A stretch of DNA of 64,000 nt, from positions 10,779 through 74,778 of the forward strand of contig CACFIK010000005.1 in assembly GCA_902566305.1 (NCBI GenBank), read 5' to 3'. Of this stretch, positions 1-64,000 are shown one piece after another. The notes under the pieces were generated by a model that saw nothing but the letters and a program-made list of their open reading frames with translations, had not been told where the DNA came from and did not search any database. Numbering within the stretch: the first letter of the stretch is position 1; each line of letters begins with the position of its first letter. A program made the translations under genes and the position numbers. This DNA is from an uncultured SAR86 cluster bacterium. GTDB lineage: Bacteria > Pseudomonadota > Gammaproteobacteria > Magnimaribacterales > AG-339-G14.

Positions 1-130
1 CTCTTTAATGGATAAAACTTCTGAAGCAGTGGAAAGAGGAGTTTTTGGGATTCCAACTTTCTTTGTTGGCAATGAAATGTTTTTTGGAAAAGATAGGTTA
101 GGACAAGTCGAGGAAGAAATCTTAAAGTAA
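1..130 (+). CDS. 3' end of a DsbA-like 2-hydroxychromene-2-carboxylate isomerase family protein (partial; start outside window)
   Basis: Frame 2 reads ...ERGVFGIPTFFVGNEMFFGKDRLGQVEEEILK and stops at TAA 128-130. The GxPTFF...FGxDRL tail is typical of this thioredoxin-fold family. Confidence 0.6.
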   Translation, partial: SLMDKTSEAVERGVFGIPTFFVGNEMFFGKDRLGQVEEEILK

Positions 131-135
131 ATCTT

Positions 136-690
136 GTGGATTTTGGTCTCCTAGAATTATTCAACTCTCTGAGAGGTCAAAGCAATCTTTTAGAGGGTTT
201 AATGCAAATCCTAAGCAATAATTTGTTTGGATTATTTTTGGCTTTTTTTGTTATCCCTTATTTTTTTTATAAATCTCAAGAGAAATTGCTTTGGGTTTTC
301 ACAGCTTGGATTTTAACCATTGGAATAACCGACTTTAGCGCAAATCTTTTAAAAAGCTACTTTTTAGACTTTAGACCATGTTTTTCTGATTATTCATACC
401 TTTTAGATGGTAAGGGTCAACTTTTGAATCAATGTTCTGCAACTCTGACAGGAATGCCTTCAAATCATTCAGCTAATTTTTTTGCAGGTTCATTATTTTT
501 ATTAACTATTTTTAAAGTAAACAGATATTCTTTAATTTTTCTTTTAATTTCCTGCTCTGTAGCTATATCTAGAATTTATCTAGGAAAACACTTTCCTTAT
601 CAGGTTTTTGCTGGTGCTTTCTACGGAGCTTTTCTTGGTGCTTTTGGAGGATATGTGTATTTAAAAAATTTTAGGAATTCTCTAAAATAA
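136..690 (+). CDS. PAP2-family membrane phosphatase (lipid phosphate / undecaprenyl-diphosphate phosphatase-like)
   Basis: GTG start and multiple hydrophobic segments. PAP2 blocks: K-x6-RP (KSYFLDFRP), PSNH (variant of PSGH), SR-x5-H (SRIYLGKH). Confidence 0.75.
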   Translation: MDFGLLELFNSLRGQSNLLEGLMQILSNNLFGLFLAFFVIPYFFYKSQEKLLWVFTAWILTIGITDFSANLLKSYFLDFRPCFSDYSYLLDGKGQLLNQCSATLTGMPSNHSANFFAGSLFLLTIFKVNRYSLIFLLISCSVAISRIYLGKHFPYQVFAGAFYGAFLGAFGGYVYLKNFRNSLK

Positions 691-2056
691 ATCTATATCT
701 TAGAAATACCAAGCTCACAAACATTAAAAGAAGCATGGAAACTAATTCTGATACGCCAATTAATTCAAGGGTAACACCTGTTAAGGCAAGCACAGACGAG
801 ATTACTAACACAACAAAAGAAACTCTTAGACCCTTTAGGCCAAGTCTATCTAGCGCATGATGAATATGACTTCTATCAGATGTTAGCGGAGATCTTTTAT
901 TTACAAGCCTAATAATTATTGTAGATATCGCGTTAAATAAAACAAATCCAACGATCCAAACAGCTGTTATAGGATTCATATAATCAGCCCTTTCCATTGC
1001 AAAATAAATCAAGCACCATGCCACAATGTATCCACAAAACATTGAGCCATGATCTCCCATAAAAATGACAAATCTTTTACCTATAACTTTCAGATTCATA
1101 AGAGCATAAGGAAGAAAACAAATAACAAGAAATAAATATATCTGCTCAATGAAAAGGGAATTGTTCGTTGATAGAAGTATCAAAGGAGCCGTGATACCAA
1201 CCAAAAATTGGCTGGTCAAACCTCCATTAAAGCCATCAATCCAATTAAAAGCATTCAGAATTCCTATTACACAAAAAATTGTGAATAAAACCCCTAACGC
1301 TGGATTGAGTTCAATAGAACCCAAGCCAAATAAATTTCCTAAATTATCTATATATAAACCAGATTGAGTAATAAGAATTAAACAAGCTATAGCTTGGGAT
1401 AAGAATCTTGTTGGGACGCTTAATCCCCATAAATCATCAATTAAAGTTATAAAAGCAAGAATGATTCCTGTCATTAACATCCATATAAAGAAGGGCGGAA
1501 CATTTACGTTAATTTTTTGATAATAAGTTGACTCATTGCCATTGATATTCACAGTAACTTTTGGAGGTAACAGTGTATCTTGAACGTAATCTGAGTTAGC
1601 CTCGAAACCATTACCTTTTATCTTGAAAGAACCAGATTCATCCTTGTATATTTCCATTAACTCCGTTTCAAAAGTTTTCTTGTTTATGACTACGACTGCT
1701 TGAGAATTTTCATTAATATCAACAACTTCGATGTCAAAAGAGTCATTACCAATAAGATCAATCTTTCTATCAAGATTTTCATTTATTGTATTATTCTCTT
1801 TGATAGAGTCGCCAACAAAAAAGCCATTCCAGGATAAATTGAAATTTACCCCTGCAAAAAAATCAAAGATTAGAACTGCAAAAATTAATGATGTTATGAA
1901 AGATACGCCCCCAGAAAGAGGTATATCATTCTTGTGAAGTTTCTTTATTCCATCTGGCTTATCTACCCAGCTTAAAGATTTAAAGATTTTCCTGAATGCA
2001 AAATTTGCAAGAAAGGAAAAAAAAAGTACTACCCCCAAAAGGTAAATAAGAAACAT
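671..2056 (-). CDS. Glycosyltransferase family 4 (WecA/MraY-like polyprenyl-phosphate sugar-1-phosphate transferase) with a large hydrophilic insertion
   Basis: Polytopic membrane protein with family blocks NAFNWIDGFNGG and FMGDHGSMFCGY. About 115 hydrophilic residues lie between early TM segments. Confidence 0.8.
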   Translation of the reverse strand: MFLIYLLGVVLFFSFLANFAFRKIFKSLSWVDKPDGIKKLHKNDIPLSGGVSFITSLIFAVLIFDFFAGVNFNLSWNGFFVGDSIKENNTINENLDRKIDLIGNDSFDIEVVDINENSQAVVVINKKTFETELMEIYKDESGSFKIKGNGFEANSDYVQDTLLPPKVTVNINGNESTYYQKINVNVPPFFIWMLMTGIILAFITLIDDLWGLSVPTRFLSQAIACLILITQSGLYIDNLGNLFGLGSIELNPALGVLFTIFCVIGILNAFNWIDGFNGGLTSQFLVGITAPLILLSTNNSLFIEQIYLFLVICFLPYALMNLKVIGKRFVIFMGDHGSMFCGYIVAWCLIYFAMERADYMNPITAVWIVGFVLFNAISTIIIRLVNKRSPLTSDRSHIHHALDRLGLKGLRVSFVVLVISSVLALTGVTLELIGVSELVSMLLLMFVSLVFLRYRFILENS

Positions 2057-2059
2057 TGC

Positions 2060-2866
2060 CTAATTTAAGAAGCTTGGATCTTTTTCAAGCATTAAGTCAT
2101 ATAGAGGTTGATAACTTGCCCACATTGCCATATCCGAACCAACTTGAGATTTTGTTAGTTGAGCTACATCATCTGGAATTCTTTCCATTTGTCCAACAGA
2201 CTCTGCCAAAATTTGAGATTGACAGCATCTATCCATTGACAAGAAAGCCCAAAGTGCTTCGTCAACCGTCCCACCTGTAGTTAAGAGACCATGATTTTTT
2301 AGAATAGCAGCCTTTTTGTCGCCCAAGGCTGCAGCAATTCTCTTACCTTCATCTCCTTCTAAAACTACACCTGTGTAATCGTCAAACAGAACATGATTAT
2401 CAAAAAAAGCACAGGAATCTTGAGTTATTGGCTCAAGAAGTCTGCCAAAGGTTGAAAAAGTTTTGCCATACATAGAATGGGAGTGGGCCGCAGCATTTAC
2501 ATCTGGTCTTGCATCATGAAGCGATGAATGGATTGCAAAGGCAGCCGTATTTACTGGCTTATCGCCTAAAACCACTTCACCATCTTTGTTTACTAGTATT
2601 AAATCCGATACACAAATTTGATTGAAATGCATTCCAAAGGGGTTTACCCAAAAATGATCTTCGTGTTCAGGATCTCTGTATGTAATGTGACCAGCGATAC
2701 CTTCATCAAAACCAAAATGAGCAAACATTCTAAATCCTGATGCTAATCTTTCTAGGTTATATCTTCTTGTTTCCTCAATGGATTTGCACTCTATTGGAAG
2801 TAAAGAACCTTTTTCTTTTTGATCCAATTTCCCTTTTGAGACGTCGATATTAAGGTTATTTGTCAT
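2060..2866 (-). CDS. Class II aldolase/adducin-domain protein
   Basis: 268 aa. Metal-site His cluster AAHSHSMYG and overall aldolase_II-like sequence. Stop lies 3 nt upstream of the GT4 gene start on the same strand. Confidence 0.75.
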   Translation of the reverse strand: MTNNLNIDVSKGKLDQKEKGSLLPIECKSIEETRRYNLERLASGFRMFAHFGFDEGIAGHITYRDPEHEDHFWVNPFGMHFNQICVSDLILVNKDGEVVLGDKPVNTAAFAIHSSLHDARPDVNAAAHSHSMYGKTFSTFGRLLEPITQDSCAFFDNHVLFDDYTGVVLEGDEGKRIAAALGDKKAAILKNHGLLTTGGTVDEALWAFLSMDRCCQSQILAESVGQMERIPDDVAQLTKSQVGSDMAMWASYQPLYDLMLEKDPSFLN

Positions 2867-2943
2867 ATATTTCTCCTACCTACTTAATTTCCGTATTACA
2901 ATTTTACTAGTTTAAACTAATCAATAAAATATACATAAGTCCC

Positions 2944-4347
2944 ATGGCAAAAAAAGGTTACAGAGAAGAATCAGATAGCATTGGAATAGTTTACGTTCCC
3001 CGAAATGCTCTATACGGTCCACAAACACAAAGAGCCATAGACAACTTTCCTATAAGTGGTATCAAAATGGATTTTCCTTTTACCAAATCCTTTATTAGCT
3101 CTTTAGGAGTAATTAAAGATGCTGCAGCTAGAGCTAATAATAAATTGAAGCTTCTGTCCAATAAGAAGGCCAGAGCAATATCTAAGGCTTCTAAAGAGGT
3201 GTGGCGAGAAAAACATCATAAAGAATTTCCTATCGATGTATTTCAAACAGGATCTGGAACTAGTTCGAACATGAATGCAAACGAGGTTATAGCTAATTTA
3301 GCATCAGTATTCTCTGGTGAAGAGGTTAGTCCGAACGATGACGTTAACATGTCTCAAAGCAGTAATGATGTCATACCAACTGCAATAAAAATCAGTGCAC
3401 ATATGGATTTAACTAAAAAGTTATATCCCAACTTAGAAAACCTTATTAACGCAATCGATAAAAAAGCAGTTTCTTTTAGAGGAATAATAAAAACAGGAAG
3501 AACTCATCTCATGGATGCAATGCCTATAGATTTAGCTGATGAATTATCTGCGTGGTCCAGTCAATTAAAGACTTCTCTAAAAGCTCTAAAATTTATTGAA
3601 GCTAGACTTTTGGAACTTCCTCAAGGCGGAACAGCTGTTGGAACAGGAATTAATGCTCACAAAAGGTTTGCCAAAGTTTTTGCTCAAGAAATCTCCAAGT
3701 TGTCTGGGAATAAATATAGAAGTGTAGCAAGTGATAATTTCTTTCATGAGTTAAGTTCTCAAGATACAGCAGTCCAATTATCTGGCGAACTAAAAAACTT
3801 AGCTGTTGCTTTAATGAAGGTTTCAAATGACTTGCGATGGATGAATAGTGGACCTTTAGCTGGACTATCAGAGATAGAACTCCAGGCTTTGCAACCAGGA
3901 AGTAGCATTATGCCAGGCAAGGTAAATCCGGTGATTCCTGAAGCTGTAACTATGGTAGCTGCGGATGTTATAGGAAATGATGTGAGCATTACAGTTGCAG
4001 CGCAAGCAGGTAACTACCAGTTAAATGTGATGCTTCCCGTTATAGCCTATAACTTACTTAAAAGTATTAATCTCCTGTCAGGCGCTTGCGATGTTCTTGC
4101 TAACAAAGCAATTAAAACCTTCAAGGTGAATAAAAAGAATTTGGAATCGTCTTTGGCAAAAAATCCAATACTTGTAACAGCCCTCAATCCAATTATTGGT
4201 TACAAAAAAGCTGCTGCAATTGCTAAAAAAGCTTACAAAGAGAATCGACCAATCATTGATGTTGCCGCTGAAGAGACAAATCTTTCCGAGGCAAGATTAA
4301 AGAAACTATTAGATCCTGCTAAGCTTGCAAAGGGCGGAATTCAATGA
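2944..4347 (+). CDS. fumC: Class II fumarate hydratase
   Basis: Fumarate-lyase signature GSSIMPGKVNP plus the FumC-type blocks QTGSGTSSNMNANEV and SQSSNDVIPTA. 467 aa. Confidence 0.9.
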   Translation: MAKKGYREESDSIGIVYVPRNALYGPQTQRAIDNFPISGIKMDFPFTKSFISSLGVIKDAAARANNKLKLLSNKKARAISKASKEVWREKHHKEFPIDVFQTGSGTSSNMNANEVIANLASVFSGEEVSPNDDVNMSQSSNDVIPTAIKISAHMDLTKKLYPNLENLINAIDKKAVSFRGIIKTGRTHLMDAMPIDLADELSAWSSQLKTSLKALKFIEARLLELPQGGTAVGTGINAHKRFAKVFAQEISKLSGNKYRSVASDNFFHELSSQDTAVQLSGELKNLAVALMKVSNDLRWMNSGPLAGLSEIELQALQPGSSIMPGKVNPVIPEAVTMVAADVIGNDVSITVAAQAGNYQLNVMLPVIAYNLLKSINLLSGACDVLANKAIKTFKVNKKNLESSLAKNPILVTALNPIIGYKKAAAIAKKAYKENRPIIDVAAEETNLSEARLKKLLDPAKLAKGGIQ

Positions 4348-4694
4348 AAGTTGACTACCTTTTAGATTCAAATTGCGAAGCTTGTAGGGCAGATGCTCCC
4401 AAAGTTACCAAGGATGAATTAAAAGAACTTAAGCCTTTAGTACCTTCTTGGGAAATTATTGAAGTAAATCGATTGAAAAAACTGATTTGCTCTTTTGCTT
4501 TCTCTAACTATGAAGAATGCGTTAATTTTGCAAATAAAATCGCTGATCTAGCTGAAAAAGAAGATCATCACCCAGAAATTCTAATTGAATGGGGAAAGGT
4601 CACCGTGACTTGGTGGTCACATAAGATCAAAGGTTTGCACAAAAATGATTTTATAGCTGCCGCAAAGACAGATCAGATTTTTTCAGGTTCTTGA
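4344..4694 (+). CDS. phhB: Pterin-4-alpha-carbinolamine dehydratase
   Basis: 116 aa with EDHHPEI...V.V.W.H motif. ATGA overlap with the fumC stop. Confidence 0.85.
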   Translation: MKVDYLLDSNCEACRADAPKVTKDELKELKPLVPSWEIIEVNRLKKLICSFAFSNYEECVNFANKIADLAEKEDHHPEILIEWGKVTVTWWSHKIKGLHKNDFIAAAKTDQIFSGS

Positions 4695-5908
4695 ATTTGA
4701 CTTGCTAAAACGACGGCAACCAGAGCAACACAACCCATAATATTGAAAGCCACGAAGTAGGTATCTTGGAAACCTATTAAGATGCTTGTAATCAAGATTC
4801 CAATTGGTTGAAGCGGAGAAACTATAGGAGACGAAATGCCTCTAGCTTTTCCAAGATTATGCGCTCCAAAAGTTCTTAAGTAGCACGCAGTCATAAGAGG
4901 CATTGCGGCACCAAAACCCAAACCAAAGATAAACGCACTTAAAAGAAATATGTTCGGTTCATTGAAATAAGTAATTCCAAAGATTCCAAGCGCTTGGAGA
5001 AACATTGCCATCATTGAAGGATAAGCCGCCTTCATTACGTCCATGAGATATCCAAATAGAATTTTTCCCAAAACTCCCCCAAAAGCAGATAGAGCATAAG
5101 CAAAGACATATTGTTTAACCGGCAGACCTAAAAGATTCCAGGTTTCGTCTAATCCCATCTTACTTGCGTGTATAGGCAAAAAAGAAAGCACACCCATCAT
5201 AGAGAGAAATTGAAATGCAAAAGCTAAGGAAATTATCCAAAAAACTTTTTTGGACAATAGATCTTTTGCAGTCATCTCTTGAGGTAAGGATTCTTTTTCA
5301 TTTTCCTTCTTAATTCCATCTTTAGCTTGATTGACACTCTTTGGATCATCAATCACGGTAAAAAAGATAAGAGGTAAAATAATAAATAGAATTACTGAGG
5401 CAAAAATTACGTAAACATTTCTCCAGCCTACCAAGTCAAGCAGCGGATCAACAACCAAAGGAAGCACAACGCCTGAGAAAGAAATACCAACTGCAGCAAT
5501 TCCTAGAGCTCTGCCAGCATTTTTATCAAACCAATTCGAGATTAATTTAGCTACTGCTAAATTTCCCATCATGATTGACCCCAATGCCAAGACAGTAAGA
5601 TAAATTGTCAGAAGCGACCAATAAGAATTTATGAAACTTAGCGAGAAAAGTCCTATGGCATAAATGACAGCTCCAATCATCATAAAATTTTTAACTGAAT
5701 ACTTATCAAGAGCTCGACCGATAACTATTGCTAAGATTGCCACAGGCATAAAATAAAAAGCGGATACCATTCCAAGCTGACTTTCGGTCATGCCGAGCTC
5801 AGATATTAGGTAAGGCCAGATCACTGGAAAGCTATAAAAAAGGAAACCTATAACAGTAAATTCAACGGTAAGACCCGTAAACACCATTCTCCAACCAAAA
5901 AACTTCAT
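4673..5908 (-). CDS. MFS transporter
   Basis: 411 aa, about 12 hydrophobic segments, MFS loop motif GRALDKYS. 3' end overlaps phhB by 22 nt (convergent). Confidence 0.8.
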   Translation of the reverse strand: MKFFGWRMVFTGLTVEFTVIGFLFYSFPVIWPYLISELGMTESQLGMVSAFYFMPVAILAIVIGRALDKYSVKNFMMIGAVIYAIGLFSLSFINSYWSLLTIYLTVLALGSIMMGNLAVAKLISNWFDKNAGRALGIAAVGISFSGVVLPLVVDPLLDLVGWRNVYVIFASVILFIILPLIFFTVIDDPKSVNQAKDGIKKENEKESLPQEMTAKDLLSKKVFWIISLAFAFQFLSMMGVLSFLPIHASKMGLDETWNLLGLPVKQYVFAYALSAFGGVLGKILFGYLMDVMKAAYPSMMAMFLQALGIFGITYFNEPNIFLLSAFIFGLGFGAAMPLMTACYLRTFGAHNLGKARGISSPIVSPLQPIGILITSILIGFQDTYFVAFNIMGCVALVAVVLASQIQEPEKI

Positions 5909-5952
5909 TTTTCTGTATTTTTTAGAAATTTATTAAAATTCTAGCAATCCTG

Positions 5953-5958
5953 TATAAT
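5953..5958 (+). promoter_or_regulatory. Candidate -10 box (TATAAT) 6 nt upstream of the guaB ATG
   Basis: Sequence is cctgTATAATctataaATG. No purine-rich Shine-Dalgarno lies between the box and the start. Confidence 0.4.
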
Positions 5959-5964
5959 CTATAA

Positions 5965-7431
5965 ATGTTGCGGCTTAAAGAAACAGCTATAACCTTTGAC
6001 GACGTCTTATTGCTCCCTGACTATTCAGAAGTCTTGCCCAATGATGTTGATTTAACCACACGTCTGACAAAAAACCTAAGCATAAACATTCCAATAATTT
6101 CTTCTGCTATGGATACCGTCACTGAATCCAGAATGGCTATTGCTCTGGCAGAGCTCGGAGGTATTGGAATCATTCACAGGAACTTAAACATTGTAGATCA
6201 AGCTAATGAAGTTCGGGCAGTGAAAAAATTTGAGAGCGGTATTGTAAGAGATCCAACAACTATCTCATCAAGTAGTACGGTTGGTGACCTTATTCAGCTA
6301 ACTAAAGAGTTAAACATCTCTGGTATGCCTGTGGTAGACGATGATAATCTGGTTGGAATTGTGACTTCCAGGGATTTTCGTAATGAATCTAATATGACCG
6401 CCACCGTAAGTTCGATTATGACCCCGAAAGAAAAACTTATTACGGCTAAAGAGAGCGAAAGCATTGATAATATAAAATCCTTACTCTATCGAAATAGAAT
6501 AGAAAAAATATTGCTTGTTGATGACGCTTTTGGTCTGAAAGGTCTAATCACTCTGAAAGATATAAATAAATCAAAAGATTATCCATCCGCAACCAAGGAC
6601 TCAGAAGGGAGACTTCTAGTTGGTGCAGCAATAGGTAACGGCACCGATACAGAGGAGAGAACTGAAAAACTTGTTCAAGCCGGTGTCGATGTTCTCGTTG
6701 TTGATAGCGCTCATGGACACTCACAAGGCATTTTAGAGAGAGTAAAAAAAGTAAAAAAAGATTATCCAAATATAGATGTCATTGGTGGAAATGTTGCTAC
6801 TGCGGAAGGAGCTACAGCCTTGATGAAAGCAGGAGCTGATGGAGTAAAAGTTGGTATTGGGCCAGGTTCTATCTGCACTACGAGAATTGTGACAGGAGTT
6901 GGTGTTCCCCAAATAACAGCTATTGCAGATGTGGTATCAAGTATGAAGAAAAAAGGAATTCCAGTTATTGCAGATGGTGGAATTAGATTCTCTGGTGATT
7001 TTGCAAAAGCAATTGCTGCAGGAGCAGATAGTGTCATGCTCGGTAGCATCTTGGCAGGAACAGAGGAAGCTCCTGGTCAAGTGGAACTCTTTCAAGGCAG
7101 AAGCTTTAAAGCATATAGAGGCATGGGGTCTGTAGGTGCAATGTCAGGTGAATCCTCCTCAGGGGATAGATATTTTCAAGATAATCAACAAACCGACAAA
7201 CTGGTACCCGAAGGTATAGAGGGAAGAGTTCCCTATAAGGGTTGGGTAGAAACTTCTATTCATCAAATGTTGGGCGGCTTAAGACAAAGCATGGGTTACA
7301 CCGGATGCAAAGACATTGATACGATGAAAACTAAACCTAAGTTTGTTCAAATTACTACTTCTGGAATGAGCGAGAGTCACGTGCATGACGTCAGCGTCAC
7401 TAAAGAAGCGCCAAATTACCGAATTACTTAA
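5965..7431 (+). CDS. guaB: IMP dehydrogenase
   Basis: 488 aa. Catalytic loop [11 protein letters not shown] and an inserted CBS pair. Directly followed by guaA. Confidence 0.95.
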
Positions 7432-7436
7432 TTTAA

Positions 7437-8993
7437 ATGCAGAAAATTGATCAAGATAAGATAGTTATCCTTGATTTTGGTTCGCAATACACTCAGCTTA
7501 TTGCCAGAAGGATCAGAGAAATAGGAGTTTTATCCGAAATTGTCTCATGCGAAATATCCCCAAAAGAACTTTTAAAATTAAATCCAAGAGGCATTATTTT
7601 TTCTGGCGGTCCAGAATCGGTTAATTCGAAGTTTAAACCTAAATTTAATTCTAAGATTCTTGAAATAAACCGACCTATTTTAGGGATTTGCTACGGAATG
7701 CAATTATTAGCAAGCCAATATAAAGGAAAAGTAGATTTGTCGGCGAAGAGAGAATTCGGTCACTCAGAATTAGCATTTAACAAAAATATTCTTTTTAAAG
7801 GAGTAAAAGGGAAAAAAACAAAAATTGACGTATGGATGAGTCACGGCGATAAAGTTGTAAAGCTTCCGAAACAATTTAAAAGGATTGCCTCGTCGACAAA
7901 TTCTAAAATTGCCGCATTCGCTTCGAATGACAAACAACGCTTCGGTGTGCAATTTCACCCCGAGGTGTCTCACACCGATCAAGGGCAAAAAATATTAAGT
8001 AACTTCGCTTTGGATATTTGTGGTTGTAAGAAAAATTGGACTTCAAAAAATATTATTAATGATTTGGTTCAGAACATTAAAGATCAGGTTGGAAATAAAC
8101 ATGTTCTCTTAGGAATTTCGGGTGGTGTGGATTCCAGTGTTGTAGCCGCTCTCATTTCAAAAGCTATCGGTAAAAGATTGCATTGTATTTTTGTCGATAA
8201 CGGACTTTTAAGGAAAGATGAATCCATCCAAGTTAATCGTGATTTAAAAAAAGGTCTTGGCTTGAAGATTACTACTGTAAATGCCGAAGATATATTCCTG
8301 AAAAAACTTAAAGGCAGGACAGATCCTGAAGAAAAAAGGAAAATAATAGGCAGAACCTTCATAGATGTATTTTCAAAAGAGGCAAAAAAAATAAAAAATA
8401 TAGATTTTTTAGCTCAAGGAACTATCTATCCAGATTATATTGAATCAGCAGGAAAAAAGGGCGGTAAAGCGCATGTCATAAAATCGCATCATAACGTTGG
8501 AGGGTTACCTGAAAAATTAAAGTTTCCCCTTGTTGAACCGCTCAAATTTCTTTTTAAAGATGAGGTTAGAAAGATAGGAAGAAAATTAGGATTGCCAGCT
8601 TATCTTATCGAAAGGCATCCTTTTCCAGGTCCAGGGTTAGGCGTTCGATTGTTGGGTGCTATAGACAAAAGTAAGTTAGAGATATTAAGAGAAGCAGATG
8701 CCATTTTCATGGAAGAACTAATCAAGCAAAAGCTTTACAACAAAATAAGTCAAGCTTACGCAGCTTTTCTTCCAGTTAAATCAGTAGGTGTTGTTGGAGA
8801 TGCAAGAAGATATGAATACGTAATTGCCCTAAGAGCGGTTGTAACGCTTGATTTCATGACGGCTAATGTATTTCCTTTCAAACAAGAATTCCTTAATCAT
8901 GTTTCAACAAGAATAATGAATGAAATAGATAAGGTTTCTAGAGTTGTTTATGATATTTCGAGCAAACCTCCTGCAACTATTGAGTGGGAGTAA
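7437..8993 (+). CDS. guaA: GMP synthase (glutamine-hydrolysing)
   Basis: 518 aa. GATase Cys block GICYGMQLL, ATP-PPase P-loop SGGVDSS, family C-terminus PATIEWE. Confidence 0.95.
   Translation: MQKIDQDKIVILDFGSQYTQLIARRIREIGVLSEIVSCEISPKELLKLNPRGIIFSGGPESVNSKFKPKFNSKILEINRPILGICYGMQLLASQYKGKVDLSAKREFGHSELAFNKNILFKGVKGKKTKIDVWMSHGDKVVKLPKQFKRIASSTNSKIAAFASNDKQRFGVQFHPEVSHTDQGQKILSNFALDICGCKKNWTSKNIINDLVQNIKDQVGNKHVLLGISGGVDSSVVAALISKAIGKRLHCIFVDNGLLRKDESIQVNRDLKKGLGLKITTVNAEDIFLKKLKGRTDPEEKRKIIGRTFIDVFSKEAKKIKNIDFLAQGTIYPDYIESAGKKGGKAHVIKSHHNVGGLPEKLKFPLVEPLKFLFKDEVRKIGRKLGLPAYLIERHPFPGPGLGVRLLGAIDKSKLEILREADAIFMEELIKQKLYNKISQAYAAFLPVKSVGVVGDARRYEYVIALRAVVTLDFMTANVFPFKQEFLNHVSTRIMNEIDKVSRVVYDISSKPPATIEWE
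8979..8993 (+). repeat. Core copy A: ATTGAGTGGGAGTAA (guaA codons I-E-W-E-stop)
   Basis: Exact 15-mer is repeated at 9419-9433, and with 14/15 identity at 10420-10434. Confidence 0.9.
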
Positions 8994-9047
8994 TTTTTAA
9001 AATGAATATTAATTAAATCTTTGGATATTTTTTGCTAGGATGATGAG

Positions 9048-9353
9048 GTGATAAGTTTTTTTAAAAAATACAAAACTTATTTAGGTATATTTTTCTTTAT
9101 TTTTGCGGTAGTTCTTTCAAGAATAGGAAGACAACAAGATATTCCTGCACTTAACTTACCTTTGATTCTTTGTTTCACTATCATAGTTATCTCTTTTCTG
9201 TTTGCATTGATATTAATAATTTATGAAAAAGGATTTTTTAATTCAATAAGAACTCCTATATTCTGGATATACCTTATCTTAATTATTTTAGGATTTTATT
9301 TTATTGTGTTTCCGTTTTTTTCTTTAGGAATGAAATATTTAATTAATCTTTAA
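9048..9353 (+). CDS. Small hydrophobic protein (about 3 TM segments), unknown function
   Basis: 101-aa ORF with GTG start, the only sizeable ORF in cassette 1. No recognisable motifs. Confidence 0.4.
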   Translation: MISFFKKYKTYLGIFFFIFAVVLSRIGRQQDIPALNLPLILCFTIIVISFLFALILIIYEKGFFNSIRTPIFWIYLILIILGFYFIVFPFFSLGMKYLINL

Positions 9354-9354
9354 C

Positions 9355-9372
9355 ATACAAACTTCATACAAA
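9355..9372 (+). repeat. Tandem heptamers ATACAAA-CTTC-ATACAAA (site 1)
   Basis: 7-4-7 direct repeat with 11-bp phasing, starting 2 nt after the cassette-1 ORF stop. 46 nt separate it from core copy B. Confidence 0.85.
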
Positions 9373-9418
9373 GTCGAAATTAAAATCAATGGAATCAATA
9401 ATTTATAAACCTTTTACC

Positions 9419-9433
9419 ATTGAGTGGGAGTAA
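9419..9433 (+). repeat. Core copy B: ATTGAGTGGGAGTAA
   Basis: 15/15 identical to the guaA end. The in-frame context AAA CCT TTT ACC ATT GAG TGG GAG TAA (KPFTIEWE-stop) resembles guaA KPPATIEWE-stop. Confidence 0.9.
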
Positions 9434-9473
9434 AGAAATCGAACTTAACCAGAATTTTTGAATAGGAAGAGAA

Positions 9474-10331
9474 ATGACAAATGTAGAACACGTGGTTCTG
9501 AGTGACGGACGAAAACTGGCCTATGAGCAATTTGGCGCAGAGAATGGTGTGCCGGTTATCTACAACCACGGTTGGCCTTCATCCCGTTTAGAATGTCGCC
9601 ATTTAGTACCAATTGCTGAAAAAACTGGTGTTAAATTGATCTCAGTTGACCGGCCAGGGATGGGCGGGTCAGATTTCCAGCCGAATCGTGCCCTTCTGGA
9701 TTGGCCGAATGATATTTCTCAACTCGCTGATCACCTGTGCCTCGACAAATTTCATATCTTGGGTGTATCAGGTGGGGGTCCTTACGTATCAGTCTGCGCT
9801 TACAAGATTCCAGAGCGTTTGTTAGGCGCAGCGATAATTGCTGGTGTTACTCCGATGACTAACCCTCGCACAAAACACGGAATGAGGATGATGAACCGCA
9901 TTTTACTGAATGTGGGGAAACCGGCGCCCTGGTTGCTCAATTGGTTTATGAAATACATGCAAAATGTGGCCAACGACACTGAAAAGTTAAAGAGAGCGTT
10001 AAGTGATCTTCCAGAGGTAGACAAGCAGGTGATGACAGGAGATACAATCGATGAGTTAGCCGAGTCGGCGCAGGAATGTCTCCGACAAGGGACCGCAGGA
10101 GCGACGCAAGACGGTCGCATCTATGCCCTACCATGGGGGTTCGAGCTCAATCAAATCGACATACCCGTTACCGTCTGGCAAGGCTCGCTGGACGTCAATG
10201 TCCCGCTGTCCAACGGCCAGATCCTGGCAGAGTCCATTCCTAACGTATCTTCCAATTTTATAGATGGAGAAGGACATTTTTCTATACTGATTAACCATGG
10301 CGAAACGATGTTGACCGAGTTAATCGGTTGA
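9474..10331 (+). CDS. Alpha/beta-fold serine hydrolase, compositionally foreign
   Basis: 285 aa. HG oxyanion motif (YNHGWPSS), nucleophile elbow GVSGGG, C-terminal GEGHF. Hand counts: 30/60 and 38/60 G+C in lines 9481-9540 and 10081-10140, versus 12/60 in 9061-9120. Confidence 0.85.
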   Translation: MTNVEHVVLSDGRKLAYEQFGAENGVPVIYNHGWPSSRLECRHLVPIAEKTGVKLISVDRPGMGGSDFQPNRALLDWPNDISQLADHLCLDKFHILGVSGGGPYVSVCAYKIPERLLGAAIIAGVTPMTNPRTKHGMRMMNRILLNVGKPAPWLLNWFMKYMQNVANDTEKLKRALSDLPEVDKQVMTGDTIDELAESAQECLRQGTAGATQDGRIYALPWGFELNQIDIPVTVWQGSLDVNVPLSNGQILAESIPNVSSNFIDGEGHFSILINHGETMLTELIG

Positions 10332-10355
10332 CGCCACTATAATGACAAATATCAT

Positions 10356-10373
10356 ATACAAAGTTAATACAAA
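10356..10373 (+). repeat. Tandem heptamers ATACAAA-GTTA-ATACAAA (site 2)
   Basis: Same 7-4-7 layout as site 1. Again exactly 46 nt before the core (copy C). Confidence 0.85.
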
Positions 10374-10380
10374 CTTTTTT

Positions 10381-10405
10381 GAAACCCCTTTAAATAAAGG
10401 GTTTC
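10381..10405. other. Inverted repeat GAAACCC(C)TTTA-AA-TAAAGGGTTTC in the cassette-2 tail
   Basis: Imperfect 25-nt palindrome ending 14 nt before core copy C. The T-run precedes rather than follows it, so it does not look like an intrinsic terminator. Confidence 0.6.
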
Positions 10406-10419
10406 AGAGGGTATTACTC

Positions 10420-10434
10420 ATTGAGTGGGAATAA
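10420..10434 (+). repeat. Core copy C: ATTGAGTGGGAATAA
   Basis: 14/15 match to the guaA end. The single change GAG to GAA is synonymous, so it still reads I-E-W-E-stop. It is followed by AAC then the ATG of the next gene. Confidence 0.85.
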
Positions 10435-10437
10435 AAC

Positions 10438-12447
10438 ATGAAATATAGATCAGAAATTGATGGTCTAAGAGCGCTGGCAGTTTTGCCGGTAATTCTTTTT
10501 CATGCCGGCTTTGAGTGGTTTAGAGGTGGTTTTATAGGCGTGGACGTTTTCTTTGTGATTAGCGGCTATTTGATTACAACCATAATTATTTCTGAGATTG
10601 TTGAGGGTAAATTCAGTATTGTTAATTTTTATGAGCGTCGAGCCAGAAGAATACTACCCGCTTTATTTTTTGTCATGGCTATCTGCATACCCTTTGCTTG
10701 GCTGTGGCTTACACCAAATGACCTTAGAGATTTTGGACAGAGTCTTATTGCAGTATCCACATTTTCTTCCAATATTCTTTTTTGGTTAGAAAGTGGTTAT
10801 TTTGATACCGCTGCAGAACTAAAACCATTGCTTCATACTTGGAGTTTGGCTGTTGAGGAGCAGTTCTATATTCTTTTCCCTATTTTTCTAATCCTTACTT
10901 GGCGCTTGGGAGTTAAGTGGGTTTTAATTTTTCTATCATTACTATTTTTTATTAGTTTAGGAATCTCTTATTGGGGTTCTTACAACTCTCCTTCTGCTGC
11001 TTTCTTCCTACTTCCAACAAGAGGTTGGGAATTACTTGTTGGTGCTTTTGCTGCCTTTTACCTCAAGGCTAATAATCACCTGAATTCTCTTAATGTAAAT
11101 CAAACTTTTAGTTTGCTAGGTTTTGGAATGATTATTTATTCAATTATAGCGTTTGATAAAACTACTCCTTTTCCTGGCTTGTTTGCTTTAATCCCTACAT
11201 TTGGAACGGGTCTAATAATTCTTTGTGCTGTTCCAAAAACTTTTGTTCACAAACTACTAAGTCTAAAGATTATTGTTGGAATTGGATTGATTTCCTATAG
11301 CGCTTATTTGTGGCATCAGCCCTTATTGGCATTTGCGAGGCATAGATTTTTGGGTGATGTTTCAGAATTATTTTTAATTACCCTGTGTTTTATCTCATTC
11401 GCCATGGCATGGTTTAGTTGGAAATTTGTTGAGTCTCCTTTTCGAAAAAAATCAATATTCAAAAGAAAAAGTATCTTTGTTATGTCCGCGTTAATGGGTG
11501 TAATTTTTTCCGTATTAGGACTTTTTCTTCATATGAATGTTACTACCCCTTCTAAATTTGATTTCTATGGGAAAGAAATATCAATACCAGATAAGTATGG
11601 AGGAATTATTGATAACAAAAGGAAATGTTCTTTTCCTGACTTAATTTCTAAAGAAAAACCTTGCGAAATTTTTGGAGGCGGTGAATTAGGTGACTTAGTA
11701 ATCATTGGCGACTCACATGCCAGAGTCTTGTCTGAATCATTTTATTCTTCTGTCGGTTACTTTAATTCACTTATCGACTTAACAGCTTCAGGTTGTCCTT
11801 TTCTTATAGATTCAAATATTTACATTGGCAAAACTTTGAATTGCTCTAGCGACTACCAGCTTGCCAGACAAAAAATCTTGACAGAACGGCGCAATAGCAC
11901 TGTGGTTTATCAGGCCCGCTTACCATTGTATTTCTATGGTAATGGATTTGATAATGGCAATCCTGGCGGTAATGAGATAAGAGCAAAAGTAAGGGTTACT
12001 GGTAAAAAATCTTTTTCTAATGTTGAGGAAGAGCGTCGATATTTTCTCGAAAGTCTCAAAAATTCAGTGGGATTTATAGCAAAAAATAACAACATGCTTT
12101 TTATTATTTTGCCTTCTTTCAGCAATGGATGGGATCCAATAGATAGACTTTTCGCATTGGAAACACAAGGATTTTCGTTACAAGAAGCGAAGGATTACCT
12201 CGCTATTCAAAAGAAAGTTGTTGATCAACGAGTTGATCATTTAAGAGAAGAATTAATTTCGATATCTAAGAATTTTGATAATGTAATAATAGTTGACCCA
12301 AACAAATTTGTTTGCTCAATAGATTTTTGCTCCCCATTGAGTAGTGAGGATGAATTGCTTTTCACTGACGCAGATCATTTCTCTTTAAAAACTAACGATT
12401 TAATTTTCAATGAAGTACTTAAATCTATGGAATCTTTAAAAAGATAA
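10438..12447 (+). CDS. Acyltransferase-3 family membrane O-acyltransferase with C-terminal SGNH domain (OafA-like)
   Basis: 669 aa. N-terminal EIDGLRALAVLPVILFHAG block, about 10 TM segments, C-terminal SGNH block IIGDSHA. Confidence 0.85.
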   Translation: MKYRSEIDGLRALAVLPVILFHAGFEWFRGGFIGVDVFFVISGYLITTIIISEIVEGKFSIVNFYERRARRILPALFFVMAICIPFAWLWLTPNDLRDFGQSLIAVSTFSSNILFWLESGYFDTAAELKPLLHTWSLAVEEQFYILFPIFLILTWRLGVKWVLIFLSLLFFISLGISYWGSYNSPSAAFFLLPTRGWELLVGAFAAFYLKANNHLNSLNVNQTFSLLGFGMIIYSIIAFDKTTPFPGLFALIPTFGTGLIILCAVPKTFVHKLLSLKIIVGIGLISYSAYLWHQPLLAFARHRFLGDVSELFLITLCFISFAMAWFSWKFVESPFRKKSIFKRKSIFVMSALMGVIFSVLGLFLHMNVTTPSKFDFYGKEISIPDKYGGIIDNKRKCSFPDLISKEKPCEIFGGGELGDLVIIGDSHARVLSESFYSSVGYFNSLIDLTASGCPFLIDSNIYIGKTLNCSSDYQLARQKILTERRNSTVVYQARLPLYFYGNGFDNGNPGGNEIRAKVRVTGKKSFSNVEEERRYFLESLKNSVGFIAKNNNMLFIILPSFSNGWDPIDRLFALETQGFSLQEAKDYLAIQKKVVDQRVDHLREELISISKNFDNVIIVDPNKFVCSIDFCSPLSSEDELLFTDADHFSLKTNDLIFNEVLKSMESLKR

Positions 12448-12687
12448 GTTGTATTTAAAACGTTTGTGTAATTGATTCTTACTTTTGCAAACATTTTTTT
12501 TGATTTATTTCTTTTATTGTTTATTAGGCGGAGCAGTTTAAGCAATATAGATGAATATTTTTATTAATATTTATAATTTGTAAGTTTTTAGAAAATTGTT
12601 AAATCATAATTGATAAAATTATTGAAGAGACTGCATTAATAATAATCTAAAATAGACTGATTCTTTGTGTAAGGCAGGAAAATAACA

Positions 12688-13500
12688 GTGAAAAATTTTT
12701 ATCTAAAGCTTTGGAGAAGTAGATTTAATATCCCAAGACGTGCTTTTTGGAAAATTATTAGAATTTTAGTTTCAGAATTTAATTTGTACGGAATTTCAAG
12801 TGATTTCCAGAATAGTCAAATGAAAGAAATTGGGCTAATTCGCGAAGATGGCCTGGCTAAGTTGAATTATGTTTTAAAAGATGTGATGTCGAAACCATAC
12901 GATGAAAATGACGGAATGTTTTCTGAACATCTTGTTTTAATTTCATCAATTTCGGTATCTAATTTAAACATAAAGAGAGTTCTTGAGGTTGGAACACATG
13001 ATGGAAGAACTGCACTAATTCTAAGCCGATTATTCCCTGAGGCAGAAATTATTACTATCGACTTGCCGAGCGATGAAAAAAGCTTCGAAGAAACCTATAG
13101 TAGAGATAACTCAGTCAATGAGTTTACAAATAAAAGAAATAACCTAATTGCAAAAGCCGATAATATTGATTTTAAAGAAGTCAACTCTATTAGGCTATGT
13201 GAATGGGAGGAGAATTTCGATTTAATTTGGATTGATGGGGCGCATGGATATCCGGTTGTTGCTATGGATATTATCAATAGTTATAGGCTAGCAAATAAAG
13301 GAGCATTCATCCTTATTGATGATATTTGGAAGAGCGTAGATTTATCTGATGCTATGTATAAGTCTATTGGAGGAATTGAATCATTAAATATGCTTGTTAA
13401 TGCAAAACTTATTTCTAAATATTATCTTTTTCATAAGCGTCTCGGAGGTATTTTTAATTATCCTGGACAGAAGAAGTATGTTGGTTGTTTTATAAAATAA
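12688..13500 (+). CDS. Class I SAM-dependent methyltransferase
   Basis: 270 aa, GTG start. Motif I VLEVGTHDGRTAL, later IDGAH and DD blocks. Start position uncertain. Confidence 0.65.
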   Translation: MKNFYLKLWRSRFNIPRRAFWKIIRILVSEFNLYGISSDFQNSQMKEIGLIREDGLAKLNYVLKDVMSKPYDENDGMFSEHLVLISSISVSNLNIKRVLEVGTHDGRTALILSRLFPEAEIITIDLPSDEKSFEETYSRDNSVNEFTNKRNNLIAKADNIDFKEVNSIRLCEWEENFDLIWIDGAHGYPVVAMDIINSYRLANKGAFILIDDIWKSVDLSDAMYKSIGGIESLNMLVNAKLISKYYLFHKRLGGIFNYPGQKKYVGCFIK

Positions 13501-13531
13501 AAACTCAATTTAGCCCTATTAAAACTGGAAA

Positions 13532-14281
13532 GTGGAAGTAGATTTAATTTTATTTGTAGTTTTAATTTCAACTCTTTTTACAGCATTTTTATCTTCAATA
13601 TTTGGGATGCTCGGTGGTCTAATTTTAATGGGAATATTAATTAGTCTATTACCTGTTGGACCTGCTATGGTCCTTCATGGTCTTATTCAAGCAACATCAA
13701 ATGGATACAGGGCATGGATAAATAAAAAAGATATCAACTGGAAAATTATTTTAACCATCCTCATGGGAAGTATTTTTTCTTTGGTCATTTTTTATTTTAT
13801 TGCATTTGAGCCAAGTAAAATTTTAGTTCTATTTGCTTTAGGTTTTCTGCCATACCTAGCTTGGGCAGTACCAAAAGAACTTTCATTTGATATAAATAAA
13901 CCAACTACTGGAGTTTTGGCAGGAGGAGTAGTAGTGGGCAGTAATCTTTTATCTGGGACAGGTGGACCAATTTTGGATATTTTCTTTCAGAAGGTTGATA
14001 TGACAAGGCACGAGGTCGTGGCTACTAAGGCAGTAGCTCAAACATTAGGACATATCTCTAAAATACTTTTTTTTGGAATATTTGTTTCTGTAAATTTCGA
14101 AAACTGGCCAAATATTTACTTTCTTTTCATAGCAATTTTATTTTCAGTGACTGGAACTTCTTTAGGAAAGCGAGTTTTAGATATAATAGATGATAGATTT
14201 TTCTTCAGATGGACGCAGATCATTATTCTCTCTGTAGGAGCCATTTTTATTCTAAGAGCTTCATACTTATTAATTTTTTAA
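13532..14281 (+). CDS. TauE/SafE-family (sulfite exporter-like) membrane protein
   Basis: 249 aa, GTG start, about 7-8 TM segments with Gly-rich helices typical of the family. Confidence 0.6.
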   Translation: MEVDLILFVVLISTLFTAFLSSIFGMLGGLILMGILISLLPVGPAMVLHGLIQATSNGYRAWINKKDINWKIILTILMGSIFSLVIFYFIAFEPSKILVLFALGFLPYLAWAVPKELSFDINKPTTGVLAGGVVVGSNLLSGTGGPILDIFFQKVDMTRHEVVATKAVAQTLGHISKILFFGIFVSVNFENWPNIYFLFIAILFSVTGTSLGKRVLDIIDDRFFFRWTQIIILSVGAIFILRASYLLIF

Positions 14282-14335
14282 AATGGTGAATCTGAATCAA
14301 AGAATCAAAAAATCTTAATTAGTAAAAATGAAATT

Positions 14336-15412
14336 ATGAAAAATTTAAAAGATGAAATTAAGTTTCCATGCGGCCTATCTATGAAAAATAGATTTATGCT
14401 TGCTCCATTAACTAATACTCAGAGTCATGAAGATGGAGTTCTTTCAGATGATGAGTTTAATTGGTTAACTATGAGAGCGAGAGGTGGTTTTGGACTCACT
14501 ATGTCTTGTGCTTCGCATGTTCAGGCTATTGGTAAGGGTTTTCCCGGACAATTAGGAATTTTTAGCGATGAACATATAGATGGATTAAAAAAATTAACCG
14601 ATGAAATTAAATCTCACGAAAGTTTAGCCGTTGCTCAATTACACCATGCTGGAATGAGATCGCCTGAAGATATTATTAGAGAACAGCCTGTCTGTCCTTC
14701 AGATGATGAGGAGACTAACTCAAGAGCATTGACTCTTGATGAGGTCAAAAGATTAAGAGATAACTTTATTGAAGCTGGAGTAAGGGCAAAAAAGGCAGGT
14801 TATGAAGGGGCTGAAATTCACGGAGCTCACGGCTATATTTTGTGTCAATTTTTAAGTTCTGATATCAATAAGAGAGAAGACGAATATGGAGGAACTTTAG
14901 AAAACAGATCCAGAATCATTTTTGAGATAGTTGACGGCATTAGAAATGAATGCGGTTCTAAGTTTCTATTGGGAGTTAGATTATCTGCAGAAAGATTTGG
15001 AATCAAACTAGGAGAAACAAAAGAGGTTTGTAAAAAACTTATTGATACCGAAAAAATAGATTTTTTAGATATGTCACTTTGGGATTCCTTTAAAGAGCCG
15101 GTAGAGGAAGAGCACAAGGGTAAGAACCTATTGGAGCATTTTACAGAACTTGATTTTAAAGATGTTCAGTTAACGGTAGCGGGAAACATAAGGACTGGCG
15201 AGAACGTTCATGCAATACTTAATAATAAAGTAGATTTCGTAACTATTGGGAGAGCGGCTATTCTCCATCATGATTTTCCTATTAAAGTCATAGAAAACTC
15301 ATACTTTGAACCCATTGAGCTTCCAGCTCCTAGATCTCATTTAATTAAAGAGGGACTAAGCGATAAATTCATCGAATATATGGGAGCTTGGCCTGGTTTT
15401 GTGGGTGAATAA
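14336..15412 (+). CDS. NADH:flavin oxidoreductase (Old Yellow Enzyme family)
   Basis: 358 aa. APLTN block near the N-terminus and HGAHGYILCQFLS active-site block. Confidence 0.85.
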   Translation: MKNLKDEIKFPCGLSMKNRFMLAPLTNTQSHEDGVLSDDEFNWLTMRARGGFGLTMSCASHVQAIGKGFPGQLGIFSDEHIDGLKKLTDEIKSHESLAVAQLHHAGMRSPEDIIREQPVCPSDDEETNSRALTLDEVKRLRDNFIEAGVRAKKAGYEGAEIHGAHGYILCQFLSSDINKREDEYGGTLENRSRIIFEIVDGIRNECGSKFLLGVRLSAERFGIKLGETKEVCKKLIDTEKIDFLDMSLWDSFKEPVEEEHKGKNLLEHFTELDFKDVQLTVAGNIRTGENVHAILNNKVDFVTIGRAAILHHDFPIKVIENSYFEPIELPAPRSHLIKEGLSDKFIEYMGAWPGFVGE

Positions 15413-15422
15413 AGAAGTTGAA

Positions 15423-16145
15423 TTAACTTTTAAAATCTTCTGAATTTTTGAGCATGTGAGCAGGACCATGATTGATATTAATGGCGGCATTTTTACCGAA
15501 TAACATTTCTTTCTGGTAGCCAAAGTTTTTTCTATCGGTTGCTAGCGGCGCTAACTCTTCAGCTTTCTTTACGGCCAATTCTGGCAATTCTTCAAACGAG
15601 CTTGTTGCTTGAACAATCCCAGCATCAAGCGCATCAGTTCCAGTCCATCTTTTTGATAATTGAACTGTTTCATAGAAGGCATTTGCAGGAATTTTATGCT
15701 TGAATAAAGATAGCTCAGGTCTTGGAATAGATAAGCCTAGTTGCATTTCATTAGCGCATAAGAATCCTCTATCTTCTCTCATAATCCTTACATCATGGGT
15801 CAGAGCAAGCATAAATCCGGCTCCAAAAGCATGACCATTTATCGCACAAACTGTAGGTATTGGCAACGTTATAAAACGGCCCATAAGATGCATAAATTCT
15901 TTACCAAAAATATCTCTATCGCCTCCATCAGGATTACTTTTAGGATCTTGCATCCAATCAAGATCTAAACCGTTTGAAAAGAACTTAGGATTCTCAGAAG
16001 AGGTGATTAATGCTCCAGGACCTTCATCTTTTTCAATTTCATCAAGCGCTTTGGCTATTTCTCTTACAAAAGTAGTATTCCAACGATTTTCATTGGCAGC
16101 TAGATTTAAAAAATAGATTGATTCTTTTTTCTCTAGTTTTATCAC
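15423..16145 (-). CDS. Enoyl-CoA hydratase/isomerase (crotonase) family protein
   Basis: 240 aa. Crotonase oxyanion block INGHAFGAGFMLALTHDVRIM. Confidence 0.8.
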   Translation of the reverse strand: MIKLEKKESIYFLNLAANENRWNTTFVREIAKALDEIEKDEGPGALITSSENPKFFSNGLDLDWMQDPKSNPDGGDRDIFGKEFMHLMGRFITLPIPTVCAINGHAFGAGFMLALTHDVRIMREDRGFLCANEMQLGLSIPRPELSLFKHKIPANAFYETVQLSKRWTGTDALDAGIVQATSSFEELPELAVKKAEELAPLATDRKNFGYQKEMLFGKNAAININHGPAHMLKNSEDFKS

Positions 16146-16193
16146 AATATTTTTTTAATAGATTTACTTTTAAAACATCATACATAAAAAACG

Positions 16194-16211
16194 ATACAAA
16201 TTAGATACAAA
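16194..16211 (+). repeat. Tandem heptamers ATACAAA-TTAG-ATACAAA (site 3)
   Basis: Same 7-4-7 direct repeat as in the two guaA cassettes. It lies in the intergenic region 51 nt upstream of the apt ATG. Confidence 0.85.
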
Positions 16212-16262
16212 CTTTCTTTAGATGCTTTAATATCTCGTCCTAAGGAAATATAGGAGAAGGAA

Positions 16263-16805
16263 ATGAGTGATCCATTAAATTTAAAAAAACACATTAGAGA
16301 GGTCAAAGATTTTCCAATTAAAGGGATTAATTTTAGAGACATAACAAGCCTCATAGAAAATCCTGAAGCTTTTCAAACTACCTGCAAGGAATTAATAGAA
16401 GTTTCGAAAAATTTTAATGCTTCGGTCATCGCAAGCATTGAGAGCAGAGGTTTTATTTTTGCAGGCTCAATTTCTTTTGAGCTCGGACTTCCTTTTGTTC
16501 TAGCAAGAAAACCAGGAAAACTTCCTAACGAAACATTTAAAAAAGACTTTGATTTGGAATACGGGAGCACTTCTATTGAGATCCAAAAAAATACAACCTT
16601 TAAGAGCTCTGATAGGGTCGTCATTGTTGATGATTTGGTTGCAACTGGTGGAACAGCAATTGCTTGCGCAGAACTTTTGACTGAAAACTTTAAAATTAAG
16701 AAGTCAAATATTCTTATATTAGGCGTTATAGATTTGCCTAAATTAGGCGGCAGCGATCTAATTGTTAAAGAGGGATACAATATTCAGACTCTTGTTTCCT
16801 ACTAG
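16263..16805 (+). CDS. apt: Adenine phosphoribosyltransferase
   Basis: 180 aa. PRPP-binding motif VVIVDDLVATGGT. SD taggagaagg upstream. Confidence 0.9.
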   Translation: MSDPLNLKKHIREVKDFPIKGINFRDITSLIENPEAFQTTCKELIEVSKNFNASVIASIESRGFIFAGSISFELGLPFVLARKPGKLPNETFKKDFDLEYGSTSIEIQKNTTFKSSDRVVIVDDLVATGGTAIACAELLTENFKIKKSNILILGVIDLPKLGGSDLIVKEGYNIQTLVSY

Positions 16806-16859
16806 TTGGGATAAGAAAAAATACCTGCTAATCTTAATTTATTAAAACAGGAGAGAGAA

Positions 16860-17318
16860 ATGAAAATCTTTTTATCAATACTATTAGTTTTTTCAATCCA
16901 TATTTTTTCAGACGATCATAAAAAGCTTGATCCAATTATATTCATGCTAGATTTGTCAGTTAACGATGGAAAAATAAAGAAAGCAGAAAAATTTACATAC
17001 GATATTACAAAAAATGTCATGAAAATGGAGCCCGATACGGTAATTTATCAATACTATTTTGACTCAGAAGAAAAAGTCTTCCTATATGAAGTTTATAAAA
17101 GTAATGAAGCTGCCATTGAGCATGTCAAAAATTTTCGTGGTAGCAAATGGGAAAGTAAATTTGGAGAGTTATTTTCTATAGAAAATTTTGCTGTTCTAGG
17201 AGAAGCATCTAAAGACTTGAAGAAGTCTCTAGAGGGTTACACAACCGATTTTAGGTATTTAAAAGGAGGATTTCATAAGCCTGCGAAAAAGTTATCTAAA
17301 GAAATTATGAAACTTTGA
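16860..17318 (+). CDS. Secreted ABM-like (antibiotic biosynthesis monooxygenase fold) protein, tentative
   Basis: 152 aa with N-terminal signal-like segment MKIFLSILLVFSIHIFS. The LYEVYKSNEAAIEHV segment resembles ABM domains. Strong SD aggagagag. Confidence 0.45.
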   Translation: MKIFLSILLVFSIHIFSDDHKKLDPIIFMLDLSVNDGKIKKAEKFTYDITKNVMKMEPDTVIYQYYFDSEEKVFLYEVYKSNEAAIEHVKNFRGSKWESKFGELFSIENFAVLGEASKDLKKSLEGYTTDFRYLKGGFHKPAKKLSKEIMKL

Positions 17319-17343
17319 ATTATTCTCTTAAACAATAATTTTT

Positions 17344-17688
17344 ATGGAAATTGAAAACACAAGGAAATATTCCACCTATTCTGATTTCTTCCCTTTTTAT
17401 TTAAGCGAACACAGCAAAAAGAGCACTCGTCTATTGCATTATTCGGGAACCATTGGATATCAAGTCTTATTTTGGTCTCTTATCTTTAGTCAGAACTACT
17501 TATTCCTCCCTTTAGTTTTGTTAGCAGGCTATGGGCCAGCATGGATAGGTCATTTTTTTTATGAAAAAAATAAGCCAGCAACCTTTACTTATCCCCTCTG
17601 GTCGCTGATAGGCGATCATCATATGGTTTTCTTATTACTCACAGGTAGACTGAAAAAAGAACTAAAAAATGCTGGAGTAAAAGTTTAA
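17344..17688 (+). CDS. DUF962 (Mpo1-like) membrane protein
   Basis: 114 aa. HxxxxxxxxH-type N-terminal block (SEHSKKSTRLLHYSG) and WIGHFFYEKNKPATF block typical of DUF962. Confidence 0.6.
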   Translation: MEIENTRKYSTYSDFFPFYLSEHSKKSTRLLHYSGTIGYQVLFWSLIFSQNYLFLPLVLLAGYGPAWIGHFFYEKNKPATFTYPLWSLIGDHHMVFLLLTGRLKKELKNAGVKV

Positions 17689-17706
17689 TAATTCATACTA
17701 ATTTCT

Positions 17707-19299
17707 ATGCATCAATCCGATAAAGACTGGTGGAGAAACGCAGTAATTTATCAGATATACCCAAGATCTTTTCTTGATTCAAACAAAGATGGGATTGGGG
17801 ATATTAAAGGGATAATTTCAAAAATAGACTATTTGAAATCTCTTGAAGTTGACGTTATTTGGCTTTCTCCAGTTTTTAAATCGCCTATGAATGATATGGG
17901 CTACGACGTATCTGATTATTTTGATATCGATCCTTTGTTTGGAAACATGGATGACTTCGAAGAATTAATGAATATTTGTCATAAAAATGGATTGAAATTA
18001 ATTATAGATCAGGTTTATTCGCATACTTCAGACGAGCATCCATTTTTTAAACAAAGCAAAAAGGATAAAGAAAATGATAAGACCGATTGGTACGTTTGGG
18101 CTGATCCAAAAGAAGACGGCGGCCCACCAAATAATTGGCTATCTGTCTTCGGTGGATCAGCTTGGGAGTGGTCATCTATAAGAAGGCAGTATTATCTACA
18201 TAATTTCTTGAAGTCTCAGCCAGATTTAAATTTTCACAACATTGATGTACAAAATTGGGTTTTATCTATTGCTGATTTCTGGTTAAAAAAAGGCGTGGAT
18301 GGCTTTAGACTCGACGTGGCAAACTATTATTTTCACGATCCCAAATTAAGAGACAATCCTTCAAGAAAAAATTTAAAAATCCCTTTTGCAAATCCATACG
18401 GAATGCAAGACCATAAATATTCTATAAATCAAAAAGAAAATTTTACTTTTTTGAAAAAGCTACGAAAAGTTTCTGAGAAATACAAAAACTCAATCCTTTT
18501 AGGTGAGATAGATAATAAAGATCTACAAATTAAATATACCGAAGGCGGTGATAAGCTCCATTTAGCCTATAGCTTTGAGTTACTCCGAAAAGAATTATCC
18601 ACTGACTCCATACAAAATAGTATTGATTACTTTTATTCATCAACGAAAGACGGATGGCCCTGTTGGAGTTTTTCAAACCACGATGTGAAGAGACATATTT
18701 CTAGGTGGTCTAGAGATAAAAGTAATCTTGATGATCTTGCAAAGATATCTTGTGCTTTGCTTCTATCCTTAAAGGGTACAGTTTGTATATATCAGGGGGA
18801 AGAGTTAGGACAAACGGAGACTAAACTAGAATTTGAGGAACTCACTGATCCCCCTGGAATAAAATTCTGGCCAGAAGAAGCAGGTCGCGATGGATGCAGA
18901 ACACCTATGGTTTGGAACTCGCAAAAATTAAATGCTGGTTTTTCAGAGGTTAAACCTTGGTTGCCTGTAAAAAAAGAGCAGAAACAAAAATCTCTCGACC
19001 TTCAAGAAGATAAAAATGATTCTGTCCTGAGCTTTTATAAAGAGATGATCAAGACTAGAAAAAAACACTTTGGGAGGGAAATTTACGATATCGACTTCAT
19101 CTCATCAAGCGATCTTCTTATTTTCTCTAGAGGAAGTTCTAAAAAAATTATTTGTATTTTTAACTTGGATAATGAAACGAAAACAATTGAAAAAAATAAT
19201 TATCAATACGATTCAACTTTCCCATCAAATAATTTATCCACAAAGAAAGATTATTTTGTATTCCAACCATACGGATTTGGGTTTTTCAATTTAAGATAA
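17707..19299 (+). CDS. GH13 alpha-glucosidase / oligo-1,6-glucosidase
   Basis: 530 aa. WWRNAVIYQIYPRSF N-terminus and conserved GH13 regions DQVYSHTS, GFRLDVANY, GEIDN, FSNHD. Confidence 0.9.
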   Translation: MHQSDKDWWRNAVIYQIYPRSFLDSNKDGIGDIKGIISKIDYLKSLEVDVIWLSPVFKSPMNDMGYDVSDYFDIDPLFGNMDDFEELMNICHKNGLKLIIDQVYSHTSDEHPFFKQSKKDKENDKTDWYVWADPKEDGGPPNNWLSVFGGSAWEWSSIRRQYYLHNFLKSQPDLNFHNIDVQNWVLSIADFWLKKGVDGFRLDVANYYFHDPKLRDNPSRKNLKIPFANPYGMQDHKYSINQKENFTFLKKLRKVSEKYKNSILLGEIDNKDLQIKYTEGGDKLHLAYSFELLRKELSTDSIQNSIDYFYSSTKDGWPCWSFSNHDVKRHISRWSRDKSNLDDLAKISCALLLSLKGTVCIYQGEELGQTETKLEFEELTDPPGIKFWPEEAGRDGCRTPMVWNSQKLNAGFSEVKPWLPVKKEQKQKSLDLQEDKNDSVLSFYKEMIKTRKKHFGREIYDIDFISSSDLLIFSRGSSKKIICIFNLDNETKTIEKNNYQYDSTFPSNNLSTKKDYFVFQPYGFGFFNLR

Positions 19300-19303
19300 A
19301 CCA

Positions 19304-19939
19304 ATGACTAATGAGAAAGAAATAATTTTTTGGGGAGCTGGAACAGCGAGGACTTTTCGCCCTATATGGATGGCAGAAGAATTAGGAATAAGTTATAAGT
19401 TGAATCCTATAGGCCCAAGAACGGGTGAAACTCAAACAAAAGAATTCACCAGCATAAATAGAAAACAAAAAATTCCCCTAATGCAAATAGGAGAGTTTTA
19501 CTTATCGGAGAGTCTAGCAATATGTAAATATTTGCAAAGAGCATTCCCATCAAAAAGATTATTTATCCCAACTTCAGATGAAGAACTAGCCAAAGAAGAC
19601 GAATGGTGTTGCTTTATTTTAAGTGAGATTGATGAAACATCACTTTACGTCATGAGACGACATTATGATTTAAAAGAAATTTATGGTGAATCAAAGACAG
19701 TGACAAATGCATGCAGAGACTACTTAAAAAGACAATTTGATGTAATTGAAGAATATTTGGAAGATAAAAATTATATTATGAAAGAAGGCTTTGGAATTTG
19801 TGATATTTTCTTAATTTCATGTTTAGATTGGGCTATATTTTATGAGTTTGAATTGACTAAAAATTTGACTCAATACAGAGACGATATTATTGATAGGCCA
19901 GCATACAAAAAAGCTATGGATATAAACTATTCTAGATAA
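19304..19939 (+). CDS. Glutathione S-transferase family protein
   Basis: 211 aa. Thioredoxin-like N-domain with the IPLMQ..SESLAICKYL block. Confidence 0.7.
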   Translation: MTNEKEIIFWGAGTARTFRPIWMAEELGISYKLNPIGPRTGETQTKEFTSINRKQKIPLMQIGEFYLSESLAICKYLQRAFPSKRLFIPTSDEELAKEDEWCCFILSEIDETSLYVMRRHYDLKEIYGESKTVTNACRDYLKRQFDVIEEYLEDKNYIMKEGFGICDIFLISCLDWAIFYEFELTKNLTQYRDDIIDRPAYKKAMDINYSR

Positions 19940-19944
19940 AAGAA

Positions 19945-21126
19945 ATGGGACCACTTCAAGGAGTAAAAGTTCTCGATCTTACCAGTATGGTCTCAGGACC
20001 TATGGGAGCAATGATTCTAGCTGATCAAGGTGCAGAGGTAATCAAAGTTGAACCACTAAATGGAGAATTGGTTCGTCACATGGCTGCAGATCATAATGGA
20101 CTTAATCCAGTTTTTTATTCTTGTAATAGAGGTAAAAAGTCAATTGCCTTAGATCTGAAAACAAAGCAAGGCAAAGAGATACTATTTAAACTTGCTTCAG
20201 AGGCAGATGTTTTTATGCAAAATTTTCGTCCAGGCGCTATTGAAAGAATGGGTTTTGGCGAGAAAGACCTAAGAAAGATTAATAAAGATATTATTTATGT
20301 CTCGATAAGTGGGTTTGGCAAGAACGGTCCTTATTCAGCATCAAGAGTTTATGATCCCGTTATTCAAGCTCTCTCCGGTGCAACAGACATACAAGCTGAT
20401 AGAGATACCGGAAGACCCAAGATGTTCAGAATTATCATTGCTGACAAAGTTACCTCACTGACTGCAGCACAGGCAGTATCATCTGCTTTGTATGTAAGAG
20501 AAAAAAAAGGAATTGCTCAACACATCGAGCTCTCGATGTTGGATTGTATGCTTTCTTTTTTCTGGCCTGAAGGAATGGCAGGAATAGTTTTTGCTGAGAA
20601 AGAAACTGATGTTAGGAAATTACAGGGCTCTCAAGATTTAATTTATAAAGCAAAAGACAGATACATAACAGCAGGAGCTGTCTCTGATGCTGAATGGAAG
20701 GGAATGTGCACAGCACTAAACAGGGAAGATCTAATTGAAGACGAAAGATTTTCGACTCCTGCAGGAAGAGTTATCAATTCACAAATAAGAAAAGAAATTA
20801 CTGGGGAAGAAATTGCTAAATGGGAAAGTGAAGAAATCCTAGCCTTATTTCAAAAAGAAGGCGTGCCCTGTGCTCCTTTGCTGGATCGAATGGAGCTTCT
20901 TGAAAATGAACAAATACTAGCTAACGATTCAATTTTAAGAACAGAATATGAATCTTTAGGTGAAGTAAGACAGGCGAGACCTGCAGCTCAATTTACAAAA
21001 ACGCCCAGCGAGATAGTTAGGCCTGCACCAAGACTTGGTGAGCACACAGAAGACATTTTATTCAAAGCAGGCTACAAAAAGAATGAAATCCAAACTTTTT
21101 TAAAAGAAAAAATTGTTAAAACATAA
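19945..21126 (+). CDS. Family III CoA-transferase (CaiB/BaiF type)
   Basis: 393 aa. N-terminal LQGVKVLDLTSMVSGPMGAMILADQGAEVIKVEP block. Confidence 0.85.
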   Translation: MGPLQGVKVLDLTSMVSGPMGAMILADQGAEVIKVEPLNGELVRHMAADHNGLNPVFYSCNRGKKSIALDLKTKQGKEILFKLASEADVFMQNFRPGAIERMGFGEKDLRKINKDIIYVSISGFGKNGPYSASRVYDPVIQALSGATDIQADRDTGRPKMFRIIIADKVTSLTAAQAVSSALYVREKKGIAQHIELSMLDCMLSFFWPEGMAGIVFAEKETDVRKLQGSQDLIYKAKDRYITAGAVSDAEWKGMCTALNREDLIEDERFSTPAGRVINSQIRKEITGEEIAKWESEEILALFQKEGVPCAPLLDRMELLENEQILANDSILRTEYESLGEVRQARPAAQFTKTPSEIVRPAPRLGEHTEDILFKAGYKKNEIQTFLKEKIVKT

Positions 21127-21210
21127 TCTATATAGTCCTTTCATTGCTATGGAAAAAAGATTCATTTATCTAATTAACCCTATAAACTAATCAAACTAAC
21201 AAGAGGATAT

Positions 21211-21630
21211 ATGCACCCGATAGAAAAATGGCACAAACTGATTAAATCAAATGATCCTAATAAATTTGACGAATTATTGGATGAAAATTGTACTTTTTAT
21301 TCCCCCGTTGTTTTCACTCCAATTAAAGGCAGAGAGATGACAAAAATGTATTTAATGGCAGCCGGTGGTGTTTTTGGAGAAGGACCCACAAAAGGAGAAG
21401 AAAGCAAATCTAAGCCTTTTAAATATATTAAAGAAGTAATTGATAAAAATTCAGCAGTCTTAGAATTCGAATCAACAATTGATGGAATTTACATAAATGG
21501 AATTGACTTAGTTTCTTGGAATGATGAGGGAAAAATTACTGAATTCAAAGTAATCGTTAGACCTCTTCAAGCAGTTAATAAGCTTCATGAGCAAATGCAA
21601 AACATGCTTGAACAGATGAAAACTGCATAA
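21211..21630 (+). CDS. NTF2/SnoaL-like small protein
   Basis: 139 aa. Size and pattern are consistent with the SnoaL-like fold. No catalytic assignment possible. Confidence 0.45.
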   Translation: MHPIEKWHKLIKSNDPNKFDELLDENCTFYSPVVFTPIKGREMTKMYLMAAGGVFGEGPTKGEESKSKPFKYIKEVIDKNSAVLEFESTIDGIYINGIDLVSWNDEGKITEFKVIVRPLQAVNKLHEQMQNMLEQMKTA

Positions 21631-21635
21631 CTAAT

Positions 21636-22799
21636 TTGTCACCAAAAGTCTCAATCGTCGGAGCGGGTATTTCTGGCCTAACTGCGGGAATTTGCCTATC
21701 AAAAAAAAATATTCCCTCAGTCATTTATGAAAGAAACTCTGGGATATCAGAGGTCTCTGCTGGGATAAATTTGTCTCCAAACGCTACAAATCTATTACAA
21801 AAAATTGGAGTACTTGAAGATTTAATTTCCCTAGGTCATCAGCCATCTAAAGTGGTTTTTAGAGATCACAAAGGTAAAAAGATCAGCTTTTATAAAGTCA
21901 ATAGGGGCGATGAAAAGTATTTAACTATTAATCGAAAAAGACTAATTGGTTTACTTTATGACAAATATCTAGAGCATGGTGGCGAAGTTATTTTCAATAA
22001 CAAGATTGAGGATTTTAAAAATAAGGATATTACATTTAAAGATAAATCATTCGACGCAGAGTTGATTCTTGGTTGCGATGGAATTAATTCTTCAATACGA
22101 ACAAAAAAATTTGTATCTGTTCCTCCTTTATTTTCAGGATTTATCGCATGGAGAAGCATTAAGGAATTCTCATCTCCATTTGAAAAAAATAACGGAGAAG
22201 ATATAAATTTTTATTTAGGTCCAAACTCACACATCGTTACATATCCAATTGGAGAAAATACCTACAGCGCAACGTGCATCATTAAATCTAGTGATTGGAT
22301 AGAGGAATCTTGGGTATTAGAGGGAACTAAAGATCAGTTTCAATCTGACTTTAAAGATTGGAATAGTGAATTATTAACTTATCTTGCAGATTCTAAGCTT
22401 TACAAATGGGGAATCTTCCAAAGGTCACCTTTAGAAAGCTTTTCGACTAATAATATATTCCTTTTAGGGGACAGTGCTCATGCAATGGTTCCTTTTTTAG
22501 GGCAAGGTTCCTGCTTGGCAATAGAAGATAGTTATTGTCTTGCAGAAATTATAGATAAAAAAGAATTTATCTATGATGCAAAAAAATTATTTGATGATTT
22601 GAGGCTTTCGAGATGCAGAAATATCTATAAAAGATCCCTCAGACAAGCCAAGCTAAATCATATTTCCAATCCATTATTAATTTTTTTAAGAAATAAACTT
22701 TTGAGTTATTTACCTATAGCAAATTTTATGGTTCGAGATATTCATAGCTATGATCTTGATGCAGAGCTAAAAAAATTATCTAGTTACCTGGAACCTTGA
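21636..22799 (+). CDS. FAD-dependent aromatic-ring monooxygenase (salicylate hydroxylase-like)
   Basis: 387 aa, TTG start. Dinucleotide fold IVGAGISGLTAG and GD motif LLGDSAHAMVPFLGQG. Confidence 0.8.
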   Translation: MSPKVSIVGAGISGLTAGICLSKKNIPSVIYERNSGISEVSAGINLSPNATNLLQKIGVLEDLISLGHQPSKVVFRDHKGKKISFYKVNRGDEKYLTINRKRLIGLLYDKYLEHGGEVIFNNKIEDFKNKDITFKDKSFDAELILGCDGINSSIRTKKFVSVPPLFSGFIAWRSIKEFSSPFEKNNGEDINFYLGPNSHIVTYPIGENTYSATCIIKSSDWIEESWVLEGTKDQFQSDFKDWNSELLTYLADSKLYKWGIFQRSPLESFSTNNIFLLGDSAHAMVPFLGQGSCLAIEDSYCLAEIIDKKEFIYDAKKLFDDLRLSRCRNIYKRSLRQAKLNHISNPLLIFLRNKLLSYLPIANFMVRDIHSYDLDAELKKLSSYLEP

Positions 22800-23563
22800 C
22801 CATCATCTATTTTGATACATGTACCTGTTACACATTCTGATGATGGAGATACCAAGAAAAGTAGGGTCGAATCCATTTGCTCAGGAAGTCCAATCCTCTT
22901 CCGTGGAAAAGCCTGACTAATATCACCAACCCTTTCGATCATGCCATCCATCATTTCGGATGAAAAAGCTCCAGGCGCGATTGCATTGACATTGATATTT
23001 TTTGCAGACCATTCAACTGCCAAAGCCTCTGACATCCTAACAATAGCTCTTTTAGTTATGGAATATAAAGATGCTGCAGACTGTGGTGTTGTGTTGTAGG
23101 CAGCTATTGATGCAATGTTCACCATTCTTCCAGGCATGTTTTTTTCAATTAATCTTTTTGCTACTTCTATCGAGAGCAGATAAGGCCCAGTTAAATTAGT
23201 GCCTATGACATTATCGATTAATTCATCTGATTGTTTTATGGCCCATTGAGCGTCAGGAACCCCAGCATTGTTAATCAAGGTATCGATGGTTCCTAACTCA
23301 GATTCGACTGATTGAACTGCAGCTCTGATGCTTTCTCTATCAACCATATCAATGGGAACAACCGCGCATTCCCCTCCATCATTTTTTATTTCCTCTGCTA
23401 AGGCTTCCAACTTTTCAATCCTTCTAGCAGAAATTGCTACTTTGGCTCCACATTTTGCTAATACTTTTGCAAACCTATATCCCAAACCTGAGGAAGCTCC
23501 TGTAACGAGAGCTACTTGGCCTGATAGGTCAATTGAAAAATTTGGTACCGTATTCTCCATCAT
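22784..23563 (-). CDS. Short-chain dehydrogenase/reductase
   Basis: 259 aa. TGASSGLG cofactor motif and YSITK catalytic motif. 16-nt convergent overlap with the monooxygenase gene. Confidence 0.85.
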   Translation of the reverse strand: MMENTVPNFSIDLSGQVALVTGASSGLGYRFAKVLAKCGAKVAISARRIEKLEALAEEIKNDGGECAVVPIDMVDRESIRAAVQSVESELGTIDTLINNAGVPDAQWAIKQSDELIDNVIGTNLTGPYLLSIEVAKRLIEKNMPGRMVNIASIAAYNTTPQSAASLYSITKRAIVRMSEALAVEWSAKNINVNAIAPGAFSSEMMDGMIERVGDISQAFPRKRIGLPEQMDSTLLFLVSPSSECVTGTCIKIDDGQGSR

Positions 23564-23628
23564 TTACTCCTTTTTTTTCTTTATACTACATTAATTGACA
23601 ATACATAAAGATAGGGGAGAGATCATTT

Positions 23629-24312
23629 ATGCTTTGGGTTAAAACATTATTAGGAATCACCGTTCAAGCTTTATTTCTTGGACTTTTTATTTACTTGCCT
23701 GCATGGACTTGGTATTGGGAAGAAGCAATAACTTGGTTTAGCATTTTTTATTTCATGACGTTTTTTTCATGCATCTATTTGCTGATCTATAAGCCTGAAA
23801 GCTTAGAGGCAAGATTAAATATGCAACCCAGCAGTCAGCCAAGAGAGGATAAAATTGCGACTTCTTTAATGGTTTCTGCTATAGCGATTGGACTAATTTT
23901 TTCTCCTTTAGATGCGTTTCATTTTCAAGTTACACCATCCTTCGAGGGCATTTTAAAAATAACAGGGTTAGGAATTTATATAATAGGTTATCTCTTCATA
24001 CTGGCTTCAATGCTTGCTAATGAATTTGCAGAAATGACAGTAAATATCCAAGACGATAGAGGACAAAAAGTCATTGATACTGGAGTTTATGCTTATGTGC
24101 GACATCCAATGTATACAGGATTTATTTTTTTTATTTTAGGAACAAATCTTTGGTTAGGAACTTACCTTTCATTTGGTATCTCAGTGATAGCTCTGACTGT
24201 AGGTCTTCATTTCAGAATTCGCATAGAGGAAAAAACACTAATAAATGAATTGGACGGCTATCAAGATTATTTAAAAAAGGTAAAATTCAAAGTAATCCCA
24301 TACATCATATGA
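23629..24312 (+). CDS. ICMT/PEMT-like membrane methyltransferase
   Basis: 227 aa, multi-TM. VRHPMYTGF block typical of the isoprenylcysteine carboxyl methyltransferase family. Confidence 0.65.
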   Translation: MLWVKTLLGITVQALFLGLFIYLPAWTWYWEEAITWFSIFYFMTFFSCIYLLIYKPESLEARLNMQPSSQPREDKIATSLMVSAIAIGLIFSPLDAFHFQVTPSFEGILKITGLGIYIIGYLFILASMLANEFAEMTVNIQDDRGQKVIDTGVYAYVRHPMYTGFIFFILGTNLWLGTYLSFGISVIALTVGLHFRIRIEEKTLINELDGYQDYLKKVKFKVIPYII

Positions 24313-26207
24313 TTTCAAAACTAGAACATCCTTTAGAAATGTTATCAACAGAGGAAATTTCTCTGGCATATGAAATATATAAAACATCAGAGGATTATGA
24401 TGAAGCAACTCATTTTAGTCAGATTTCTTTAGTGGAGCCTAGAAAAGAGCTTTTAAAAGATTTTAAACCAGGCGATCCTTTTGAAAGGGAAGTAAAACTT
24501 ATTGGAAGAGATTCAGTTCTCGACGGGGGTTTTGTAGCAACCATCAATCTGTCAAATAAAACTCTTAATGTCGAAAGAGTGTCAAATTCAGCACAAGTTC
24601 AATATACCGTGCAAGATATTTTTACAGCCATGACTCTTCTGAAAGAACATCCAGACTATCAGGCTGCTATGAAAAAAAGAGGCATTACCGATATGGAAAA
24701 GGTGCAAATCGATCCTTGGCCGGCTGGTGGCATTGTTCACGAAAACATCAAACAAGGACATAGGGCCCTTAAAGGCATATCCTTTTTTAAGGAAGATGCT
24801 AGAGATAATCCATATGCAAAACCCATTAACGGAGTAATTGGTCACGTTGATTTAACACTTGGAGAAGTTGTCTGCGTTGAAGATCATGGAGTAGATCCTA
24901 TTCCAGAAGCTAAATCTAATTACGACGCAGCATCACAAACAATCTTGAGAGATGAACCAAAAGAAATAAAAATCACTCAGCCCGATGGAGTTGGTTTCAG
25001 TGTTGATAGAAATAAAATATCTTGGGAAGGTTGGGATGTCAGAGTTTCTCTAACTCCCGATGAAGGAGTAGTGCTCCATGAACTCTCTTTAAATGATAGG
25101 CCGATCTTATTTAGGGCAGCTATGTCAGATATGGTTGTTCCCTATGGGTCTGCTGATCCCATGCACTCATGGAAAGCAGTCCATGACGGGACTGAATATG
25201 GTTTCGGAAGACTGTCAAATTCTCTTACGTTAGGTTGTGATTGTCTTGGGGAGATCCATTATTTCAATTCTAGTGGAATATCTTTTGATGGTTCGGTGGA
25301 AGTTATAGAAAATGCAATTTGCTTGCATGAAGAGGATTATGGGATTCAATGGAAGCATAATGATGGAATGGGGGCGCCTAACGAGGTGCGAAGATCCAGA
25401 AGGCTCGTAATCAGCTCGATTTCAACAATAGGTAACTATGATTACGGTTTATTTTGGTATTTATATTTAGATGGCACCATTGAAGCAGAGGTTAAACTAA
25501 CCGGTATTGTTGGTATCAGCGCTTACAACGAAGATAAACATAACCCCAATCAAGACTTAAGAATCTCAAAGGAATTGGTTTCCCCAGTTCATCAACATCT
25601 TTTCTGCATGCGATTAGACTGGAATTTAGACGGAGGAAATAATCAATTATTTGAGAGCGAAATTGAGTTAATGCCTGATGATGATAACAACCTTCACGGA
25701 ATGCAATTTCAATCTGTTTCTACTCACTTAAAAACTGAACATGAAGCTAAAAGAGATATTTCTCCAGCAACAAGCAGAGTATGGAAAGTAGTTAATCCAC
25801 AGAAAAAAAATGGCATGGGTCTGCCGGTAGCCTATAAATTATTGCCAGGAAATACACCTAAAATGCTTGCACGAGATGATTCTCCGCCAGCTAAAAGAGC
25901 CTCTTTTGGAAAACATAACCTTTGGGGAACGCCTTTTAACAATGCTGAATACGCTGCAGGTGGAGCAAACTCAGTAATGCATTCTGGAGAAGGTGGTCTA
26001 GAAGATATTACTTCTGGGGATAGAGATATTAGTAATTGTGATTTAGTTACTTGGTATACATTTGGAGTAACACACGTTCCAAGACCTGAGGACTGGCCCG
26101 TGATGCCTGTAGAATACTGCGGTTTTCATTTGATACCGGTAGGTTTTTTTGACGAGAACCCAACCATCAATCTACCACCAAATTGCTCAAGTGATAAAAA
26201 TAAATAG
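24309..26207 (+). CDS. Copper-containing (topaquinone) primary amine oxidase
   Basis: 632 aa. TPQ precursor consensus N-Y-D-Y (TIGNYDYG) and copper-ligand His-x-His (VHQHLF). ATGA overlap with the upstream gene. Confidence 0.85.
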   Translation: MISKLEHPLEMLSTEEISLAYEIYKTSEDYDEATHFSQISLVEPRKELLKDFKPGDPFEREVKLIGRDSVLDGGFVATINLSNKTLNVERVSNSAQVQYTVQDIFTAMTLLKEHPDYQAAMKKRGITDMEKVQIDPWPAGGIVHENIKQGHRALKGISFFKEDARDNPYAKPINGVIGHVDLTLGEVVCVEDHGVDPIPEAKSNYDAASQTILRDEPKEIKITQPDGVGFSVDRNKISWEGWDVRVSLTPDEGVVLHELSLNDRPILFRAAMSDMVVPYGSADPMHSWKAVHDGTEYGFGRLSNSLTLGCDCLGEIHYFNSSGISFDGSVEVIENAICLHEEDYGIQWKHNDGMGAPNEVRRSRRLVISSISTIGNYDYGLFWYLYLDGTIEAEVKLTGIVGISAYNEDKHNPNQDLRISKELVSPVHQHLFCMRLDWNLDGGNNQLFESEIELMPDDDNNLHGMQFQSVSTHLKTEHEAKRDISPATSRVWKVVNPQKKNGMGLPVAYKLLPGNTPKMLARDDSPPAKRASFGKHNLWGTPFNNAEYAAGGANSVMHSGEGGLEDITSGDRDISNCDLVTWYTFGVTHVPRPEDWPVMPVEYCGFHLIPVGFFDENPTINLPPNCSSDKNK

Positions 26208-29200
26208 GATAATAAGACCTCATTTTCTTTTTTTTACCTTTTTTTATTCTTTTTTTTCATCAAATGCCTTAGCCGATTCGGAATGTTTTAATCCCAGCAA
26301 TATAAACACAGTAGGCCCTGCCGGCACAGTATGCGCTGAAATGTTGATTGTTAGTAAAGCTATGCTGTTGGAAGCTGAAGAGGTAGGTAATGGATCTGAC
26401 TTTTCAATTTCTTTTGATGGCACGGACTATACTTTTGGTAATTCGGCCAACAATGTTTTCACGGGACAAATAACAGATTTCAATTATATTTTTAAAGATA
26501 AAACTAACTTTAATGCTGATATTGGTTATTGGGATTTAAGAAATGCTCTTAGTACCCGTTTTATGTTTCAAAGAGCATCGTCCTTCAATCAAAATATAAA
26601 TAATTGGAATGTAAGCAATGTAATAAACATGCAAGGTATGTTTCATTATGCAACTTCTTTTAATCAAGATTTAAATTCTTGGGACGTTTCAAAAGTTGAT
26701 AATTTAAGAAGTATTTTTCAATCTGCAAAAGTATTCAATGGAAATATATCCTCATGGAACATATCAAATGTCTGGAATCTTGGATATGCATTTGCATCAG
26801 CAGAAGCGTTTAACTCTGATATATCAAACTGGGACACCTCAAAGGTTACTTACTTTGGAAGGACATTTTTAAGTGCCAAAGAATTTAATCAAGATATAGG
26901 TAATTGGGATGTTTCAAAAGTCAGAGATTTTAGAAGAGCTTTCCAAGGGGCAAGTAAATTTAATCAAGATATAGGTAATTGGGATGTTTCATCTTCTACT
27001 TTACTCGCCAGAATGTTCAAGCATGCCTCATCTTTCAATCAAGATTTAACTTGTTGGAATGTTAAAAATATTTTATCCGAGCCTGCTGCTTTTGGGGGTG
27101 CTTCTAATCTTAGTTCTGAGAATAAACCATATTGGGGCGAAGATCCTTGTTCAAAAAATACAACTTTGGATAACTTAACTGTATCGACAGGAATTCTTTC
27201 GCCAGAATTTGATAAAGATGAGCTTAGTTATTCCATTGACTACAATAATAGTCAAGAGGAAGTGAATTTTTCTTTTTCTAAAAAACATCCAGGAGCAACT
27301 CTAACTGTCAACGATCAGCAGGTACTGAACAACCAATATTCTCATAGCCTAAATGTTGGCCTGAATGAATTTAAAATCAAGATAACTTCAGAAGATACAT
27401 CACTTTCAAAAGAATATACGATTTCTGTAACTCGTGAAGCTGGACCCGATATTGTGTCTCCCGAAATAAAAAGTCTTGAGACATCAGAAGACGGTTCTCA
27501 AATTATTATTGAGGTAAGTGAGCTGCTTAATGAGCAGTCAATACCTCCAACTTCAAACTTTAACGTCGTTGTAGATAACCTCTCTTATGAAGTCACAAAA
27601 ACAATCATTGAGGGTATTAAGATCATTTTATCTGTTTCAAAACCAATAACTCGAGAAGCAATTGAAGCTGATAAAAATGTGGTTTTAACTTATTCAGCTC
27701 CTACAGATAATTCATCAATTAAGGATTTATCAGACAATGAACTGCCATCATTCAAAATCAAACAAGTTGATAACAAATCAACGATTGACAACACACCACC
27801 AGAATTAGTAGATACTAAGCCTTCTGATGACATGCTTAATGTCTCAACTCAATCAATATTAAATTTGACTTTCTCTGAGAATATTAACCTTTCATCAGGC
27901 TCCATAAGACTCTACAAAGGGGATGATCGTAGTAATGAATTGATCAAAACTTTTGAAGCAAGCCCGCCATCAGGAATTCCGACGGAAATTAAGGTTTTTG
28001 AAAATACTGCCGAAATTTACTTATCCGGATATTTAGAGCTTTCGAATAAATATTACTTATTAATTGATTCGGATGTATTTATTGACGACGCTGGAAATAA
28101 ATACTCTGGAATAAATAAGGAAAATCAATTCAACTTTTCAACTCCCTCGGTTTTATTACATCAATATGAAGTAGGAGAAGAAGGAACTTCTGGAACAGCA
28201 AGTATCTCTGGCATCGCTCAATTTTCTGATGGACAGACTGCAGCTGGAGTTATGGTTAATTTATATAATAGCCAAGACGTAATCATAAAAACCTCGATTA
28301 CCGATGATACCGGAAGTTATTTCTTTGATGATCTTTCAGAAGATACATATAAGGTTGAATTTGTTGGGAATTCTGACTCAAAACTCAAGGGGCAGGCTGA
28401 TTCAGGAACTGTAGAAGGGAAATTTGTAACGTCCATAGAGGTTTCCGAAGGAGAGCAAATCTATGGGATTGACGCGGTCTTAATTGATCCTGCGGGCGTT
28501 ATTTATGATTCCATCTCTAGACAACCTATTAAGGGAGCAACTGTAGAGCTTAAGTTCAATGGCAATTTAGTTGATAGCTCTTGGCTAGATTTAAATCTTG
28601 GCGGTCCCAACTCTCAAATCACTGATTCAGATGGACAATATAACTTTATTCTTAATTCAAACGCAGAAAGTGGGAAATATTCAATAAATGTTATTCCAAT
28701 AGATGGATATAAATTCCCAAGTTTATCAATTCCTGCTGAATTAGATGCTTATACTCCTAATTTAGGTGGCGGAATTGAAGAGATTCAGCCTCAGGATGAA
28801 GCTCCAAGCGGCTCAGATCAGACTACTTACTACTTAGATATTAATTTTTCCATCACTAATGAAAGCTCTTCAACTTCAAATGGAATTATCAATAATCATA
28901 TTCCTTTAGATGAAAGCATACCTCCTTTGATTTCAGGTCCTGGTTTAGAGGATGGAACAATAAAAATAAACGAAGGAGATACGCTAGTAGGAAAATTTTC
29001 TTCAAATGAATCTGTGTCATGGAGTTTACGCGGAGAGGATAAAAACTTGCTTAATTTTGATGCTGAATCAGGAGACTTAGTTTTTCAGAATGTTACTGAT
29101 TTTGAAAATCCCAATGATACTGATCTAAATAATGAATATCTTGTGACAATCGCGGCTGTTGATAATTTTGGAAATGAAGCATCCATATCTTTGAAAATAA

Positions 29201-30366
29201 TAGTAGAGGATATTATTGATGATCTCATTTCAAAAGTAGAGGAAGAATTGAGCTCTATTTTAAATAGTGATTTTTCAAGAACCATTGAAACTCAGATGGC
29301 GCAATTTTCAAGACAATCCAGAGATTCAATTTATAGACTGGGAACCCAAAGAAAAGATTTAGATTGTGGTTCTCAAAAGCAAAGTGATCCTTCATCACTA
29401 AATATGGAAGATATAGTTGTAGGAGTGATAGATGCTGTAAATAGCAATTCCTTTTCAGGAAATTACTCCAACGAAATATTTAATTGTAAAAATTCATCGA
29501 TGGATATCATCGAAGGTAACTATTCTATTACTTATGACAAAGATCTTGGCACCCAATTGTTTTTGGGAGGATCATCTCAAAGAGATTTATTTGTAGCCGA
29601 AGATTTTCTCTCGGGAGTTTCTTACGGTGGTTATTTGCAAAGAACAAATACTGCATCGAGTGGTAAAGGCCATATTAATGGCCTTGGTGGAAATATTGGT
29701 TTTTACCAAGCAAGAAAGTTTGATCAGTTATATTTGAACTATTATGTTTCTGGATCTGTTGGTTATCATCAATATGAAATTTTCGTTGAGGATCCGTTAG
29801 AAACAATCAAAACAGAAGGTGCTTATCATTATTTTGCTTCTTTTTTTGGTTCTTCTTTATCTGGCAAAGTTGAGAGAGAGACTTTTAACTTGAGACCAAG
29901 TATTGGTCTAGATATGGCCATTGCAACAGCAAGTGATGCATCTATTAAGGCAAAACAATTCTCAACTACTGAAAGTGGAAAATTAGATTTACCTTTTCAT
30001 GATGGCTATAGATGGTATTCAGAGTTTGCTTTTGATTTTGGAAACATTGCTAACTTGTCAGGCTTTTCAAATAATAATCAAAGATTTGAAATTGCTCCAA
30101 GACTCTATTGCGATAATAAACTTAATGGTTCAGGCAATGATTGTGGCTTGGGTGCTTATTTCAAATATTCATTCGAAGATAATCTTGGGAGTAAAATTCA
30201 TTTTCAGCTTGATTATGAGGAAACCGATAGGGTTAAAAGAAGTAACTTAAAGTTTGGTAGAAAGAATTTGATTCTCAATGGTTTGGGCTCATCTACTACA
30301 CAGCTAAATATGGATGAGATGGGAAGATTACAGTTAGAATATCTTCTGGATATTTATTTGTTTTAG
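26191..30366 (+). CDS. Giant surface protein: signal peptide, BspA-type LRR (DUF285) repeats, cadherin-like/Ig-like/Cna-B-like domains, autotransporter-like C-terminal beta domain
   Basis: GTG at 26191 gives MIKINRIIRPHFLFFTFFYSFFSSNALA followed by DSE (AxA cleavage site). About 8 repeats of the FNQDIGNWDVSKV type. SdrD/Cna-B-like TDDTGSYFFDDLSEDTYKVEF. Ends in LEYLLDIYLF (terminal aromatic, as in OM beta-barrels). Confidence 0.75.
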   Translation: MIKINRIIRPHFLFFTFFYSFFSSNALADSECFNPSNINTVGPAGTVCAEMLIVSKAMLLEAEEVGNGSDFSISFDGTDYTFGNSANNVFTGQITDFNYIFKDKTNFNADIGYWDLRNALSTRFMFQRASSFNQNINNWNVSNVINMQGMFHYATSFNQDLNSWDVSKVDNLRSIFQSAKVFNGNISSWNISNVWNLGYAFASAEAFNSDISNWDTSKVTYFGRTFLSAKEFNQDIGNWDVSKVRDFRRAFQGASKFNQDIGNWDVSSSTLLARMFKHASSFNQDLTCWNVKNILSEPAAFGGASNLSSENKPYWGEDPCSKNTTLDNLTVSTGILSPEFDKDELSYSIDYNNSQEEVNFSFSKKHPGATLTVNDQQVLNNQYSHSLNVGLNEFKIKITSEDTSLSKEYTISVTREAGPDIVSPEIKSLETSEDGSQIIIEVSELLNEQSIPPTSNFNVVVDNLSYEVTKTIIEGIKIILSVSKPITREAIEADKNVVLTYSAPTDNSSIKDLSDNELPSFKIKQVDNKSTIDNTPPELVDTKPSDDMLNVSTQSILNLTFSENINLSSGSIRLYKGDDRSNELIKTFEASPPSGIPTEIKVFENTAEIYLSGYLELSNKYYLLIDSDVFIDDAGNKYSGINKENQFNFSTPSVLLHQYEVGEEGTSGTASISGIAQFSDGQTAAGVMVNLYNSQDVIIKTSITDDTGSYFFDDLSEDTYKVEFVGNSDSKLKGQADSGTVEGKFVTSIEVSEGEQIYGIDAVLIDPAGVIYDSISRQPIKGATVELKFNGNLVDSSWLDLNLGGPNSQITDSDGQYNFILNSNAESGKYSINVIPIDGYKFPSLSIPAELDAYTPNLGGGIEEIQPQDEAPSGSDQTTYYLDINFSITNESSSTSNGIINNHIPLDESIPPLISGPGLEDGTIKINEGDTLVGKFSSNESVSWSLRGEDKNLLNFDAESGDLVFQNVTDFENPNDTDLNNEYLVTIAAVDNFGNEASISLKIIVEDIIDDLISKVEEELSSILNSDFSRTIETQMAQFSRQSRDSIYRLGTQRKDLDCGSQKQSDPSSLNMEDIVVGVIDAVNSNSFSGNYSNEIFNCKNSSMDIIEGNYSITYDKDLGTQLFLGGSSQRDLFVAEDFLSGVSYGGYLQRTNTASSGKGHINGLGGNIGFYQARKFDQLYLNYYVSGSVGYHQYEIFVEDPLETIKTEGAYHYFASFFGSSLSGKVERETFNLRPSIGLDMAIATASDASIKAKQFSTTESGKLDLPFHDGYRWYSEFAFDFGNIANLSGFSNNNQRFEIAPRLYCDNKLNGSGNDCGLGAYFKYSFEDNLGSKIHFQLDYEETDRVKRSNLKFGRKNLILNGLGSSTTQLNMDEMGRLQLEYLLDIYLF
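26882..26991 (+). repeat. Perfect 35-bp direct repeat (26882-26916 and 26957-26991) with 75-bp period inside the LRR region
   Basis: AATTTAATCAAGATATAGGTAATTGGGATGTTTCA occurs twice, one 25-aa LRR unit apart. Confidence 0.9.
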
Positions 30367-30378
30367 AAGGGAGGAATT

Positions 30379-31167
30379 TTGTTGGATTTAAACTTAGAAG
30401 GAAAAAGAGCCGTCGTGACAGGTGCTAGTCTGGGTATTGGAGAAGCTGTTGTGAAAATGCTCAGTGATCATGGAGCCTCTGTTACATTTTGCGCCAGGAA
30501 TAAAGACGCCATTGATTCTTTATCAAAATACAAGCCTGAAAATAAAAGTTCCTCAATTAAAGGTCTTATTGCCGATATGTCGAATGGGGAATCTACCGAA
30601 AATTTTATAGAAGAAACTCTTAAGGAAGGGCCTATTGATATTCTTGTAAATAATGTAGGTGCATCTCCATCAAGAAATTTTCTATATATGTCAGATCAAG
30701 ATTGGCAGGATTTACATGAACTTAACTTGCTTTCTGCAGTAAGGTGCACAAGGTCATTCCTCCCTCACATGAGAGAGCAGAAATGGGGAAGAGTGATCAT
30801 GATATCTAGCTCCGCAGGAAAATATCCAAGTGCTGCATTGATAGATTATGGAGCAACTAAATCAGCGATGATTTCTATTAGTAAATCTTTAGCAAAAAAA
30901 TATGGAAGAGATGGAGTTTTAGTTAATTCAGTTTTACCTGGCCTTATTCATACAGCAATGTGGGAAAGAGCAGCTGGTGAGATTGCTGAGTCATCTGGCA
31001 GTAGTGCTGAGGAAGTAATCAAGAAAAATGGTTTTTCTGTGCCCATAGGTAGATACGGAACATCTGAAGAAGTTGCTGCTTTGGTTGTTTTTTTGTGCTC
31101 AAATGCAGCTTCATATATAAACGGATCAGCAATCGAAGTAGATGGTGGACAAGCGGGGCATATTTAA
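30379..31167 (+). CDS. Short-chain dehydrogenase/reductase
   Basis: 262 aa, TTG start. TGASLGIG and YGATK motifs. Confidence 0.85.
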   Translation: MLDLNLEGKRAVVTGASLGIGEAVVKMLSDHGASVTFCARNKDAIDSLSKYKPENKSSSIKGLIADMSNGESTENFIEETLKEGPIDILVNNVGASPSRNFLYMSDQDWQDLHELNLLSAVRCTRSFLPHMREQKWGRVIMISSSAGKYPSAALIDYGATKSAMISISKSLAKKYGRDGVLVNSVLPGLIHTAMWERAAGEIAESSGSSAEEVIKKNGFSVPIGRYGTSEEVAALVVFLCSNAASYINGSAIEVDGGQAGHI

Positions 31168-31440
31168 ATGAGTGAACTTAACGATGATCAAAAAAGACTG
31201 GCGGATGCTCTTGAAGAGTTAAAAGAACATAATTTCATGAGAATCCACGAGTCCGCTTGGAAATTTTTGTATTACAACTTACTCAGGGGTTTGGCCATCG
31301 GGCTGGGATCTGTTGTAGGAGCAACTTTATTAGTAACTATTCTCATACAAATTCTTGCTCAAATAGAATTTATTCCTATTTTAGGCAACTACGCTCATCA
31401 GATTATTGAAATAATCGAGAGACTAGAAAAGAAAGGTTAA
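31168..31440 (+). CDS. Small membrane protein (DUF5665-like, tentative)
   Basis: 90 aa. One long hydrophobic hairpin, LLRGLAIGLGSVVGATLLVTILIQIL. Starts immediately after the SDR stop and ends immediately before the convergent gene's stop. Confidence 0.5.
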   Translation: MSELNDDQKRLADALEELKEHNFMRIHESAWKFLYYNLLRGLAIGLGSVVGATLLVTILIQILAQIEFIPILGNYAHQIIEIIERLEKKG

Positions 31441-32262
31441 TTACTTTCCTTCAAAAACAGGTTCTTTCTTTTCCACGAATGCTTTGACAGCATTTTTGTG
31501 ATCATGAGTTTGACCGCAATGAACATGATGAGTTGCCTCTAAATCTAGACAATCATCTACATCACCATTCATAGCTCTATTAAGGTTTTCTTTCATGTAT
31601 CTGAATGCAACAGCAGGCCCAGAGGCAAGTTTTTCTGCAATTTCTTTTGTTTTGAGTTCAAGATCATCCGGCTCAACTACCCAATTAGTTAAGCCAAGCT
31701 CAAGAGCTTGATCAGCAGAAATCCTATCTGATAGAAAATATAATTCCCTTGCTTTTGCAGATCCAATAAGTTGAGTCATGAAATAGCTTCCTCCATAATC
31801 GCCTGAAAAACCAACTTTCGCGAAGGCAGTTGTCATGAAAGCTTCAGAGGACATTATCCTTAGGTCACAAGATAAAGCATACGATAGTCCTGCTCCCGCT
31901 GCAGCTCCTGATAAAGAAGCGATAGTGGGCTTAGGCATCTTAAAAAGCTTTCCTGAGGTACCTCTTTGGTGATCTCGTTGTTTATGGATTGCTGCATCTA
32001 TGGTGTTATCACCGACAGTTCCATCACCTCTGGAAGCCATTCCTTTAACATCTCCTCCTGCGCAAAAGCCTTTACCTGAACCTGTCAAAACAATGCATCT
32101 GACTTCGTTATCCAGTTCAAAAGCGGCAATAGTATCTTGCATGGCTTTGTTCATTTCTTGAGACATTGCATTTCTTGCCTCGGGACGATTCATCACAAGA
32201 TATCCAACTCCATTTTCTTTTCTTGCTAATAAATCTTCTGTTCCAGTATCAATTGTTGTCAT
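31441..32262 (-). CDS. Enoyl-CoA hydratase/isomerase (crotonase) family protein
   Basis: 273 aa. GFCAGGDV and AAGAGLSYALSCDLRIM blocks. Confidence 0.85.
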   Translation of the reverse strand: MTTIDTGTEDLLARKENGVGYLVMNRPEARNAMSQEMNKAMQDTIAAFELDNEVRCIVLTGSGKGFCAGGDVKGMASRGDGTVGDNTIDAAIHKQRDHQRGTSGKLFKMPKPTIASLSGAAAGAGLSYALSCDLRIMSSEAFMTTAFAKVGFSGDYGGSYFMTQLIGSAKARELYFLSDRISADQALELGLTNWVVEPDDLELKTKEIAEKLASGPAVAFRYMKENLNRAMNGDVDDCLDLEATHHVHCGQTHDHKNAVKAFVEKKEPVFEGK

Positions 32263-32303
32263 TTATTCCTCACTCCATTTTTATTTGTTATTCTACAAAT
32301 ATT

Positions 32304-33053
32304 ATGAGGATAAGACAGTTAGTTTTTGTAGCAAAGGAAAGAGATGAATTAGCCCAACAAATTTGCGATCTATTTGAATTAAAAGAAACATTCAATGACC
32401 CTGGAATTATTCATTTTGGGTTAGAAAATGTTCTCATTCCTTTAAATGACACTTTTATAGAAATCGTTACTCCAGTTCAAGAAAATACTACCGCAGAAAG
32501 ATTTCTTGATAAAAGAGGAGGGGATGGAGGCTATATGGTTATTTTGGATGTAGATGATTTTGAGGCCGAGAAGAAAAGAGTTGAGGATGAAAATATATCT
32601 ATTGTGTGGAATGCCGATAGAAAAGAAGAAGATATACATGCTAGAGCAATTCATCTTCATCCCAAAGAGACTGGTGGTGCTATTTTATCCTTGGATAAAA
32701 TGATCCCAGAAGATGCATGGTTATGGGCAGGAACAAATTGGAGGAAAGATATTAGTTCATCCCTAGTCGACTGCCTTACAGGCGTTATCCTTCAATCAGA
32801 TGATCCTGATAACCTATGTTCTAAATGGGAAAAAGCACTGGGAAAAACAAAATCTTCAAACGAGGTAGCCATCGAACTTAATAGTTCTAAAATATCTTTT
32901 TTAAAAAGTACTGATGGTAGAGGCGAAGGAGTAAACGCTTTTGTTATCAAGACTTCTAATAAAGGTGAAGTATTAAAGAGAGCTGACGAAATGAATCTTC
33001 TTACTGAAGGTGAAATTATGTTGGGTGGAGTAAAAATGATTCTAGAGGATTAA
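32304..33053 (+). CDS. VOC (glyoxalase/dioxygenase-like) family protein
   Basis: ATG at 32304 (MRIRQLVFVAKERDEL...). The ORF-track start at 32166 lies antisense inside the crotonase gene and was trimmed. Family call is tentative. Confidence 0.55.
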   Translation: MRIRQLVFVAKERDELAQQICDLFELKETFNDPGIIHFGLENVLIPLNDTFIEIVTPVQENTTAERFLDKRGGDGGYMVILDVDDFEAEKKRVEDENISIVWNADRKEEDIHARAIHLHPKETGGAILSLDKMIPEDAWLWAGTNWRKDISSSLVDCLTGVILQSDDPDNLCSKWEKALGKTKSSNEVAIELNSSKISFLKSTDGRGEGVNAFVIKTSNKGEVLKRADEMNLLTEGEIMLGGVKMILED

Positions 33054-33058
33054 GGAAA

Positions 33059-34456
33059 ATGGAATTAGATTACAGAGACCATTCATTGGTTGAACTTGCA
33101 AAAAAAGTTAATTCAAGAGAATTGAGCGCAGAGGAACTTATAAAAGCTTCCCTTAAAAATATTGAAGATGTGGATAAAGAGATTAATGCTTTTTGTTCTA
33201 TAAATCCTGAACTATCCATTAAGGAAGCAAAAAAAGTAGACGAAAGGATTTCTAAAGGTGAGAACTTACCACTTGCAGGTTTAGCTTTAGGGGTAAAAGA
33301 TTTGGAAGATGCAGAAGGTTACGTTACTGCTTATGGTTCTGACTTCCATACAAATGATCAACCAGCAAAAACAGATTCAATTCTTGTGCAAAGGCTTCGT
33401 GCTGCAGGAGCAATTGTTGTAGGAAAAACTAACACCCCCGAATTCGGCTATAAAGGAGTTACCGATAATGTTCCCTTTGGAGCTTCGAAAAATCCTTGGA
33501 ATAAAGAATATACCCCAGGAGGGTCGTCTGGTGGATCATCGGCCGCTCTAGCTGCAGGCATGGTGCCAATTACTACTGGATCAGACGGAGGAGGGTCAAT
33601 TAGAATCCCAGCAGCGTTATGCGGGTTGAGCGCAATAAAAACTTCGCAAGGTAGAGTTCCTAATGGTGGTCCAACACCTCCTGGTTCTGGCATTTTAACT
33701 GTTAAAGGTCCGATGACTAATAAAATAGATGAAGCAGCCTACTCATTAGATAACTGTATTGGTCCTGAGTCTTCTGATATTTTTTCATTACCTAAACCTA
33801 AAGAAAGTTGGTATGAAAATTTAAATGCCGATCTTCCAGAAAGGATTATTTGGACTTCTACTTTTGGTTTCGCAGATGTTGATAAAGAAATTAAAGAAAA
33901 ATGTGAAGAGGCAATTTCCAAAATAGAATCAGCGGGTTGTGAAGTCATTCGGGATGAAGAAATATGGAAGGAAGATCCCGTTAGTTCTTGGTTAGTTTTC
34001 TGGACTGGGGCAAGAGGAAGGGCTCAAGGACATCTCAGAGGAACTCCAGACTGGGAAAGAATTGATGCAGATCTAAGACCACAAATTGAATGGGGCATGG
34101 ATAATTTTAGTGCAGCAGATTACGCAGCTGCTTTCGACCAATGTCATTATCTGAGCCTTAAACTTGAGGAAAGATTTCAAAAAGCTCCCTTAATTCTTTC
34201 TCCAGCAACATGCGGGTTAACACCAAAAATATACAAACAAGGAATTGTTAATGGCGAAGAAACACCTGCCTGGGTTGCTTTTACTTACGGAATTAACATG
34301 ACTAGAAATCCAGCTGGAACCTTTCCAATCGGTTTAAGTACTCAAGGTTTACCTATTGGTATACAAGTCATAGGTTCTCAGCAAGATGATTTGGGAGTTC
34401 TTCAAGGCATTAAGAATTTTGAAAATATAATGAACTTCAATATTAAGGCTTCATAA
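33059..34456 (+). CDS. Amidase-signature family amidase
   Basis: 465 aa. AS signature GGSSGGSSAALAAGMVPITTGSDGGGSIRIPAALCG. Confidence 0.9.
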   Translation: MELDYRDHSLVELAKKVNSRELSAEELIKASLKNIEDVDKEINAFCSINPELSIKEAKKVDERISKGENLPLAGLALGVKDLEDAEGYVTAYGSDFHTNDQPAKTDSILVQRLRAAGAIVVGKTNTPEFGYKGVTDNVPFGASKNPWNKEYTPGGSSGGSSAALAAGMVPITTGSDGGGSIRIPAALCGLSAIKTSQGRVPNGGPTPPGSGILTVKGPMTNKIDEAAYSLDNCIGPESSDIFSLPKPKESWYENLNADLPERIIWTSTFGFADVDKEIKEKCEEAISKIESAGCEVIRDEEIWKEDPVSSWLVFWTGARGRAQGHLRGTPDWERIDADLRPQIEWGMDNFSAADYAAAFDQCHYLSLKLEERFQKAPLILSPATCGLTPKIYKQGIVNGEETPAWVAFTYGINMTRNPAGTFPIGLSTQGLPIGIQVIGSQQDDLGVLQGIKNFENIMNFNIKAS

Positions 34457-34459
34457 ATA

Positions 34460-35980
34460 ATGTCCAATCATTCTGCTTACAGAACATTTGTAGATAGGCT
34501 TTCGAAGACTAAAGACTCTGTAAGAGAAAAATCTACAAAGAAGAGAAAAAGTTTAGGTCTTCGAACTGCCAGAGAGAATCTTGATGATCTAGTAGATCCC
34601 GGGAGCTTTCTTGAATTTGGAGCTTTTGCAGTTGCTGCGCAAAGGAATAGAAGAGATTATGAAGAGTTACAACTTGAGACTTCTGCCGATGGCATACTTA
34701 CAGGATTTTGTAATATCAATGAGGATGAGGTGGGAGAGGATAATTCTCACGCAGCAGCAATAATTTATGATTATTCTGTCTTAGCAGGCTCCCAAGGTTT
34801 TTTTCATCATCAAAAACTAGATAGGATTTGTGAAAAAGCTGAAGAATTTTCTTTACCTGTCGTAATTTTTACAGAAGGTGGAGGAGGTAGACCTGGAGAT
34901 ACAGATGTCACTACTCAGATAGCTGGGCTTCATATTCCTTCATTTTCTACTTGGGCAAGACTAACTGGAAAATGTTTAAAAATTGCAGTCAATAATGGTT
35001 ATTGCTTTGCAGGAAATGCAGTCCTTTTTGGATGTTCGGACTTTATGATTGCAACCAAACAATCCTGGATTGGTATGGCTGGACCAGCAATGATTGAAGG
35101 AGGAGGACTAGGAGTCTATGATCCCAAAGAAATAGGCCCCGCTGAAGAACAATACAAAAATGGAGTTCTCGATTATCTAGCTGAAGATGAAAAAGAAGCA
35201 ACTTTTATTGCAAAAAAACTTCTTTCTTATTTTCAAGGTAATTTGTCTGATTGGTCTATTGATGACCAAACCAAACTAAGAGACATAATTCCTGAAGATC
35301 GACGATGGGCATATCCTGTAAGAGATGTAATAGAAATTCTTTCAGATAGAGACTCTTTTTTGGAGCTTAGAAAAGTTTATGGACGAAGTGTTATCACTGG
35401 GTTCATAAGAATTGAAGGTAAACCATTTGGCCTTGTAGCCAGCGATTGCCAGCAACTTGGAGGAGCAGTAGATTCCGAGGCAGCTGAAAAAGCAGCTGCA
35501 TTCATTGAAATATGTAACGCACATAATTTACCAATTTTATCTTTGGTTGATACCCCAGGATTTATGGTAGGCCCTGATAGTGAGCTTGAAGGTTCCGTCA
35601 GGAGAATGGCAACGCTCCTAGTATCCGGGGCAAAAATAACTTCTCCACATATAGCAATTTTCTTAAGAAAAGGTTACGGGTTAGGAGCACAGGCAATGGT
35701 TGGGGGTAGTTTTCATGATCCTATTTACACTGCTTCTTGGCCTACAGGAGAATTCGGAGGAATGGGGCTAGAAGGAGCTGTAAAGCTAGGATTCAGGAAA
35801 GAACTCGAAGCAGAAACAGATCCAAAGAAAAAAGAAGATCTCTATAATAAATTAGTTGAGAGATCTTACGAGAAAGGTAAGGCTATAGAAGCTGCTGCAC
35901 ATTTAGAAATTGATGCTGTAATTGATCCTGCTGATACTAGGAAGGTGATATTGAAGGCCTTAAAGAATAAATTTATTTAA
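34460..35980 (+). CDS. Carboxyltransferase (acyl-CoA carboxylase beta-subunit-like, two-domain)
   Basis: 506 aa. Tandem crotonase-like CT halves (GGGGRPGD... and LVDTPGFMVG). No biotin carboxylase or BCCP gene in the window. Confidence 0.8.
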   Translation: MSNHSAYRTFVDRLSKTKDSVREKSTKKRKSLGLRTARENLDDLVDPGSFLEFGAFAVAAQRNRRDYEELQLETSADGILTGFCNINEDEVGEDNSHAAAIIYDYSVLAGSQGFFHHQKLDRICEKAEEFSLPVVIFTEGGGGRPGDTDVTTQIAGLHIPSFSTWARLTGKCLKIAVNNGYCFAGNAVLFGCSDFMIATKQSWIGMAGPAMIEGGGLGVYDPKEIGPAEEQYKNGVLDYLAEDEKEATFIAKKLLSYFQGNLSDWSIDDQTKLRDIIPEDRRWAYPVRDVIEILSDRDSFLELRKVYGRSVITGFIRIEGKPFGLVASDCQQLGGAVDSEAAEKAAAFIEICNAHNLPILSLVDTPGFMVGPDSELEGSVRRMATLLVSGAKITSPHIAIFLRKGYGLGAQAMVGGSFHDPIYTASWPTGEFGGMGLEGAVKLGFRKELEAETDPKKKEDLYNKLVERSYEKGKAIEAAAHLEIDAVIDPADTRKVILKALKNKFI

Positions 35981-36305
35981 CCTTATCTTCGGTATGCCTT
36001 TCACCGTTGAACACAGCCGCAAATTCTAGAAGTTCATCTGACTCATTGAAAACTCTATGGAATGCTCCATCCGGAACAGGAATTACATCCCCTTTGTTAA
36101 CTTCAAATTTATGGTCATTTATTTGCATGATCCCAGTCCCAGAAGTAAAAACATACACTTCTTCTTGACCATCATGACTATGACCACTAGTGGCTTTATG
36201 CGGATTTAATTTGGTAATGCTTGGAACAAGTTTGTTTAATTCCTTGTTATCCAAAACGACGTATCTGTCGTCTTCTTTAACTACATACCAATTACTTTTA
36301 TTCAT
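35973..36305 (-). CDS. Cupin-domain protein
   Basis: 110 aa. Cupin motifs GHSHDGQEEVYVF and GDVIPVPDGAFHRVFN. Confidence 0.75.
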   Translation of the reverse strand: MNKSNWYVVKEDDRYVVLDNKELNKLVPSITKLNPHKATSGHSHDGQEEVYVFTSGTGIMQINDHKFEVNKGDVIPVPDGAFHRVFNESDELLEFAAVFNGERHTEDKVK

Positions 36306-36353
36306 AAACTCATTATACTAAATTTATTGAACATAATAGAAAACTAAAATTGA

Positions 36354-37580
36354 ATGTCGGATAATTTATTATTGAAAGGCTTAAAAGTCATTGATGCAGG
36401 AAGCTTTATTGCTGGACCAGTTTCAACAACCATTCTTTCTGATTTTGGAGCTGAAGTGATTAAAATCGAGCCACCCAAAATAGGAGATAGTCTTAGACAT
36501 CTCATAGAGAGAACAAAAAGAGTCAATCCAAGCGCCGAAGAAGATTATTGTTGGCAACTCACTTCTAGAAATAAGAAAAGTTTAGCCTTAGATTTAGGCT
36601 CAGCAAAAGGCCAAGAAATACTCCACAAACTCATCAAAGAAGCAGATGTTTTTGTAACTAATATGCCTCAAAGGATAAGAGAAAAATTAAAAATCAACTC
36701 CTCTGATTTATTGCCATTAAACGAAAGATTAATTTATGGATCTCTAACAGGCTATGGCGAAAAAGGTCCAGATTCACACAGGACTGCTTTTGATACAATG
36801 GCTTGGTGGGCAAGAAGCGGTTTAATGGATATAGTTAGACCTTCCGAGAATTCTCCCCCTGCAAATCCTCCCATTGGAATGGGCGATCAACCCACAGGCG
36901 TAGCGCTATTCGCTAGCATAATGACGGCACTCTACCGCAGAGAAAAGACTGGTAAGGGAGGCGAAGTACATACTTCTTTGATGGCAAATGGAGCATGGTC
37001 CAACGGATCATTTATCCAGGCTGGATTATTTGGAGCACAGTTTCCTGATAGAAAAGAACCATCTCCACTCCATCCATTTGGAGGCAGATACAAAACTAAA
37101 GATAATAGGTATCTGATTCTTGCAATTATCGATGCAAATAAGGAATGGCCGAAATTATTAAAAGCTCTTGATATTGAATATTTAAATGAGGATCCTAGAT
37201 TTTCATCTTTCAAAAAAATGAATGAGAACTTTATGATTTTATATGAGGAACTCGAAAAGATATTTATACAATATTCATTAAAAGAAATTACTGAAAAATT
37301 AAGGTTCTCAGAAGTTACTTTTGGAGTCCTTAGTCATTCAAATGATCACTCTAAAGATCAGCAATTCATCGAAAGTGAAGTATTAGTAAAATTTGATAAA
37401 GGTAGTTTTGATGAGGATTTCTTCACAGTAAACAGTCCTATTTTTTTAGAAAATGAATCAAAAAAAATTCCTACGAAAGCTCCAAAGTTGGGAGAACACA
37501 CGAAAGAAATACTTTCTTCTTTAGGTCAAGATGAAGAAGAGATAGCTCAGCTGAAACAAGATGGTATTATTGATTATTAA
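36354..37580 (+). CDS. Family III CoA-transferase (CaiB/BaiF type)
   Basis: 408 aa. LKGLKVIDAGSFIAGPVSTTILSDFGAEVIKIEPP block. Confidence 0.85.
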   Translation: MSDNLLLKGLKVIDAGSFIAGPVSTTILSDFGAEVIKIEPPKIGDSLRHLIERTKRVNPSAEEDYCWQLTSRNKKSLALDLGSAKGQEILHKLIKEADVFVTNMPQRIREKLKINSSDLLPLNERLIYGSLTGYGEKGPDSHRTAFDTMAWWARSGLMDIVRPSENSPPANPPIGMGDQPTGVALFASIMTALYRREKTGKGGEVHTSLMANGAWSNGSFIQAGLFGAQFPDRKEPSPLHPFGGRYKTKDNRYLILAIIDANKEWPKLLKALDIEYLNEDPRFSSFKKMNENFMILYEELEKIFIQYSLKEITEKLRFSEVTFGVLSHSNDHSKDQQFIESEVLVKFDKGSFDEDFFTVNSPIFLENESKKIPTKAPKLGEHTKEILSSLGQDEEEIAQLKQDGIIDY

Positions 37581-37600
37581 TTCTTTGATTTTAAAAAAAA

Positions 37601-38125
37601 ATGCGTTTTATTCTCTTTTTTCTACCCTTAATTAGCATCTCAGTTTATTCAATGGATATTAAAATCTCTAAAAATATCTGGGAGTTTACACCTGATGGTG
37701 TGATGGGAGGTAAATCTAAAGGTTCAATACAATTTCTAAATACGGAAGGTTTTGACTACATTTCTTTCAGAGGAAATGTCAATACAGATGGTGGCGGATT
37801 TCTTATGTTCAGATCTAAAATAGATAAAAAGGATTTAAAAGAATTTTCAAAGATAAGTTTTTTGGCTAGAGGAAATGATGAAAAATACTATTTTCATATT
37901 AAGTCGAGGGGACAAGTTTTACCGTGGGTCAGACATCTTAAAGAATTCAAAGTTGGAAAAGATTGGAAAGAATACGTTTTGAATATTGAAGACTTTGTTG
38001 GGTACAGTAATAGTAGGACTTTCAATAAATCCATAAATCCAAAAAAAATAAAACTTCTTGGGATTGAAGCTTATGGAAGAGATCACGAGGTAGAGCTAGA
38101 TATAGCAAAAATAAAAATTTTCTAA
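37601..38125 (+). CDS. CIA30-domain protein with signal peptide
   Basis: 174 aa. Signal-like MRFILFFLPLISISVYS. The W.F.PDGVMGGKSKG block matches the CIA30 family core. Confidence 0.6.
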   Translation: MRFILFFLPLISISVYSMDIKISKNIWEFTPDGVMGGKSKGSIQFLNTEGFDYISFRGNVNTDGGGFLMFRSKIDKKDLKEFSKISFLARGNDEKYYFHIKSRGQVLPWVRHLKEFKVGKDWKEYVLNIEDFVGYSNSRTFNKSINPKKIKLLGIEAYGRDHEVELDIAKIKIF

Positions 38126-38127
38126 TT

Positions 38128-39225
38128 ATGATTACAAAAGCCGACGATTTTCCAATCCATCAGATTTCAAAACCAGTTGCTGAAACAGGAACCGAAAGAA
38201 ATTTTTATGATAGATATTTTTTTAACGGATATTCAAAAGATGAGGACATTTATTTCGGTGCTGTTTTGTGTGTATATCCAAATCTTAATATTATGGATGG
38301 CTCATTTACTCTTGCATATGAAGGTAAACAATATAATTCGAGGGTATCTAGGTATCTGAACTTAGAACGTCTTGACACCAAGGTAGGTCCTCTAAGCGTT
38401 GAGGTAATAGAACCACTTAATAAACTTAAAGTCACACTCGCTGACGTAGAAAACGACCTAGACGTTTCCATAGAATTTACAAGTAGATTTGCTCCAATGA
38501 GAGAACCCCAAATGCAACTTTTCAATGGACCAAGAATGATTATGGATACATGCAGAATGACGCAGCAAGGATCATGGTCTGGAAAAATTGTTCATAATAA
38601 AAAAGAGATTAGTCTTGATAATGATTCTTTTATAGGAACAAGGGATAGATCTTGGGGCGTTAGGCCCGTTGGAGCTTACGATAGTCAACCAATGGTTCCT
38701 TTTTCAATGCCACAGTTTTATTGGTTATGGGCTCCAATTCACTTTGATGATTCAGCAGCACATATTTATTTTGTCGAGGACGAGAAGGGTAATGCCAGCT
38801 CAACGATTGCTATTGCACAAGGTCCTGAGTACGAAGATGAATTCATAATTCAAGACATTAAAAAATCTGTTTCTTATCATCCTGGTACCAGAAGAGTAAA
38901 AAAAATGGAGATATCTGGAACAGATGATCAAGCTAAACCCATAACAATTTCAATTGATTGTGGTATGCAGGTTTTTATGTGTGGCTTAGGTTATATGCAC
39001 CCTGAATGGGGTCACGGACATGATAAAGGAGAATTAGCCTCTTATTTTGATGATTATGATTTAAATGATGACCCTGGAGATCCACCTTTTCTGCATGTGC
39101 AATCTGTTTCAAATGTGACGATGAAGATAGGAGATAAAAGTAAGATAGGTCGGGGTGTTCTAGAGCAACTCATATTGGGTCCCCACGAACCGAGTGGCTT
39201 TAAAGATCTCTTTGATAAACCCTAA
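38128..39225 (+). CDS. Conserved hypothetical protein
   Basis: 365-aa ORF with clean coding appearance and tight coupling to neighbours. I do not recognise the family. Confidence 0.5.
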   Translation: MITKADDFPIHQISKPVAETGTERNFYDRYFFNGYSKDEDIYFGAVLCVYPNLNIMDGSFTLAYEGKQYNSRVSRYLNLERLDTKVGPLSVEVIEPLNKLKVTLADVENDLDVSIEFTSRFAPMREPQMQLFNGPRMIMDTCRMTQQGSWSGKIVHNKKEISLDNDSFIGTRDRSWGVRPVGAYDSQPMVPFSMPQFYWLWAPIHFDDSAAHIYFVEDEKGNASSTIAIAQGPEYEDEFIIQDIKKSVSYHPGTRRVKKMEISGTDDQAKPITISIDCGMQVFMCGLGYMHPEWGHGHDKGELASYFDDYDLNDDPGDPPFLHVQSVSNVTMKIGDKSKIGRGVLEQLILGPHEPSGFKDLFDKP

Positions 39226-40277
39226 TGCCAGTCTCAACTGAGAAGGATTTTCAATCTAAGATTGAAAAACTCGAAAATTGGCTTGCCTCTAAAGAAGGCC
39301 CCCTCAAATTAACTCCTCATGAGTCCTCTTTGGCTTCAGGTTTTTCCAATGAAACTTTTGTTTTTGATTTAGAGAAGGAGAATTCAGTGGAGACCCTGGT
39401 TTTAAGACTCGAACCAACGGAATATCAAGTTTTTCCAAATTACGACTTGCCCATGCAAGCATCAATAATGAAGGTTTTGAGAGGAAAGAATATGCTCACT
39501 CCTGAAGTTATTTATGAAAATTATGACGATAATATTTTAGGTTCTGGTTTTTATATTATGAAAAGCATCAATGGCTCTGCTCCTAGTGATAATCCTCCGT
39601 ATCATATGGATATGGAAGGAATGATGGGAAGGGCTACTCCAACTGAAAGATATAAGGTGTGGTTGGAATGGCTTGATCATTTATCGCATTTCCATAATTT
39701 AGAATTTTCGAGTGATGAATTGAGGGATTGCAAAATTAACACAGAGGAAGATCCTTTGGGAATGCATTTAGACTATTATCAAAGTTTTTTGAATTGGGGC
39801 ATGGAAGGCGAACCTCATGAAATTTGTTCAAATGCTCTAGATTGGCTTGTTAAAAATAAACCGCCTCTTCAAAAACAAACTTTGTGTTGGGGCGATGCTA
39901 GACCTGGAAATGTTCTTTATGAAAATTTTTCAGCAAAAGCCTTACTTGACTGGGAAATGGCTAATTTTGGTGATCCTTTAATGGATTTAGCATGGGGATT
40001 TGCAATAGATGATGCAAATAGTCTGGCGTTGAATGTTCCAAAATTAGAAGGAACTATGGATGAAGATGAGGGCAGGACAATCTGGGAAAACAAAACAGGG
40101 TTATCATCCGAATTTTTTGCTTACTATCGGATATTAGCTTTATTTAAGTTTTCAGTAATTATGGTAAGAGTTGCAAAACGACTAATATTTAATGAGATAA
40201 TGCCATTAGATTCTGATTTTCATGTAAACAATCACGTTGCGGCTTTTTTAGATAAGGAATTAAATGAAAACAATTAA
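39225..40277 (+). CDS. Phosphotransferase (APH/choline-kinase-like) family protein
   Basis: 350 aa. Catalytic loop WGDARPGNVLY and downstream LDWEMANFGDP. Start overlaps the previous stop (TAATG). Confidence 0.75.
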   Translation: MPVSTEKDFQSKIEKLENWLASKEGPLKLTPHESSLASGFSNETFVFDLEKENSVETLVLRLEPTEYQVFPNYDLPMQASIMKVLRGKNMLTPEVIYENYDDNILGSGFYIMKSINGSAPSDNPPYHMDMEGMMGRATPTERYKVWLEWLDHLSHFHNLEFSSDELRDCKINTEEDPLGMHLDYYQSFLNWGMEGEPHEICSNALDWLVKNKPPLQKQTLCWGDARPGNVLYENFSAKALLDWEMANFGDPLMDLAWGFAIDDANSLALNVPKLEGTMDEDEGRTIWENKTGLSSEFFAYYRILALFKFSVIMVRVAKRLIFNEIMPLDSDFHVNNHVAAFLDKELNENN

Positions 40278-40650
40278 AGAAAAAAAGATTTTTCCAGTCA
40301 ATGCACAAGCGATATGGGATATTATTTCTGATCCAACAAATTCAAGTTGGGTGCCTACCGTTGAAGAGATTTCTTTAGACGGAGACGTCAGATCCTTCTC
40401 TATGGAGGGCATGGGAGAGCTAAAAGAAAAAATTTTAAAAATTGATCATGATAATAAAATTTTTCAGTACTCTGCTATTCAAACTCCTGCTCCAATCGAG
40501 CATCATTTAGCAACCATACAGATAAGTCCTTTAGATAGTGATAATTGTGAATTCTCTTGGACAACAGAAATTGAACCTGAGATCTTCGCCGAAGGAATTC
40601 ATCAAGGGATGCTTATTTCTCTCAAAGAGCTAAAAAAAATATTTCCTTGA
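40264..40650 (+). CDS. SRPBCC (START/polyketide-cyclase-like) small protein
   Basis: 128 aa. Size and pattern typical of SRPBCC proteins. 14-nt overlap with the kinase-like gene. Confidence 0.55.
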   Translation: MKTIKEKKIFPVNAQAIWDIISDPTNSSWVPTVEEISLDGDVRSFSMEGMGELKEKILKIDHDNKIFQYSAIQTPAPIEHHLATIQISPLDSDNCEFSWTTEIEPEIFAEGIHQGMLISLKELKKIFP

Positions 40651-41114
40651 TGGCAGGCTTTTCGGATGCATTTTTTATGCAAAAAGCCCTTGAACAAGCT
40701 AATTTAGCTTATGAAAAAGATGAAGTGCCAGTTGGGGCTATATTAGTTAAAAATAATGAAGTTTTATCTGCAGCGCATAATTTATCAATCACAAAAAACG
40801 ATCCTTCCGCTCATGCAGAAATTTTATGTTTGAAAGAGGCAGGAAAGGTTCTTAATAATTACCGCCTTTTAGGAACAACATTGTATGTGACTCTTGAGCC
40901 TTGTATGATGTGTGCCGGCGCAATTATCCAAGCAAGAATTAGCAGGTTGGTGTACGCAACCTCAGATGAAAAAACAGGATTCATAAATTCAAGAAATAAT
41001 TTAGATGAAAATGGATGGTTGAACCATAAGTTAGATATCAGTTCCGGGATACTTGATAGAGAGTGCTCAAAGCTTATTAAAAGCTTTTTTAAAGATAAGA
41101 GATCTAAATATTAA
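40650..41114 (+). CDS. tadA: tRNA-specific adenosine deaminase
   Basis: CDA zinc motifs HAEILCL and PCMMCAGA. ATG at 40650 overlaps the upstream TGA (TGATG). The ORF track begins at TTG 40647. Confidence 0.9.
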   Translation: MAGFSDAFFMQKALEQANLAYEKDEVPVGAILVKNNEVLSAAHNLSITKNDPSAHAEILCLKEAGKVLNNYRLLGTTLYVTLEPCMMCAGAIIQARISRLVYATSDEKTGFINSRNNLDENGWLNHKLDISSGILDRECSKLIKSFFKDKRSKY

Positions 41115-41916
41115 ACATTGTCCAAACTGGCGCGTGATCAGAAGGTTTTTCCATTCCTCTAATTTCATAATCGATTTCAGAAGAACTAATTAAATCTTTT
41201 AAGCTTTTAGTTACCCATAAGTGATCTATTCTTAGCCCTCTTTTTGGGTTGTCATCGAAACCCCTGCTTCTGTAATCAAACCAACTAAAAGTATTGTCTT
41301 CCTCAGGATAGAGGCATCTGTAGGAGTCAAATAAGCCAAAATCTTTCAAATTTTTTAGCCATTCTCTCTCTTCAGGAAGAAAACTGCACTTTCCAGTCTG
41401 CAGCCATCTTTTTCTATTATTTTCTCCAATTCCAATATCAATATCTTCAGGTGAAATATTAAGATCTCCCATTACAATTAAATGACTTTCAGGATCAAAA
41501 TCTTTTTTAAGATAATTTATGAGATCTTTATAAAACTTTTCTTTGTAGGGGAATTTAATCGGATGATCTCTGCTTTCTCCTTGAGGAAAATATCCATTAA
41601 ATACAAACAGGGGGCCTTTTTTTGTCTCATATTCTAGCCAGACAAGTCTACATTGAGCATCCTCAGGATCTGTTGGCATACCAATGCCATGATTTACAGG
41701 TTTATTTTTGGACATCAAGCAAACTCCGTAATGACCTTTTTGACCATTAATGATCACTTCATAGCCTAAATTTTTAATAGTCTCGAGAGGAAAATTATCA
41801 TTATCAACTTTTGTTTCTTGGAGACCAATAATATCTGGTGAGTGCTTGTCTATTAATTTTTCCAGTTGATGAATTCTGGCTCTGATTCCATTGACGTTAA
41901 AGGATACTATTTTCAA
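41104..41916 (-). CDS. xthA: Exodeoxyribonuclease III
   Basis: 270 aa. MKIVSFNVNGIRAR, LQETK, GDLNI and SDHAPV blocks. Confidence 0.9.
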   Translation of the reverse strand: MKIVSFNVNGIRARIHQLEKLIDKHSPDIIGLQETKVDNDNFPLETIKNLGYEVIINGQKGHYGVCLMSKNKPVNHGIGMPTDPEDAQCRLVWLEYETKKGPLFVFNGYFPQGESRDHPIKFPYKEKFYKDLINYLKKDFDPESHLIVMGDLNISPEDIDIGIGENNRKRWLQTGKCSFLPEEREWLKNLKDFGLFDSYRCLYPEEDNTFSWFDYRSRGFDDNPKRGLRIDHLWVTKSLKDLISSSEIDYEIRGMEKPSDHAPVWTMFNI

Positions 41917-41917
41917 T

Positions 41918-43966
41918 TTAGTTAGAATTTACTGATAATAAGTTAGTGCTTTGATCAGCATTAAACTCTATTTGATCTATTAAAATCTTTGCTGCTTCCT
42001 TAAGAACCAGATCATTAAACTTCTTATTTCTCTCTTCATCATCTGCATCTAGATATTCATCAAAGTTTTTAAATGGCTGTAAGTCCAAATTTATTCTTAA
42101 CTCATTTTCTAGAGATAATAAATTTCTTTCGTATTCATTTTGCTCATCAATTCTCTTGGCAAGATCAAGATCAATATATTCTCTTGAATCTCTATCCTCA
42201 GAAAGACCGTTTTTCTTATCAACATAAGAAGTCAAAAAATTAGCGTTATTCCTATTTTTTGAGTTTGTATCTGTTCTTTTTATGTTTTTAACTTGCCTAA
42301 AGTCTGTCACTCTAAGGGGTTTTATAAAATCTTCTTCAAGAGAATTATCGTAAGAACTTTCTCCAACTTCTTGGCTATTAAAAACAAAAGGCAATTCAAT
42401 ATCAGGAGTGATGCCTTTATTTTGAGTACTTTCCCCAGTAACTCGATAAAATTTTTGTTCAGTATACTTAAGTTGTCCATAAGGCAGTTCTCTCAATCTT
42501 TGCACAGTACCTTTACCAAATGTTTGACTTCCAACAACCAAGCCTCTTCCGTAATCTTGAATTGCGCCCGCTAATATCTCTGAAGCTGAAGCAGACATTT
42601 TATCAACCAATATTAACACCGGCCCTGAGTAGTTTTGGATACCAATAGAGTGGCCCAGAGGGTATATGGAGCCATTTGAAGTCATCACCTGAAGTACATT
42701 GCCTCTTCCTAGGAATATTTTTGCAAGGCTGTAGGCCTCATATAAAGATCCTCCTCCATTACCTCTTAGGTCTAGAATTACACCATCAGAATTTTCATTA
42801 TCTATTTCCTTAATAAGTTTTTTAACATCTCTTGTTGCACTACGATAATTAAACCTATTTTTCTGATATCCCTCAAAGTCCATATAAAATGCGGGCAAGT
42901 CGATAACCCCAAACTTATAGGATTTTTCAATATCACTGACTTCGATAATTTGTTTTTTAGCGGCTTGATCTTCTAATTTCACAAGATCTCTTTTTATTTC
43001 AATAACTTTCCCATCCGCTTCAGCAGGAGAAGATGACGGAAGAATTTCTAATTTTACTATTGTTCCTTTAGGCCCTCTTATAAGTTTTACTACTTCATCT
43101 ACTCTCCAATCTCGTACATCAACTATTTGACTATCTTCTCTTGTGCCAACTCCCACAATTTGATCATTATTCTTTATTAATCCTGACTTGATTGCAGGAC
43201 CTCCTTTTATAAGTTTTGTGATTTTGGTAATTCCATCATCTGAGGTAAGCATCGCACCAATTCCTTCTAGAGATAAACTCATGTTGATCTCAAAATCCTC
43301 TGTCACTCTAGGAGACATATAATTTGAATGAGGATCATATAAGGAGGTTTTTGAATTCATTATCCAAGAAAATAAATCATCTTCATTAAGCTGCTCTAGA
43401 TTTTTTAATCTTCTATTTAATCTTTTTTTTAGTTTATTGACTGATTTTTCAAATTCTTCTTCCTTAATCATTATTGAGATTAATTCACTCTTGGCCAAAG
43501 ATTCATAATAATTTTTTATCATCGATAAAGAATTAAATCTTTCTTGATCCTCTCTATTTCTGTGAATTCTTTCTGAGCTAAATAAATCAATTTCATTAAG
43601 TTTATTGATATGTTGACTTTGATGGGCAAGAAGAGTTTTGTATCGTTTTCTGTAATCATTGAGAATATCAAAACCAATCTCTAATAATTCTTCGTCACCT
43701 AGATCAAAGTTGTTTTTAGACAAGGAAATGTAGTTATCTACCTCCTCATTAGTAAAAATTAAATTTTGTTGATCTATATTTGAAATTAATTCCTCTATGA
43801 CGTCAGAGTTTTCGAAAGTGGTATTTTTAAAAAAATGATGTTCGCCAAGGATCTTGTCAACTTCATTTAAAGTATCTATGTAAAGAGCAGATTTTTCCAG
43901 CGCAGATACTGGTAGTATCGCAGTGAGAAAGAAAGCAGTAGAAACTAATAATCGCTCAAGAACCAT
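41918..43966 (-). CDS. prc: Tail-specific (C-terminal processing) protease, S41 family
   Basis: 682 aa. Signal peptide, PDZ region, S41 catalytic block DKMSASASEILAGAIQD. Confidence 0.85.
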   Translation of the reverse strand: MVLERLLVSTAFFLTAILPVSALEKSALYIDTLNEVDKILGEHHFFKNTTFENSDVIEELISNIDQQNLIFTNEEVDNYISLSKNNFDLGDEELLEIGFDILNDYRKRYKTLLAHQSQHINKLNEIDLFSSERIHRNREDQERFNSLSMIKNYYESLAKSELISIMIKEEEFEKSVNKLKKRLNRRLKNLEQLNEDDLFSWIMNSKTSLYDPHSNYMSPRVTEDFEINMSLSLEGIGAMLTSDDGITKITKLIKGGPAIKSGLIKNNDQIVGVGTREDSQIVDVRDWRVDEVVKLIRGPKGTIVKLEILPSSSPAEADGKVIEIKRDLVKLEDQAAKKQIIEVSDIEKSYKFGVIDLPAFYMDFEGYQKNRFNYRSATRDVKKLIKEIDNENSDGVILDLRGNGGGSLYEAYSLAKIFLGRGNVLQVMTSNGSIYPLGHSIGIQNYSGPVLILVDKMSASASEILAGAIQDYGRGLVVGSQTFGKGTVQRLRELPYGQLKYTEQKFYRVTGESTQNKGITPDIELPFVFNSQEVGESSYDNSLEEDFIKPLRVTDFRQVKNIKRTDTNSKNRNNANFLTSYVDKKNGLSEDRDSREYIDLDLAKRIDEQNEYERNLLSLENELRINLDLQPFKNFDEYLDADDEERNKKFNDLVLKEAAKILIDQIEFNADQSTNLLSVNSN

Positions 43967-43968
43967 AT

Positions 43969-44841
43969 TTAAAACTTATTTTCATTTATTAGTTTATCTT
44001 TTTTGTGCCATATTTCATTGAGCCAATCTTTAAATTCTTTTCTTAGTCCATCATTTTCATGAAGTTGATCATTTTTGAATTTATCAGGAATATCCAATGA
44101 CTGCACAAATATTCGAGCATTGTTCATATTTCCCCTCAAGAAATCCCAGAAACTCCTCTTTTTTGATTCGTAAATAATTGTGAAGTCAATAATCTTATCG
44201 AGTCTTGGCATTGTTGATATTGCTGCCGCTAATCCTCCTTCTTTAGGTTTAAGCAGATGATTGAAGGGACTATTCTGATTTTTATGCTTTTGTTCTGTGA
44301 ATCTTGTACCTTCGGTAAAACTAAAAACAGAGATCGGATAAAGACTATACTTTTTAAAAGATCTCTTCATAGACGCAAAGTCTTTGCCTCTAAGAGAAGG
44401 ATTTCTTTCTAGTTGATCTTTTGTATATCTTTTTAGAAATGGCATATCCAATGCCCACCAACATATTCCGATAACAGGAACGTAAATAAGGACAAATTTC
44501 ATAAAAAATTTAAGCATAGGAACTTTTCTATTTGTAATCATTTGGACAATAAATATATCAGCCCAAGATTGATGATTAGATAACGAAAGATACCAGGATC
44601 TTTTATCTACTTCCTCGAAGCCTTCAACGGTCCATCTAGGTTTTAGAATAAACTGAATCCAAAGGTTATTTATATCTATCCATAATTCACCAACTTTGAT
44701 TATGAAGCGCGTTAGATGAAGTTTTAAAGATTGAATTGGGAGAACAACCTTAATGATGCCTGCAACGATTAAGAAAATCGAGAGAGTAGCTGTATTGATG
44801 CATAAAAGAAGAAAACAAAATGCGGCTTTAATATGTGAAAT
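43969..44841 (-). CDS. PlsC/YihG-like lysophospholipid acyltransferase; start probably a non-canonical ATT at 44839-44841
   Basis: The ORF track starts at ATG 44541, but the same frame is open upstream. There it encodes a TM segment and the catalytic HX4D block (SNHQSWADI, about 44557-44580). FTEGTR block lies downstream. There is no ATG/GTG/TTG upstream. GGAGG lies 5 nt before the ATT. Confidence 0.6.
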   Translation of the reverse strand: MSHIKAAFCFLLLCINTATLSIFLIVAGIIKVVLPIQSLKLHLTRFIIKVGELWIDINNLWIQFILKPRWTVEGFEEVDKRSWYLSLSNHQSWADIFIVQMITNRKVPMLKFFMKFVLIYVPVIGICWWALDMPFLKRYTKDQLERNPSLRGKDFASMKRSFKKYSLYPISVFSFTEGTRFTEQKHKNQNSPFNHLLKPKEGGLAAAISTMPRLDKIIDFTIIYESKKRSFWDFLRGNMNNARIFVQSLDIPDKFKNDQLHENDGLRKEFKDWLNEIWHKKDKLINENKF

Positions 44842-44842
44842 C

Positions 44843-45232
44843 TTATCCTCCTTTTTCTGCCCTCTTAATTTTTTCCCACATAGCTGATTGTTCCTCTTTG
44901 GTATGTTTTTTACTTTTGTCGAATACGTAAGGATGCCTTCTGATTAACTTTTGTTTTAAATTCTCAACCACATCAAAAAAGTCAAATTCCTTATTTTCAT
45001 GCGCTATCTGAGAGTGAAAAATCACCTGAAGAAGGACATCGCCAAGTTCATCCTTAATATTATCTGAGTTTTTAGACTCAATGGCTTCTATTAATTCTTG
45101 TGATTCTTCCTCAAGGTATGGAATAAGAGAGTCATGATCTTGTTCAAGATCCCAAGCGCATCCCTCAACAGGATCCCTAAGTTGTTTCATGACTTCCAAG
45201 AGATGACTTACATCTTCTATGTTTGCCATCAA
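44843..45232 (-). CDS. mazG: MazG-type nucleoside triphosphate pyrophosphohydrolase (short form)
   Basis: 129 aa. EExxE...ELGDVLLQVIFH motif. Confidence 0.8.
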   Translation of the reverse strand: MMANIEDVSHLLEVMKQLRDPVEGCAWDLEQDHDSLIPYLEEESQELIEAIESKNSDNIKDELGDVLLQVIFHSQIAHENKEFDFFDVVENLKQKLIRRHPYVFDKSKKHTKEEQSAMWEKIKRAEKGG

Positions 45233-46350
45233 TAACCTGTTAATTCTGCGTATCTATCTTTATGAAATTGAACGTTGCCAAATATCTGTTCTGCTACTCT
45301 AGCCCTCTTGAGATAAAAACCGATATCGTATTCATCCGTTACACCTATACCACCATGCATTTGCACGGCTTCATTAGATACTAAATGAAATACTTCACCT
45401 ATCTTTGCCTTAGCTAAGCTAGCTAATCTAGGTATGTCGTTTGAACCTTCATCAAAAGATGTTAAAGATTCCAATACACAAGATTTACATAGCTCAATTT
45501 CACTGAACATTATCGCAGCTCTATGCTGTAAGGCTTGAAAGGATCCAATCTTTGCTCCAAATTGATCTCTTTCTTTTAAGTAATTCAAGGTTACGTCAAA
45601 AGCTTCTTGGATTCCTCCAAACATCTCAGCAGAAATCACCGATCTTGAGATATCTAATACTTCTTCGATAATTTGATCAGAGCCATTTTCTTCGCCAATC
45701 AGGTCAGATGAAGTGAGCTTTAAGTCTTTGAATGTAATATTGGCAGCATTTCTTGAGTCCACCATGGGCGTTACTTTAATATCAATGCCCTTAGCATCTT
45801 TGTTAGCAATGAAAAGAGAGGTTCCTTTACCAGTGTTAGCAGCAATTATTAAAAAGTCAGCGAAACCGCCATCAAGAACAAAAGTTTTTTGCCCATTTAT
45901 GATGTATGAATCTCCATCTTTTTTTGCAGTTGTTTCAAGATTAGTAGGAGAGTGTCTGTTTGATTCTTCAAGAGCAAAAGCAAGCGTTATATCTCCAGAT
46001 GCAATTTTAGTTAGATACTCTTTTTTTTGATCTTCATTCCCAGCTTCCTTGATTAAGCTTGCACAAACAACAGCAGTAGAAAACATTGGTGAGGGAGTTA
46101 AAGTTCTACCGAGCTCTTCAAAAATAACCCCTATTCCAGCAACTCCAAAATCTGAACCGCCATATTCTTCCGGAATTAGTATTCCCGACCAACCTAGGTT
46201 AGCCATTTCCTTCCAAATTTCACGATCAAAGCACTCAATATTTTCTGAGTCTCTGACATCTCTGAAGTGACTTACCGGAGTTTTGTTTTTTGCAAAATCT
46301 CTAGCGGTATCTTTCAAATAAGATTGTTCCTCATTTAGTACAAGTGACAT
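45229..46350 (-). CDS. Acyl-CoA dehydrogenase family protein
   Basis: 373 aa with typical ACAD three-domain pattern. Overlaps the mazG start by 4 nt. Confidence 0.8.
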   Translation of the reverse strand: MSLVLNEEQSYLKDTARDFAKNKTPVSHFRDVRDSENIECFDREIWKEMANLGWSGILIPEEYGGSDFGVAGIGVIFEELGRTLTPSPMFSTAVVCASLIKEAGNEDQKKEYLTKIASGDITLAFALEESNRHSPTNLETTAKKDGDSYIINGQKTFVLDGGFADFLIIAANTGKGTSLFIANKDAKGIDIKVTPMVDSRNAANITFKDLKLTSSDLIGEENGSDQIIEEVLDISRSVISAEMFGGIQEAFDVTLNYLKERDQFGAKIGSFQALQHRAAIMFSEIELCKSCVLESLTSFDEGSNDIPRLASLAKAKIGEVFHLVSNEAVQMHGGIGVTDEYDIGFYLKRARVAEQIFGNVQFHKDRYAELTGY

Positions 46351-46369
46351 TTTTTCCCCTAATATTGAA

Positions 46370-47590
46370 TTATTGTGGAAGTTCCAGAACTCTCTTAGAA
46401 ATAACGTTTAATTGTACTTCTGAGGTTCCACCTTCTATAGAGTTAGCCTTAGTTCTTAGCCATTCTCTAGTTATGGCTAGCTCTTCAGGACCAAACTCTG
46501 CACCATCCCATCCAAGAGCTTTTGTTCCCATTGCTTCAAGCATAATTTCATATCTAAGTTTGTTATGCTCCGTGCCATAATATTTAAAGATCGATGAAGC
46601 AGCACTGGGACCCTGGTTAGATTTTTTTGATTCTTCAGCCGCTCTTCTCAAAGTTAAAGCAAAAGCTTGTGAATTCATGTCGTGATCAATGATTTTATTT
46701 CTTAGACCAGAATCATTGAGTTTATCTTCTTTTTCACCAACGTATCTTTTAGCCATAGTTGCTAGACCGGAAGTTGGTTTGGCATCTGATTTCTTCGAAG
46801 ACCCAGAAGCTGCTGAACCAAAACCCATGCCTGCTATCATGTTTCTTTCAAACTGAAGTAATCTTTTAGCTACAGACCATCCTTTGTTTAAACCTCCAAC
46901 AAGATTTTCTTTTGGAGCAGTAGCATTATCAAAGAAAGTTTCACAAAAAGGTGATTTTCCTGATATCAATTTGATTGGTTTAGTAGTTACCCCTTTCTGA
47001 TCCATATCTATGAGAAGAAAACTTATACCTTCGTGCTTAGGTTCTAATGGACCTGTTCTGACAAGGGTAAAAATCATATCGCATTCATCTGCATATGAAG
47101 TCCACACTTTTTGACCGTTAATTAAGTATTCCTCGCCTTGATCTTCAGCTTTTGTTTTAAGACTTGCCAGGTCAGAACCACTGCCTGGTTCGCTATAACC
47201 TTGGCACCATCTTATTTCCCCTTTGACTATTTTTGGAATATGTTTCATTTTTTGTTCTTCTGTTCCATACTCTAGAAGAGCTGGACCTAACATCCAGATA
47301 CCAAAACTATTAAGGGCAGGCCTTGCTTTAATTCTCATTAATTCCTCTTGAAGAACTTTATTTTCTTCAAAATTTAGTCCACCACCGCCATATTCTTTTG
47401 GCCAAGTAGGGCAAGTCCATCCTTTTTCACCCATTCTATCCATCCAAATTTTTTGATCTGGATCTTTGAATTCAACTTTTCGTCCACCCCAAACAACATC
47501 ACCTTGAGACATAGGCGTTCTCATTGATTCTGGACAATTTGCTTCTAACCAATCCCTTGTTTCATTTCTAAAAGCATTTAAATCTGACAT
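46370..47590 (-). CDS. Acyl-CoA dehydrogenase family protein
   Basis: ACAD blocks (RWCQGYSEPGSGSDLASL). I prefer ATG 47588-47590 (MSDLNAF...), preceded by AGAGG, over the TTG at 47614 in the ORF track. Confidence 0.8.
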   Translation of the reverse strand: MSDLNAFRNETRDWLEANCPESMRTPMSQGDVVWGGRKVEFKDPDQKIWMDRMGEKGWTCPTWPKEYGGGGLNFEENKVLQEELMRIKARPALNSFGIWMLGPALLEYGTEEQKMKHIPKIVKGEIRWCQGYSEPGSGSDLASLKTKAEDQGEEYLINGQKVWTSYADECDMIFTLVRTGPLEPKHEGISFLLIDMDQKGVTTKPIKLISGKSPFCETFFDNATAPKENLVGGLNKGWSVAKRLLQFERNMIAGMGFGSAASGSSKKSDAKPTSGLATMAKRYVGEKEDKLNDSGLRNKIIDHDMNSQAFALTLRRAAEESKKSNQGPSAASSIFKYYGTEHNKLRYEIMLEAMGTKALGWDGAEFGPEELAITREWLRTKANSIEGGTSEVQLNVISKRVLELPQ

Positions 47591-47659
47591 AAGTACCTCT
47601 TTTTTTATGTACAAATACTAAGAATAATCTATGCTACGCAAGCTAACAATAATAAGTTT

Positions 47660-48394
47660 ATGAATTTTTTTTCATTTCTTACTGAAAACCCAGAATTATT
47701 ATGGGTTTTTACAGTTTTTTATGATCTATCTATAACGGTTGTTCTATTTAAATTGTTTGGCTTAAGAGGTCTGTATATTGCAGTAACACTCGGAATAATG
47801 CTTGCTAATCTTCAAGGTGGAAAGGTCAGTGATCTCAATATCTTAGGCCAAACCTTTACTGTAAGTATGGGAGCCATAATGTACTCAGGCATTTATTTTG
47901 CTACAGACTTAATTAGCGAAAAGTATGGAAGAAGAGAAGCAAATACAGCTGTTATATTAGGTGCGATTTCAAATATTGTGATTATGTTTACTCTTGTTTT
48001 AAGCACTTACTATCTTCCTTCTCAAATTGCCTCATCTTCTAATTCTATTCATCAAGCAATTGAAACTTTGGCACTATATTCTCCCATTTTCGTCATTGGA
48101 TCGATTTCTGCTTATCTAATCAGTCAAACTTTCGATGTGTGGTTGTTTAATAAAATTAAGGATATAACAGATGGAAAATATTTATGGTTAAGAAATAATC
48201 TCTCAACCTTATCTTCACAGGCGTTAGACACATTTATTTATACTTTTGTTTGGGTGATAGCTGGTGAGCTGTCATTTGTTGTTGCTCTTTCAATAGCATT
48301 AACTAAATACGTTTTTAAGGTCATAATTGCTCTACTAGATACCATATTTATTTACTTTGTAAGAAATTGGACTCCGTCTTATGAAAAAAATTAA
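47660..48394 (+). CDS. yhhQ: Queuosine-precursor transporter (YhhQ/VUT family)
   Basis: 244 aa, about 6 TM segments. Family-like blocks YSGIYFATDLISEKYGRREA and SQALDTFIY. Confidence 0.7.
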   Translation: MNFFSFLTENPELLWVFTVFYDLSITVVLFKLFGLRGLYIAVTLGIMLANLQGGKVSDLNILGQTFTVSMGAIMYSGIYFATDLISEKYGRREANTAVILGAISNIVIMFTLVLSTYYLPSQIASSSNSIHQAIETLALYSPIFVIGSISAYLISQTFDVWLFNKIKDITDGKYLWLRNNLSTLSSQALDTFIYTFVWVIAGELSFVVALSIALTKYVFKVIIALLDTIFIYFVRNWTPSYEKN

Positions 48395-49232
48395 AAAGAT
48401 AGCAATTGTTTTCTCAGGAACAAGAAAAACCGATAAAGCTTTATCCGAAGCCAAAGAAATAATTTTTCAAGCAAATTCAGATTTAGTTTGTTCGGTCAAT
48501 GTCAATAAAATTAAAGCAGTAGATAAAAATAAAATCTCAAAAGCAGATTTAATATTAGTTTTTGGCGGAGATGGAACCATGATTGGTTCTGTGAGAAGTC
48601 TTCATTCACTAAATATCCCATTTCTGGGAGTAAATTCTGGAACAGTTGGTTTTTTGACGGATCTATCAATTAGTAAAATCGATGGTTTAGCTGACATTTT
48701 GAAAGGTAATTATTTAAAAGAAAATCGATCAATTTTTGAGGCATCTACTTCGCCTGGTAGAAAAGAAATTTTCTTAAATGAAGTTGTTATTCATTCTGGA
48801 TCAGTAACAAAAATGATTGAGTTTGAGTTAAGTATAAAAAATCAAGTAATTTATAACTTAAAAGCTGATGGCATAATTATATCTTCCAGTACTGGCTCAA
48901 CTGCTTACTCATACTCAGGTGGAGGACCAATTATTTCACCTAAATTAGACGCACTATCTTTATTACCTATGTTTTCACATAGCTCTTCCTCTCATAGCCT
49001 TTTATTATCAAATAAAGAAGAAGTTACTGTAAAAATTAAAAATAAAAATACAGACAGCATTCAAATTTTTATGGATGGCAAAAAAAATCTTAAATATTCA
49101 AAAAAAGGACTTAAAGTAACCAGTACCAAAAAAACTTTTAAACTTTATCATCCGAAAGACTATAATTACTTCGAAGCGTGCAGAACAAAGCTAGGTTGGG
49201 CTATACCAATTGAGAAATATAAAGATGATTAG
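48381..49232 (+). CDS. nadK: NAD kinase
   Basis: 283 aa. GGDGT motif (LVFGGDGTMIG) and TGSTAYSYSGGGPI block. Confidence 0.9.
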   Translation: MKKIKKIAIVFSGTRKTDKALSEAKEIIFQANSDLVCSVNVNKIKAVDKNKISKADLILVFGGDGTMIGSVRSLHSLNIPFLGVNSGTVGFLTDLSISKIDGLADILKGNYLKENRSIFEASTSPGRKEIFLNEVVIHSGSVTKMIEFELSIKNQVIYNLKADGIIISSSTGSTAYSYSGGGPIISPKLDALSLLPMFSHSSSSHSLLLSNKEEVTVKIKNKNTDSIQIFMDGKKNLKYSKKGLKVTSTKKTFKLYHPKDYNYFEACRTKLGWAIPIEKYKDD

Positions 49233-51816
49233 AGCAATAAGTCCAAATTTATTTGTATCACTATTGTGCTTTTTATTAAGTTCTAACCCTTTAATATCTC
49301 AAACTCAACAAGATCTTGAGTTCCTTAATCTTCTTCCTAATAATCAGGCAACCTCTATTGCTGAAAAACTTGGTGTGCAAACTGGAAAACCCATTTCAGA
49401 TGAAGTTGTAATGGATACATTCGATCCACCTCAATTTTCAAGCATCGAAGCCAAAAATTTAGATGAAATTGATACAGACGAAAATAAAAAAGAATTGTCT
49501 ACATTTGGAATGAATTTATTCAAAGATTCTCCAACTACTTTTGCTCCAATTGATTTAGCGCCAGCCCCAAAAGAATATGTAATTGGACCAGGAGATGAAC
49601 TTCGCATCCAGTTATTTGGAACGATAAATATTAATAGAGTCATTCCAGTAAATAGAGAAGGAAATGTTGTAATACCAGAAGTCGGAGTGATTTCTGTATC
49701 TGGTTTACTATTTAACGAAGTGATTAATAAAATTAAATCTACGATTGATTCAACTCTTATCGGAGTTAATTCTGAAGTATCTCTATCAAAAATAAGATCT
49801 ATTCAGGTATTTGTTCTGGGAAATTCTTTTAGTCCGGGAGCTTACACCATAAGTTCACTTTCAAACATTTCAAATATTTTATTTGTTTCAGGCGGACCAG
49901 ATGAAAATGGCACTTTGAGAAATATAAAAATAAAGAGAGATGGAAATGAAATTAGCTCTTTTGATTTTTATGATCTCTTAGTAAACGGAATAGTTAGTTC
50001 TGATACTAGACTTCAGTCAAATGACGCAATTGTCATAGAGCCAATTGGAAAGAGAGTAAAACTTTTTGGAGCAGTTAAAAAAGAAGCCTTTTATGAGCTA
50101 AAAGAAGAAGAAAATTTCAGTGATTTATTGAATTTTGCTTCAGGATTTTCGAATATTGCAGACAAACAAAGAATTACAATCAGCACTTTAAAAGAAAATG
50201 GAGAACGTTTCTTTGTGAATTATAATTACGAAGATCTTGAATCAGTAAAACTATATGATGGCGATGAAGTTTTTGTACACAAACTATCAAATACTCCTCG
50301 CAATATAATTAGAATCATTGGAGAACTTGCATCCTCTGGATCAGTTGCATATGAAGAGGGCATAACTATCTCTGACGTTATCAAATCTGAGTCATTTTTA
50401 GAAACCACTTACACACCATTTGCAATAATTGAGAGAGAGAATTCTTATGGTTCGAAAAGTTTACTTAAAGCAAATCTTTTATCAACGGATCAAAATGAAA
50501 TAAATTTGAGACCTAACGATATTATTTATGTTTTATCAAGAAAAGACGTAAATTTTCTAAATTCAATTCTGGTAGCAGATGCTTTAAATTTACTAAAAAA
50601 GAAAGATTCCAATCTTTTATCTAATTATTTCAATTCTAGAAATCTTGATAGATTTCAGTGTAAGTCTCTTCAAATTCTAGCCAGACATTCCGCTTCTTCA
50701 TCTATAAAATTTGTAAGTTCAAAATACTTACCAAATCCCAATTTAAATCCAATAGATCAGCTTGAGTTTATTGATGAGTGCCCGGCTATATTTGAGTCAA
50801 AACCTTATTTGATTATTTTTACTTTAGAAAATTCTTCTGTAATTTCAGGAGAAGTTAGAAATCCTGGTATCTATCCATCTTATAAAGTTTCCTCTGCAAA
50901 AAACTTACTTTCTTTTGCTGGAGGATCTACAGAGAAATCATCCGGAATGATGGATATTTTCACAGATGAGGGCAAATCCATAAAGATTGATATTAAAGAC
51001 GATCAAGCATTGCAAGCCATAGGCATCAAATCTAGTTTCTACGCAAATTTAGCGGCAAAATCTAATAAAGAAATATTTTCTGTTTCTTTAGAAGGAGCCT
51101 TTGTTAGCCCAGGAATTTATGGAGTTCAACAAGGCGAGAGACTTTCAGACGTTATTAAAAGGGCAGGAGGCTATAAGGATAATGCATACACGTATGGTGG
51201 AATATTGGCTAGAAAGTCAGTAGCAGAAAAAGAAAAACTTGCTTTCATGAGGTCTGCAGATCAACTTGAGCAGTCTATTGCAACCGCTATTTCAAGCGGA
51301 AGAATATCCTCTGTAGGTGGAGATCCAACTCTTGCACTAACATCTATCTCCAATCTTATTTCTAATTTACAAGATATTGATCCAATAGGTAGGGTCGTAA
51401 CTGAATTCGATTTTGATCTTCTTGAAAGGTCTCCTGAGAAGGACCTCCTCCTTGAACCAGGAGATAGAATATTTATACCTGAAAGATCTTCAACAATAAC
51501 TGTATCAGGTCAAGTATTGTCTCCAACTAGCTTTAGTTTTGATCCAACATATAAAGTCAAAAATTATATTGATCTTGCAGGAGGATATTCTGAAGAAGCA
51601 GATAGAAATAGGACTCTTGTAATTTATCCAAACGGAATGGCTTCAAGAGTTAGAATGTGGCCCAATTCCCCGGATCTTGCCCCAGGAACAACCCTTGTGG
51701 TTCCAAGAGATCCAAATCCTTTTGACTGGTTAGTTTTTTCTCAAGTATTGTTCCCAATTATTTCTAATTTTGCGACAAGCGCAGCAGCTATAGCTGCTTT
51801 GGGAAATAACAATTAA
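49210..51816 (+). CDS. Large polysaccharide-export periplasmic/outer-membrane protein (Wza/GfcC-like, Poly_export plus multiple SLBB domains)
   Basis: 868 aa with a signal peptide. Poly_export block YVIGPGDELRIQLFG and repeated SLBB-like segments. Start ambiguous (TTG 49210 or ATG 49225). Confidence 0.75.
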   Translation: MRNIKMIRAISPNLFVSLLCFLLSSNPLISQTQQDLEFLNLLPNNQATSIAEKLGVQTGKPISDEVVMDTFDPPQFSSIEAKNLDEIDTDENKKELSTFGMNLFKDSPTTFAPIDLAPAPKEYVIGPGDELRIQLFGTININRVIPVNREGNVVIPEVGVISVSGLLFNEVINKIKSTIDSTLIGVNSEVSLSKIRSIQVFVLGNSFSPGAYTISSLSNISNILFVSGGPDENGTLRNIKIKRDGNEISSFDFYDLLVNGIVSSDTRLQSNDAIVIEPIGKRVKLFGAVKKEAFYELKEEENFSDLLNFASGFSNIADKQRITISTLKENGERFFVNYNYEDLESVKLYDGDEVFVHKLSNTPRNIIRIIGELASSGSVAYEEGITISDVIKSESFLETTYTPFAIIERENSYGSKSLLKANLLSTDQNEINLRPNDIIYVLSRKDVNFLNSILVADALNLLKKKDSNLLSNYFNSRNLDRFQCKSLQILARHSASSSIKFVSSKYLPNPNLNPIDQLEFIDECPAIFESKPYLIIFTLENSSVISGEVRNPGIYPSYKVSSAKNLLSFAGGSTEKSSGMMDIFTDEGKSIKIDIKDDQALQAIGIKSSFYANLAAKSNKEIFSVSLEGAFVSPGIYGVQQGERLSDVIKRAGGYKDNAYTYGGILARKSVAEKEKLAFMRSADQLEQSIATAISSGRISSVGGDPTLALTSISNLISNLQDIDPIGRVVTEFDFDLLERSPEKDLLLEPGDRIFIPERSSTITVSGQVLSPTSFSFDPTYKVKNYIDLAGGYSEEADRNRTLVIYPNGMASRVRMWPNSPDLAPGTTLVVPRDPNPFDWLVFSQVLFPIISNFATSAAAIAALGNNN

Positions 51817-53932
51817 AACTAAATATTTCATCTTAGTATTAATATGGTCTGGTTTTCTGGACTCATCAATAGAAGATTACCTTTACTCTGATATTGGACC
51901 AACATCTAATATTCATGGAGAATTAGGTTTAATAAACATTCCTTCCGCAAGAATTTTAGATGAAGGTAACTTGAAACTTCATCTAGTTAACTCTGACCCA
52001 ATTAATTCTCTTTTTATCACAGCAAACCCTTTTAACTGGATGGAAGTTTCTTTGAGATATGCTGATATAAATACAATTAAATATAGCCAATTTAAGTCGT
52101 TCTCTGGAGAACAAACTTATAAGGATAAAAGCTTTAATTTAAAAATAAATCTTATAAGAGAATCTGACAGGTTTCCTGCTCTAAGTTTAGGTTTTAGAGA
52201 TTTTATTGGAACAGGTAAATTTTCTGGAGAATATCTTGTGACTTCAAAAAAAATTGGAGATTTCGACTTCTCCGTTGGAATAGGTTGGGGATCCCTTGCT
52301 AGTAGTGATGGCCTCGATAATCCTTTTATCCGGTTGGACAAATCTTTTGAAATTAGATCTTCAGATTTTGGTAAAGGAGGAGAAATAGAGTTTGATAGAT
52401 GGTTCAGAGGAAAGAAAACCTCTTCTTTTTATGGCTTTGAATATACCAATAAATACTCAGGTTTGAGATTTAAACTTGACTATGACTCTTCGAATCCTTT
52501 TTATTTCGAAAAAAAATCTGATTTCAGCTTTGGGTTATCTATACCTGCATCAAAATTTTTAGATATTAATCTTTTCCGCCATAGAGGTACTTCAATTGGA
52601 CTCGGTATTTCCTATAAAGCTAATTATTCTGAAGAATTGATTAAAAAAAATAAGCCAATAATTCTGAATAGTTTTAATGATCAAGATAAGACATTACTTA
52701 AGAGTAACGATGATGTTTTTTCGGGAACCATAAACGCAATATTGCAGAATTTTGGTATTTTTACTCAAAATATTTATCATAATGAAAATAGTCTTGAGAT
52801 AATTGTTGATCAAAATAGATATAGAAATCTTAATTTGGCTACAAAGAGATCAATCCAATCTATCAGAAATATATTAGAGACAAGAAATATCAATAAAATT
52901 TTTATCACTTATCAAGTTTCAGACGTAAATATTGGTTCAGTCTCTTTTTCACTTAAGAATTTCTTAAACTTTCTAGATAATTCATCTTCGGTCCCTGAAC
53001 TAAGGAAAAATTTACAATATGAAAATTACTATTATAAAAATGACTTAGATGAAATTTTTAAAGGTGAAATTGATTTTCCAATATATTATGGAGGTATAAG
53101 ACCTGAAATTAAAAATCATATTGGTGCGCCAGAAGCCTTTTACTCTGGACAGTTGGGACTTTTTGCAGGCGGTGGGGTGAAATTCAGTAAAAGGTCTGTT
53201 TTAGAAGGTACTTTGTCTTTGAGCCTGTTTGAAAACCTTGATCAGCTTCGATTAAGATCATTTTCAAGGCTGCCAAAAGTTAGATCTGATGTGAGAGAAT
53301 ACCTAAAAGAAGAGTACGCCATAAAAGATCTAACATATTCTTATATTTTTGATCCAATATATTCAAATAATTCCCTATTTTTTGGTGGTTTAAAGGTGGG
53401 TCTTTTTGAAGAAATGTTTGGAGGAATAGGAGGGGAAATACTTTATAGAGATATCAGTAAACCTTGGTATCTCACAGCAAATTATTATTGGGTAAAACAA
53501 AGAAAATTTAATCAGAGATTATCTTTTAGAAATTATGAGACTTTTACTGGCCATTTAAACTTTATTTGGGACACTCCTATTTCTGGAGTGAAATTAATTC
53601 TCTCTGGTGGAAGGTATTTAGCTAAAGATTCTGGTATAACAATGAACATGTCTAAAACATTTAAAACAGGATTTGTTTTAGGTTTTTATGCTACAAAAAC
53701 TGATATATCTGCCTATGAGTTTGGAGAAGGAAGTTTTGACAAAGGTATCTATTTTTCTATTCCTCTAGACTTAGTTTCTAAAAATTATAGAAAAAATAAC
53801 GCAAGGTTTGTATGGAAAAACCTTACCAGAGATGGAGGTGCAATGCTATCTGGGGGGTTGGATCTACAAGGATTTACTGAAAATACATCAAGCTATTTTC
53901 TTGACTATTTAAATGATGGATTTAATCAATGA
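51812..53932 (+). CDS. YjbH/GfcD-family outer-membrane protein; start probably a non-canonical ATT at 51812
   Basis: The ORF track starts at TTG 51971, but the frame is open from 51794. It encodes a signal-like (M)KTKYFILVLIWSGFL and the conserved GELGLINIPSARILDEGN block. There is no ATG/GTG/TTG before 51971. FSGEQTYKDKSFNLK and RDFIGTGKFSGEYLV match my recollection of E. coli YjbH. Confidence 0.65.
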   Translation: MKTKYFILVLIWSGFLDSSIEDYLYSDIGPTSNIHGELGLINIPSARILDEGNLKLHLVNSDPINSLFITANPFNWMEVSLRYADINTIKYSQFKSFSGEQTYKDKSFNLKINLIRESDRFPALSLGFRDFIGTGKFSGEYLVTSKKIGDFDFSVGIGWGSLASSDGLDNPFIRLDKSFEIRSSDFGKGGEIEFDRWFRGKKTSSFYGFEYTNKYSGLRFKLDYDSSNPFYFEKKSDFSFGLSIPASKFLDINLFRHRGTSIGLGISYKANYSEELIKKNKPIILNSFNDQDKTLLKSNDDVFSGTINAILQNFGIFTQNIYHNENSLEIIVDQNRYRNLNLATKRSIQSIRNILETRNINKIFITYQVSDVNIGSVSFSLKNFLNFLDNSSSVPELRKNLQYENYYYKNDLDEIFKGEIDFPIYYGGIRPEIKNHIGAPEAFYSGQLGLFAGGGVKFSKRSVLEGTLSLSLFENLDQLRLRSFSRLPKVRSDVREYLKEEYAIKDLTYSYIFDPIYSNNSLFFGGLKVGLFEEMFGGIGGEILYRDISKPWYLTANYYWVKQRKFNQRLSFRNYETFTGHLNFIWDTPISGVKLILSGGRYLAKDSGITMNMSKTFKTGFVLGFYATKTDISAYEFGEGSFDKGIYFSIPLDLVSKNYRKNNARFVWKNLTRDGGAMLSGGLDLQGFTENTSSYFLDYLNDGFNQ

Positions 53933-54579
53933 AAATTAAATCATTCATACCTTTATTATTAGTAATATTTTTTCTAGGATGTTCAAGTTCAAGTATTTAC
54001 AGAGAGTTACTTGAAAATCTTGTGAATTTAATTTCTACGCCAGAAGATATTCGAAAAGAGATAATAGATGATATTCCTTACGATACCATGCAAGTTAGTA
54101 TTGGCAGATCTGAGAATACGCTGATTGTATTAGAGGAAATAAAGGGAGACAATTTTAAATGGACTTCCTCTAATTCAGTTAAGATTTATACAAGGAATGG
54201 TTTCATATTCAGGCTAACAGGACTTGGAAATGAATTAGAAAATATCGAGCTAGGCAAAAATCACCCCTTCGAAACGAATATATTTGGAAATATAGATTTT
54301 TTGAATACAACATCTTTTTACACTTTCGATAATCCAAAACTCTTTAGACTTCCAATTAAATCGAGCTTTTATTTCTTAAAAGACGAAATTATAGAAATTT
54401 TAGGAAGTCAAGTTAATACAAAAGTTTATAAGGAATCTGTGGAAGAGAATCTCATTAATTGGAATTTCGATAATTTTTATTGGATTGATGAAAGAGGCAA
54501 GTTAGTTAAATCCATTCAGCATGTATCCCCTAAACACCCCCCAATAAAAACATTACATCATAATAAGCGAAAAGCCTGA
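53929..54579 (+). CDS. YjbF/GfcB-family lipoprotein
   Basis: 216 aa. Lipobox FFLGC after an MKIKSFIPLLLVI signal. ATGA overlap with the YjbH-like gene. Confidence 0.65.
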   Translation: MKIKSFIPLLLVIFFLGCSSSSIYRELLENLVNLISTPEDIRKEIIDDIPYDTMQVSIGRSENTLIVLEEIKGDNFKWTSSNSVKIYTRNGFIFRLTGLGNELENIELGKNHPFETNIFGNIDFLNTTSFYTFDNPKLFRLPIKSSFYFLKDEIIEILGSQVNTKVYKESVEENLINWNFDNFYWIDERGKLVKSIQHVSPKHPPIKTLHHNKRKA

Positions 54580-54593
54580 AAAACAGGCTTTTT
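54570..54593. terminator. Bidirectional intrinsic terminator hairpin AAAAGCCTG-AAAAA-CAGGCTTTT
   Basis: 9-bp stem and 5-nt loop, with an A-run and a T-run on either side. It lies between two convergent genes and overlaps the TGA of the lipoprotein gene. Confidence 0.75.
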
Positions 54594-54612
54594 GCTTATT
54601 GATTGGTTACTA

Positions 54613-54984
54613 TTAAGTAGAAGTTGCAGTACTAGTACTAGTAGATGTGCTAGTGCTTGTGCTAGTAGAAGTGCTTGTGCTTGTTGAAGTGGAAGTAGTA
54701 GTACCAGTGGAGGTGTCTTCTTCCTCAGTAGCAGTTTCTTCTTCAACTTCTTCCTCAACTGCTGGAGGTGTAGGTGGAAGAGCCTCTGGTAGTGCAACTT
54801 TTTCTCCATCTTGCGCATCAACAATTGCTGCAACTGCTAATACAGCTGCCGCAATAGCTGCAATTACACCGCTTGACAAAGAACCAGCAGAACCGGCAGC
54901 ATTTGATCCACCAGCGCTTTGAGAAAAAGCTATAGGACTTAATGCTAAAGCCGATGTTAAAACAAGAATTTTGATAAATTTCAT
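54613..54984 (-). CDS. Small secreted Ser/Thr/Ala-rich protein (YjbE/GfcA-like)
   Basis: 123 aa. Signal peptide MKFIKILVLTSALALSPIAFSQS, Ala-rich hydrophobic segment, acidic stretch, C-terminal (ST)n tail. SD GAGGT upstream. Confidence 0.65.
   Translation of the reverse strand: MKFIKILVLTSALALSPIAFSQSAGGSNAAGSAGSLSSGVIAAIAAAVLAVAAIVDAQDGEKVALPEALPPTPPAVEEEVEEETATEEEDTSTGTTTSTSTSTSTSTSTSTSTSTSTSTATST
54616..54717 (-). repeat. Low-complexity region encoding DTSTGTTTSTSTSTSTSTSTSTSTSTSTSTATST
   Basis: 34 codons of alternating Ser/Thr written with mixed codons (TCC, TCA, TCT, AGC, AGT / ACT, ACA). Confidence 0.9.
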
Positions 54985-55003
54985 AGTTACCTCTAAATTT
55001 TGT

Positions 55004-55018
55004 GTCTTCCGGGAAGAC
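55004..55018. other. Perfect palindrome GTCTTCC-G-GGAAGAC upstream of the Ser/Thr-rich gene
   Basis: 15-nt GC-containing palindrome in an otherwise AT-rich intergenic region, 20-34 nt upstream of the start at 54984. Confidence 0.5.
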
Positions 55019-55101
55019 TTAATAAGCTAATAATATATATCTATTACAGGATATGCAAAGCCTTTTGATACTTTTTTTGGTACATTGTCGAATATAAGAA
55101 A

Positions 55102-56121
55102 ATGTTGCGAACAATTTTAAGGCTATCTACCTCATTAATTCTCTTTATTTTTAAAAGGCTACCTCCAGAGTTTTCAAAAAAAATTTCTCTAAAGCTTCTT
55201 AGATTTTCCTTCAGATTTTTTAATCCTTTATCCTCAATTTTCTTAAATAAAAAGAAATTAACTCATAAAAAATTCCTCTTAAATGGTCTTAAATTCAGTA
55301 ACAACATAGGAATAGCAGCTGGGCTTGATAAAGAAGGAAAATATTTTTCTGCACTTGGTTCTTTAGGGTTTGGTTTTATTGAAGTCGGTACTTTTACACC
55401 TCATTCGCAAAAAGGTAATACAAAACCTAGGATAAGAAGATTAAATAATCAGTCAATTATTAATAGATTAGGATTCAATAATCCTGGGATAGTAGAAGGT
55501 ATAAAGAACATAAAAAAAAATAAACACAATTTTAAAGGTGTTCTTGGAGTTAGTATTGGTAAAAATAAAAATACAGATCTTATAGACGCTTACAAAGATT
55601 ATATTTTTTGTATGAATCATTCTTATGAAGTAGCAGATTATCTTGCGATTAATATATCTTCACCAAATACGGAAGGCTTAAGAGACCTTACTGCAGAGAA
55701 ATTTATTGAAAGGTTGATTTATGAAATTACTTCCGAGGGAAAAAGACTAGAAATAAAATTTAATAAAAAAGTTCCAATTTTTATCAAGATTTCTCCCGAC
55801 GAAAATGATGAAAGCTTATTGAATTTAGTTGGTATATGTGAGGAGCAAAATATAAATGGATTTATTATTTCCAACACTTATAAAGGCAATGCACTCGGAA
55901 TATCGGGAGGAATAAGTGGAGATATGCTTAAAGAAAAATCTTTAAACATGCTGAAAAAAGTAAATTCTTTGAGAAATAAAAATACAACCTTGATATCTTC
56001 TGGGGGTATCTCTACAAAGATTGATGTTGAAGAAAGAATGAAAAACGGAGCAGATTTGATACAAATCTATACAAGTTTTGTCTACAAAGGTCCGCTAATA
56101 TTAGAAGAATTACTAAATTAG
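55102..56121 (+). CDS. pyrD: Dihydroorotate dehydrogenase (class 2, quinone-dependent)
   Basis: 339 aa. AAGLDKEG, GFGFIEVGT, INRLGFNNPG, INISSPNT blocks and a membrane-associating N-terminus. Confidence 0.9.
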   Translation: MLRTILRLSTSLILFIFKRLPPEFSKKISLKLLRFSFRFFNPLSSIFLNKKKLTHKKFLLNGLKFSNNIGIAAGLDKEGKYFSALGSLGFGFIEVGTFTPHSQKGNTKPRIRRLNNQSIINRLGFNNPGIVEGIKNIKKNKHNFKGVLGVSIGKNKNTDLIDAYKDYIFCMNHSYEVADYLAINISSPNTEGLRDLTAEKFIERLIYEITSEGKRLEIKFNKKVPIFIKISPDENDESLLNLVGICEEQNINGFIISNTYKGNALGISGGISGDMLKEKSLNMLKKVNSLRNKNTTLISSGGISTKIDVEERMKNGADLIQIYTSFVYKGPLILEELLN

Positions 56122-56122
56122 A

Positions 56123-56152
56123 TTGACAAAAAATTCTTTTTAAAACAATACT
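56123..56152 (+). promoter_or_regulatory. Candidate sigma-70 promoter TTGACA-N18-AATACT, 7 nt upstream of the topA ATG
   Basis: Perfect -35 hexamer at 56123-56128 and a 4/6 -10 at 56147-56152. Only AAAAAAG lies before the ATG. Confidence 0.35.
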
Positions 56153-56159
56153 AAAAAAG

Positions 56160-58646
56160 ATGAAGAATTTGGTAATAGTTGAATCTCAAGCAAAAGCTAA
56201 AAAAATACAAGGATTTCTTGAAAAAGAATTTCCTTCAGATTCTTGGACAGTTCATGCCTGCCTAGGTCATGTTAGAGATCTTAAAGACGACGAATCTGCT
56301 GTTGATCCTAAAGATTGGAACAATTTGAAGTGGGAATCAACTTCAAAAGGAAAAAAAACACTAAAGGAGATTAGAGATTTCTCAAAAGATTCAGATTGTA
56401 TATATCTTGCATCTGACCCAGACAGAGAAGGCGAGGCTATAGCTTGGCACATACTAGATCACCTTAAAGATAAAAAATTAATTGCAGGAAGGCAAATTCA
56501 TCGTATTTCATTTAATGAGATAACTCCGTCAGCAATAAAAATTGCAGTTGAAAATCCTAGAAACATAGATCAATTTCTTGTAGAAGCATATTTGGCAAGG
56601 AGGATATTAGATCACTTAATTGGATTTAAAGTTAGTCCTCTTTTATGGAGGCATGTTCCCAGAGCGAAATCCGCAGGAAGAGTCCAGTCTCCTACTTTGA
56701 GGATGATCTGTGCTAGAGAAGATGAAATTGATGCCTTTTCTCCGGAGGAGTTTTGGCCGCTTAAAGTCGATTTTAAAACTGAAGACTGTTCTTTTAGCTC
56801 AGACTTAATTAGATACAATGAAGAGGATTTAAAAAAAGCACCCATCAAGACTGAAGAAGAAGCTTTAAAACTTAAATTCGAGATAGAGAATACAAAATTT
56901 GCTATTGCAGAAATAAAAGATAGGGAAGTTTCATATTCTCCAAAGGCACCTTTCAGAACTTCAACCCTTCAACAGGCAGCATCTAGTAAGTTATTTTTTA
57001 ATCCAGAGAGAACAATGCAAGTTGCACAATCTTTGTACGAATCTGGCTTGATTACTTATATGAGGACTGATGGAATAGGAATTAGTACTGAGATTGTAGA
57101 AGAAATAAGAAGTTTAATATCTCAAGAGTTTGGTGAAAAATATCTTCCTGAGAGCCCAAAAATTTATAAATCAAAGGCTGCAAATGCTCAAGAAGCTCAC
57201 GAACCAATAAGACCAACCGATATAAGAAATAAACCTGAAAATACAAATGGATTAAATCAGGATCAACTGAATCTTTATTCCCTTATTTGGCAAAGAACAG
57301 TAGCCAGTCAATTAAAAAACTCAAGATATCTTAGAAAAACTATTTTGATTGAGGATAAAGATAAGAAGTTTCATCTTAGGACAAGCGGAAGAGAACTTAT
57401 TTTTGATGGATTTGAGAGAGTTCTCAAAGATGATTTGGATTCTGAAGAATCTCAAAAATTAAAAGGCATTCATGATGATTCTCACCTAGATATATCTGAT
57501 GTCATCACTGAACAAAAATTTACTTCCCCTCCAAGAAGATTTTCAGAAGCATCTTTAATTAAAAGTATGGAGGATGAAGGTATAGGAAGACCCTCAACTT
57601 ATGCAAATACGGTAAAAAATCTTAGAGATAGAAAATATACATTTGGAGCAAAAAGCATTAATCCTTCTGATTTAGGAAGGATCTTGGTGTCATACTTATC
57701 AAAAGCATATGAGTCTTTTTTTATAGAAATAGACTTTACTGCAGAATTGGAAAAAAGTTTGGATCAAGTATCTTCAGGCTCAATTCCTTGGACGGATATC
57801 CTAGATGATTTTTTTGCCAAACTTTTGGAACACATATCTAGAATTGAAGAATTTAGGACTAGAGAAGTTTTGGATATGCTGAATGAGCAAATTGGGCATA
57901 GAGCTTTTCCAAAAAATGTTAAAGGTGAGGTTAAAGATAATTGTCCTAAATGTTCTAATGAAATAAGTATTAAACATGGCAGATGGGGGTTTTTTGTTGG
58001 ATGTGGAGAATGTCAATGGACAAAGCCAGTATTTGAAAAATCGATCGAATTCGAGACATATGCTCAACTTCCAAAAGAACTTGGTTCTCACCCTGATACG
58101 CAGAAGCCCGTTTATGCTGATATAAGTATAAATGGTCCTTGCATATGGACATTGAAGGAGGATAAGAAGATTTTTGGAACCCCTGATGAAGATGAAGATA
58201 TTCTAACTATCGGACTTAATAGAGCGCTAGAGCTGATTGAAAGATCTAATAGAGAAAATATTTTGTTTATTGAGACGAATAGCGGTATTCCAGTAACTTT
58301 GAAAAATGGTAGATTTGGAGAGTACACAGAATTTAATGGTTTTAATAAGGCCACTAAACTCAAGGGAAGAGTAACTTACGACCCTGATGCTTTCAATTAT
58401 CAGGATGAAGGTGATCGAATTAAGGTTTTAAAGTCTCTTCGAATTTTGGGTTTTGAAGAAGAATCTAAGACTCCAATTGGAATAAAAATTAAAAAATTGG
58501 GAAAAGCATTTAAATTTAAAAAAGTCTTCAAATTTGGAGAAGATGAATTTGAATGTCCTGATAACTTTTATAAGCTTGATGAGGATGAACAAAGAGAGTT
58601 AGTATTAGAAGCTATTAAGCCAAAGAAAATATTTTTTCTTGAATAG
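56160..58646 (+). CDS. topA: DNA topoisomerase I
   Basis: 828 aa. TOPRIM (LVIVESQAKAKKI, ASDPDREGEAI), active-site Tyr block GLITYMRTD, C-terminal Cys4 zinc ribbon CPKC...CGEC. Confidence 0.95.
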   Translation: MKNLVIVESQAKAKKIQGFLEKEFPSDSWTVHACLGHVRDLKDDESAVDPKDWNNLKWESTSKGKKTLKEIRDFSKDSDCIYLASDPDREGEAIAWHILDHLKDKKLIAGRQIHRISFNEITPSAIKIAVENPRNIDQFLVEAYLARRILDHLIGFKVSPLLWRHVPRAKSAGRVQSPTLRMICAREDEIDAFSPEEFWPLKVDFKTEDCSFSSDLIRYNEEDLKKAPIKTEEEALKLKFEIENTKFAIAEIKDREVSYSPKAPFRTSTLQQAASSKLFFNPERTMQVAQSLYESGLITYMRTDGIGISTEIVEEIRSLISQEFGEKYLPESPKIYKSKAANAQEAHEPIRPTDIRNKPENTNGLNQDQLNLYSLIWQRTVASQLKNSRYLRKTILIEDKDKKFHLRTSGRELIFDGFERVLKDDLDSEESQKLKGIHDDSHLDISDVITEQKFTSPPRRFSEASLIKSMEDEGIGRPSTYANTVKNLRDRKYTFGAKSINPSDLGRILVSYLSKAYESFFIEIDFTAELEKSLDQVSSGSIPWTDILDDFFAKLLEHISRIEEFRTREVLDMLNEQIGHRAFPKNVKGEVKDNCPKCSNEISIKHGRWGFFVGCGECQWTKPVFEKSIEFETYAQLPKELGSHPDTQKPVYADISINGPCIWTLKEDKKIFGTPDEDEDILTIGLNRALELIERSNRENILFIETNSGIPVTLKNGRFGEYTEFNGFNKATKLKGRVTYDPDAFNYQDEGDRIKVLKSLRILGFEEESKTPIGIKIKKLGKAFKFKKVFKFGEDEFECPDNFYKLDEDEQRELVLEAIKPKKIFFLE

Positions 58647-58648
58647 AG

Positions 58649-59251
58649 CTAATTATAATTTCTCAGAACACCTAGACACTTTCCTTCAATGTCAAAACTC
58701 TCAATTGAAGGATTAATTTCAATATCTTTATAGTTTTTATTTTCAGGCCTTAAAATAACTTTAGTTTTATCTAAGTGAAAGAGAGTCTTAACTGTTACAT
58801 CATCATTTATCCTAGCAACAACAATATCTCCAGGTTTAACGTCTTTCCTTTTATTTATTGCAATAAGATCACCTTCAACAATTCCAACTTCATTCATGCT
58901 ATCGCCTTTAACTCTCAAGAAATAGTCAACTGAATCAGAAAAAATATTACCATTAAATTCAATTCTTTCTTCAACGTTTTCAACTGCTAATAAAGGAGAA
59001 CCTGCCGCAACAGAGCCGACTATGGGAATACCTAGAAAAGATTTATTTATTGATATCCCACGGGAAGTACCACCTTGAAGACTAATATAACCCTTTTTAT
59101 CAAGAGCTTTTAGATGCTCTTCAGCAGAATTGGCTGATTTGAAGCCAAATTTTAAAGCTATTTCTTTTCTTGTTGGAGGCATACCTTCATTGGAAATTAC
59201 ATCTGAGATAAAGGTTAAAATTTCAGATTGTCTCGTTGTTAGGTTCTTCAT
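58649..59251 (-). CDS. lexA: LexA repressor
   Basis: 200 aa. wHTH N-domain (GMPPTRKEIA), Ala-Gly cleavage site (VAAGSP), Ser/Lys dyad blocks GDSM and VTVKT. Confidence 0.95.
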   Translation of the reverse strand: MKNLTTRQSEILTFISDVISNEGMPPTRKEIALKFGFKSANSAEEHLKALDKKGYISLQGGTSRGISINKSFLGIPIVGSVAAGSPLLAVENVEERIEFNGNIFSDSVDYFLRVKGDSMNEVGIVEGDLIAINKRKDVKPGDIVVARINDDVTVKTLFHLDKTKVILRPENKNYKDIEINPSIESFDIEGKCLGVLRNYN

Positions 59252-59270
59252 ACTGTTTATTTATACAGTA
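59251..59270. promoter_or_regulatory. SOS (LexA) box TACTGTTTATTTATACAGTA
   Basis: Matches gammaproteobacterial TACTG-N10-CAGTA. It abuts and overlaps the first base of the lexA start codon. Confidence 0.85.
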
Positions 59271-59341
59271 TAAATAAGAAAAATCAAAAAACTATATATA
59301 CTTTTTAAGTAAATTTTATTTTTTTTTATAATTTTAGGTTA

Positions 59342-59347
59342 TATAAT
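59342..59347 (+). promoter_or_regulatory. Candidate -10 box (TATAAT) 6 nt upstream of the cysB-like ATG
   Basis: Sequence is ggttaTATAATaaatatATG. No Shine-Dalgarno. Confidence 0.4.
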
Positions 59348-59353
59348 AAATAT

Positions 59354-60328
59354 ATGAAATTTCAACAATTACTTTATGTTCGTGAGGTCGCCAGAAGTAA
59401 TTTGAATGTTTCTCAAGCTTCAAAGAATCTTTATACCTCACAGCCTGGAATAAGTAAGCAAATTAAATTGCTTGAAGAAGAATTAGGAATAGAGTTGTTC
59501 GAGAGATCTGGTAAACATCTTGTTGCTATTACTCCAATTGGTAAGCGAATTCTTGAACAGATAGAAGAAATTCTTGCATTGGTTGATGGCATCAAACATG
59601 CTGCAACAGAATTTTCCAATGAGGATTATGGTTCATTAGCCATTGCAACAACTCATACCCAAGCTAAATTTACTCTACCTCCAGTAGTTGATAAATTTGT
59701 TAAAAAATATCCAAACGTCTCATTTCAAATGAATCAATGTACTCCAGATGAGTCGGTAGAAATGGCGGCAAAGGGTGAAGTAGATTTAGCGATTTGGACA
59801 GAAACATCTGAAAAAGGTGAAACATTGATTAAACTCCCCGCTTACAAATGGTCACGGAGTTTAATCGTCCCTAAAGGTCATCCTCTAGCAGAAGTAACCA
59901 AACCAAAACTCAAACATTTAGCTGAGTTTCCCATTGTTACATATGTTTTTGGATTCACGGGCAGTAATGATCTGGATAGAGCTTTTTTTGAGAGGGGTTT
60001 AAAAGCAAATGTAGTTTTTACAGCAACCGATGCTGATGTAATTAAGACATATGTCAAGCAAGGTATTGGAGTTGGAATCATTGCTTCTATGGCTTTTAAT
60101 GAACAAGAAGACAAAGACCTAGTGGCTATTAACGCTAATCACCTTTTTGACTCTGGTACCACTTATATTGGCTTCAGGAGAGGGACATATCTTAGAAGCC
60201 ATTTATACGAGTTTATTCAGATGTTTGCTCCACATTTAAAAACAGAATTAATTGCAAAGGCCTGCGCAACCAAATCAAAAAAGGAACTAGATAAAATATT
60301 TGAATCCATCAAACTCATTAGGAGGTAG
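59354..60328 (+). CDS. cysB: LysR-family regulator, CysB/Cbl-like
   Basis: 324 aa. N-terminus MKFQQLLYVREVARSNLNVSQASKNLYTSQPGISKQIKLLEEELGIELFERSGKH closely parallels my recollection of E. coli CysB. Confidence 0.75.
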   Translation: MKFQQLLYVREVARSNLNVSQASKNLYTSQPGISKQIKLLEEELGIELFERSGKHLVAITPIGKRILEQIEEILALVDGIKHAATEFSNEDYGSLAIATTHTQAKFTLPPVVDKFVKKYPNVSFQMNQCTPDESVEMAAKGEVDLAIWTETSEKGETLIKLPAYKWSRSLIVPKGHPLAEVTKPKLKHLAEFPIVTYVFGFTGSNDLDRAFFERGLKANVVFTATDADVIKTYVKQGIGVGIIASMAFNEQEDKDLVAINANHLFDSGTTYIGFRRGTYLRSHLYEFIQMFAPHLKTELIAKACATKSKKELDKIFESIKLIRR

Positions 60329-60329
60329 T

Positions 60330-60929
60330 TTGGATTATTTGTGCCTGGATTTTGAGGGAGTTTTAATTCCAGAAATATGGCAAGAAGTCTCTAAAGCAAC
60401 GGGTCTTGAAGATCTAATGCTTACAACTCAAGATCTTGAGAGTTATGAAGAACTTATGGACATCCGCCTTAAGTTAGTTTCCGACAACAACATTACAATT
60501 CATGACATCATGGAGATAGTTGAGAAAATGGAACCCATGGATGGCGCAGCTGATTTTCTATCTTGGGCAAGAGATAACTTTCAAGTTTCCATTGTTTCAG
60601 ATACCTTCTACGAGCTATGTTGGCCCCTTGTTAGAAAATTAAACTATCCGCATGTGATTTGTCATCATTTAGAGCTTAATGGTTCTGAAATAATAGGATA
60701 TAAACTAAAGCAAGATAATAATAAACAAAAGGTCATTGAAGCTATCAAAGAAACCATGAAATTTAAAGTTTTTGCCGCTGGAGACTCTTACAACGACATT
60801 AATATGTTGAACACTGCAGATCAGGGATTCTTTTTTCAAGCTCCTTCACACATTAAAGAAAAATATCCAAATCTAGAAACCATACAAGATCATAATGAAC
60901 TTAAGATCAAATTAGAGAGTTATTTATGA
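60330..60929 (+). CDS. thrH: ThrH-like HAD phosphatase (phosphoserine phosphatase / homoserine phosphotransferase)
   Basis: TTG at 60330 preceded by GGAGG. CLDFEGVLIPEIW, SDTFYE and AAGDSYND blocks parallel my recollection of Pseudomonas ThrH. The ORF-track start at 60300 lies inside cysB and was trimmed. Confidence 0.75.
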   Translation: MDYLCLDFEGVLIPEIWQEVSKATGLEDLMLTTQDLESYEELMDIRLKLVSDNNITIHDIMEIVEKMEPMDGAADFLSWARDNFQVSIVSDTFYELCWPLVRKLNYPHVICHHLELNGSEIIGYKLKQDNNKQKVIEAIKETMKFKVFAAGDSYNDINMLNTADQGFFFQAPSHIKEKYPNLETIQDHNELKIKLESYL

Positions 60930-61783
60930 ATTGGGAAAAATTAATTCAAGAGAATAGACCTCTGGTTATTATGGGAACAATAAATGCTTATTCAGCTCTA
61001 TTAGCTGAAAGAGCAGGCATTAAAGCAATTTATCTCTCTGGTGGTGGAGTAGCCAATGCCAGTTATGGACTTCCTGATCTAGCTATGACTTCTAGAGAAG
61101 ATGTTTTAGAAGATGTTAGGAGAATAAGATCAGCCTCAGAACTTCCCTTATTAGTAGATATTGATACCGGTTGGGGATCGGCACTTGCCATTTCTAGGTC
61201 TATAAAAGAAATGATATCTGCGGGGGCATCGGGTGTTCACATTGAAGATCAAGTAAGCGAAAAAAGGTGTGGTCACAGACCCAATAAAGAAATAGTTAGT
61301 TCAGAAGAAATGGTCGATAGAATCAAAGCAGCAAAAGATGCTCAGACTGATGAAAATTTTCTGCTCATGGCAAGAACAGATGCATTTGCAAAAGGCGGGT
61401 TACAGGAAGTAATTGATAGATCAAATGCTTTTATAGAGGCAGGGGCAGGAGCTATATTTCCAGAGGCAATTTCAACTTTAAAAGATTATGAAGAAATATC
61501 AAAAAATGTATCGAAGCCCATACTGGCTAATATTACTGAGTTTGGTATGACTCCTCTTTTTTCTCACAATGAACTTGCTGAGGCAGGCGTAAAGATTGTT
61601 CTTCATCCTTTATCTGCTTTCAGAGCTATGTCCAAAGCCGCAGAAAAAGTATATGCTACTCTAGCATCTGGTGGGGACCATGAAGGTTTGCTAGATAAAA
61701 TGCAAACAAGAGATGAATTGTATGATGTCCTGGACTATCATATGTACGAAGAGAAAATTGATAAACTTTTCGAAAAAAACTAA
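60926..61783 (+). CDS. prpB: 2-methylisocitrate lyase
   Basis: 285 aa. ICL/PEP-mutase signature KRCGHRPNK. ATGA overlap with thrH, followed by prpC. Confidence 0.9.
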   Translation: MNWEKLIQENRPLVIMGTINAYSALLAERAGIKAIYLSGGGVANASYGLPDLAMTSREDVLEDVRRIRSASELPLLVDIDTGWGSALAISRSIKEMISAGASGVHIEDQVSEKRCGHRPNKEIVSSEEMVDRIKAAKDAQTDENFLLMARTDAFAKGGLQEVIDRSNAFIEAGAGAIFPEAISTLKDYEEISKNVSKPILANITEFGMTPLFSHNELAEAGVKIVLHPLSAFRAMSKAAEKVYATLASGGDHEGLLDKMQTRDELYDVLDYHMYEEKIDKLFEKN

Positions 61784-61789
61784 ATAATA

Positions 61790-62914
61790 ATGGCTCAAAA
61801 GAAACTAGAGGGCGCTGGCCTTCGCGGACAGGTAGCTGGACAAACAGCTCTCTCAACCGTAGGAAAAGAAGGAAAAGGACTTACCTATAGAGGATATGCA
61901 ATTGAGGAACTTTCTGAGAAAGCTTCATTTGAAGAGGTTGCATATATGCTCTTGTATGGTAATTTACCTAACCAATCAGAGCTGAGCGAGTATAAGGAAA
62001 AATTAAAAAAATACAGAGAGCTTCCGTCAGAATTAAAAAAAGTACTTGAACTGATTCCTGCCTCCGCTCATCCAATGGATGTTCTTAGAACAGGCTGTTC
62101 TTTTCTGGGAAACATAGAACCAGAAGGAGATTTCTCCAATCAAGCAGATATTGCTGATAGATTGATATCTATATTTCCATCAGTTGTTTGTTACTGGTAT
62201 CGGTATTCGCACGATGGAGTATCTATAGAAACCGCCACAGATCATGACTCTATAGGAGGCCATTTTCTTTCAATGCTTACTGGAAAAGAACCAAGTGAAG
62301 ATGATGCAAGATGTTTAGATGTTTCTTTAATTCTCTACGCTGAACATGGTTTCAATGCTTCGACTTTTACTGCAAGAACTTGTGCCTCAACTTTATCTGA
62401 TCTTCATTCATGCATTACTGGCGCTATTGGTACTCTAAGAGGGCCTTTGCATGGAGGGGCTAACGAAGCTGCAATGGAAATGATTGAGAAATTTTCTTCT
62501 AGAGAAGAGGCTAATGCTGGCGTTAAAAAGATGCTTGAGGCTAAAGAGAAAATAATGGGATTCGGTCATGCGGTATATTCAACTGAAGATCCAAGAAGCG
62601 ATATTATCAAGTCATGGGCAAAAAAATTAAGCGAGCAGAATAGCGATGATACGCTTTACCAAGTTTCCGAAGAGATTGATAAGGTCATGGATGAAGAAAA
62701 AAATCTCTTTCCAAATACTGATTTTTACATGGCTTCTGCCTACTCGTATTTAGGCATTCCAACAAAAATTTTTACTCCCTTATTTGTCATAGGCAGAACC
62801 TCTGGTTGGTCTGCAAACGTCATAGAGCAAAGAGCTGATAATAGGATTATCCGACCTAGCGAAGAATACATCGGCCCTGAAAAATCCGATTGGGTCGATA
62901 TAGAAAATAGATAA
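61790..62914 (+). CDS. prpC: 2-methylcitrate synthase
   Basis: 374 aa. Citrate-synthase signature [13 protein letters not shown]. Lies between prpB and prpD. Confidence 0.9.
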
Positions 62915-62921
62915 ACTTCTT

Positions 62922-64000
62922 ATGTCTTCAAACGTAGATCAAAATGTACGTCCGGATTTTGATGAATTAATTCAAAAGATTTCTGACTACTCACAAAGCG
63001 ATACTGAGTTTAATGACCTTGCCATGGAAACAGCAAGACATTGCTTGATGGATACATTGGGTTGTGGTCTTCTTGCGCTTACTTTTGATGACTGTAAAAA
63101 AATGCTTGGTCCTTTTGCAAATGATGTAAAAGTTAAAAATGGTGTGAGAGTCCCTGGAACTAGTTTTATTCTTGATCCCGTTAAAGGTGCTTGGGATATC
63201 GGGGCGATTATAAGATGGTTAGATTTCAACGATACATGGCTTGCTGCTGAATGGGGCCATCCATCAGATAATTTAGGTGGAATTTTGGCAGCAGCTGACT
63301 ATATCTCTCAGCAAAACAGAGAAAATAATAAGGAACCTCTTAAGATGAAGGCTGTTTTAGAAAGCATGATTAAGGCTCATGAGATTCAAGGAGTGTTAGC
63401 AATAAAAAATAGCTTTAATCGAGTAGGTCTTGATCACGTTCTTCTAGTCAAACTAGCCTCCACATCTGTGATAGCAAAATTATTTGGACTCACTAAAGAA
63501 CAATCTTTAGATGCAATTTCACAGGTTTTTGTTGATGGTCAAAGTTTAAGAACTTATCGTCATGCACCTAACGCTGGTCCAAGGAAATCTTGGGCAGCCG
63601 GAGATGCTACTAGCAGAGCAATGCAATTAGTTTTATTTACTATGAGAGGTCAAATCGGTTATCCAAGTGCCATTACCGCAAAGACATGGGGTTTCCAAGA
63701 TGTCTTATTTGAAGGTAAAGATTTGATTGTTGAACAAGACTTTAATTCTTACGTGATGGAAAACGTTTTATTTAAAATTTCATTTCCAGCTGAATTTCAT
63801 GCTCAGACTGCAGTTGAAGCAGCAGTAAAACTTCACCCAGAAATCATTGATAAATTGGATGAAATTGAACAAATCAAAATCACGACTCATGAGTCAGCAA
63901 TTCGAATTATCAGTAAAGAAGGTGAATTGAATAATCCAGCTGATAGAGATCATTGTCTCCAATATATGACTGCTATTGGATTGTTGAAAGGAGATCTAGT
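62922..64000 (+). CDS. prpD: 2-methylcitrate dehydratase (partial; continues past the window)
   Basis: ATG at 62922. The frame is open to position 64000 and reads [23 protein letters not shown]...[14 protein letters not shown]...DRDHCLQYM, which is MmgE/PrpD-like. Absent from the ORF track because no stop lies in the window. Confidence 0.85.

Follow-up and report, generated by a model that had tools for sequence, protein, structure and literature searches.

The stretch downstream of the GMP synthase gene guaA in a SAR86 genome carries two units that are, with a probability of roughly 0.7, non-autonomous cassettes moved in trans by a guaA-specific integrase. They lie in the window, i.e. the whole 64-kb stretch of DNA that was analyzed, and each is closed by a copy of the guaA terminus. 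SAR86 ranks among the surface ocean's most abundant bacterial groups and has a very small genome with few recognizable mobile elements. Gene exchange in such cells is an open question, on which the guaA locus offers a concrete handle for following gene flow; no earlier description of such guaA cassette arrays in SAR86 was found in the literature.

The cassette array downstream of guaA

The chromosomal attachment site is the final 15 nt of guaA, a gene whose homologues contain the Pfam domains GATase and GMP_synt_C. The features of the locus are as follows.

7437..8993, + strand: guaA (GMP synthase, 518 aa), an ORF 93-99% identical to SAR86 GuaA
8979..8993, + strand: core copy A, ATTGAGTGGGAGTAA, terminal codons of guaA (I-E-W-E-stop), forming the array's left junction
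8994..9433, + strand: cassette 1 (440-nt unit, 23% GC), with an orphan hydrophobic ORF at 9048-9353 (101 aa)
9354..9433, + strand: cassette 1 3' module, with phased repeats, a weak inverted repeat and then core copy B (9419-9433)
9434..10434, + strand: cassette 2 (1001-nt unit), with an alpha/beta hydrolase ORF at 9474-10331 (285 aa)
10332..10434, + strand: cassette 2 3' module (class a), with an AATGA box, phased repeats, a hairpin, a 14-nt spacer and core copy C
10438..14281, + strand: distal variable genes (Pfam), whose 3' ends have no module or core
10438-12447, + strand: AT3-SGNH acyltransferase (Pfam), with its ATG 4 nt past core C
12688-13500, + strand: methyltransferase (Pfam)
13532-14281, + strand: TauE-like exporter (Pfam)
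14336..15412, + strand: Old-yellow-enzyme-type oxidoreductase, the first conserved gene beyond the hypervariable interval in this lineage
16195..16213, + strand: third phased double repeat, TACAAATTAGATACAAACT, outside the array, with the start codon of apt ~50 nt downstream

The preliminary description of this DNA had claimed that the terminal 15-mer of guaA recurs twice downstream. Indeed, it was found exactly (ATTGAGTGGGAGTAA) at 9419-9433 and with one synonymous change, the GAA variant ATTGAGTGGGAATAA, at 10420-10434, both on the + strand. The 64-kb window has three core matches with at most one mismatch, where shuffles predict 0.01; all three are on the + strand, and no further core copies were present in the 64 kb. 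The core spacing of 440 nt and 1001 nt, together with the coordinates and composition of the ORFs, agrees with the two units proposed earlier, one holding a membrane-peptide ORF and the other a GC-rich hydrolase ORF. The base preceding the core is C in copies B and C and T in guaA, as had also been noted. Copy B was further said to carry a decayed guaA tail (KPFTIEWE); its identity to guaA does reach ACY upstream of the 15-mer, but the additional AAACCT match is indistinguishable from chance. In another cassette class, the identity to guaA reaches TGCAACT, giving a total of 22 nt.

The cassette 1 ORF (9048-9353) has 23% GC and encodes about three hydrophobic segments, and its protein is a singleton among 5.8 billion protein clusters. 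Because no second instance of cassette 1 was found, and it is known only from this genome, its mobility is suggested by its ends only. The cassette 2 ORF (9474-10331) matches Abhydrolase_1 in Pfam (E 4e-18), and its GC content of 49%, versus 35% for the window, is foreign in composition. The presence of the distal acyltransferase, methyltransferase and TauE-like exporter genes varies among SAR86 loci and these genes have no cores, so the interval is also shaped by a second process.

Every cassette terminates in a module of ~100 nt (about 80-160 nt), which in all cassette classes comprises, in order, a pair of TACAAAST repeats with an 11-nt offset, the inverted repeat GAAAC/GTTTC and finally the core. 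The cassette 1 module has its phased direct repeats, TACAAACTTCATACAAAGT, at 9356-9374 followed by a weak AAATTA/TAATTT inverted repeat, and the cassette 2 module has phased repeats, TACAAAGTTAATACAAACT, at 10357-10375 and a hairpin, GAAACCCC...GGGTTTC, at 10381-10405. Modules of the same class are nearly identical over ~90 nt, and a hybrid module at position 3150 of L006 has the 5' part of class a and the 3' part of class b. Compared with shuffled sequences, folding was significant in class c (z -4.2) and in class a, where z was -2.2 for the hairpin and -3.4 to -3.7 for the module as a whole. The fold of the copy B module was not significant (z +1.2), classes d, e and HAD folded no better than shuffles, and RNAalifold returned no consensus fold across the modules. 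The phased repeats would act as arm-type or accessory-protein sites, and the inverted repeat would have a role as well. The phased double repeat upstream of apt has a chance expectation of 0.01 and stands at the same place in L014, L015 and L016, and phased repeats also occur in a cassette leader beside a promoter-like TTGACA. Because the repeats are found upstream of apt and beside TTGACA, they may represent a transcription-factor site rather than a recombination site.

Variation among SAR86 guaA loci and position of the crossover

Comparison of 51 SAR86 guaA loci from four lineages revealed that the stretch downstream of guaA is hypervariable and differs in nearly all of them, while the flanks are syntenic; neither the arrangement nor the cargo is fixed among relatives. 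Two to five cores were present in each of 30 of the 51 loci. Every core copy was located downstream of guaA on the guaA strand, showing that the 15-mer is not a dispersed repeat. In two further SAR86-like lineages (GuaA clusters P0012 and P0020), variation starts at the core, and there is no second core within the available sequence. Relatives display presence and absence of single units with breaks at the 15-mer: the DUF305 gene directly follows guaA in L013 and the hydrolase cassette lies in between in L014, and L154 is empty where L151 has an amine-oxidase cassette.

The hydrolase cassette, present in 149 blocks of the collection, occupies rank 1, 2, 3 or 4 of the array depending on the SAR86 locus, directly after guaA in L008, L014 and L019 and second to fourth in the others, and it precedes three different distal genes (DUF305, TPR and AT3). 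Its start (...GGGAGTAA before and AGAAATCGAAC after the boundary) and its end (...CTCATTGAGTGGGA up to the boundary) are constant whatever its neighbours. Its nucleotide identity is 99.2-100% versus ~95% for guaA, and a GNAT cassette is ~99.4% identical between lineages with a guaA identity of 67%. Identical cassettes have inserted independently into different backgrounds, including transfer between deep lineages.

Cassettes are mostly single-ORF and co-oriented with no obvious promoters of their own, and their cargo includes hydrolases, acetyltransferases, redox enzymes, HNH endonucleases and a complete type I restriction-modification system; restriction-modification and HNH cargo is typical of islands. 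Exceptions are the three-gene type I restriction-modification cassette of L017 and genes on the minus strand in L200 and L206. One tRNA-like fragment is present in L206 and is not the repeat unit. Decay is visible as a truncated hydrolase cassette, a deletion derivative, in L018, as a 10-nt scar in L163 and as a cassette of two fused genes in L004, L006 and L007.

The position of the exchange was examined at junctions. The empty site in L154 reads ACTATAGAGTGGGAATAAaatgat and the occupied site in L151 reads ATAGAGTGGGAATGAaag...[cassette]...ATGGAGTGGGAATAAaatgat, so that flanking polymorphisms bracket the exchange to GAGTGGGAAT. It is narrowed towards GGGA by L008-L010 and L019, and by L009/L010. 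At the junctions of L154 and L151, the upstream partner keeps the third base of the core (ATA or ATG), and breakpoints are fixed within ~8-10 nt. The junction polymorphisms place the crossover, as read from sequence, in the segment GAGTGGGA(AT). The exact breakpoints and the empty/occupied pairs support the earlier proposal of insertion at the guaA stop with regeneration of the GuaA C-terminus.

We propose that a cassette would consist of cargo, usually one gene, and a ~100-nt 3' recombination module ending in a copy of the guaA stop region, and that the excised circle would carry one recombination site. A recombinase, most likely a guaA-terminus tyrosine integrase, would join the site of the circle to the core at the guaA stop or to any core of the array, with strand exchange within GAGTGGGA(AT). 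Integration would rebuild the I-E-W-E end of GuaA, with the new stop codon supplied by the incoming cassette and a second core left behind, and repeated events would stack cassettes head to tail. Cassette expression is probably driven by read-through from guaBA, implying co-transcription. Several cargo ORFs start 0-10 nt past the core or overlap the guaA stop (ATGA), and the GGGAG of the core could serve as their ribosome-binding site.

Search for a recombinase and comparison with known systems

Pfam analysis of all window ORFs of at least 90 aa detected no integrase, transposase, resolvase or excisionase. With phmmer, XerD as a query gave no match at E <= 10 in the window or 31 SAR86 loci, and the Int and AlpA of GIsul2 (from pAB3) gave none at the same threshold in the window or the SAR86 loci. 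Positive controls in other loci were detected by phmmer; the GIsul2 Int query matched L137, L183 and L191 at E 1e-136 to 1e-163, and GIsul2-family integrases are encoded directly after the guaA stop in these three loci. Moreover, prophages of other taxa likewise exploit this 15-mer or have an integrase next to a fragment of the guaA 3' end. Across the 64-kb window and ~0.8 Mb of SAR86 loci, the searches turned up no recombinase, whatever the class; the reported absence of a recombinase from the 64 kb is thus confirmed by both Pfam and phmmer and extends to all fetched loci. No circular cassette form or helper element was seen, and no IMG/VR contig carried the SAR86 module. Because no recombinase was found in the window or the SAR86 loci, the enzyme and its class are unproven. 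An enzyme not encoded at the locus must therefore act in trans, and it could be supplied from elsewhere in the genome or by a phage, island or other transient element.

GIsul2 is a 15-kb island that encodes Int, a tyrosine integrase of a guaA-targeting family, and AlpA. It inserts into the 3' end of guaA at 5'-GAGTGGGA-3', with GGGA as a secondary site; its tandem insertions recreate cores, and the CR2-sul2 unit, which has no integrase and is flanked by such sites, is cut out and inserted by the GIsul2 integrase (PMC9376610, citing Harmer 2017 and Shi 2019). Similarly, the SAR86 arrays use the guaA 3' end and the core GAGTGGGA and regenerate the gene end. In contrast to GIsul2, there is no int or alpA at or near the SAR86 arrays, most units hold one gene and a conserved, dedicated module of ~100 nt, the arrays have up to five cores, and the host is streamlined, free-living and marine. 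The SAR86 module is unrelated to the TGACGGTAT-type repeats beside GIsul2-family integrases. By analogy, the core-bounded integrase-less units of SAR86 and their pattern of spread fit mobilization in trans as for GIsul2. Since GAGTGGGA is a GIsul2-type core with demonstrated in-trans mobilization (PMC9376610), the missing SAR86 integrase is less mysterious.

The arrays also resemble tycheposons and additive flexible islands, which stack at one site in streamlined planktonic hosts (bioRxiv 10.1101/2020.12.28.424599; PMC10872708), neither publication mentioning guaA or SAR86. In both cases, copies of the target-gene 3' end separate the cargo, and many units lack a recombinase of their own. However, the sites of tycheposons and flexible islands are tRNA or tmRNA genes, their elements include a tyrosine recombinase and their units are generally multi-gene, whereas the SAR86 repeats are the guaA terminus and the window contains no tRNA genes. 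Staphylococcal SCC and pseudo-SCC elements lie in tandem at the 3' end of rlmH (orfX), with direct repeats that include the last codons of the gene, and some of them have no recombinase genes and depend on others. The SAR86 units are likewise tandem at a housekeeping-gene terminus, although the target gene is different. SCC elements use large serine recombinases (Ccr), span 5-60 kb and have no conserved cassette-borne module.

Alternative explanations and use of the locus

With integrons and CALINs, as defined in PMC4889954, the SAR86 loci share ordered arrays of small, mostly one-ORF, co-oriented cassettes beside a fixed chromosomal site, a recombination site at the 3' end of each cassette (~80-160 nt), no obvious cassette promoters and expression plausibly driven from outside. 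The modules are near-identical within a host group, as are the repeats of sedentary chromosomal integrons. A true integron-type system, in which the modules are attC sites folding as single-stranded hairpins, the guaA stop serves as attI, an IntI-type integrase is encoded elsewhere and the array is a CALIN (a cluster of attC sites with no integrase), would also account for class a and c modules folding significantly better than shuffles and for the 6/7 positions at which the core ATTGAGT matches GTTRRRY. It is nevertheless improbable: the pair RYYYAAC...GTTRRRY (R''/R' boxes) is found at 0/24 distinct module ends, the boundary reading ATTGAGT; no intI was found in the window or the SAR86 loci; RNAalifold gave no consensus fold, copy B and classes d, e and HAD being no better than shuffles; and phased direct repeats are not a feature of attC. 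Moreover, integron crossover occurs between G and TT of the R' box, TTRRRY moving with the downstream cassette, whereas in SAR86 it falls 3' of core position 3, within GAGTGGGAAT, and the attachment site is a housekeeping-gene stop region, part of the gene being rebuilt at each insertion. In its working the array is integron-like, yet it is no integron, in line with the initial view of an integron-like logic at a site other than attI/attC.

Movement with no dedicated recombinase, by homologous or homology-facilitated illegitimate recombination after DNA uptake, anchored in guaA or the modules and with the core as the sole shared microhomology at the other end, is only slightly easier to credit. 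The ~90 nt of near-identity within a module class could support RecA exchange, consistent with the hybrid module in L006 and the deletion derivative in L018, and the distal genes vary with no cores. Such exchange leaves unexplained the copy of the guaA stop region at every cassette end and the fixed breakpoints; where insertion is beside guaA, only 15-22 nt match the cassette site, and guaA genes only 67% identical, followed by the same cassettes, offer no usable anchor. The host dimer-resolution recombinases XerC/XerD, proposed to move pdif modules of Acinetobacter plasmids and dif-integrating elements, would explain why the locus has no dedicated recombinase, and Xer sites such as cer and psi have accessory sequences to one side of the core, as the SAR86 modules do. 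Their involvement is very unlikely, as the core region does not resemble an 11-6-11 dif-type site with a TTATGTTAAAT XerD arm, the cores all point the same way on a single strand whereas pdif sites alternate, and the target is guaA and not dif, the GAGTGGGA core being used elsewhere by a dedicated integrase family. Decay as in L018, L163 and the fused cassette of L004, L006 and L007 might suggest relics of a vertically inherited ancestral array or island, with genomes differing by deletions between cores and no current mobility. That reading is scarcely credible, being contradicted by cassettes 99-100% identical across hosts whose guaA differs by 5% to 33%, by the same cassette standing before DUF305, TPR and AT3 at different ranks, and by the foreign composition of the cargo.

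Trans-acting movement by a guaA-specific integrase is thus the reading that we prefer. A bolder proposal, which we put forward only tentatively, is that SAR86 possesses an independently evolved integron-like platform, with the guaA stop as the fixed site, the cassette modules as the mobile partner, expression and translation coupled to guaBA, and a recombinase not of the GIsul2 type (a domesticated host enzyme or a new family), forming a main route of gene exchange across the entire SAR86 clade.

The guaA site is a precise and reused insertion point, at which identical one-gene cassettes have recently spread between lineages with as little as 67% guaA identity, and the guaA GAGTGGGA site, known from clinical resistance islands, supports an integron-like life in the open ocean. 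With the core and module sequences in hand, metagenomes can be mined for the cassette pool, and circular intermediates can be sought in vesicle and viral fractions, as can the recombinase. For annotation, the interval from guaA to the next conserved gene is best treated as a cassette array. The array probably also makes contigs break in SAR86 assemblies, and several metagenome contigs end just past guaA.

Copies of the guaA terminus in the window and in related genomes

The window carries three copies of the 15 nt that end guaA (I-E-W-E-stop; hereafter the core), which delimit two cassettes with core-to-core distances of 440 and 1001 nt, each closed by a non-coding module:

7437-8993, plus strand: guaA, a 518-aa ORF whose terminal 15 nt, ATTGAGTGGGAGTAA, form core A (8979-8993)
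9048-9353: cassette 1 ORF, 101 aa, hydrophobic, 23% GC
9356-9374: phased repeats of module 1
9419-9433, plus strand: core B of module 1, a second exact copy of ATTGAGTGGGAGTAA
9474-10331: cassette 2 ORF, 285 aa, Abhydrolase_1 (Pfam), 49% GC versus 35% GC for the window
10357-10375: phased repeats of module 2
10381-10405: hairpin of module 2
10420-10434, plus strand: core C of module 2, a third copy with one synonymous change (GAG to GAA)

These were the only core matches in the 64 kb, against 0.01 expected from dinucleotide-preserving shuffles of the window with at most one mismatch. Coordinates, shuffles and ORFs thus confirmed the preliminary description of a three-copy guaA-terminus repeat bounding 440- and 1001-bp one-ORF units, and Pfam searches of every window ORF of at least 90 aa bore out its statement that no integrase, transposase, resolvase or excisionase is encoded there. 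In addition, no Rfam family was found in 8800-10600 and no tRNA gene in the window. Exact-sequence look-up returned no record for four proteins: GuaA and GuaB of the window, its membrane peptide as read, and the peptide's homologue P0046. Because the cassette 1 protein is a singleton among 5.8 billion clusters, i.e. an orphan, cassette 1 is putatively mobile judging by its ends only. At the far end of the window, topA (56160-58646) adjoins lexA (58649-59251) (minus strand).

The window's GuaA matches GuaA from SAR86 single-cell and metagenome-assembled genomes at 93-99% identity. The comparison covered 51 guaA loci of SAR86 type, drawn from SAGs, MAGs and metagenome contigs and spanning the window's lineage and lineages with ~68% identical GuaA. 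The order 5' of guaA is constant (pterin dehydratase, MFS transporter, guaB, guaA), and the far conserved flank in the window's lineage comprises an old-yellow-enzyme oxidoreductase and an enoyl-CoA hydratase. The interval from guaA to the next conserved gene is different in almost every genome, so these relatives do not share one identical arrangement, the outcome that the preliminary description had named as evidence against insertion. Two to five cores follow guaA in 30 of the 51 loci, every one on the guaA strand, and four lineages bear such arrays, the window's own and those of GuaA clusters P0018, P0004 and P0016. Among ~66 non-SAR86 guaA loci, only one (L086) has a reiterated guaA tail within 10 kb; therefore, core arrays are a SAR86 feature in the sample examined.

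In two further lineages (P0012 and P0020), divergence begins exactly after ATTGAGTGGGAAT, with no second core within the sequence available. The distal genes that separate the last core from the conserved flank (in the window, those for an acyltransferase, a methyltransferase and TauE) also vary by genome, and their ends have neither module nor core. SAR86-lineage metagenome contigs L165-L169, L171-L174 and L205 end ~20-150 nt past the guaA stop, as expected if population-level variation there breaks short-read assemblies. In L086, a 699-kb contig from an unrelated bacterium, the second tail copy, ATTGAGTGGGAGTGA, lies 780 nt past the guaA stop (11546 and 12325) and may mark another small guaA unit, outside SAR86.

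Breakpoints, spread and cargo of the cassettes

The cassette 2 protein occurs residue-for-residue identical in 149 blocks of a public collection. Its hydrolase cassette is first in the arrays of L008, L014 and L019, second in the window, third in L001, L003 and L005 and fourth in L002, and whatever its neighbours, its left end always reads ...GGGAGTAA|AGAAATCGAAC and its right end ...GGGTATTACTCATTGAGTGGGA|. At least four sequences were found 3' of it, namely a DUF305 gene, a TPR gene, the window's acyltransferase gene and a DUF2817 cassette. In L013, guaA is followed directly by the DUF305 gene, and L014 is the same with the hydrolase cassette interposed. A second lineage provides another such pair with identical GuaA proteins, in which the empty site (L154) reads ACT-ATA-GAGTGGGA-ATAA-aatgat and the occupied site (L151) reads ATA-GAGTGGGA-ATGA-aag...[amine oxidase]...aact-ATG-GAGTGGGA-ATAA-aatgat. 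Since the flanking polymorphic bases each remain with their own partner, strand exchange lies within GAGTGGGAAT. The junctions of L008-L010 and L019, where identity stops after GGGA, and of L009/L010, where it starts at GGGAGTAA, narrow the exchange towards GGGA. The new guaA stop codon comes from the incoming cassette and is overlapped by the cargo ATG in L151 and L200 (ATGA).

Between loci with ~95% identical guaA, the hydrolase cassette is 99.2-100% identical at the nucleotide level. Moreover, a GNAT cassette is ~99.4% identical between L153 and L004/L007, and the L153 and window guaA genes share only 67% nucleotide identity. Cassette identity so far above guaA identity rules out mere vertical inheritance plus differential loss. 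Nor is homologous recombination anchored in guaA plausible as a general mechanism, as near-identical cassettes lie behind guaA genes of only 67% identity. Taken together, the exact breakpoints at the 15-mer in variable units, the empty sites (L013, L154) matched by occupied ones (L014, L151) and the recent spread support the earlier proposal of repeated site-specific insertion at the guaA stop.

Several loci carry altered cassettes. In L004 (2561-2570), L006 and L007, the hydrolase 3' flank leaves the usual module exactly after CGCCACTA and enters the GNAT gene, resulting in a fused two-gene cassette closed by the GNAT module. In L018 (14772-15187), all that is left of the hydrolase cassette is its final 360 nt, joined to an amidohydrolase cassette end with a mutated core (ATTTAGTGGGAGTAA), the result of decay through deletion. 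L163 (11558-11570) reads ATGAgaagttacaAAGTTAAAA and L162, with an identical GuaA protein, ATAAAGTTAAAA; the 10-nt insert, with its GTTACAAAG repeat motif, resembles a scar left by a lost cassette.

Cargo genes encode hydrolases, an amidohydrolase-PPIase fusion, a GNAT acetyltransferase, flavodoxin-like, DUF2817, GFA, HAD and GST proteins, an amine oxidase and two HNH endonucleases, and several are orphans. Defence genes also belong to the cargo: hsdR, hsdS and hsdM, a complete type I restriction-modification system, form one three-gene cassette between two cores in L017 (11558-17563), L002 and L015 have cassettes with HNH endonuclease genes, and the guaA-downstream interval of L170 includes a HinfI-type restriction gene and a Dam-like methylase.

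The cassette-end module

Every cassette closes with a ~80-160-nt non-coding module of several sequence classes and a single architecture, described by the patterns TTTCAGAGN{10}ATTGAGTGGGA and TACAAASTNNNTACAAASTN{38,66}GAGTGGGA. TACAAA(G/C)T, or TGTAAA(C/G) in one class, occurs twice in direct orientation, 11 nt apart, ~47-57 nt before GAGTGGGA, followed by an inverted repeat on GAAAC...GTTTC, a 10-22-nt spacer and the core, which often has ACT or TGCAACT just 5' as in guaA. Compared with shuffles, class a modules fold with z of -3.4 to -3.7 (hairpin part, -2.2) and the class c module with z of -4.2; no such excess was seen in window copy B (z +1.2) or three other classes, and RNAalifold gave no consensus fold across modules. 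Arm changes are paired between classes (GAAACCC/GGGTTTC versus TAAAACC/GGTTTTA), which as covariation over ~7 independent classes is suggestive only.

The phased repeat also occurs at other positions. A third double repeat in the window, TACAAATTAGATACAAACT (16195-16213), lies between ECH and apt, ~50 nt 5' of the apt start, recurs at the same position in L014, L015 and L016, and is expected 0.01 times by chance in the window. Another lies in the 5' leader of a 296-aa hydrolase cassette (L001, 4625-4643; also L002, L003, L004, L005, L017, L018 and L206), directly followed by a promoter-like TTGACA, with a further TACAAACTT copy; this leader may represent either a promoter plus operator or the module relic of a fused cassette. 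The repeat may be the site of a host DNA-binding protein, perhaps common to the apt-upstream copy and the modules, that acts in transcription, recombination or both. In L206 (14055-14129), a 29-nt tRNA-like T-arm/acceptor fragment, ggtcggaggttcgagtccccccgagccca, in which no tRNA gene is called, is joined to the 3' half of a class a module lacking phased repeats, just before the core. The fragment resembles what would be left of a tRNA-targeting element after capture by the guaA array.

Recombinase searches and the likely mechanism

Pfam recombinases were absent from the window and from the precomputed annotation of the fetched SAR86 loci, and local searches of both with E. coli XerD, phage integrase, GIsul2 integrase and AlpA gave no match, the same queries recovering positive controls in other loci. 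Viral contigs scanned with four patterns (the 15-mer, an extended core, the module at its correct spacing and the composite architecture) yielded no SAR86-type module or helper element; the matches comprised prophage junctions of enterobacterial type, guaA termini from other taxa, the attP and integrase of a Firmicutes-like phage (L119), and hits ascribed to chance (e.g. L149). In metagenome contigs, the pattern TTTCAGAG + 12 N (not 10) + core gave seven chance matches (L142-L148). ORFs beside 21-nt guaA-tail matches in two large viral contigs (L104 and L112) were not integrases.

Other elements often use the guaA stop region as an attachment site. IMG/VR contains about 25 prophages of enterobacterial type with this exact 15-mer at a junction, the low-GC phage L119 has a 110-nt guaA 3' fragment adjoining its integrase, and GIsul2-family integrases lie immediately past the guaA stop in L137, L183 and L191. 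The island GIsul2 inserts at the guaA 3' end, at 5'-GAGTGGGA-3' and secondarily at GGGA; the tyrosine integrase of GIsul2, assisted by AlpA, excises and integrates the integrase-less CR2-sul2 unit, which such sites flank, in recA-minus E. coli, and tandem insertion of two such units in Aeromonas remade perfect cores (PMC9376610). GIsul2 and CR2-sul2 share site and core with the SAR86 arrays, and the system mobilises in trans. TGACGGTAT-type repeats accompany its family's integrases, and the phased repeats of SAR86 are different from these. In the GIsul2 attLR of plasmid pAB3 (L199, 42859-42894), the flank reads ACTAAAGGGTTTTGTGTGCTTGTTTACAATC|GAGTGGGA, with AAAGGGTTT 19 nt before the core; SAR86 class a modules have AAAGGGTTT 18 nt before GAGTGGGA, a single case that may be due to chance.

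Because the SAR86 crossover segment equals the GIsul2 motif, the cassettes are most simply read as non-autonomous units mobilised in trans by a guaA-specific tyrosine integrase. We put at about 0.7 the probability that the arrays were built by site-specific recombination acting in trans, with a tyrosine integrase as the probable enzyme. An independent integron-like platform with a host or new recombinase seems rather unlikely. As proposed earlier, the array works like an integron, and CALINs (attC clusters without integrase) share its logic, but R''/R' boxes occur in 0 of 24 distinct SAR86 ends and the crossover lies elsewhere than the integron position; the array therefore stands outside the integron family. 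Reading the modules as attC sites was rejected on the same missing boxes and the lack of a consensus fold, and a Xer/dif-like reading of the core was rejected as well.

Tycheposons and additive flexible islands share the ecology and stacking of these arrays, theirs being at tRNA genes. SCC and pseudo-SCC elements at rlmH follow the same idea at another housekeeping gene terminus. No description of guaA arrays in SAR86 was found in the literature searched, where only the GIsul2 work bears on mechanism; neither an integrase nor a guaA island appears in the SAR86 isolate paper or in the original SAR86 genome paper, the latter of which notes at least one hypervariable region that did not assemble. 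The site is conventional, and so probably is the chemistry; joined to them are miniaturised one-gene cassettes with a dedicated module, giving a streamlined ocean bacterium integron-like arrays with the recombinase absent at the locus.

Between 8800 and 10600, promoter-like sites were not in excess and no terminator-like site separates guaA from the cassettes. Many cargo ORFs start 0-10 nt past a core, whose GGGAG resembles a ribosome-binding site, and the window's acyltransferase gene starts 4 nt past core C. These ORF starts and the absence of a terminator fit the prediction that guaBA read-through with translational coupling would express the cassettes.

Follow-up and report, generated by a model that had tools for sequence, protein, structure and literature searches.

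The window, i.e., the whole stretch of 64 kb of SAR86 DNA analysed, contains the GMP synthase gene guaA followed by an array of two cassettes, a terminal segment and the gene apt. The final 15 nt of guaA (8979-8993) are the chromosomal attachment core, and the same block closes each of the two cassettes. The features of the locus are as follows:

7437..8993, plus strand: guaA (GMP synthase), with the Pfam domains GATase and GMP_synt_C
8979..8993, plus strand: core copy 1 (ATTGAGTGGGAGTAA), left junction of the array, equivalent of attL
8994..9433, plus strand: cassette 1, 440 bp, comprising ORF, tail and core
9048-9353: ORF of cassette 1, 101 aa, predicted to be membrane-like
9355..9372, plus strand: putative arm-type repeat pair of cassette 1, ATACAAA-CTTC-ATACAAA
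9393..9405, plus strand: match to the IHF consensus, AATCAATAATTTA, within the 'class B' spacer of cassette 1, 26 nt 5' of the core
9419..9433, plus strand: core copy 2 (ATTGAGTGGGAGTAA), repeating the final 15 nt of guaA
9434..10434, plus strand: cassette 2, 1001 bp, comprising ORF, tail and core
9474-10331: ORF of cassette 2, alpha/beta hydrolase
10356..10373, plus strand: putative arm-type repeat pair of cassette 2, ATACAAA-GTTA-ATACAAA
10381..10405, plus strand: inverted repeat GAAACCC-N11-GGGTTTC in the 'class A' spacer of cassette 2
10420..10434, plus strand: core copy 3 (ATTGAGTGGGAATAA), repeating the final 15 nt of guaA
10435..16193, strand not assigned: terminal segment without an intact core
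16194..16235, plus strand: decayed 'class C' tail, an intact ATACAAA-TTAG-ATACAAA with about 24 nt of spacer, core lost
16263..16805, plus strand: apt, native right-hand neighbour of the array (Pfam Pribosyltran)

The guaA of the window is 93-98% identical to that of nine SAR86 single-cell and metagenome-assembled genomes (L001-L009). No counterpart of cassette 1 was found in these nine, and its ORF gave zero Pfam matches. Cassette 2, the ORF of which has a G+C content of 0.45-0.48 vs a background of about 0.34, is present at 99.1-99.5% identity in L004 and L009, being the first cassette there. The next ORF begins 3 nt after core copy 3 and opens the terminal segment, which encodes an AT3-SGNH acyltransferase, a methyltransferase, TauE, an OYE flavin oxidoreductase and, on the minus strand, an enoyl-CoA hydratase; its first 3.1 kb belong to the window only, and from about 13530 onwards it is common to all nine genomes. 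A match to ATTCAGTGGGATTTA at 12062 lies within the acyltransferase gene and was taken as chance. The decayed class C tail (the pair itself at 16194-16211) is fused as a remnant to the apt leader and is conserved in L004 and L006, and apt stands directly 3' of the last core in seven other loci.

The preliminary description of this DNA, made from the letters alone, had pointed to a 7-4-7 direct repeat of ATACAAA behind each cassette ORF (9355-9372 and 10356-10373), separated from the core by exactly 46 nt in both cases (9373-9418 and 10374-10419), and the sequence reads so. The two spacers, said to be unrelated, showed no relationship on alignment, and the arms GAAACCC (10381-10387) and GGGTTTC (10399-10405) indeed end 14 nt 5' of the core. 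Within each pair the two heptamers demonstrably lie, as judged from their positions, one helical turn apart. The supposition that such pairs are not due to chance was borne out, since the exact 18-nt pattern occurs three times in the window vs 0.00 expected from 100 shuffles, single ATACAAA heptamers numbering 33 on both strands vs 17 expected. Both of the pairs described are thus real, but the third exact pair, upstream of apt (16194-16211), had been overlooked; it aligns to the class C tails of metagenomes and is a decayed tail and not a counter-example. Nor is the pair scattered, as was conceded to be possible, because over some 250 kb of SAR86 DNA it was met only in cassette tails, in cassette heads or in the apt relic.

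The pattern search, in which 31-61 nt were permitted between the heptamer pair and the core, returned the same motif from at least 120 marine metagenome contigs, mostly with the same spacing. The exact 46-nt rule survives as a strong mode (100 of the 121 metagenome instances), but not as an absolute one, the range being 39-57 nt with 44-47 nt in 117 of the 121. Most of the 46-nt spacers are homologous to one another, so that the constancy is partly a matter of common descent. The latter would suit the explanation that the repeats are functionless 11-bp tandem duplications inherited within one tail family, class A supplying most of the homologous spacers and shared ancestry much of the constancy. 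However, the three spacer classes, unrelated by eye, still hold 44-47 nt, the phasing and the distance recur with unrelated repeats and spacers, and one and the same element shows the motif again in its head, which leaves this already disfavoured explanation with next to no credibility.

The ATACAAA pair represents one class only, the general design being an 11-bp-phased direct repeat, a fixed spacer and the core. At least ten repeat classes were distinguished, including ATACAAA, GTTACAAA, GTTACACG, CTTGTAAAC, GTTGTAAAG, CTACACAC and TGACAAAC, the repeat sequence being specific to the class in such a way that both copies vary together. In 146 of the 195 unique tails an 8-mer recurred at offset 11 with an identity of at least 7/8, 43-57 nt 5' of the core, and a clear phased repeat is missing in about a quarter of the tails. 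Perfect repeats occurred 68 times at offset 11 and twice at other offsets, as compared with one in shuffled tails. The phased pair was also seen in the head, 37-51 nt 3' of the left core, in 14 of 113 cassettes, about 88% being without head repeats; where both ends carry a motif, that of the head equals that of the cassette's own tail in eight of eleven cases. The expectation that the tail marks the 3' end of a cargo unit holds for the units between cores, most of which have one main ORF.

The 7-4-7 direct-repeat geometry is that of Pho boxes. Hence the repeat might be read as a transcription-factor box of the OmpR/PhoB type, or as part of a promoter for the next gene, in favour of which there are also the position of the third pair 52 nt upstream of apt and a sigma-70-like TTGACG-16-TATCAT ending at 10355. 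However, the repeat sequence varies among the cassettes of one array, which does not suit a single host factor, the tail moves with the upstream cargo and not with the downstream gene, and the apt-side pair is homologous to a cassette tail. Promoter-like matches in the tails were no commoner than in shuffles, and a regulatory role of this kind is hardly to be believed. Terminators were not found in the tails.

The spacers differ by class in what they contain. The IHF consensus stands 26 nt 5' of the core in 11 tails (SAR86 and metagenome loci together with the window) vs 3.6 expected over all positions, and is found in some heads as well; where class B has this site, the class A tails, that of cassette 2 included, have the inverted motif AAACCC...GGGTTT, the arms of which are conserved in sequence at fixed positions. 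The analysis of spacer structure and covariation gave a divided answer. The class A tail folded as single-stranded DNA better than its shuffles (z = -2.7), but compensatory changes were absent: covariation does not support the hairpin, with 39-82% of the sequences paired per position and an equal score after a shift by one column. This fold, along with the integron-like array of co-oriented, mostly single-ORF cassettes, would be the ground for regarding the tail as a folded single-stranded site similar to attC, in which the GAAACCC/GGGTTTC hairpin is recognised and the heptamers are secondary. Such a site is very improbable, because compensatory changes do not maintain the pairing, the class B tails, cassette 1 included, have no significant fold (z = -0.3), and instead of GTTRRRY the core has a 15-nt block of identity; moreover, the large integrases of the related elements described below gave zero match to the NCBIfam integron-integrase models, and the small second recombinase of these elements scored far below the cut-offs. 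Rfam returned nothing within 8900-10500 at E <= 1.

The complete core-bounded cassettes collected amount to 146, in 121 types, with a length of 43-6006 bp (median 1.1 kb) and one main ORF in most of them. The longest ORF lies on the guaA strand in 111 of the 146 and on the other strand in 20, and the ORFs often begin no more than 8 nt from the core. Up to eight cassettes form same-strand arrays behind guaA, with the array cores all on one strand. The cargo is highly diverse and includes hydrolases, amine oxidases, GNAT acetyltransferases, a MerC-like transporter and a type I restriction-modification system. Among genomes with guaA genes of at least 97% identity the insertions are precise and vary in presence, L003 being empty, L004 having one cassette and the window two, and an identical cassette was found beside different neighbours; these are signs of mobility and only indirect evidence of excision and integration. 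The same cassettes and tails, the class A tails among them, occur behind guaA genes of only 52-70% protein identity to that of the window.

Neither the 64-kb window nor the SAR86 loci L001-L009, nine loci of 15-22 kb, contain an integrase. Among the 146 complete cassettes there was an integrase trace in one, a truncated relic in L139; the remaining matches in the searched cassette loci were confined to L166, past the last core, and to a fragment at the start of L112. The recombinase that the preliminary description left to be identified has now got its candidates in the tyrosine integrases encoded directly 3' of the guaA core, beside repeats of the same kind, in L166, L307, L308, L311, L317 and L319. 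The L307 element, with a core at both ends, is the clearest in its order: guaB, guaA, core, four ACTTGTAAAC, the 427-aa integrase, about 5 kb, two ACTTGTAAACT and core. In L308 the repeats are GTTGTAAAG and the integrase is 53% identical to that of L307; L311 and L319 have GTTACAAA, L166 and L309 have CTTGTAAAC, and L317 has TTACAAAG plus an IHF site. As to ATACAAA, L112 carries an integrase at one end and an ATACAAA tail at the other, and L312, an assembly of about 1x coverage with a damaged core, has the head CATACAAACA-CTACAAAC upstream of an integrase that shares 59% identity with the L112 one. The linkage of the repeats to integrases is thus demonstrated for the sequences at hand, that of the ATACAAA class to one integrase clade resting on these two loci only. 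Integrase N-terminal remnants beside ATACAAA heads were sought and not found.

The integrases are divergent tyrosine integrases that look phage-type, with the Pfam domain Phage_integrase and a SAM-like domain. The AlphaFold2 model (pLDDT 86) predicts a body similar to Cre, lambda and Tn1549 integrases with an extra N-terminal beta-sheet and helix at residues 29-93; the latter matched Pfam DUF6538 only below the threshold (E = 4e-4 to 5e-3), and the N-terminal 100 aa modelled alone from a single sequence (pLDDT 42) were too poor for a fold comparison. No NCBIfam family accepted the integrase at its cut-off, and tblastn of the integrase P0009 against the 72,556 plasmids of PLSDB remained without a match at E <= 1e-3. 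According to the literature these plasmids include GIsul2 carriers; the comparison is indirect, going through the carriers and not through the GIsul2 Int sequence itself. A regular expression for the tyrosine-recombinase box II yielded one spurious match and missed the real integrases, because the family has CGTS or AGTS and not LGH. The autonomous elements also encode a second recombinase, which in L166 and L307 is a tyrosine recombinase of about 190 aa and in L313-L319 a resolvase of 203 aa, as well as several small unannotated ORFs.

Since the integrase of the autonomous elements is flanked by the same repeat classes, the repeats on the mostly integrase-less cassettes would be arm-type sites and the cassettes would be moved in trans. 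The cassette tail is accordingly interpreted as the P arm of a lambda-type attP, with the repeats as arm-type integrase sites. We consider this probable, although there are no binding or recombination data. The preliminary view of a dedicated cassette recombination site with arm-type repeats has had all of its sequence-level predictions met, the binding itself being inferred. In the proposed mechanism, a heterobivalent tyrosine integrase would bind the repeats through its N-terminal domain and, owing to the spacer, would also contact the core, at which strand exchange would take place, this catalysis being likewise an inference. Two directly repeated cores may then recombine so that the intervening cassettes leave as a circle, and recombination of the circle with a core would re-insert the cassette. 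The enzyme would come from autonomous relatives at the same site and of the same repeat class, acting in trans, in which case the repeat sequence would decide which integrase moves which cassette. Against this reading it counts that about 88% of the cassettes, lacking head repeats, would have to use the P arm alone, that the several repeat classes within one array would need several integrases or a relaxed specificity, that neither the window nor L001-L009 contain an integrase, that the N-terminal domain matched Pfam only below the threshold, that about a quarter of the tails are without a clear phased repeat, and that the ATACAAA class is tied to an integrase by two loci only. The cassettes are probably expressed via read-through from guaBA, as inferred from their arrangement.

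The protein that reads the repeats could also be another element-encoded factor, such as an excisionase (directionality factor) or a second small recombinase, the tail still being a recombination site. Xis-type factors bind tandem direct repeats in the lambda P arm, likewise to what is supposed here, and the autonomous elements do encode a second recombinase and the small unannotated ORFs. Against that, the repeats lie on both arms of the autonomous elements and adjoin the integrase gene, as is typical of arm-type sites, the integrase has the extra N-terminal domain predicted by the model, and the repeat class follows the integrase clade in the few available cases. Another factor is thus unlikely, though not to be neglected, and the integrase is retained as the reader of the repeats.

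The likeness to the lambda-type attP comprises a core identical to the chromosomal target and duplicated at both junctions, tandem direct repeats unlike the core and tens of nt off it in one or both arms, a site for IHF between arm and core (here a match to the consensus, in one tail class), an integrase gene adjoining the P' arm and a predicted three-domain integrase. In contrast to it, most units here lack an integrase and have the P arm only, one core serves many arm specificities, and class A has a conserved inverted motif instead of the IHF site. A precedent at guaA is GIsul2, whose integrase recombines GAGTGGGA cores there and also mobilises a sub-unit without an integrase of its own (PMC9376610). 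GIsul2, CR2-sul2 and the PIME elements share with the present ones the guaA 3' end as the target and the GAGTGGGA core (PMC9376610; bioRxiv 10.64898/2026.01.12.698999), as well as core-bounded integrase-less sub-units moved by the island integrase and tandem insertions that recreate cores. Unlike GIsul2 and PIME, the integrase here has neither a PLSDB plasmid match nor an NCBIfam family, the elements are of 0.04-7 kb, up to eight per array, in streamlined marine bacteria, and alpA or conjugation genes were not noticed in them.

The tycheposons are Prochlorococcus elements targeting tRNA genes and usually having their own integrase and replication module (bioRxiv 10.1101/2020.12.28.424599). They resemble the elements under study as cargo-bearing elements of marine oligotrophs with a tyrosine recombinase and sometimes a small serine recombinase, and in repeated one-site insertions that are split by partial target copies and leave remnants forming a flexible island; however, the target here is a protein gene, guaA, and the elements are mainly tiny integrase-less cassettes with a conserved tail. 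Integrons likewise form long arrays, in which the cassettes are co-oriented, mostly single-ORF and apparently promoterless and end in a recombination site; also in common are an extreme diversity of cargo and an enzyme proposed here to act in trans. This likeness of the arrays is by analogy only, since there is no IntI, guaB-guaA lies upstream of the site, no attC-type structure or GTTRRRY is present (the core is ATTGAGTGGGA), and the sites look double-stranded and of the arm-plus-core type, the 'attI' being the end of a housekeeping gene. The CIMEs and the tandem accretion of the ICESt1 family are similar in being att-flanked, without recombination genes and in tandem with autonomous relatives at the 3' end of a conserved gene, but the known ones are few, large decay products, in contrast to the 121 types among 146 cassettes, mostly of about 1 kb and with an intact-looking arm.

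The mechanism is classical; what appears to be undescribed is the integron-like organisation, along with the family of integrases. Literature searches on SAR86 and guaA, cassette arrays and tycheposons brought up no account of these arrays. A broader proposal, which is offered tentatively and at somewhat less than even confidence, is that SAR86 and other marine gammaproteobacteria possess a second, integron-independent cassette system, in which promoterless cassettes, mostly of one main ORF and with a double-stranded arm-plus-core site each, arrayed at the guaA end and expressed by read-through from guaBA, would be shuffled in trans by uncharacterised heterobivalent integrases, the arm specificities partitioning the pool. 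SAR86 are among the most abundant surface-ocean bacteria and are uncultured, and gene gain and loss in their streamlined genomes are poorly understood. The tails mark a concrete, searchable exchange mechanism, by which one conserved guaA-side site gathers interchangeable cassettes, and with their pattern of phased repeat, fixed spacer and core, metagenomes can easily be searched for the flexible gene pool of these bacteria. The natural set of integrase/arm-site pairs with differing specificities and one core may help to understand, and perhaps to engineer, the specificity of tyrosine integrases.

Viral contigs were searched with the same signatures. The exact pattern of heptamers-N31-61-core and the core with the CTGAAACCC head gave 0 matches each in these contigs. 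The pattern GGGTTTCA-N13-core gave 66, all in one phage coding gene (...RGFQIKSAIEWEKF...), and is on this account a coincidence. ACT+core had 40 matches, mostly prophage borders at the guaA of unrelated taxa, which are not the elements considered here and were used as seeds for the integrase HMM. The best viral matches of the integrase were full-length phage integrases, over 400-444 aligned columns.

The best explanation for the tails that close the guaA cassettes, each made of a repeat pair, a spacer and a 15-nt copy of the guaA 3' end (the core), is that they form the P arm of a lambda-type attachment site. The preliminary description had read them as a cassette recombination site with arm-type repeats, and this reading is supported by the tail anatomy, by the concordance of the tails with the cassette starts behind the left core (heads), and by the linkage to integrases. 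The features of the window are as follows, the two repeat pairs next to cores having been located by reading of the sequence:

7437-8993, guaA (Pfam GATase and GMP_synt_C)
8994-9433, cassette 1
9355-9372, ATACAAA-CTTC-ATACAAA
9419, core ATTGAGTGGGA(G/A)TAA, 46 nt after the pair
9434-10434, cassette 2, with an alpha/beta hydrolase ORF
10356-10373, ATACAAA-GTTA-ATACAAA
10420, core ATTGAGTGGGA(G/A)TAA, 46 nt after the pair
16194-16211, third exact ATACAAA pair, 52 nt upstream of apt, without a core

Both cores are copies of the last 15 nt of guaA, and the two pairs placed exactly 46 nt before them, the inverted repeat GAAACCC/GGGTTTC at 10381-10405 and, by alignment, the lack of relation between the two spacers were all found as initially described. 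The claim that the pairs are beyond chance holds as well, the exact 18-nt pattern occurring three times in the window vs none in 100 shuffles. The third pair, absent from that description, aligns with the class C tails (one of the spacer classes found in metagenomes) across both repeats and the initial ~24 nt of the spacer, past which it diverges into the apt leader; judged from its sequence, it is a decayed tail, and the segment 10435-16193 is a terminal unit no longer excisable at its right end. The same alignment speaks against a transcription-factor box, a reading of the heptamers that is disfavoured also by the sigma-70-like matches, no commoner than in shuffles, and by the differing neighbours of recurring cassettes. 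One such match, TTGACG-16-TATCAT (10/12) at 10328-10355, stops 1 nt short of the cassette 2 heptamers, and the sequence holding it is conserved in three related SAR86 genomes (L004, L008, L009).

Beyond the window, a scan of metagenomes for the heptamer pair, N31-61 and the core matched at least 120 contigs, and the 46-nt spacing, on which the preliminary description had staked its reading, recurred in 100 of the 121 instances among the matches listed; the others included spacings of 45 (9), 44 (4) and 47 nt (4) and single instances at 39, 49, 55 and 57 nt. Most of the 46-nt instances are homologous class A tails. Sorted by eye, the spacers fall into at least three unrelated-looking classes: class A, to which cassette 2 belongs, with the inverted repeat GAAACCC...GGGTTTC; class B, to which cassette 1 belongs, with ..TTAAATCAATA.CTTA..; and class C with TTTAGATGCC... 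Since all three by-eye classes appear to hold 44-47 nt, the distance seems to be constrained beyond common descent.

The ATACAAA heptamers are, as far as sequence comparison can tell, one class of a general tail design. Of 195 unique non-guaA tails, 146 contain two copies of an 8-mer at offset 11 that agree in at least 7 of 8 positions, and perfect 8-mer repeats number 68 at this offset vs 2 at other offsets and 1 in shuffled tails. The repeat varies from tail to tail, both copies changing together, with such classes as ATACAAA, (A)GTTACAAA, GTTACACA/G, ACTTGTAAAC, GTTGTAAAG, CTACACAC, TGACAAAC, TGACACA and CACAACAAAC; that the repeats are merely a functionless duplication is disfavoured. The repeat-to-core distance is either 43-46 nt or 52-57 nt, approximately one helical turn apart. 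When the tails are anchored on the core, conservation across the classes is seen at AAGGGTTT (22 to 15 nt before the core) and at AAACCC (38 to 32 nt before the core). In the covariation analysis suggested for the spacers, the two arms of the inverted motif showed no covariation, and pairing was equally good after a shift by one column; folding analysis gave no fold for class B tails. The conserved motif is therefore read as a double-stranded protein site rather than a hairpin, and a folded site of the attC type is disfavoured on the same two grounds. In 11 tails, including that of cassette 1 (9393-9405), an exact match to the IHF consensus (WATCAANNNNTTR) begins 26 nt upstream of the core; ~3.6 matches would be expected over all positions. 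The phased pair was also found in the head, 37-51 nt after the left core, in 14 of 113 cassettes, and the motif is the same at both ends in 8 of the 11 cassettes having both, five of these being non-ATACAAA cases; such agreement is what would be expected of P and P' arms under one class-specific protein. In the attachment-site reading, the heptamers would serve as arm-type sites, and the geometry that lets the integrase bridge arm and core would come from the spacer, with an IHF site too in class B. The identity of the repeat-binding protein is inferred, and the main rival is that the repeats are read by another element-encoded protein.

A profile built from the integrases of guaA prophages had three matches in the loci (L166, L112, L139), and database homologues of the loci's integrases occupy the same position behind guaA:

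L166, 449-aa tyrosine recombinase directly after a core, preceded by four CTTGTAAAC copies
L112, integrase fragment at the start of an element closed by an ATACAAA class B tail
L139, truncated integrase relic at the cassette start
L307, complete 6.8-kb element: guaB, guaA, core, four ACTTGTAAAC, integrase P0009, ~5 kb, two ACTTGTAAACT, core
L308, GTTGTAAAG repeats, integrase 53% identical to that of L166
L309, CTTGTAAAC repeats
L311 and L319 (L112 clade), GTTACAAA heads
L317 (L112 clade), TTACAAAG and IHF consensus
L312 (L112 clade), tail, damaged core, head with CATACAAACA-CTACAAAC, then an integrase 59% identical to that of L112

The host guaA of L307, L308 and L317 is only ~58% identical to that of the window, and the guaA preceding ATACAAA arrays 52-70%, so several marine lineages share the system. 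In the structural model of P0009 (pLDDT 86), a four-strand sheet and a helix form an N-terminal region (residues 29-93), behind which the body matches Tn1549 Int, XerH, Cre and lambda Int; the N-terminal part of the integrase gave only sub-threshold DUF6538 matches in Pfam. The best viral matches are full-length phage integrases. No NCBIfam family reached the cut-off, and no relative was encoded in PLSDB plasmids. Gene calling divides the L112-clade integrases between two reading frames, with an N-terminal ORF of 195-220 aa and a catalytic ORF of 210 aa (L314 2-1305; L317 5810-7074; L313-L316). The pattern recurs in contigs of several samples, with 44 members in the P0126 cluster, and could be a recurrent frameshift, a pseudogene set or a genuine split. 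The autonomous guaA elements also carry a second recombinase, either a ~190-aa tyrosine recombinase with the catalytic domain only, on the opposite strand (L166 2000-2590; L307 11967-12542, both minus), or a 203-aa serine resolvase directly after the integrase on the same strand (L313-L316, L318), truncated in L319 and there ~300 bp from the integrase on the opposite strand. A truncated copy of the small recombinase lies at the cassette start of L139 (1435-1800, tail-oriented frame).

Nine SAR86 single-cell or metagenome-assembled genomes (L001-L009) carry a guaA with 93-98% identity to that of the window. Behind the gene, these close relatives differ: no cassette is present in L001 and L003, whereas L004 has the hydrolase cassette only, L009 the same and one more, L007 a cassette of 6 kb that contains a type I restriction-modification system, and L002 and L005 cassettes with other tails. 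Cassette 2 is 99.1-99.5% identical in L004 and L009, there directly after guaA, and cassette 1 is unique to the window in this comparison; thus, insertion is precise at the core. The G+C of cassette 2 (0.45-0.48 vs ~0.34 in the surroundings) indicates acquisition from elsewhere. Right after the third core, an AT3-SGNH acyltransferase and a methyltransferase (10435-13530) are absent from all nine genomes, which share the remainder from ~13530 to apt; this variation is not delimited by a recognisable core.

The cores of a cassette locus share one strand; as many as eight cassettes follow guaA on a single contig (L185), and another contig (L162) has nine core matches. The 146 complete cassettes extracted (43-6006 bp, median 1.1 kb) form 121 sequence clusters. 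In 111 of the cassettes the longest ORF runs in the direction of guaA, in 20 it runs the opposite way, and 15 have no ORF; read-through expression is inferred. The cargo sampled by Pfam comprises a MerC-like protein, GNAT acetyltransferases, amine oxidases, alpha/beta hydrolases, a methyltransferase and an M23 peptidase. Because ATG or GTG follows the core within 8 nt in 74 of 195 cases in other loci (3 nt at the window core, 10420-10440), the core GGGAG may, by inference, provide the next cassette with its ribosome-binding site. In seven loci the last core is immediately followed by apt, so guaA and apt were probably joined in the ancestral state. Tail-only "empty" cassettes also occur as 119-bp units (L130, L150, L171), and 43-44-bp units hold only an IHF-like sequence between two cores (L098 2298-2340; L162 5551-5594). 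In L149 (1595-2706), a cassette without the phased repeat, the alpha/beta hydrolase ORF runs into the core and ends ...PGTIEWE*, using the guaA C-terminal codons.

The system is read from its sequence as classical arm-and-core site-specific recombination; a major ocean bacterium here has it in the form of an integron-like array of cassettes behind a housekeeping gene. GIsul2 uses the guaA target and the GAGTGGGA core, both common to it and the cassettes, and its integrase, too, moves a unit that is bounded by cores and has no integrase of its own (PMC9376610); mobilisation of the guaA cassettes in trans is inferred. PIMEs have the guaA site in common with the cassettes; tycheposons likewise form islands by repeated insertion, but at tRNA genes, while integrons have the array logic in common and differ in site and enzyme. 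No description of guaA cassette arrays, their tails or their integrase family was found in the literature, which is absence of evidence since only open-access text was covered.

Two large phage contigs of IMG/VR (L281 and L289, 108 and 203 kb) have a tail-like site just past a restriction-modification module, composed of GTTAGAAA-N3-GTTAGAAA, IHF-like AAATCAATGCTTTA and ACT+ATTGAGTGGGAGTAA; the stretch examined contains no integrase, and both a phage attP and a captured cassette are possible readings of the site. The pattern GGGTTTCA-N13-ATTGAGTGGGA in 66 viral contigs (L201-L266) was rejected as chance, lying inside a conserved phage gene encoding ...RGFQIKSAIEWEKF..., a false positive for any tail search. 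Tandem repeats of the core were observed directly after guaA in unrelated contigs, with GTTGAATGGGAATAG three times (L293 near 3895) and ATTGAGTGGGAATA twice (L041 near 11540).

What the first reader, a model, noticed from the sequence alone, without database searches (positions are those of the whole stretch)
16194..16269. Third copy of the tandem ATACAAA motif upstream of apt: possible outer boundary of an older insertion, or a shared operator
ATACAAA-TTAG-ATACAAA (16194-16211) repeats the 7-4-7 layout of the two guaA cassettes. It lies in the intergenic region between the divergent crotonase gene and apt.

No full guaA-like core follows. The closest resemblance is TGAGTG (16264-16269, inside AATGAGTGAT at the apt start), 4 nt further away than in the cassettes. 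That match is weak and may be chance.

If the motif marks cassette tails, the whole 10435-16262 block would be a third, older unit. That block holds the OafA-like acyltransferase, methyltransferase, TauE, OYE reductase and crotonase genes. guaA and apt would then be ancestral neighbours.

Alternatively the heptamer pair is an operator for a direct-repeat-binding regulator, placed 51-101 nt upstream of three start codons.
Basis: partly seen in the sequence, partly recalled or inferred. Interest (0 to 1): 0.6.

Follow-up and report, generated by a model that had tools for sequence, protein, structure and literature searches.

The report
Fossil cassette tail upstream of apt
The third ATACAAA repeat pair is the left half of a worn-out attachment site from the mobile gene cassettes that pile up behind guaA, so it marks the old outer edge of that cassette stack next to apt, and part of it now appears to serve as the apt promoter.

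Summary
ATACAAA-N4-ATACAAA occurs exactly three times in the 1.06 Mb genome (about 0.085 expected). All three lie on one strand within 7 kb downstream of guaA.

The third copy is not an isolated motif. A profile built only from cassette tails of other families finds two significant sites in this genome. One is the cassette-2 tail. The other is window 16189-16235 (E 4e-8), which matches the left half of the tail and is 40/42 identical to one foreign tail. The right half and the GAGTGGGA crossover core are missing.

TGAGTG at 16264-16269 is simply the first apt codons (M-S-D), not a core remnant.

In two other families guaA is followed directly by apt, or cassette arrays end with tail core plus 4 nt plus apt. 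The operator reading fails: there is no regulon, and heptamer 1 drifts at the neutral rate.

Heptamer 2 and a TAATAT box are almost invariant, with promoter-like spacing, which suggests reuse as the apt promoter (inferred). The 10435-16262 block is composite, not a single unit.

A rare tyrosine integrase flanked by ATACAAA pairs on both arms exists in a sister genus. Earlier notes of this scan had covered the two intact cassettes, but not this copy.

The parts
8979..8993 (+). guaA terminal codons plus stop (ATTGAGTGGGAGTAA). This is the crossover core and attachment site of the array.
   Evidence: It contains the same 8-bp GAGTGGGA target that is reported for GIsul2 (PMC9376610).
9355..9433 (+). 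Tail of cassette 1 (class B): heptamer pair at 9355-9372, 46 nt, core at 9419-9433.
10356..10434 (+). Tail of cassette 2 (class A): heptamer pair at 10356-10373, 46 nt, core at 10420-10434.
   Evidence: It matches the foreign-tail HMM over its full length (E 2.7e-11).
10438..14281 (+). Variable island genes AT3/SGNH, methyltransferase and TauE, with no recognisable tail.
   Evidence: Pfam. AT3 and the methyltransferase were found only in this genome and TauE in 4 genomes. No tail relic lies before OYE.
14320..14335 (+). Possible decayed core (TAGTAAAAATGA) plus AATT, directly before the OYE ATG. The signal is weak.
   Evidence: G007 has the real guaA core at this position, 4 nt before the OYE ATG. 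In G000 the resemblance ranks only in the top 7% of gene-upstream regions.
14336..16145 (.). OYE reductase (+, 14336-15412) and crotonase ECH (-, 15423-16145). These are old island genes, nearly fixed in the genus, proximal to the fossil tail.
16189..16235 (+). Fossil half-tail 'D', which matches positions 8-54 of the 90-position tail profile.
   Evidence: nhmmer E 4e-8; the next best hit in the genome has E 0.38. It is 40/42 identical to the G235 tail.
16194..16200 (+). Heptamer 1 (ATACAAA), no longer constrained.
   Evidence: Diversity (pi) is 0.23 and 0/7 columns are invariant among 14 genus sequences, against 0.21-0.28 at 4-fold sites. It is absent in L055.
16205..16211 (+). Heptamer 2 (ATACAAA), invariant. 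It overlaps a -35-like GATACA at 16204-16209.
   Evidence: pi 0, 7/7 columns invariant. It reads AGACAAA, also conserved, in the second lineage.
16228..16233 (+). TAATAT, a -10-like box 18 nt after GATACA.
   Evidence: The ATGCTTTAATATC block has pi 0.03, with 11/13 columns invariant. It alternates between TAATAT and TATTAT in the second lineage. The simple promoter scan did not call it.
16236..16262 (+). apt 5' leader with Shine-Dalgarno AGGAG (16252-16256). It occupies the place of the tail's right half and core.
   Evidence: It has no similarity to the tail's right half or to the core. Its resemblance to the core is matched or exceeded by 26% of gene-upstream regions.
16263..16805 (+). apt (adenine phosphoribosyltransferase), the distal flank of the array.
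   Evidence: Pfam. It lies directly after guaA or after the last tail core in families f3 and f4. It is accessory in this family: 11/15 genomes of the genus have it, 0/34 of the other genera.

Best explanation
The third heptamer pair is the orphaned left half (about 47 nt, window 16189-16235) of a class-A cassette tail.

An intact tail is an attR-type junction. It has two ATACAAA repeats that act as arm-type sites for a tyrosine integrase, about 46 nt of spacer including an AAGGGTTTCAG box, and a copy of the guaA end (GAGTGGGA), where strand exchange takes place. Cassettes and larger integrase-less elements insert at the guaA stop codon and push older insertions away from guaA. In other families of the order the gene on the far side of the stack is apt.

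The copy upstream of apt is therefore the outermost, oldest junction in this genome. Its right half and core have been lost or overwritten by the apt leader, so it can no longer recombine.

Shown here:
- homology of the site to cassette tails;
- loss of the core;
- guaA-apt adjacency in relatives;
- relaxed constraint on heptamer 1;
- strong constraint on heptamer 2 and on TTTAATAT.

Inferred:
- the conserved part now works as the apt promoter (-35-like GATACA, 18 nt, -10 TAATAT, leader of about 22 nt with AGGAG);
- the heptamers bind the N-terminal domain of the rare integrase family found in G047 and G034.
For: 1. Specificity. There are 3 exact pairs in the genome against 0.085 expected. In 50 family genomes there are 25 pairs against 5 reversed-pattern controls. 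Of these, 23 lie in guaA-linked islands.

2. Homology. An HMM built from 10 tails of other genomes finds only the cassette-2 tail (E 2.7e-11) and this site (E 4e-8, profile positions 8-54) in the whole genome; the next hit has E 0.38. The site is 40/42 identical to the G235 tail (family f2) and identical to the G205 tail through GCTTTAATATCT.

3. Intact tails keep the core exactly 45-46 nt after the pair. Here nothing core-like is present.

4. Synteny. G184 and G033 have guaA, then a 4- or 11-nt spacer, then intact apt. G155 and G150 keep 23- and 38-aa apt remnants at that place. G150 and G196 show tail core plus AATT or GGTT plus the apt start. In further species apt lies 2-5 kb downstream of guaA.

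5. Constraint. Heptamer 1 has pi 0.23, against 0.21-0.28 at 4-fold sites. Heptamer 2 has pi 0. ATGCTTTAATATC has pi 0.03. In all ten foreign tails both heptamers are exact.

6. Integrase. In G047, of a sister genus, the order is guaA core, 40 nt, ATACAAA pair, a 438-aa tyrosine recombinase, cargo, ATACAAA pair, 46 nt, core. A homologue (29% identity, E 1e-50) sits right after guaA in G034, with different arm repeats (TGACACA).
Against: - The same ECH plus half-tail block occurs in a second lineage (family f2, genus g10). There it is cut off at the same point (after TAATATC) and followed by a different gene. So the truncation may predate the link with apt, or the half-tail may be a module in its own right.
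- AATT, the spacer that follows the guaA core before apt in family f3, is found here before OYE and not before apt. A simple one-step history does not explain this.
- The consensus promoter scan did not call the proposed promoter, because GATACA matches TTGACA at only 3 of 6 positions.
- No integrase of this family is present in any of the 15 genomes of the genus.
- apt is 70-80% identical between families whose GuaA proteins are only 55-60% identical. apt may therefore be exchanged horizontally rather than being strictly ancestral.
Confidence: 0.7

Rival explanations
1. The left half of the tail is a portable promoter module in its own right. On this view the copy before apt is an intact working module, not a degraded attachment site. 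Tails would then be this module fused to a core.
For: - The ECH plus half-tail block ends at the same base (after TAATATC) in two lineages that have different downstream genes.
- Head-type copies place the pair directly upstream of a TTGACA/-10-like promoter before the first gene of an element.
- Heptamer 2 and the -10-like box are conserved.
Against: - Heptamer 1 is exact in all intact tails but drifts neutrally here. The full pair therefore matters only where a core is present.
- The 47 nt are nested within a longer conserved tail family found in three families.
- The promoter scan does not support promoters in tails generally.
Confidence: 0.15
2. The pair is an operator for a regulator that binds direct repeats (PhoB/OmpR-like 7-4-7 layout) and controls apt and the genes after the two cassettes.
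For: The layout of two 7-nt direct repeats 11 nt apart matches winged-helix response-regulator boxes (general knowledge). All three copies lie 52-119 nt upstream of a start codon.
Against: - There are only three sites in the genome, all in the array.
- Family-wide, 23 of 25 copies are guaA-linked.
- Two copies travel with mobile cassettes found in other genera.
- Heptamer 1 is not conserved among orthologous apt upstream regions, and one relative (L055) has a single unit.
Confidence: 0.05
3. The site is still recombination-competent: the arm pair works with a cryptic core at the apt start (TGAGTG or the GGAGAAGGAA stretch), which would explain the insertions seen between ECH and apt in some relatives.
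For: G005 (826 nt), G007 (1066 nt) and G014 (apt deleted) differ from G000 in exactly this intergenic region.
Against: - The breakpoints are not at a fixed distance from the pair: right after heptamer 2 in G005, the whole spacer in G007, and from the Shine-Dalgarno site to the apt stop in G014.
- None of these insertions carries a tail or a core.
- TGAGTG is apt coding sequence.
- The resemblance of the apt leader to the core is ordinary for this genome (26% of upstream regions score as high).
Confidence: 0.05
4. The pair arose by chance through local slippage: an 11-nt tandem duplication of GATACAAAyTw, unrelated to the cassettes.
For: The unit number varies: one unit in L055, two in most genomes, and a third heptamer-like copy 12 nt upstream in G013, G002 and G004.
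Against: Homology to tails extends 24 nt beyond the pair and several nt upstream of it. The chance of an exact pair near the array is of the order of 1e-3 or less.
Confidence: 0.03

Closest known systems
GIsul2 and the CR2-sul2 unit (genomic island at the 3' end of guaA; PMC9376610)
   Same: The integration target is the same: the 8-bp GAGTGGGA at the guaA stop. Tandem att sites occur. An integrase-less unit is mobilised in trans by the island's tyrosine integrase.
   Different: Here the units are mostly single-gene cassettes of 0.4-6 kb in streamlined marine genomes. The integrase is almost always absent (4/266 genomes). The candidate integrase gave no tblastn match to any plasmid record. The copy studied here lacks the core altogether.
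Lambda-type (heterobivalent) integrase attP with arm-type sites
   Same: There are direct-repeat sites distinct from the core, at fixed distances on both sides of it (46 nt and 40 nt), in an element that encodes a tyrosine recombinase (G047). The repeat sequence changes together with the integrase (ATACAAA against TGACACA).
   Different: Binding has not been shown, and no arm-binding domain was recognised by Pfam. The copy at 16194 is an arm with no core, so it is a fossil and not an att site.
CIMEs and tandem accretion of integrative elements, with decayed att sites left between units
   Same: Elements without an integrase are stacked at one attachment site. The older junctions are degraded and persist as partial att copies (general knowledge).
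   Different: Here the surviving half is under purifying selection in part, which suggests a second use.
Integron cassette arrays (attI, attC, Pc)
   Same: Promoterless or near-promoterless single genes are stacked in one orientation at a fixed site, with the newest next to the site. Each cassette ends in a recombination element.
   Different: There is no IntI. The recombination element is arm repeats plus a copy of a housekeeping gene's end, not a folded attC (no Rfam match). The array sits inside a purine-metabolism gene neighbourhood.
Pho-box-type 7-4-7 direct-repeat operators
   Same: Two 7-nt direct repeats are separated by 4 nt and overlap the -35 region of a promoter.
   Different: There is no regulon, and the upstream repeat is not conserved.

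Membership tests
Class-A cassette tail of the guaA array | Two ATACAAA heptamers 4 nt apart | tested here: met
   Exact copy at 16194-16211.
Class-A cassette tail of the guaA array | Conserved flanks (A-run plus TG/CG before the pair, CTTTyTTTAGATGCyTTTAwATC after it) | tested here: met
   nhmmer E 4e-8 over profile positions 8-54. 40/42 identity to the G235 tail.
Class-A cassette tail of the guaA array | AAGGGTTTCAG box and right half of the tail | tested here: not met
   The alignment stops at profile position 54 of 90. The downstream 27 nt are the apt leader.
Class-A cassette tail of the guaA array | Copy of the guaA end (GAGTGGGA) 45-46 nt after the pair | tested here: not met
   All intact tails have it. 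Here it is absent: TGAGTG is apt codons, and the apt leader resembles the core no more than 26% of upstream regions do.
Arm-type sites of a heterobivalent tyrosine integrase | A tyrosine recombinase encoded in an element bounded by the same repeats | tested here: met
   G047 has a 438-aa PF00589 protein between core-40nt-pair and pair-46nt-core. It is not in this genome or genus.
Arm-type sites of a heterobivalent tyrosine integrase | Protein binding to the repeats through an N-terminal arm-binding domain | not testable with these tools
   Pfam recognises no domain in the N-terminus. EMSA or footprinting is needed.
Operator of a direct-repeat-binding regulator | Sites at several unlinked promoters (a regulon) | tested here: not met
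   3 sites in the genome, all in the array. 23 of 25 sites in 50 family genomes are guaA-linked.
Operator of a direct-repeat-binding regulator | Both half-sites conserved among orthologous promoters | tested here: not met
   Heptamer 1 has pi 0.23, equal to neutral sites, and is missing in L055.
Sigma-70-type promoter (for apt) | -35 and -10 hexamers 16-18 nt apart, close to consensus | tested here: inconclusive
   The site has GATACA (3/6), 18 nt, TAATAT (4/6). The consensus scan did not call it.
Sigma-70-type promoter (for apt) | Purifying selection on the two boxes relative to neutral sites | tested here: met
   18 of 20 columns are invariant, against 24-45% invariant 4-fold sites. The second lineage alternates TAATAT and TATTAT.
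Sigma-70-type promoter (for apt) | A transcription start about 7 nt after the -10 box | not testable with these tools
GIsul2-family guaA islands | Integration at GAGTGGGA at the guaA 3' end | tested here: met
   Core repeats at 8979, 9419 and 10420. Target as given in PMC9376610.
GIsul2-family guaA islands | Integrase homologous to the GIsul2 Int | tested here: inconclusive
   tblastn of the G047 integrase against 72,556 plasmid records gave no match at 1e-5. No direct comparison with the GIsul2 Int was made.

The most novel reading that the evidence does not exclude
Cassette tails may serve two purposes. The integrase arm repeats would overlap an outward-facing promoter, so each insertion at the guaA stop brings a promoter for the gene it displaces. 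The copy before apt would then show the promoter half outliving the recombination half. If so, this guaA-to-apt array would be an integron-like gene-capture system with built-in expression signals. It would run on a rarely present heterobivalent integrase, in one of the most abundant streamlined ocean bacteria.
Probability: 0.3. Interest if true: 0.7.

Novelty: new variant of a known kind. Interest (0 to 1): 0.55.

Why it matters
The result fixes the extent of the guaA-linked cassette array in this genome. The array runs from the guaA stop (8993) to the apt start (16263), not only across the two obvious cassettes. It also shows that apt, or its remnants, is the far flank of such arrays in at least three families.

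The site is a dated fossil. It can be used to ask how fast attachment sites decay once the integrase is absent, and which parts are kept for another use.

Together with the integrase-bearing element in G047, it turns the open question from the earlier notes ("no recombinase in sight") into a testable system: one integrase, a 7-4-7 arm pair, and an 8-bp core shared with the clinically known GIsul2 islands.

Tried and rejected
1. TGAGTG (16264-16269) as a core relic: rejected. It is the first apt codons (M-S-D) and is present in apt genes that have a separate true core upstream.

2. A core-like GGAGTTGGGATATAA found 49 nt after the pair in G014: rejected. It is the sequence that follows the apt stop in G000 (TAGTTGGGATAAG...), so G014 is a precise apt deletion.

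3. The apt Shine-Dalgarno stretch GGAGAAGGAA as a mutated core (with an 8-nt ATGA...ATGA deletion): not supportable. 26% of gene-upstream regions resemble the core as well.

4. A tail relic between TauE and OYE: none found (local alignment p about 0.2; no nhmmer hit).

5. The consensus promoter/terminator scan gave fewer hits than shuffles and did not call the proposed apt promoter.

6. A scan of viral contigs for pair plus core gave 0 hits.

7. Rfam gave no match in 8900-17000.

8. Literature searches found no description of this array in SAR86-like bacteria.

10. My early reading that guaA and apt are never adjacent (same family only) was overturned by order-level searches.

Full report
**Observation**

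The sequence ATACAAATTAGATACAAA lies at 16194-16211 on the + strand. It sits in the 117-nt spacer between the start of the minus-strand crotonase gene (ECH, 15423-16145) and the apt ATG at 16263. The exact 7-4-7 pattern is found three times in the window (9355, 10356, 16194), always on the + strand. The same three are the only copies in the whole 1.06 Mb assembly, where base composition predicts 0.085.

**Distribution of the motif**

In 50 genomes of the family the exact pattern occurs 25 times, against 5 for the reversed control pattern. I fetched the places and found that 23 of the 25 lie in the region downstream of guaA. The other two are one orthologous site elsewhere in a sister genus. 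The guaA-linked copies occur in three contexts:

- Tails: pair, then 45-46 nt, then a copy of the guaA end.
- Heads: guaA core, then 40 nt, then pair, then a TTGACA-type promoter and the first gene of an element.
- The copy upstream of apt. Its spacer is always TTAG. It is an orthologous site within the genus. It is exact in G000, G010, G012, G013, G002, G006 and three metagenome contigs, and mutated in heptamer 1 in G008, G015, G009, G014, G004 and G005.

This distribution removes the idea of a widespread operator.

**What the third copy is**

Tails from other families of the order (G235, G205, G210, G228, G231, G028, G102, G105, and contigs L102 and L126) read as follows: AAAAATTG, ATACAAA, 4 nt, ATACAAA, CTTTTTTTAGATGCyTTTAwATC, AAGGGTTTCAGrGCATCGTTTTGC, TGAGTGGGAATAA. 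The apt-upstream site reads GATACAAATTAGATACAAACTTTCTTTAGATGCTTTAATATC. This is 40 of 42 identical to the G235 tail.

I built a profile HMM from ten such foreign tails, none from this genome, and searched the whole genome with all filters off. Only two significant hits came back:

- the cassette-2 tail (E 2.7e-11, profile positions 7-89);
- window 16189-16235 (E 4e-8, profile positions 8-54 of 90).

The next hit has E 0.38. The third copy is therefore the left half of a cassette tail. The right half (the AAGGGTTTCAG box) and the core are missing. In their place is the 27-nt apt leader with its AGGAG ribosome-binding site.

**No core relic**

- TGAGTG is the apt start (ATG AGT GAT). The same codons open apt in genomes where a true core lies separately upstream, for example GAGTGGGAATGA-AATT-ATGAGTGAT in G184. 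Within the genus the Ser codon varies (AGT, AGC, TCA).
- The purine-rich leader resembles the core no better than 26% of gene-upstream regions in this genome.
- A core-like string after the pair in G014 turned out to be the sequence that follows the apt stop. G014 is therefore a clean apt deletion.

**Synteny**

- apt is absent from all 34 genomes of the three other genera and from 4 of 15 in this genus.
- OYE-ECH are present in all 11 same-genus genomes whose guaA-downstream region was recovered. Genus-wide, ECH is found in 11 of the 15 other genomes.
- In G007 the OYE ATG follows the guaA core by 4 nt.

Order-level searches changed this picture:

- In G184 (family f3) and G033 (family f4) an intact apt starts 4 and 11 nt after the guaA stop.
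- G155 and G150 keep 23- and 38-residue apt remnants at that position.
- In G150 and G196 a cassette tail core is followed by AATT or GGTT and the apt start.
- In several other species apt lies 2-5 kb downstream of guaA.

So arrays grow between guaA and apt, and apt is the far flank.

The block 10435-16262 is nevertheless composite. AT3 and the methyltransferase are unique to this genome, TauE is in four genomes, and OYE-ECH are nearly fixed. The OYE start looks like an older junction: there is a real core at that position in G007, but only a weak resemblance in G000, in the top 7% of upstream regions.

**Selection**

I compared 14 orthologous spacers of the genus with 4-fold degenerate sites of the flanking genes.

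| Region | Diversity (pi) | Invariant columns |
|---|---|---|
| 4-fold sites, ECH | 0.21 | 45% |
| 4-fold sites, apt | 0.28 | 24% |
| Heptamer 1 | 0.23 | 0 of 7 |
| Heptamer 2 | 0 | 7 of 7 |
| ATGCTTTAATATC | 0.03 | 11 of 13 |

One relative (L055) has only one repeat unit. In all ten foreign intact tails both heptamers are exact. The pair as such is thus no longer maintained here. What is maintained has promoter geometry: GATACA (16204-16209), 18 nt, TAATAT (16228-16233), then about 22 nt of leader with AGGAG.

A second lineage (family f2, genus g10, and about 20 metagenome contigs) carries the same ECH plus half-tail block in front of a different 127-residue gene. In it the second unit is always AGACAAA (GAGACA, 4/6 to TTGACA). 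The box alternates between TAATAT and TATTAT, and the first unit is variable. This pattern fits a promoter better than a recombinase site.

The promoter is an inference.

**The enzyme**

Most good genomes of the order have only two tyrosine recombinases, of XerC/XerD size. This genome shows one.

In G047, of a sister genus, I found the following order: guaA core, 40 nt, ATACAAACTTCATACAAA, a 438-residue PF00589 protein, cargo genes, ATACAAACTTCATACAAA, 46 nt, core. A homologue (29% identity over the full length, E 1e-50) sits directly after guaA in G034. There the repeats are TGACACA.

Homologues occur in only 4 of 266 genomes and in none of this genus. No plasmid record matched.

The 8-bp core GAGTGGGA is the published target of GIsul2, whose integrase also moves an integrase-less unit in trans (PMC9376610). 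This supports reading the heptamers as arm-type sites, and it explains why a half-tail without a core is inert.

**Open points**

- The half-tail ends at the same base in two lineages with different downstream genes. Either the block ECH plus half-tail moved as a unit after truncation, or only the promoter-relevant part is kept in each lineage.
- The AATT spacer that follows the guaA core before apt in family f3 is found here before OYE, not before apt.
- apt is more similar between families (70-80%) than GuaA (55-60%), so it may be exchanged along with island DNA.

None of these affects the main conclusion. The third pair is a fossil cassette tail at the outer edge of the guaA-to-apt array.

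**Verdict**

Noticed in passing
L222 (G047:C12:10000-25000); integrase at G047:C12:19229-20542, minus strand: A 5.5-kb element right after guaA in a sister genus carries a 438-aa tyrosine recombinase. It has ATACAAA pairs on both arms (core-40nt-pair and pair-46nt-core). It is a candidate for the enzyme that earlier notes could not find. Homologues occur in only 4 of 266 genomes of the order.
   Followed up: partly
L225 (G057:C5), about 2984-3117 in the reverse-complemented locus: A cargo-less unit of about 119 nt sits directly after guaA: core, 40 nt, one ATACAAA pair, 46 nt, core. It looks like an integrated minimal attachment site.
   Followed up: no
L184, L185 and L186 (G150, G155, G184), at about position 2001-2140 of each oriented locus: Directly after guaA plus AATT, G184 has an intact apt. 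G155 has a 23-aa apt remnant, and G150 a 38-aa remnant (first 21 residues fused to the last 17).
   Followed up: partly
window 9474-10331; L227 (G061): The GC-rich alpha/beta-hydrolase cassette is 100% identical in protein sequence in a genome of another genus (G061), with the same tail. This indicates very recent transfer between genera.
   Followed up: no
L031 (G010) 334-6299: A type I restriction-modification operon (hsdR, hsdS, hsdM) lies between a head (core-40nt-pair) and a tail (pair-46nt-core) with no integrase. It is a 6-kb element that could be mobilised in trans, at the same site as the small cassettes.
   Followed up: partly
L021, L023, L198, and L057/L097 in /scratch copies: Other lineages use different 7-nt direct repeats next to the guaA core: TGACACA (G034), TTGACAAA (G031), TTGTAAA (G196), and TTACAAA with a 57-nt distance to the core. 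This suggests that arm repeats co-vary with integrase variants.
   Followed up: no
L102 (metagenome contig VMHT01170070.1): GuaA is 96% identical to this genome's, but the ECH next to its array is only 76% identical and of the type seen in another genus. Island genes are exchanged independently of the flanking core gene.
   Followed up: no
window 10427-10440 and equivalent junctions in relatives: The gene after each core starts 1-11 nt after the core's stop codon. The GGGA of the core therefore sits at Shine-Dalgarno distance (7-8 nt) from the ATG, and the guaA end may double as a ribosome-binding site for whatever is inserted.
   Followed up: no
window 16803-16830; G014 copy in L038: G014 lacks apt through a clean deletion from the apt ribosome-binding site to its stop codon, and has replaced the genes that follow. 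G005 and G007 carry 0.8-1.1 kb insertions (an SDR-like gene and a methyltransferase gene) between ECH and apt. This spacer is a second hot spot of change, without site-specific junctions.
   Followed up: partly
window 16179-16187: ATCATACAT (ACTATACA in other genera) is conserved upstream of ECH across the whole family, whatever gene follows. Its reverse complement, TATGAT or TATAGT, looks like the ECH -10 box.
   Followed up: no
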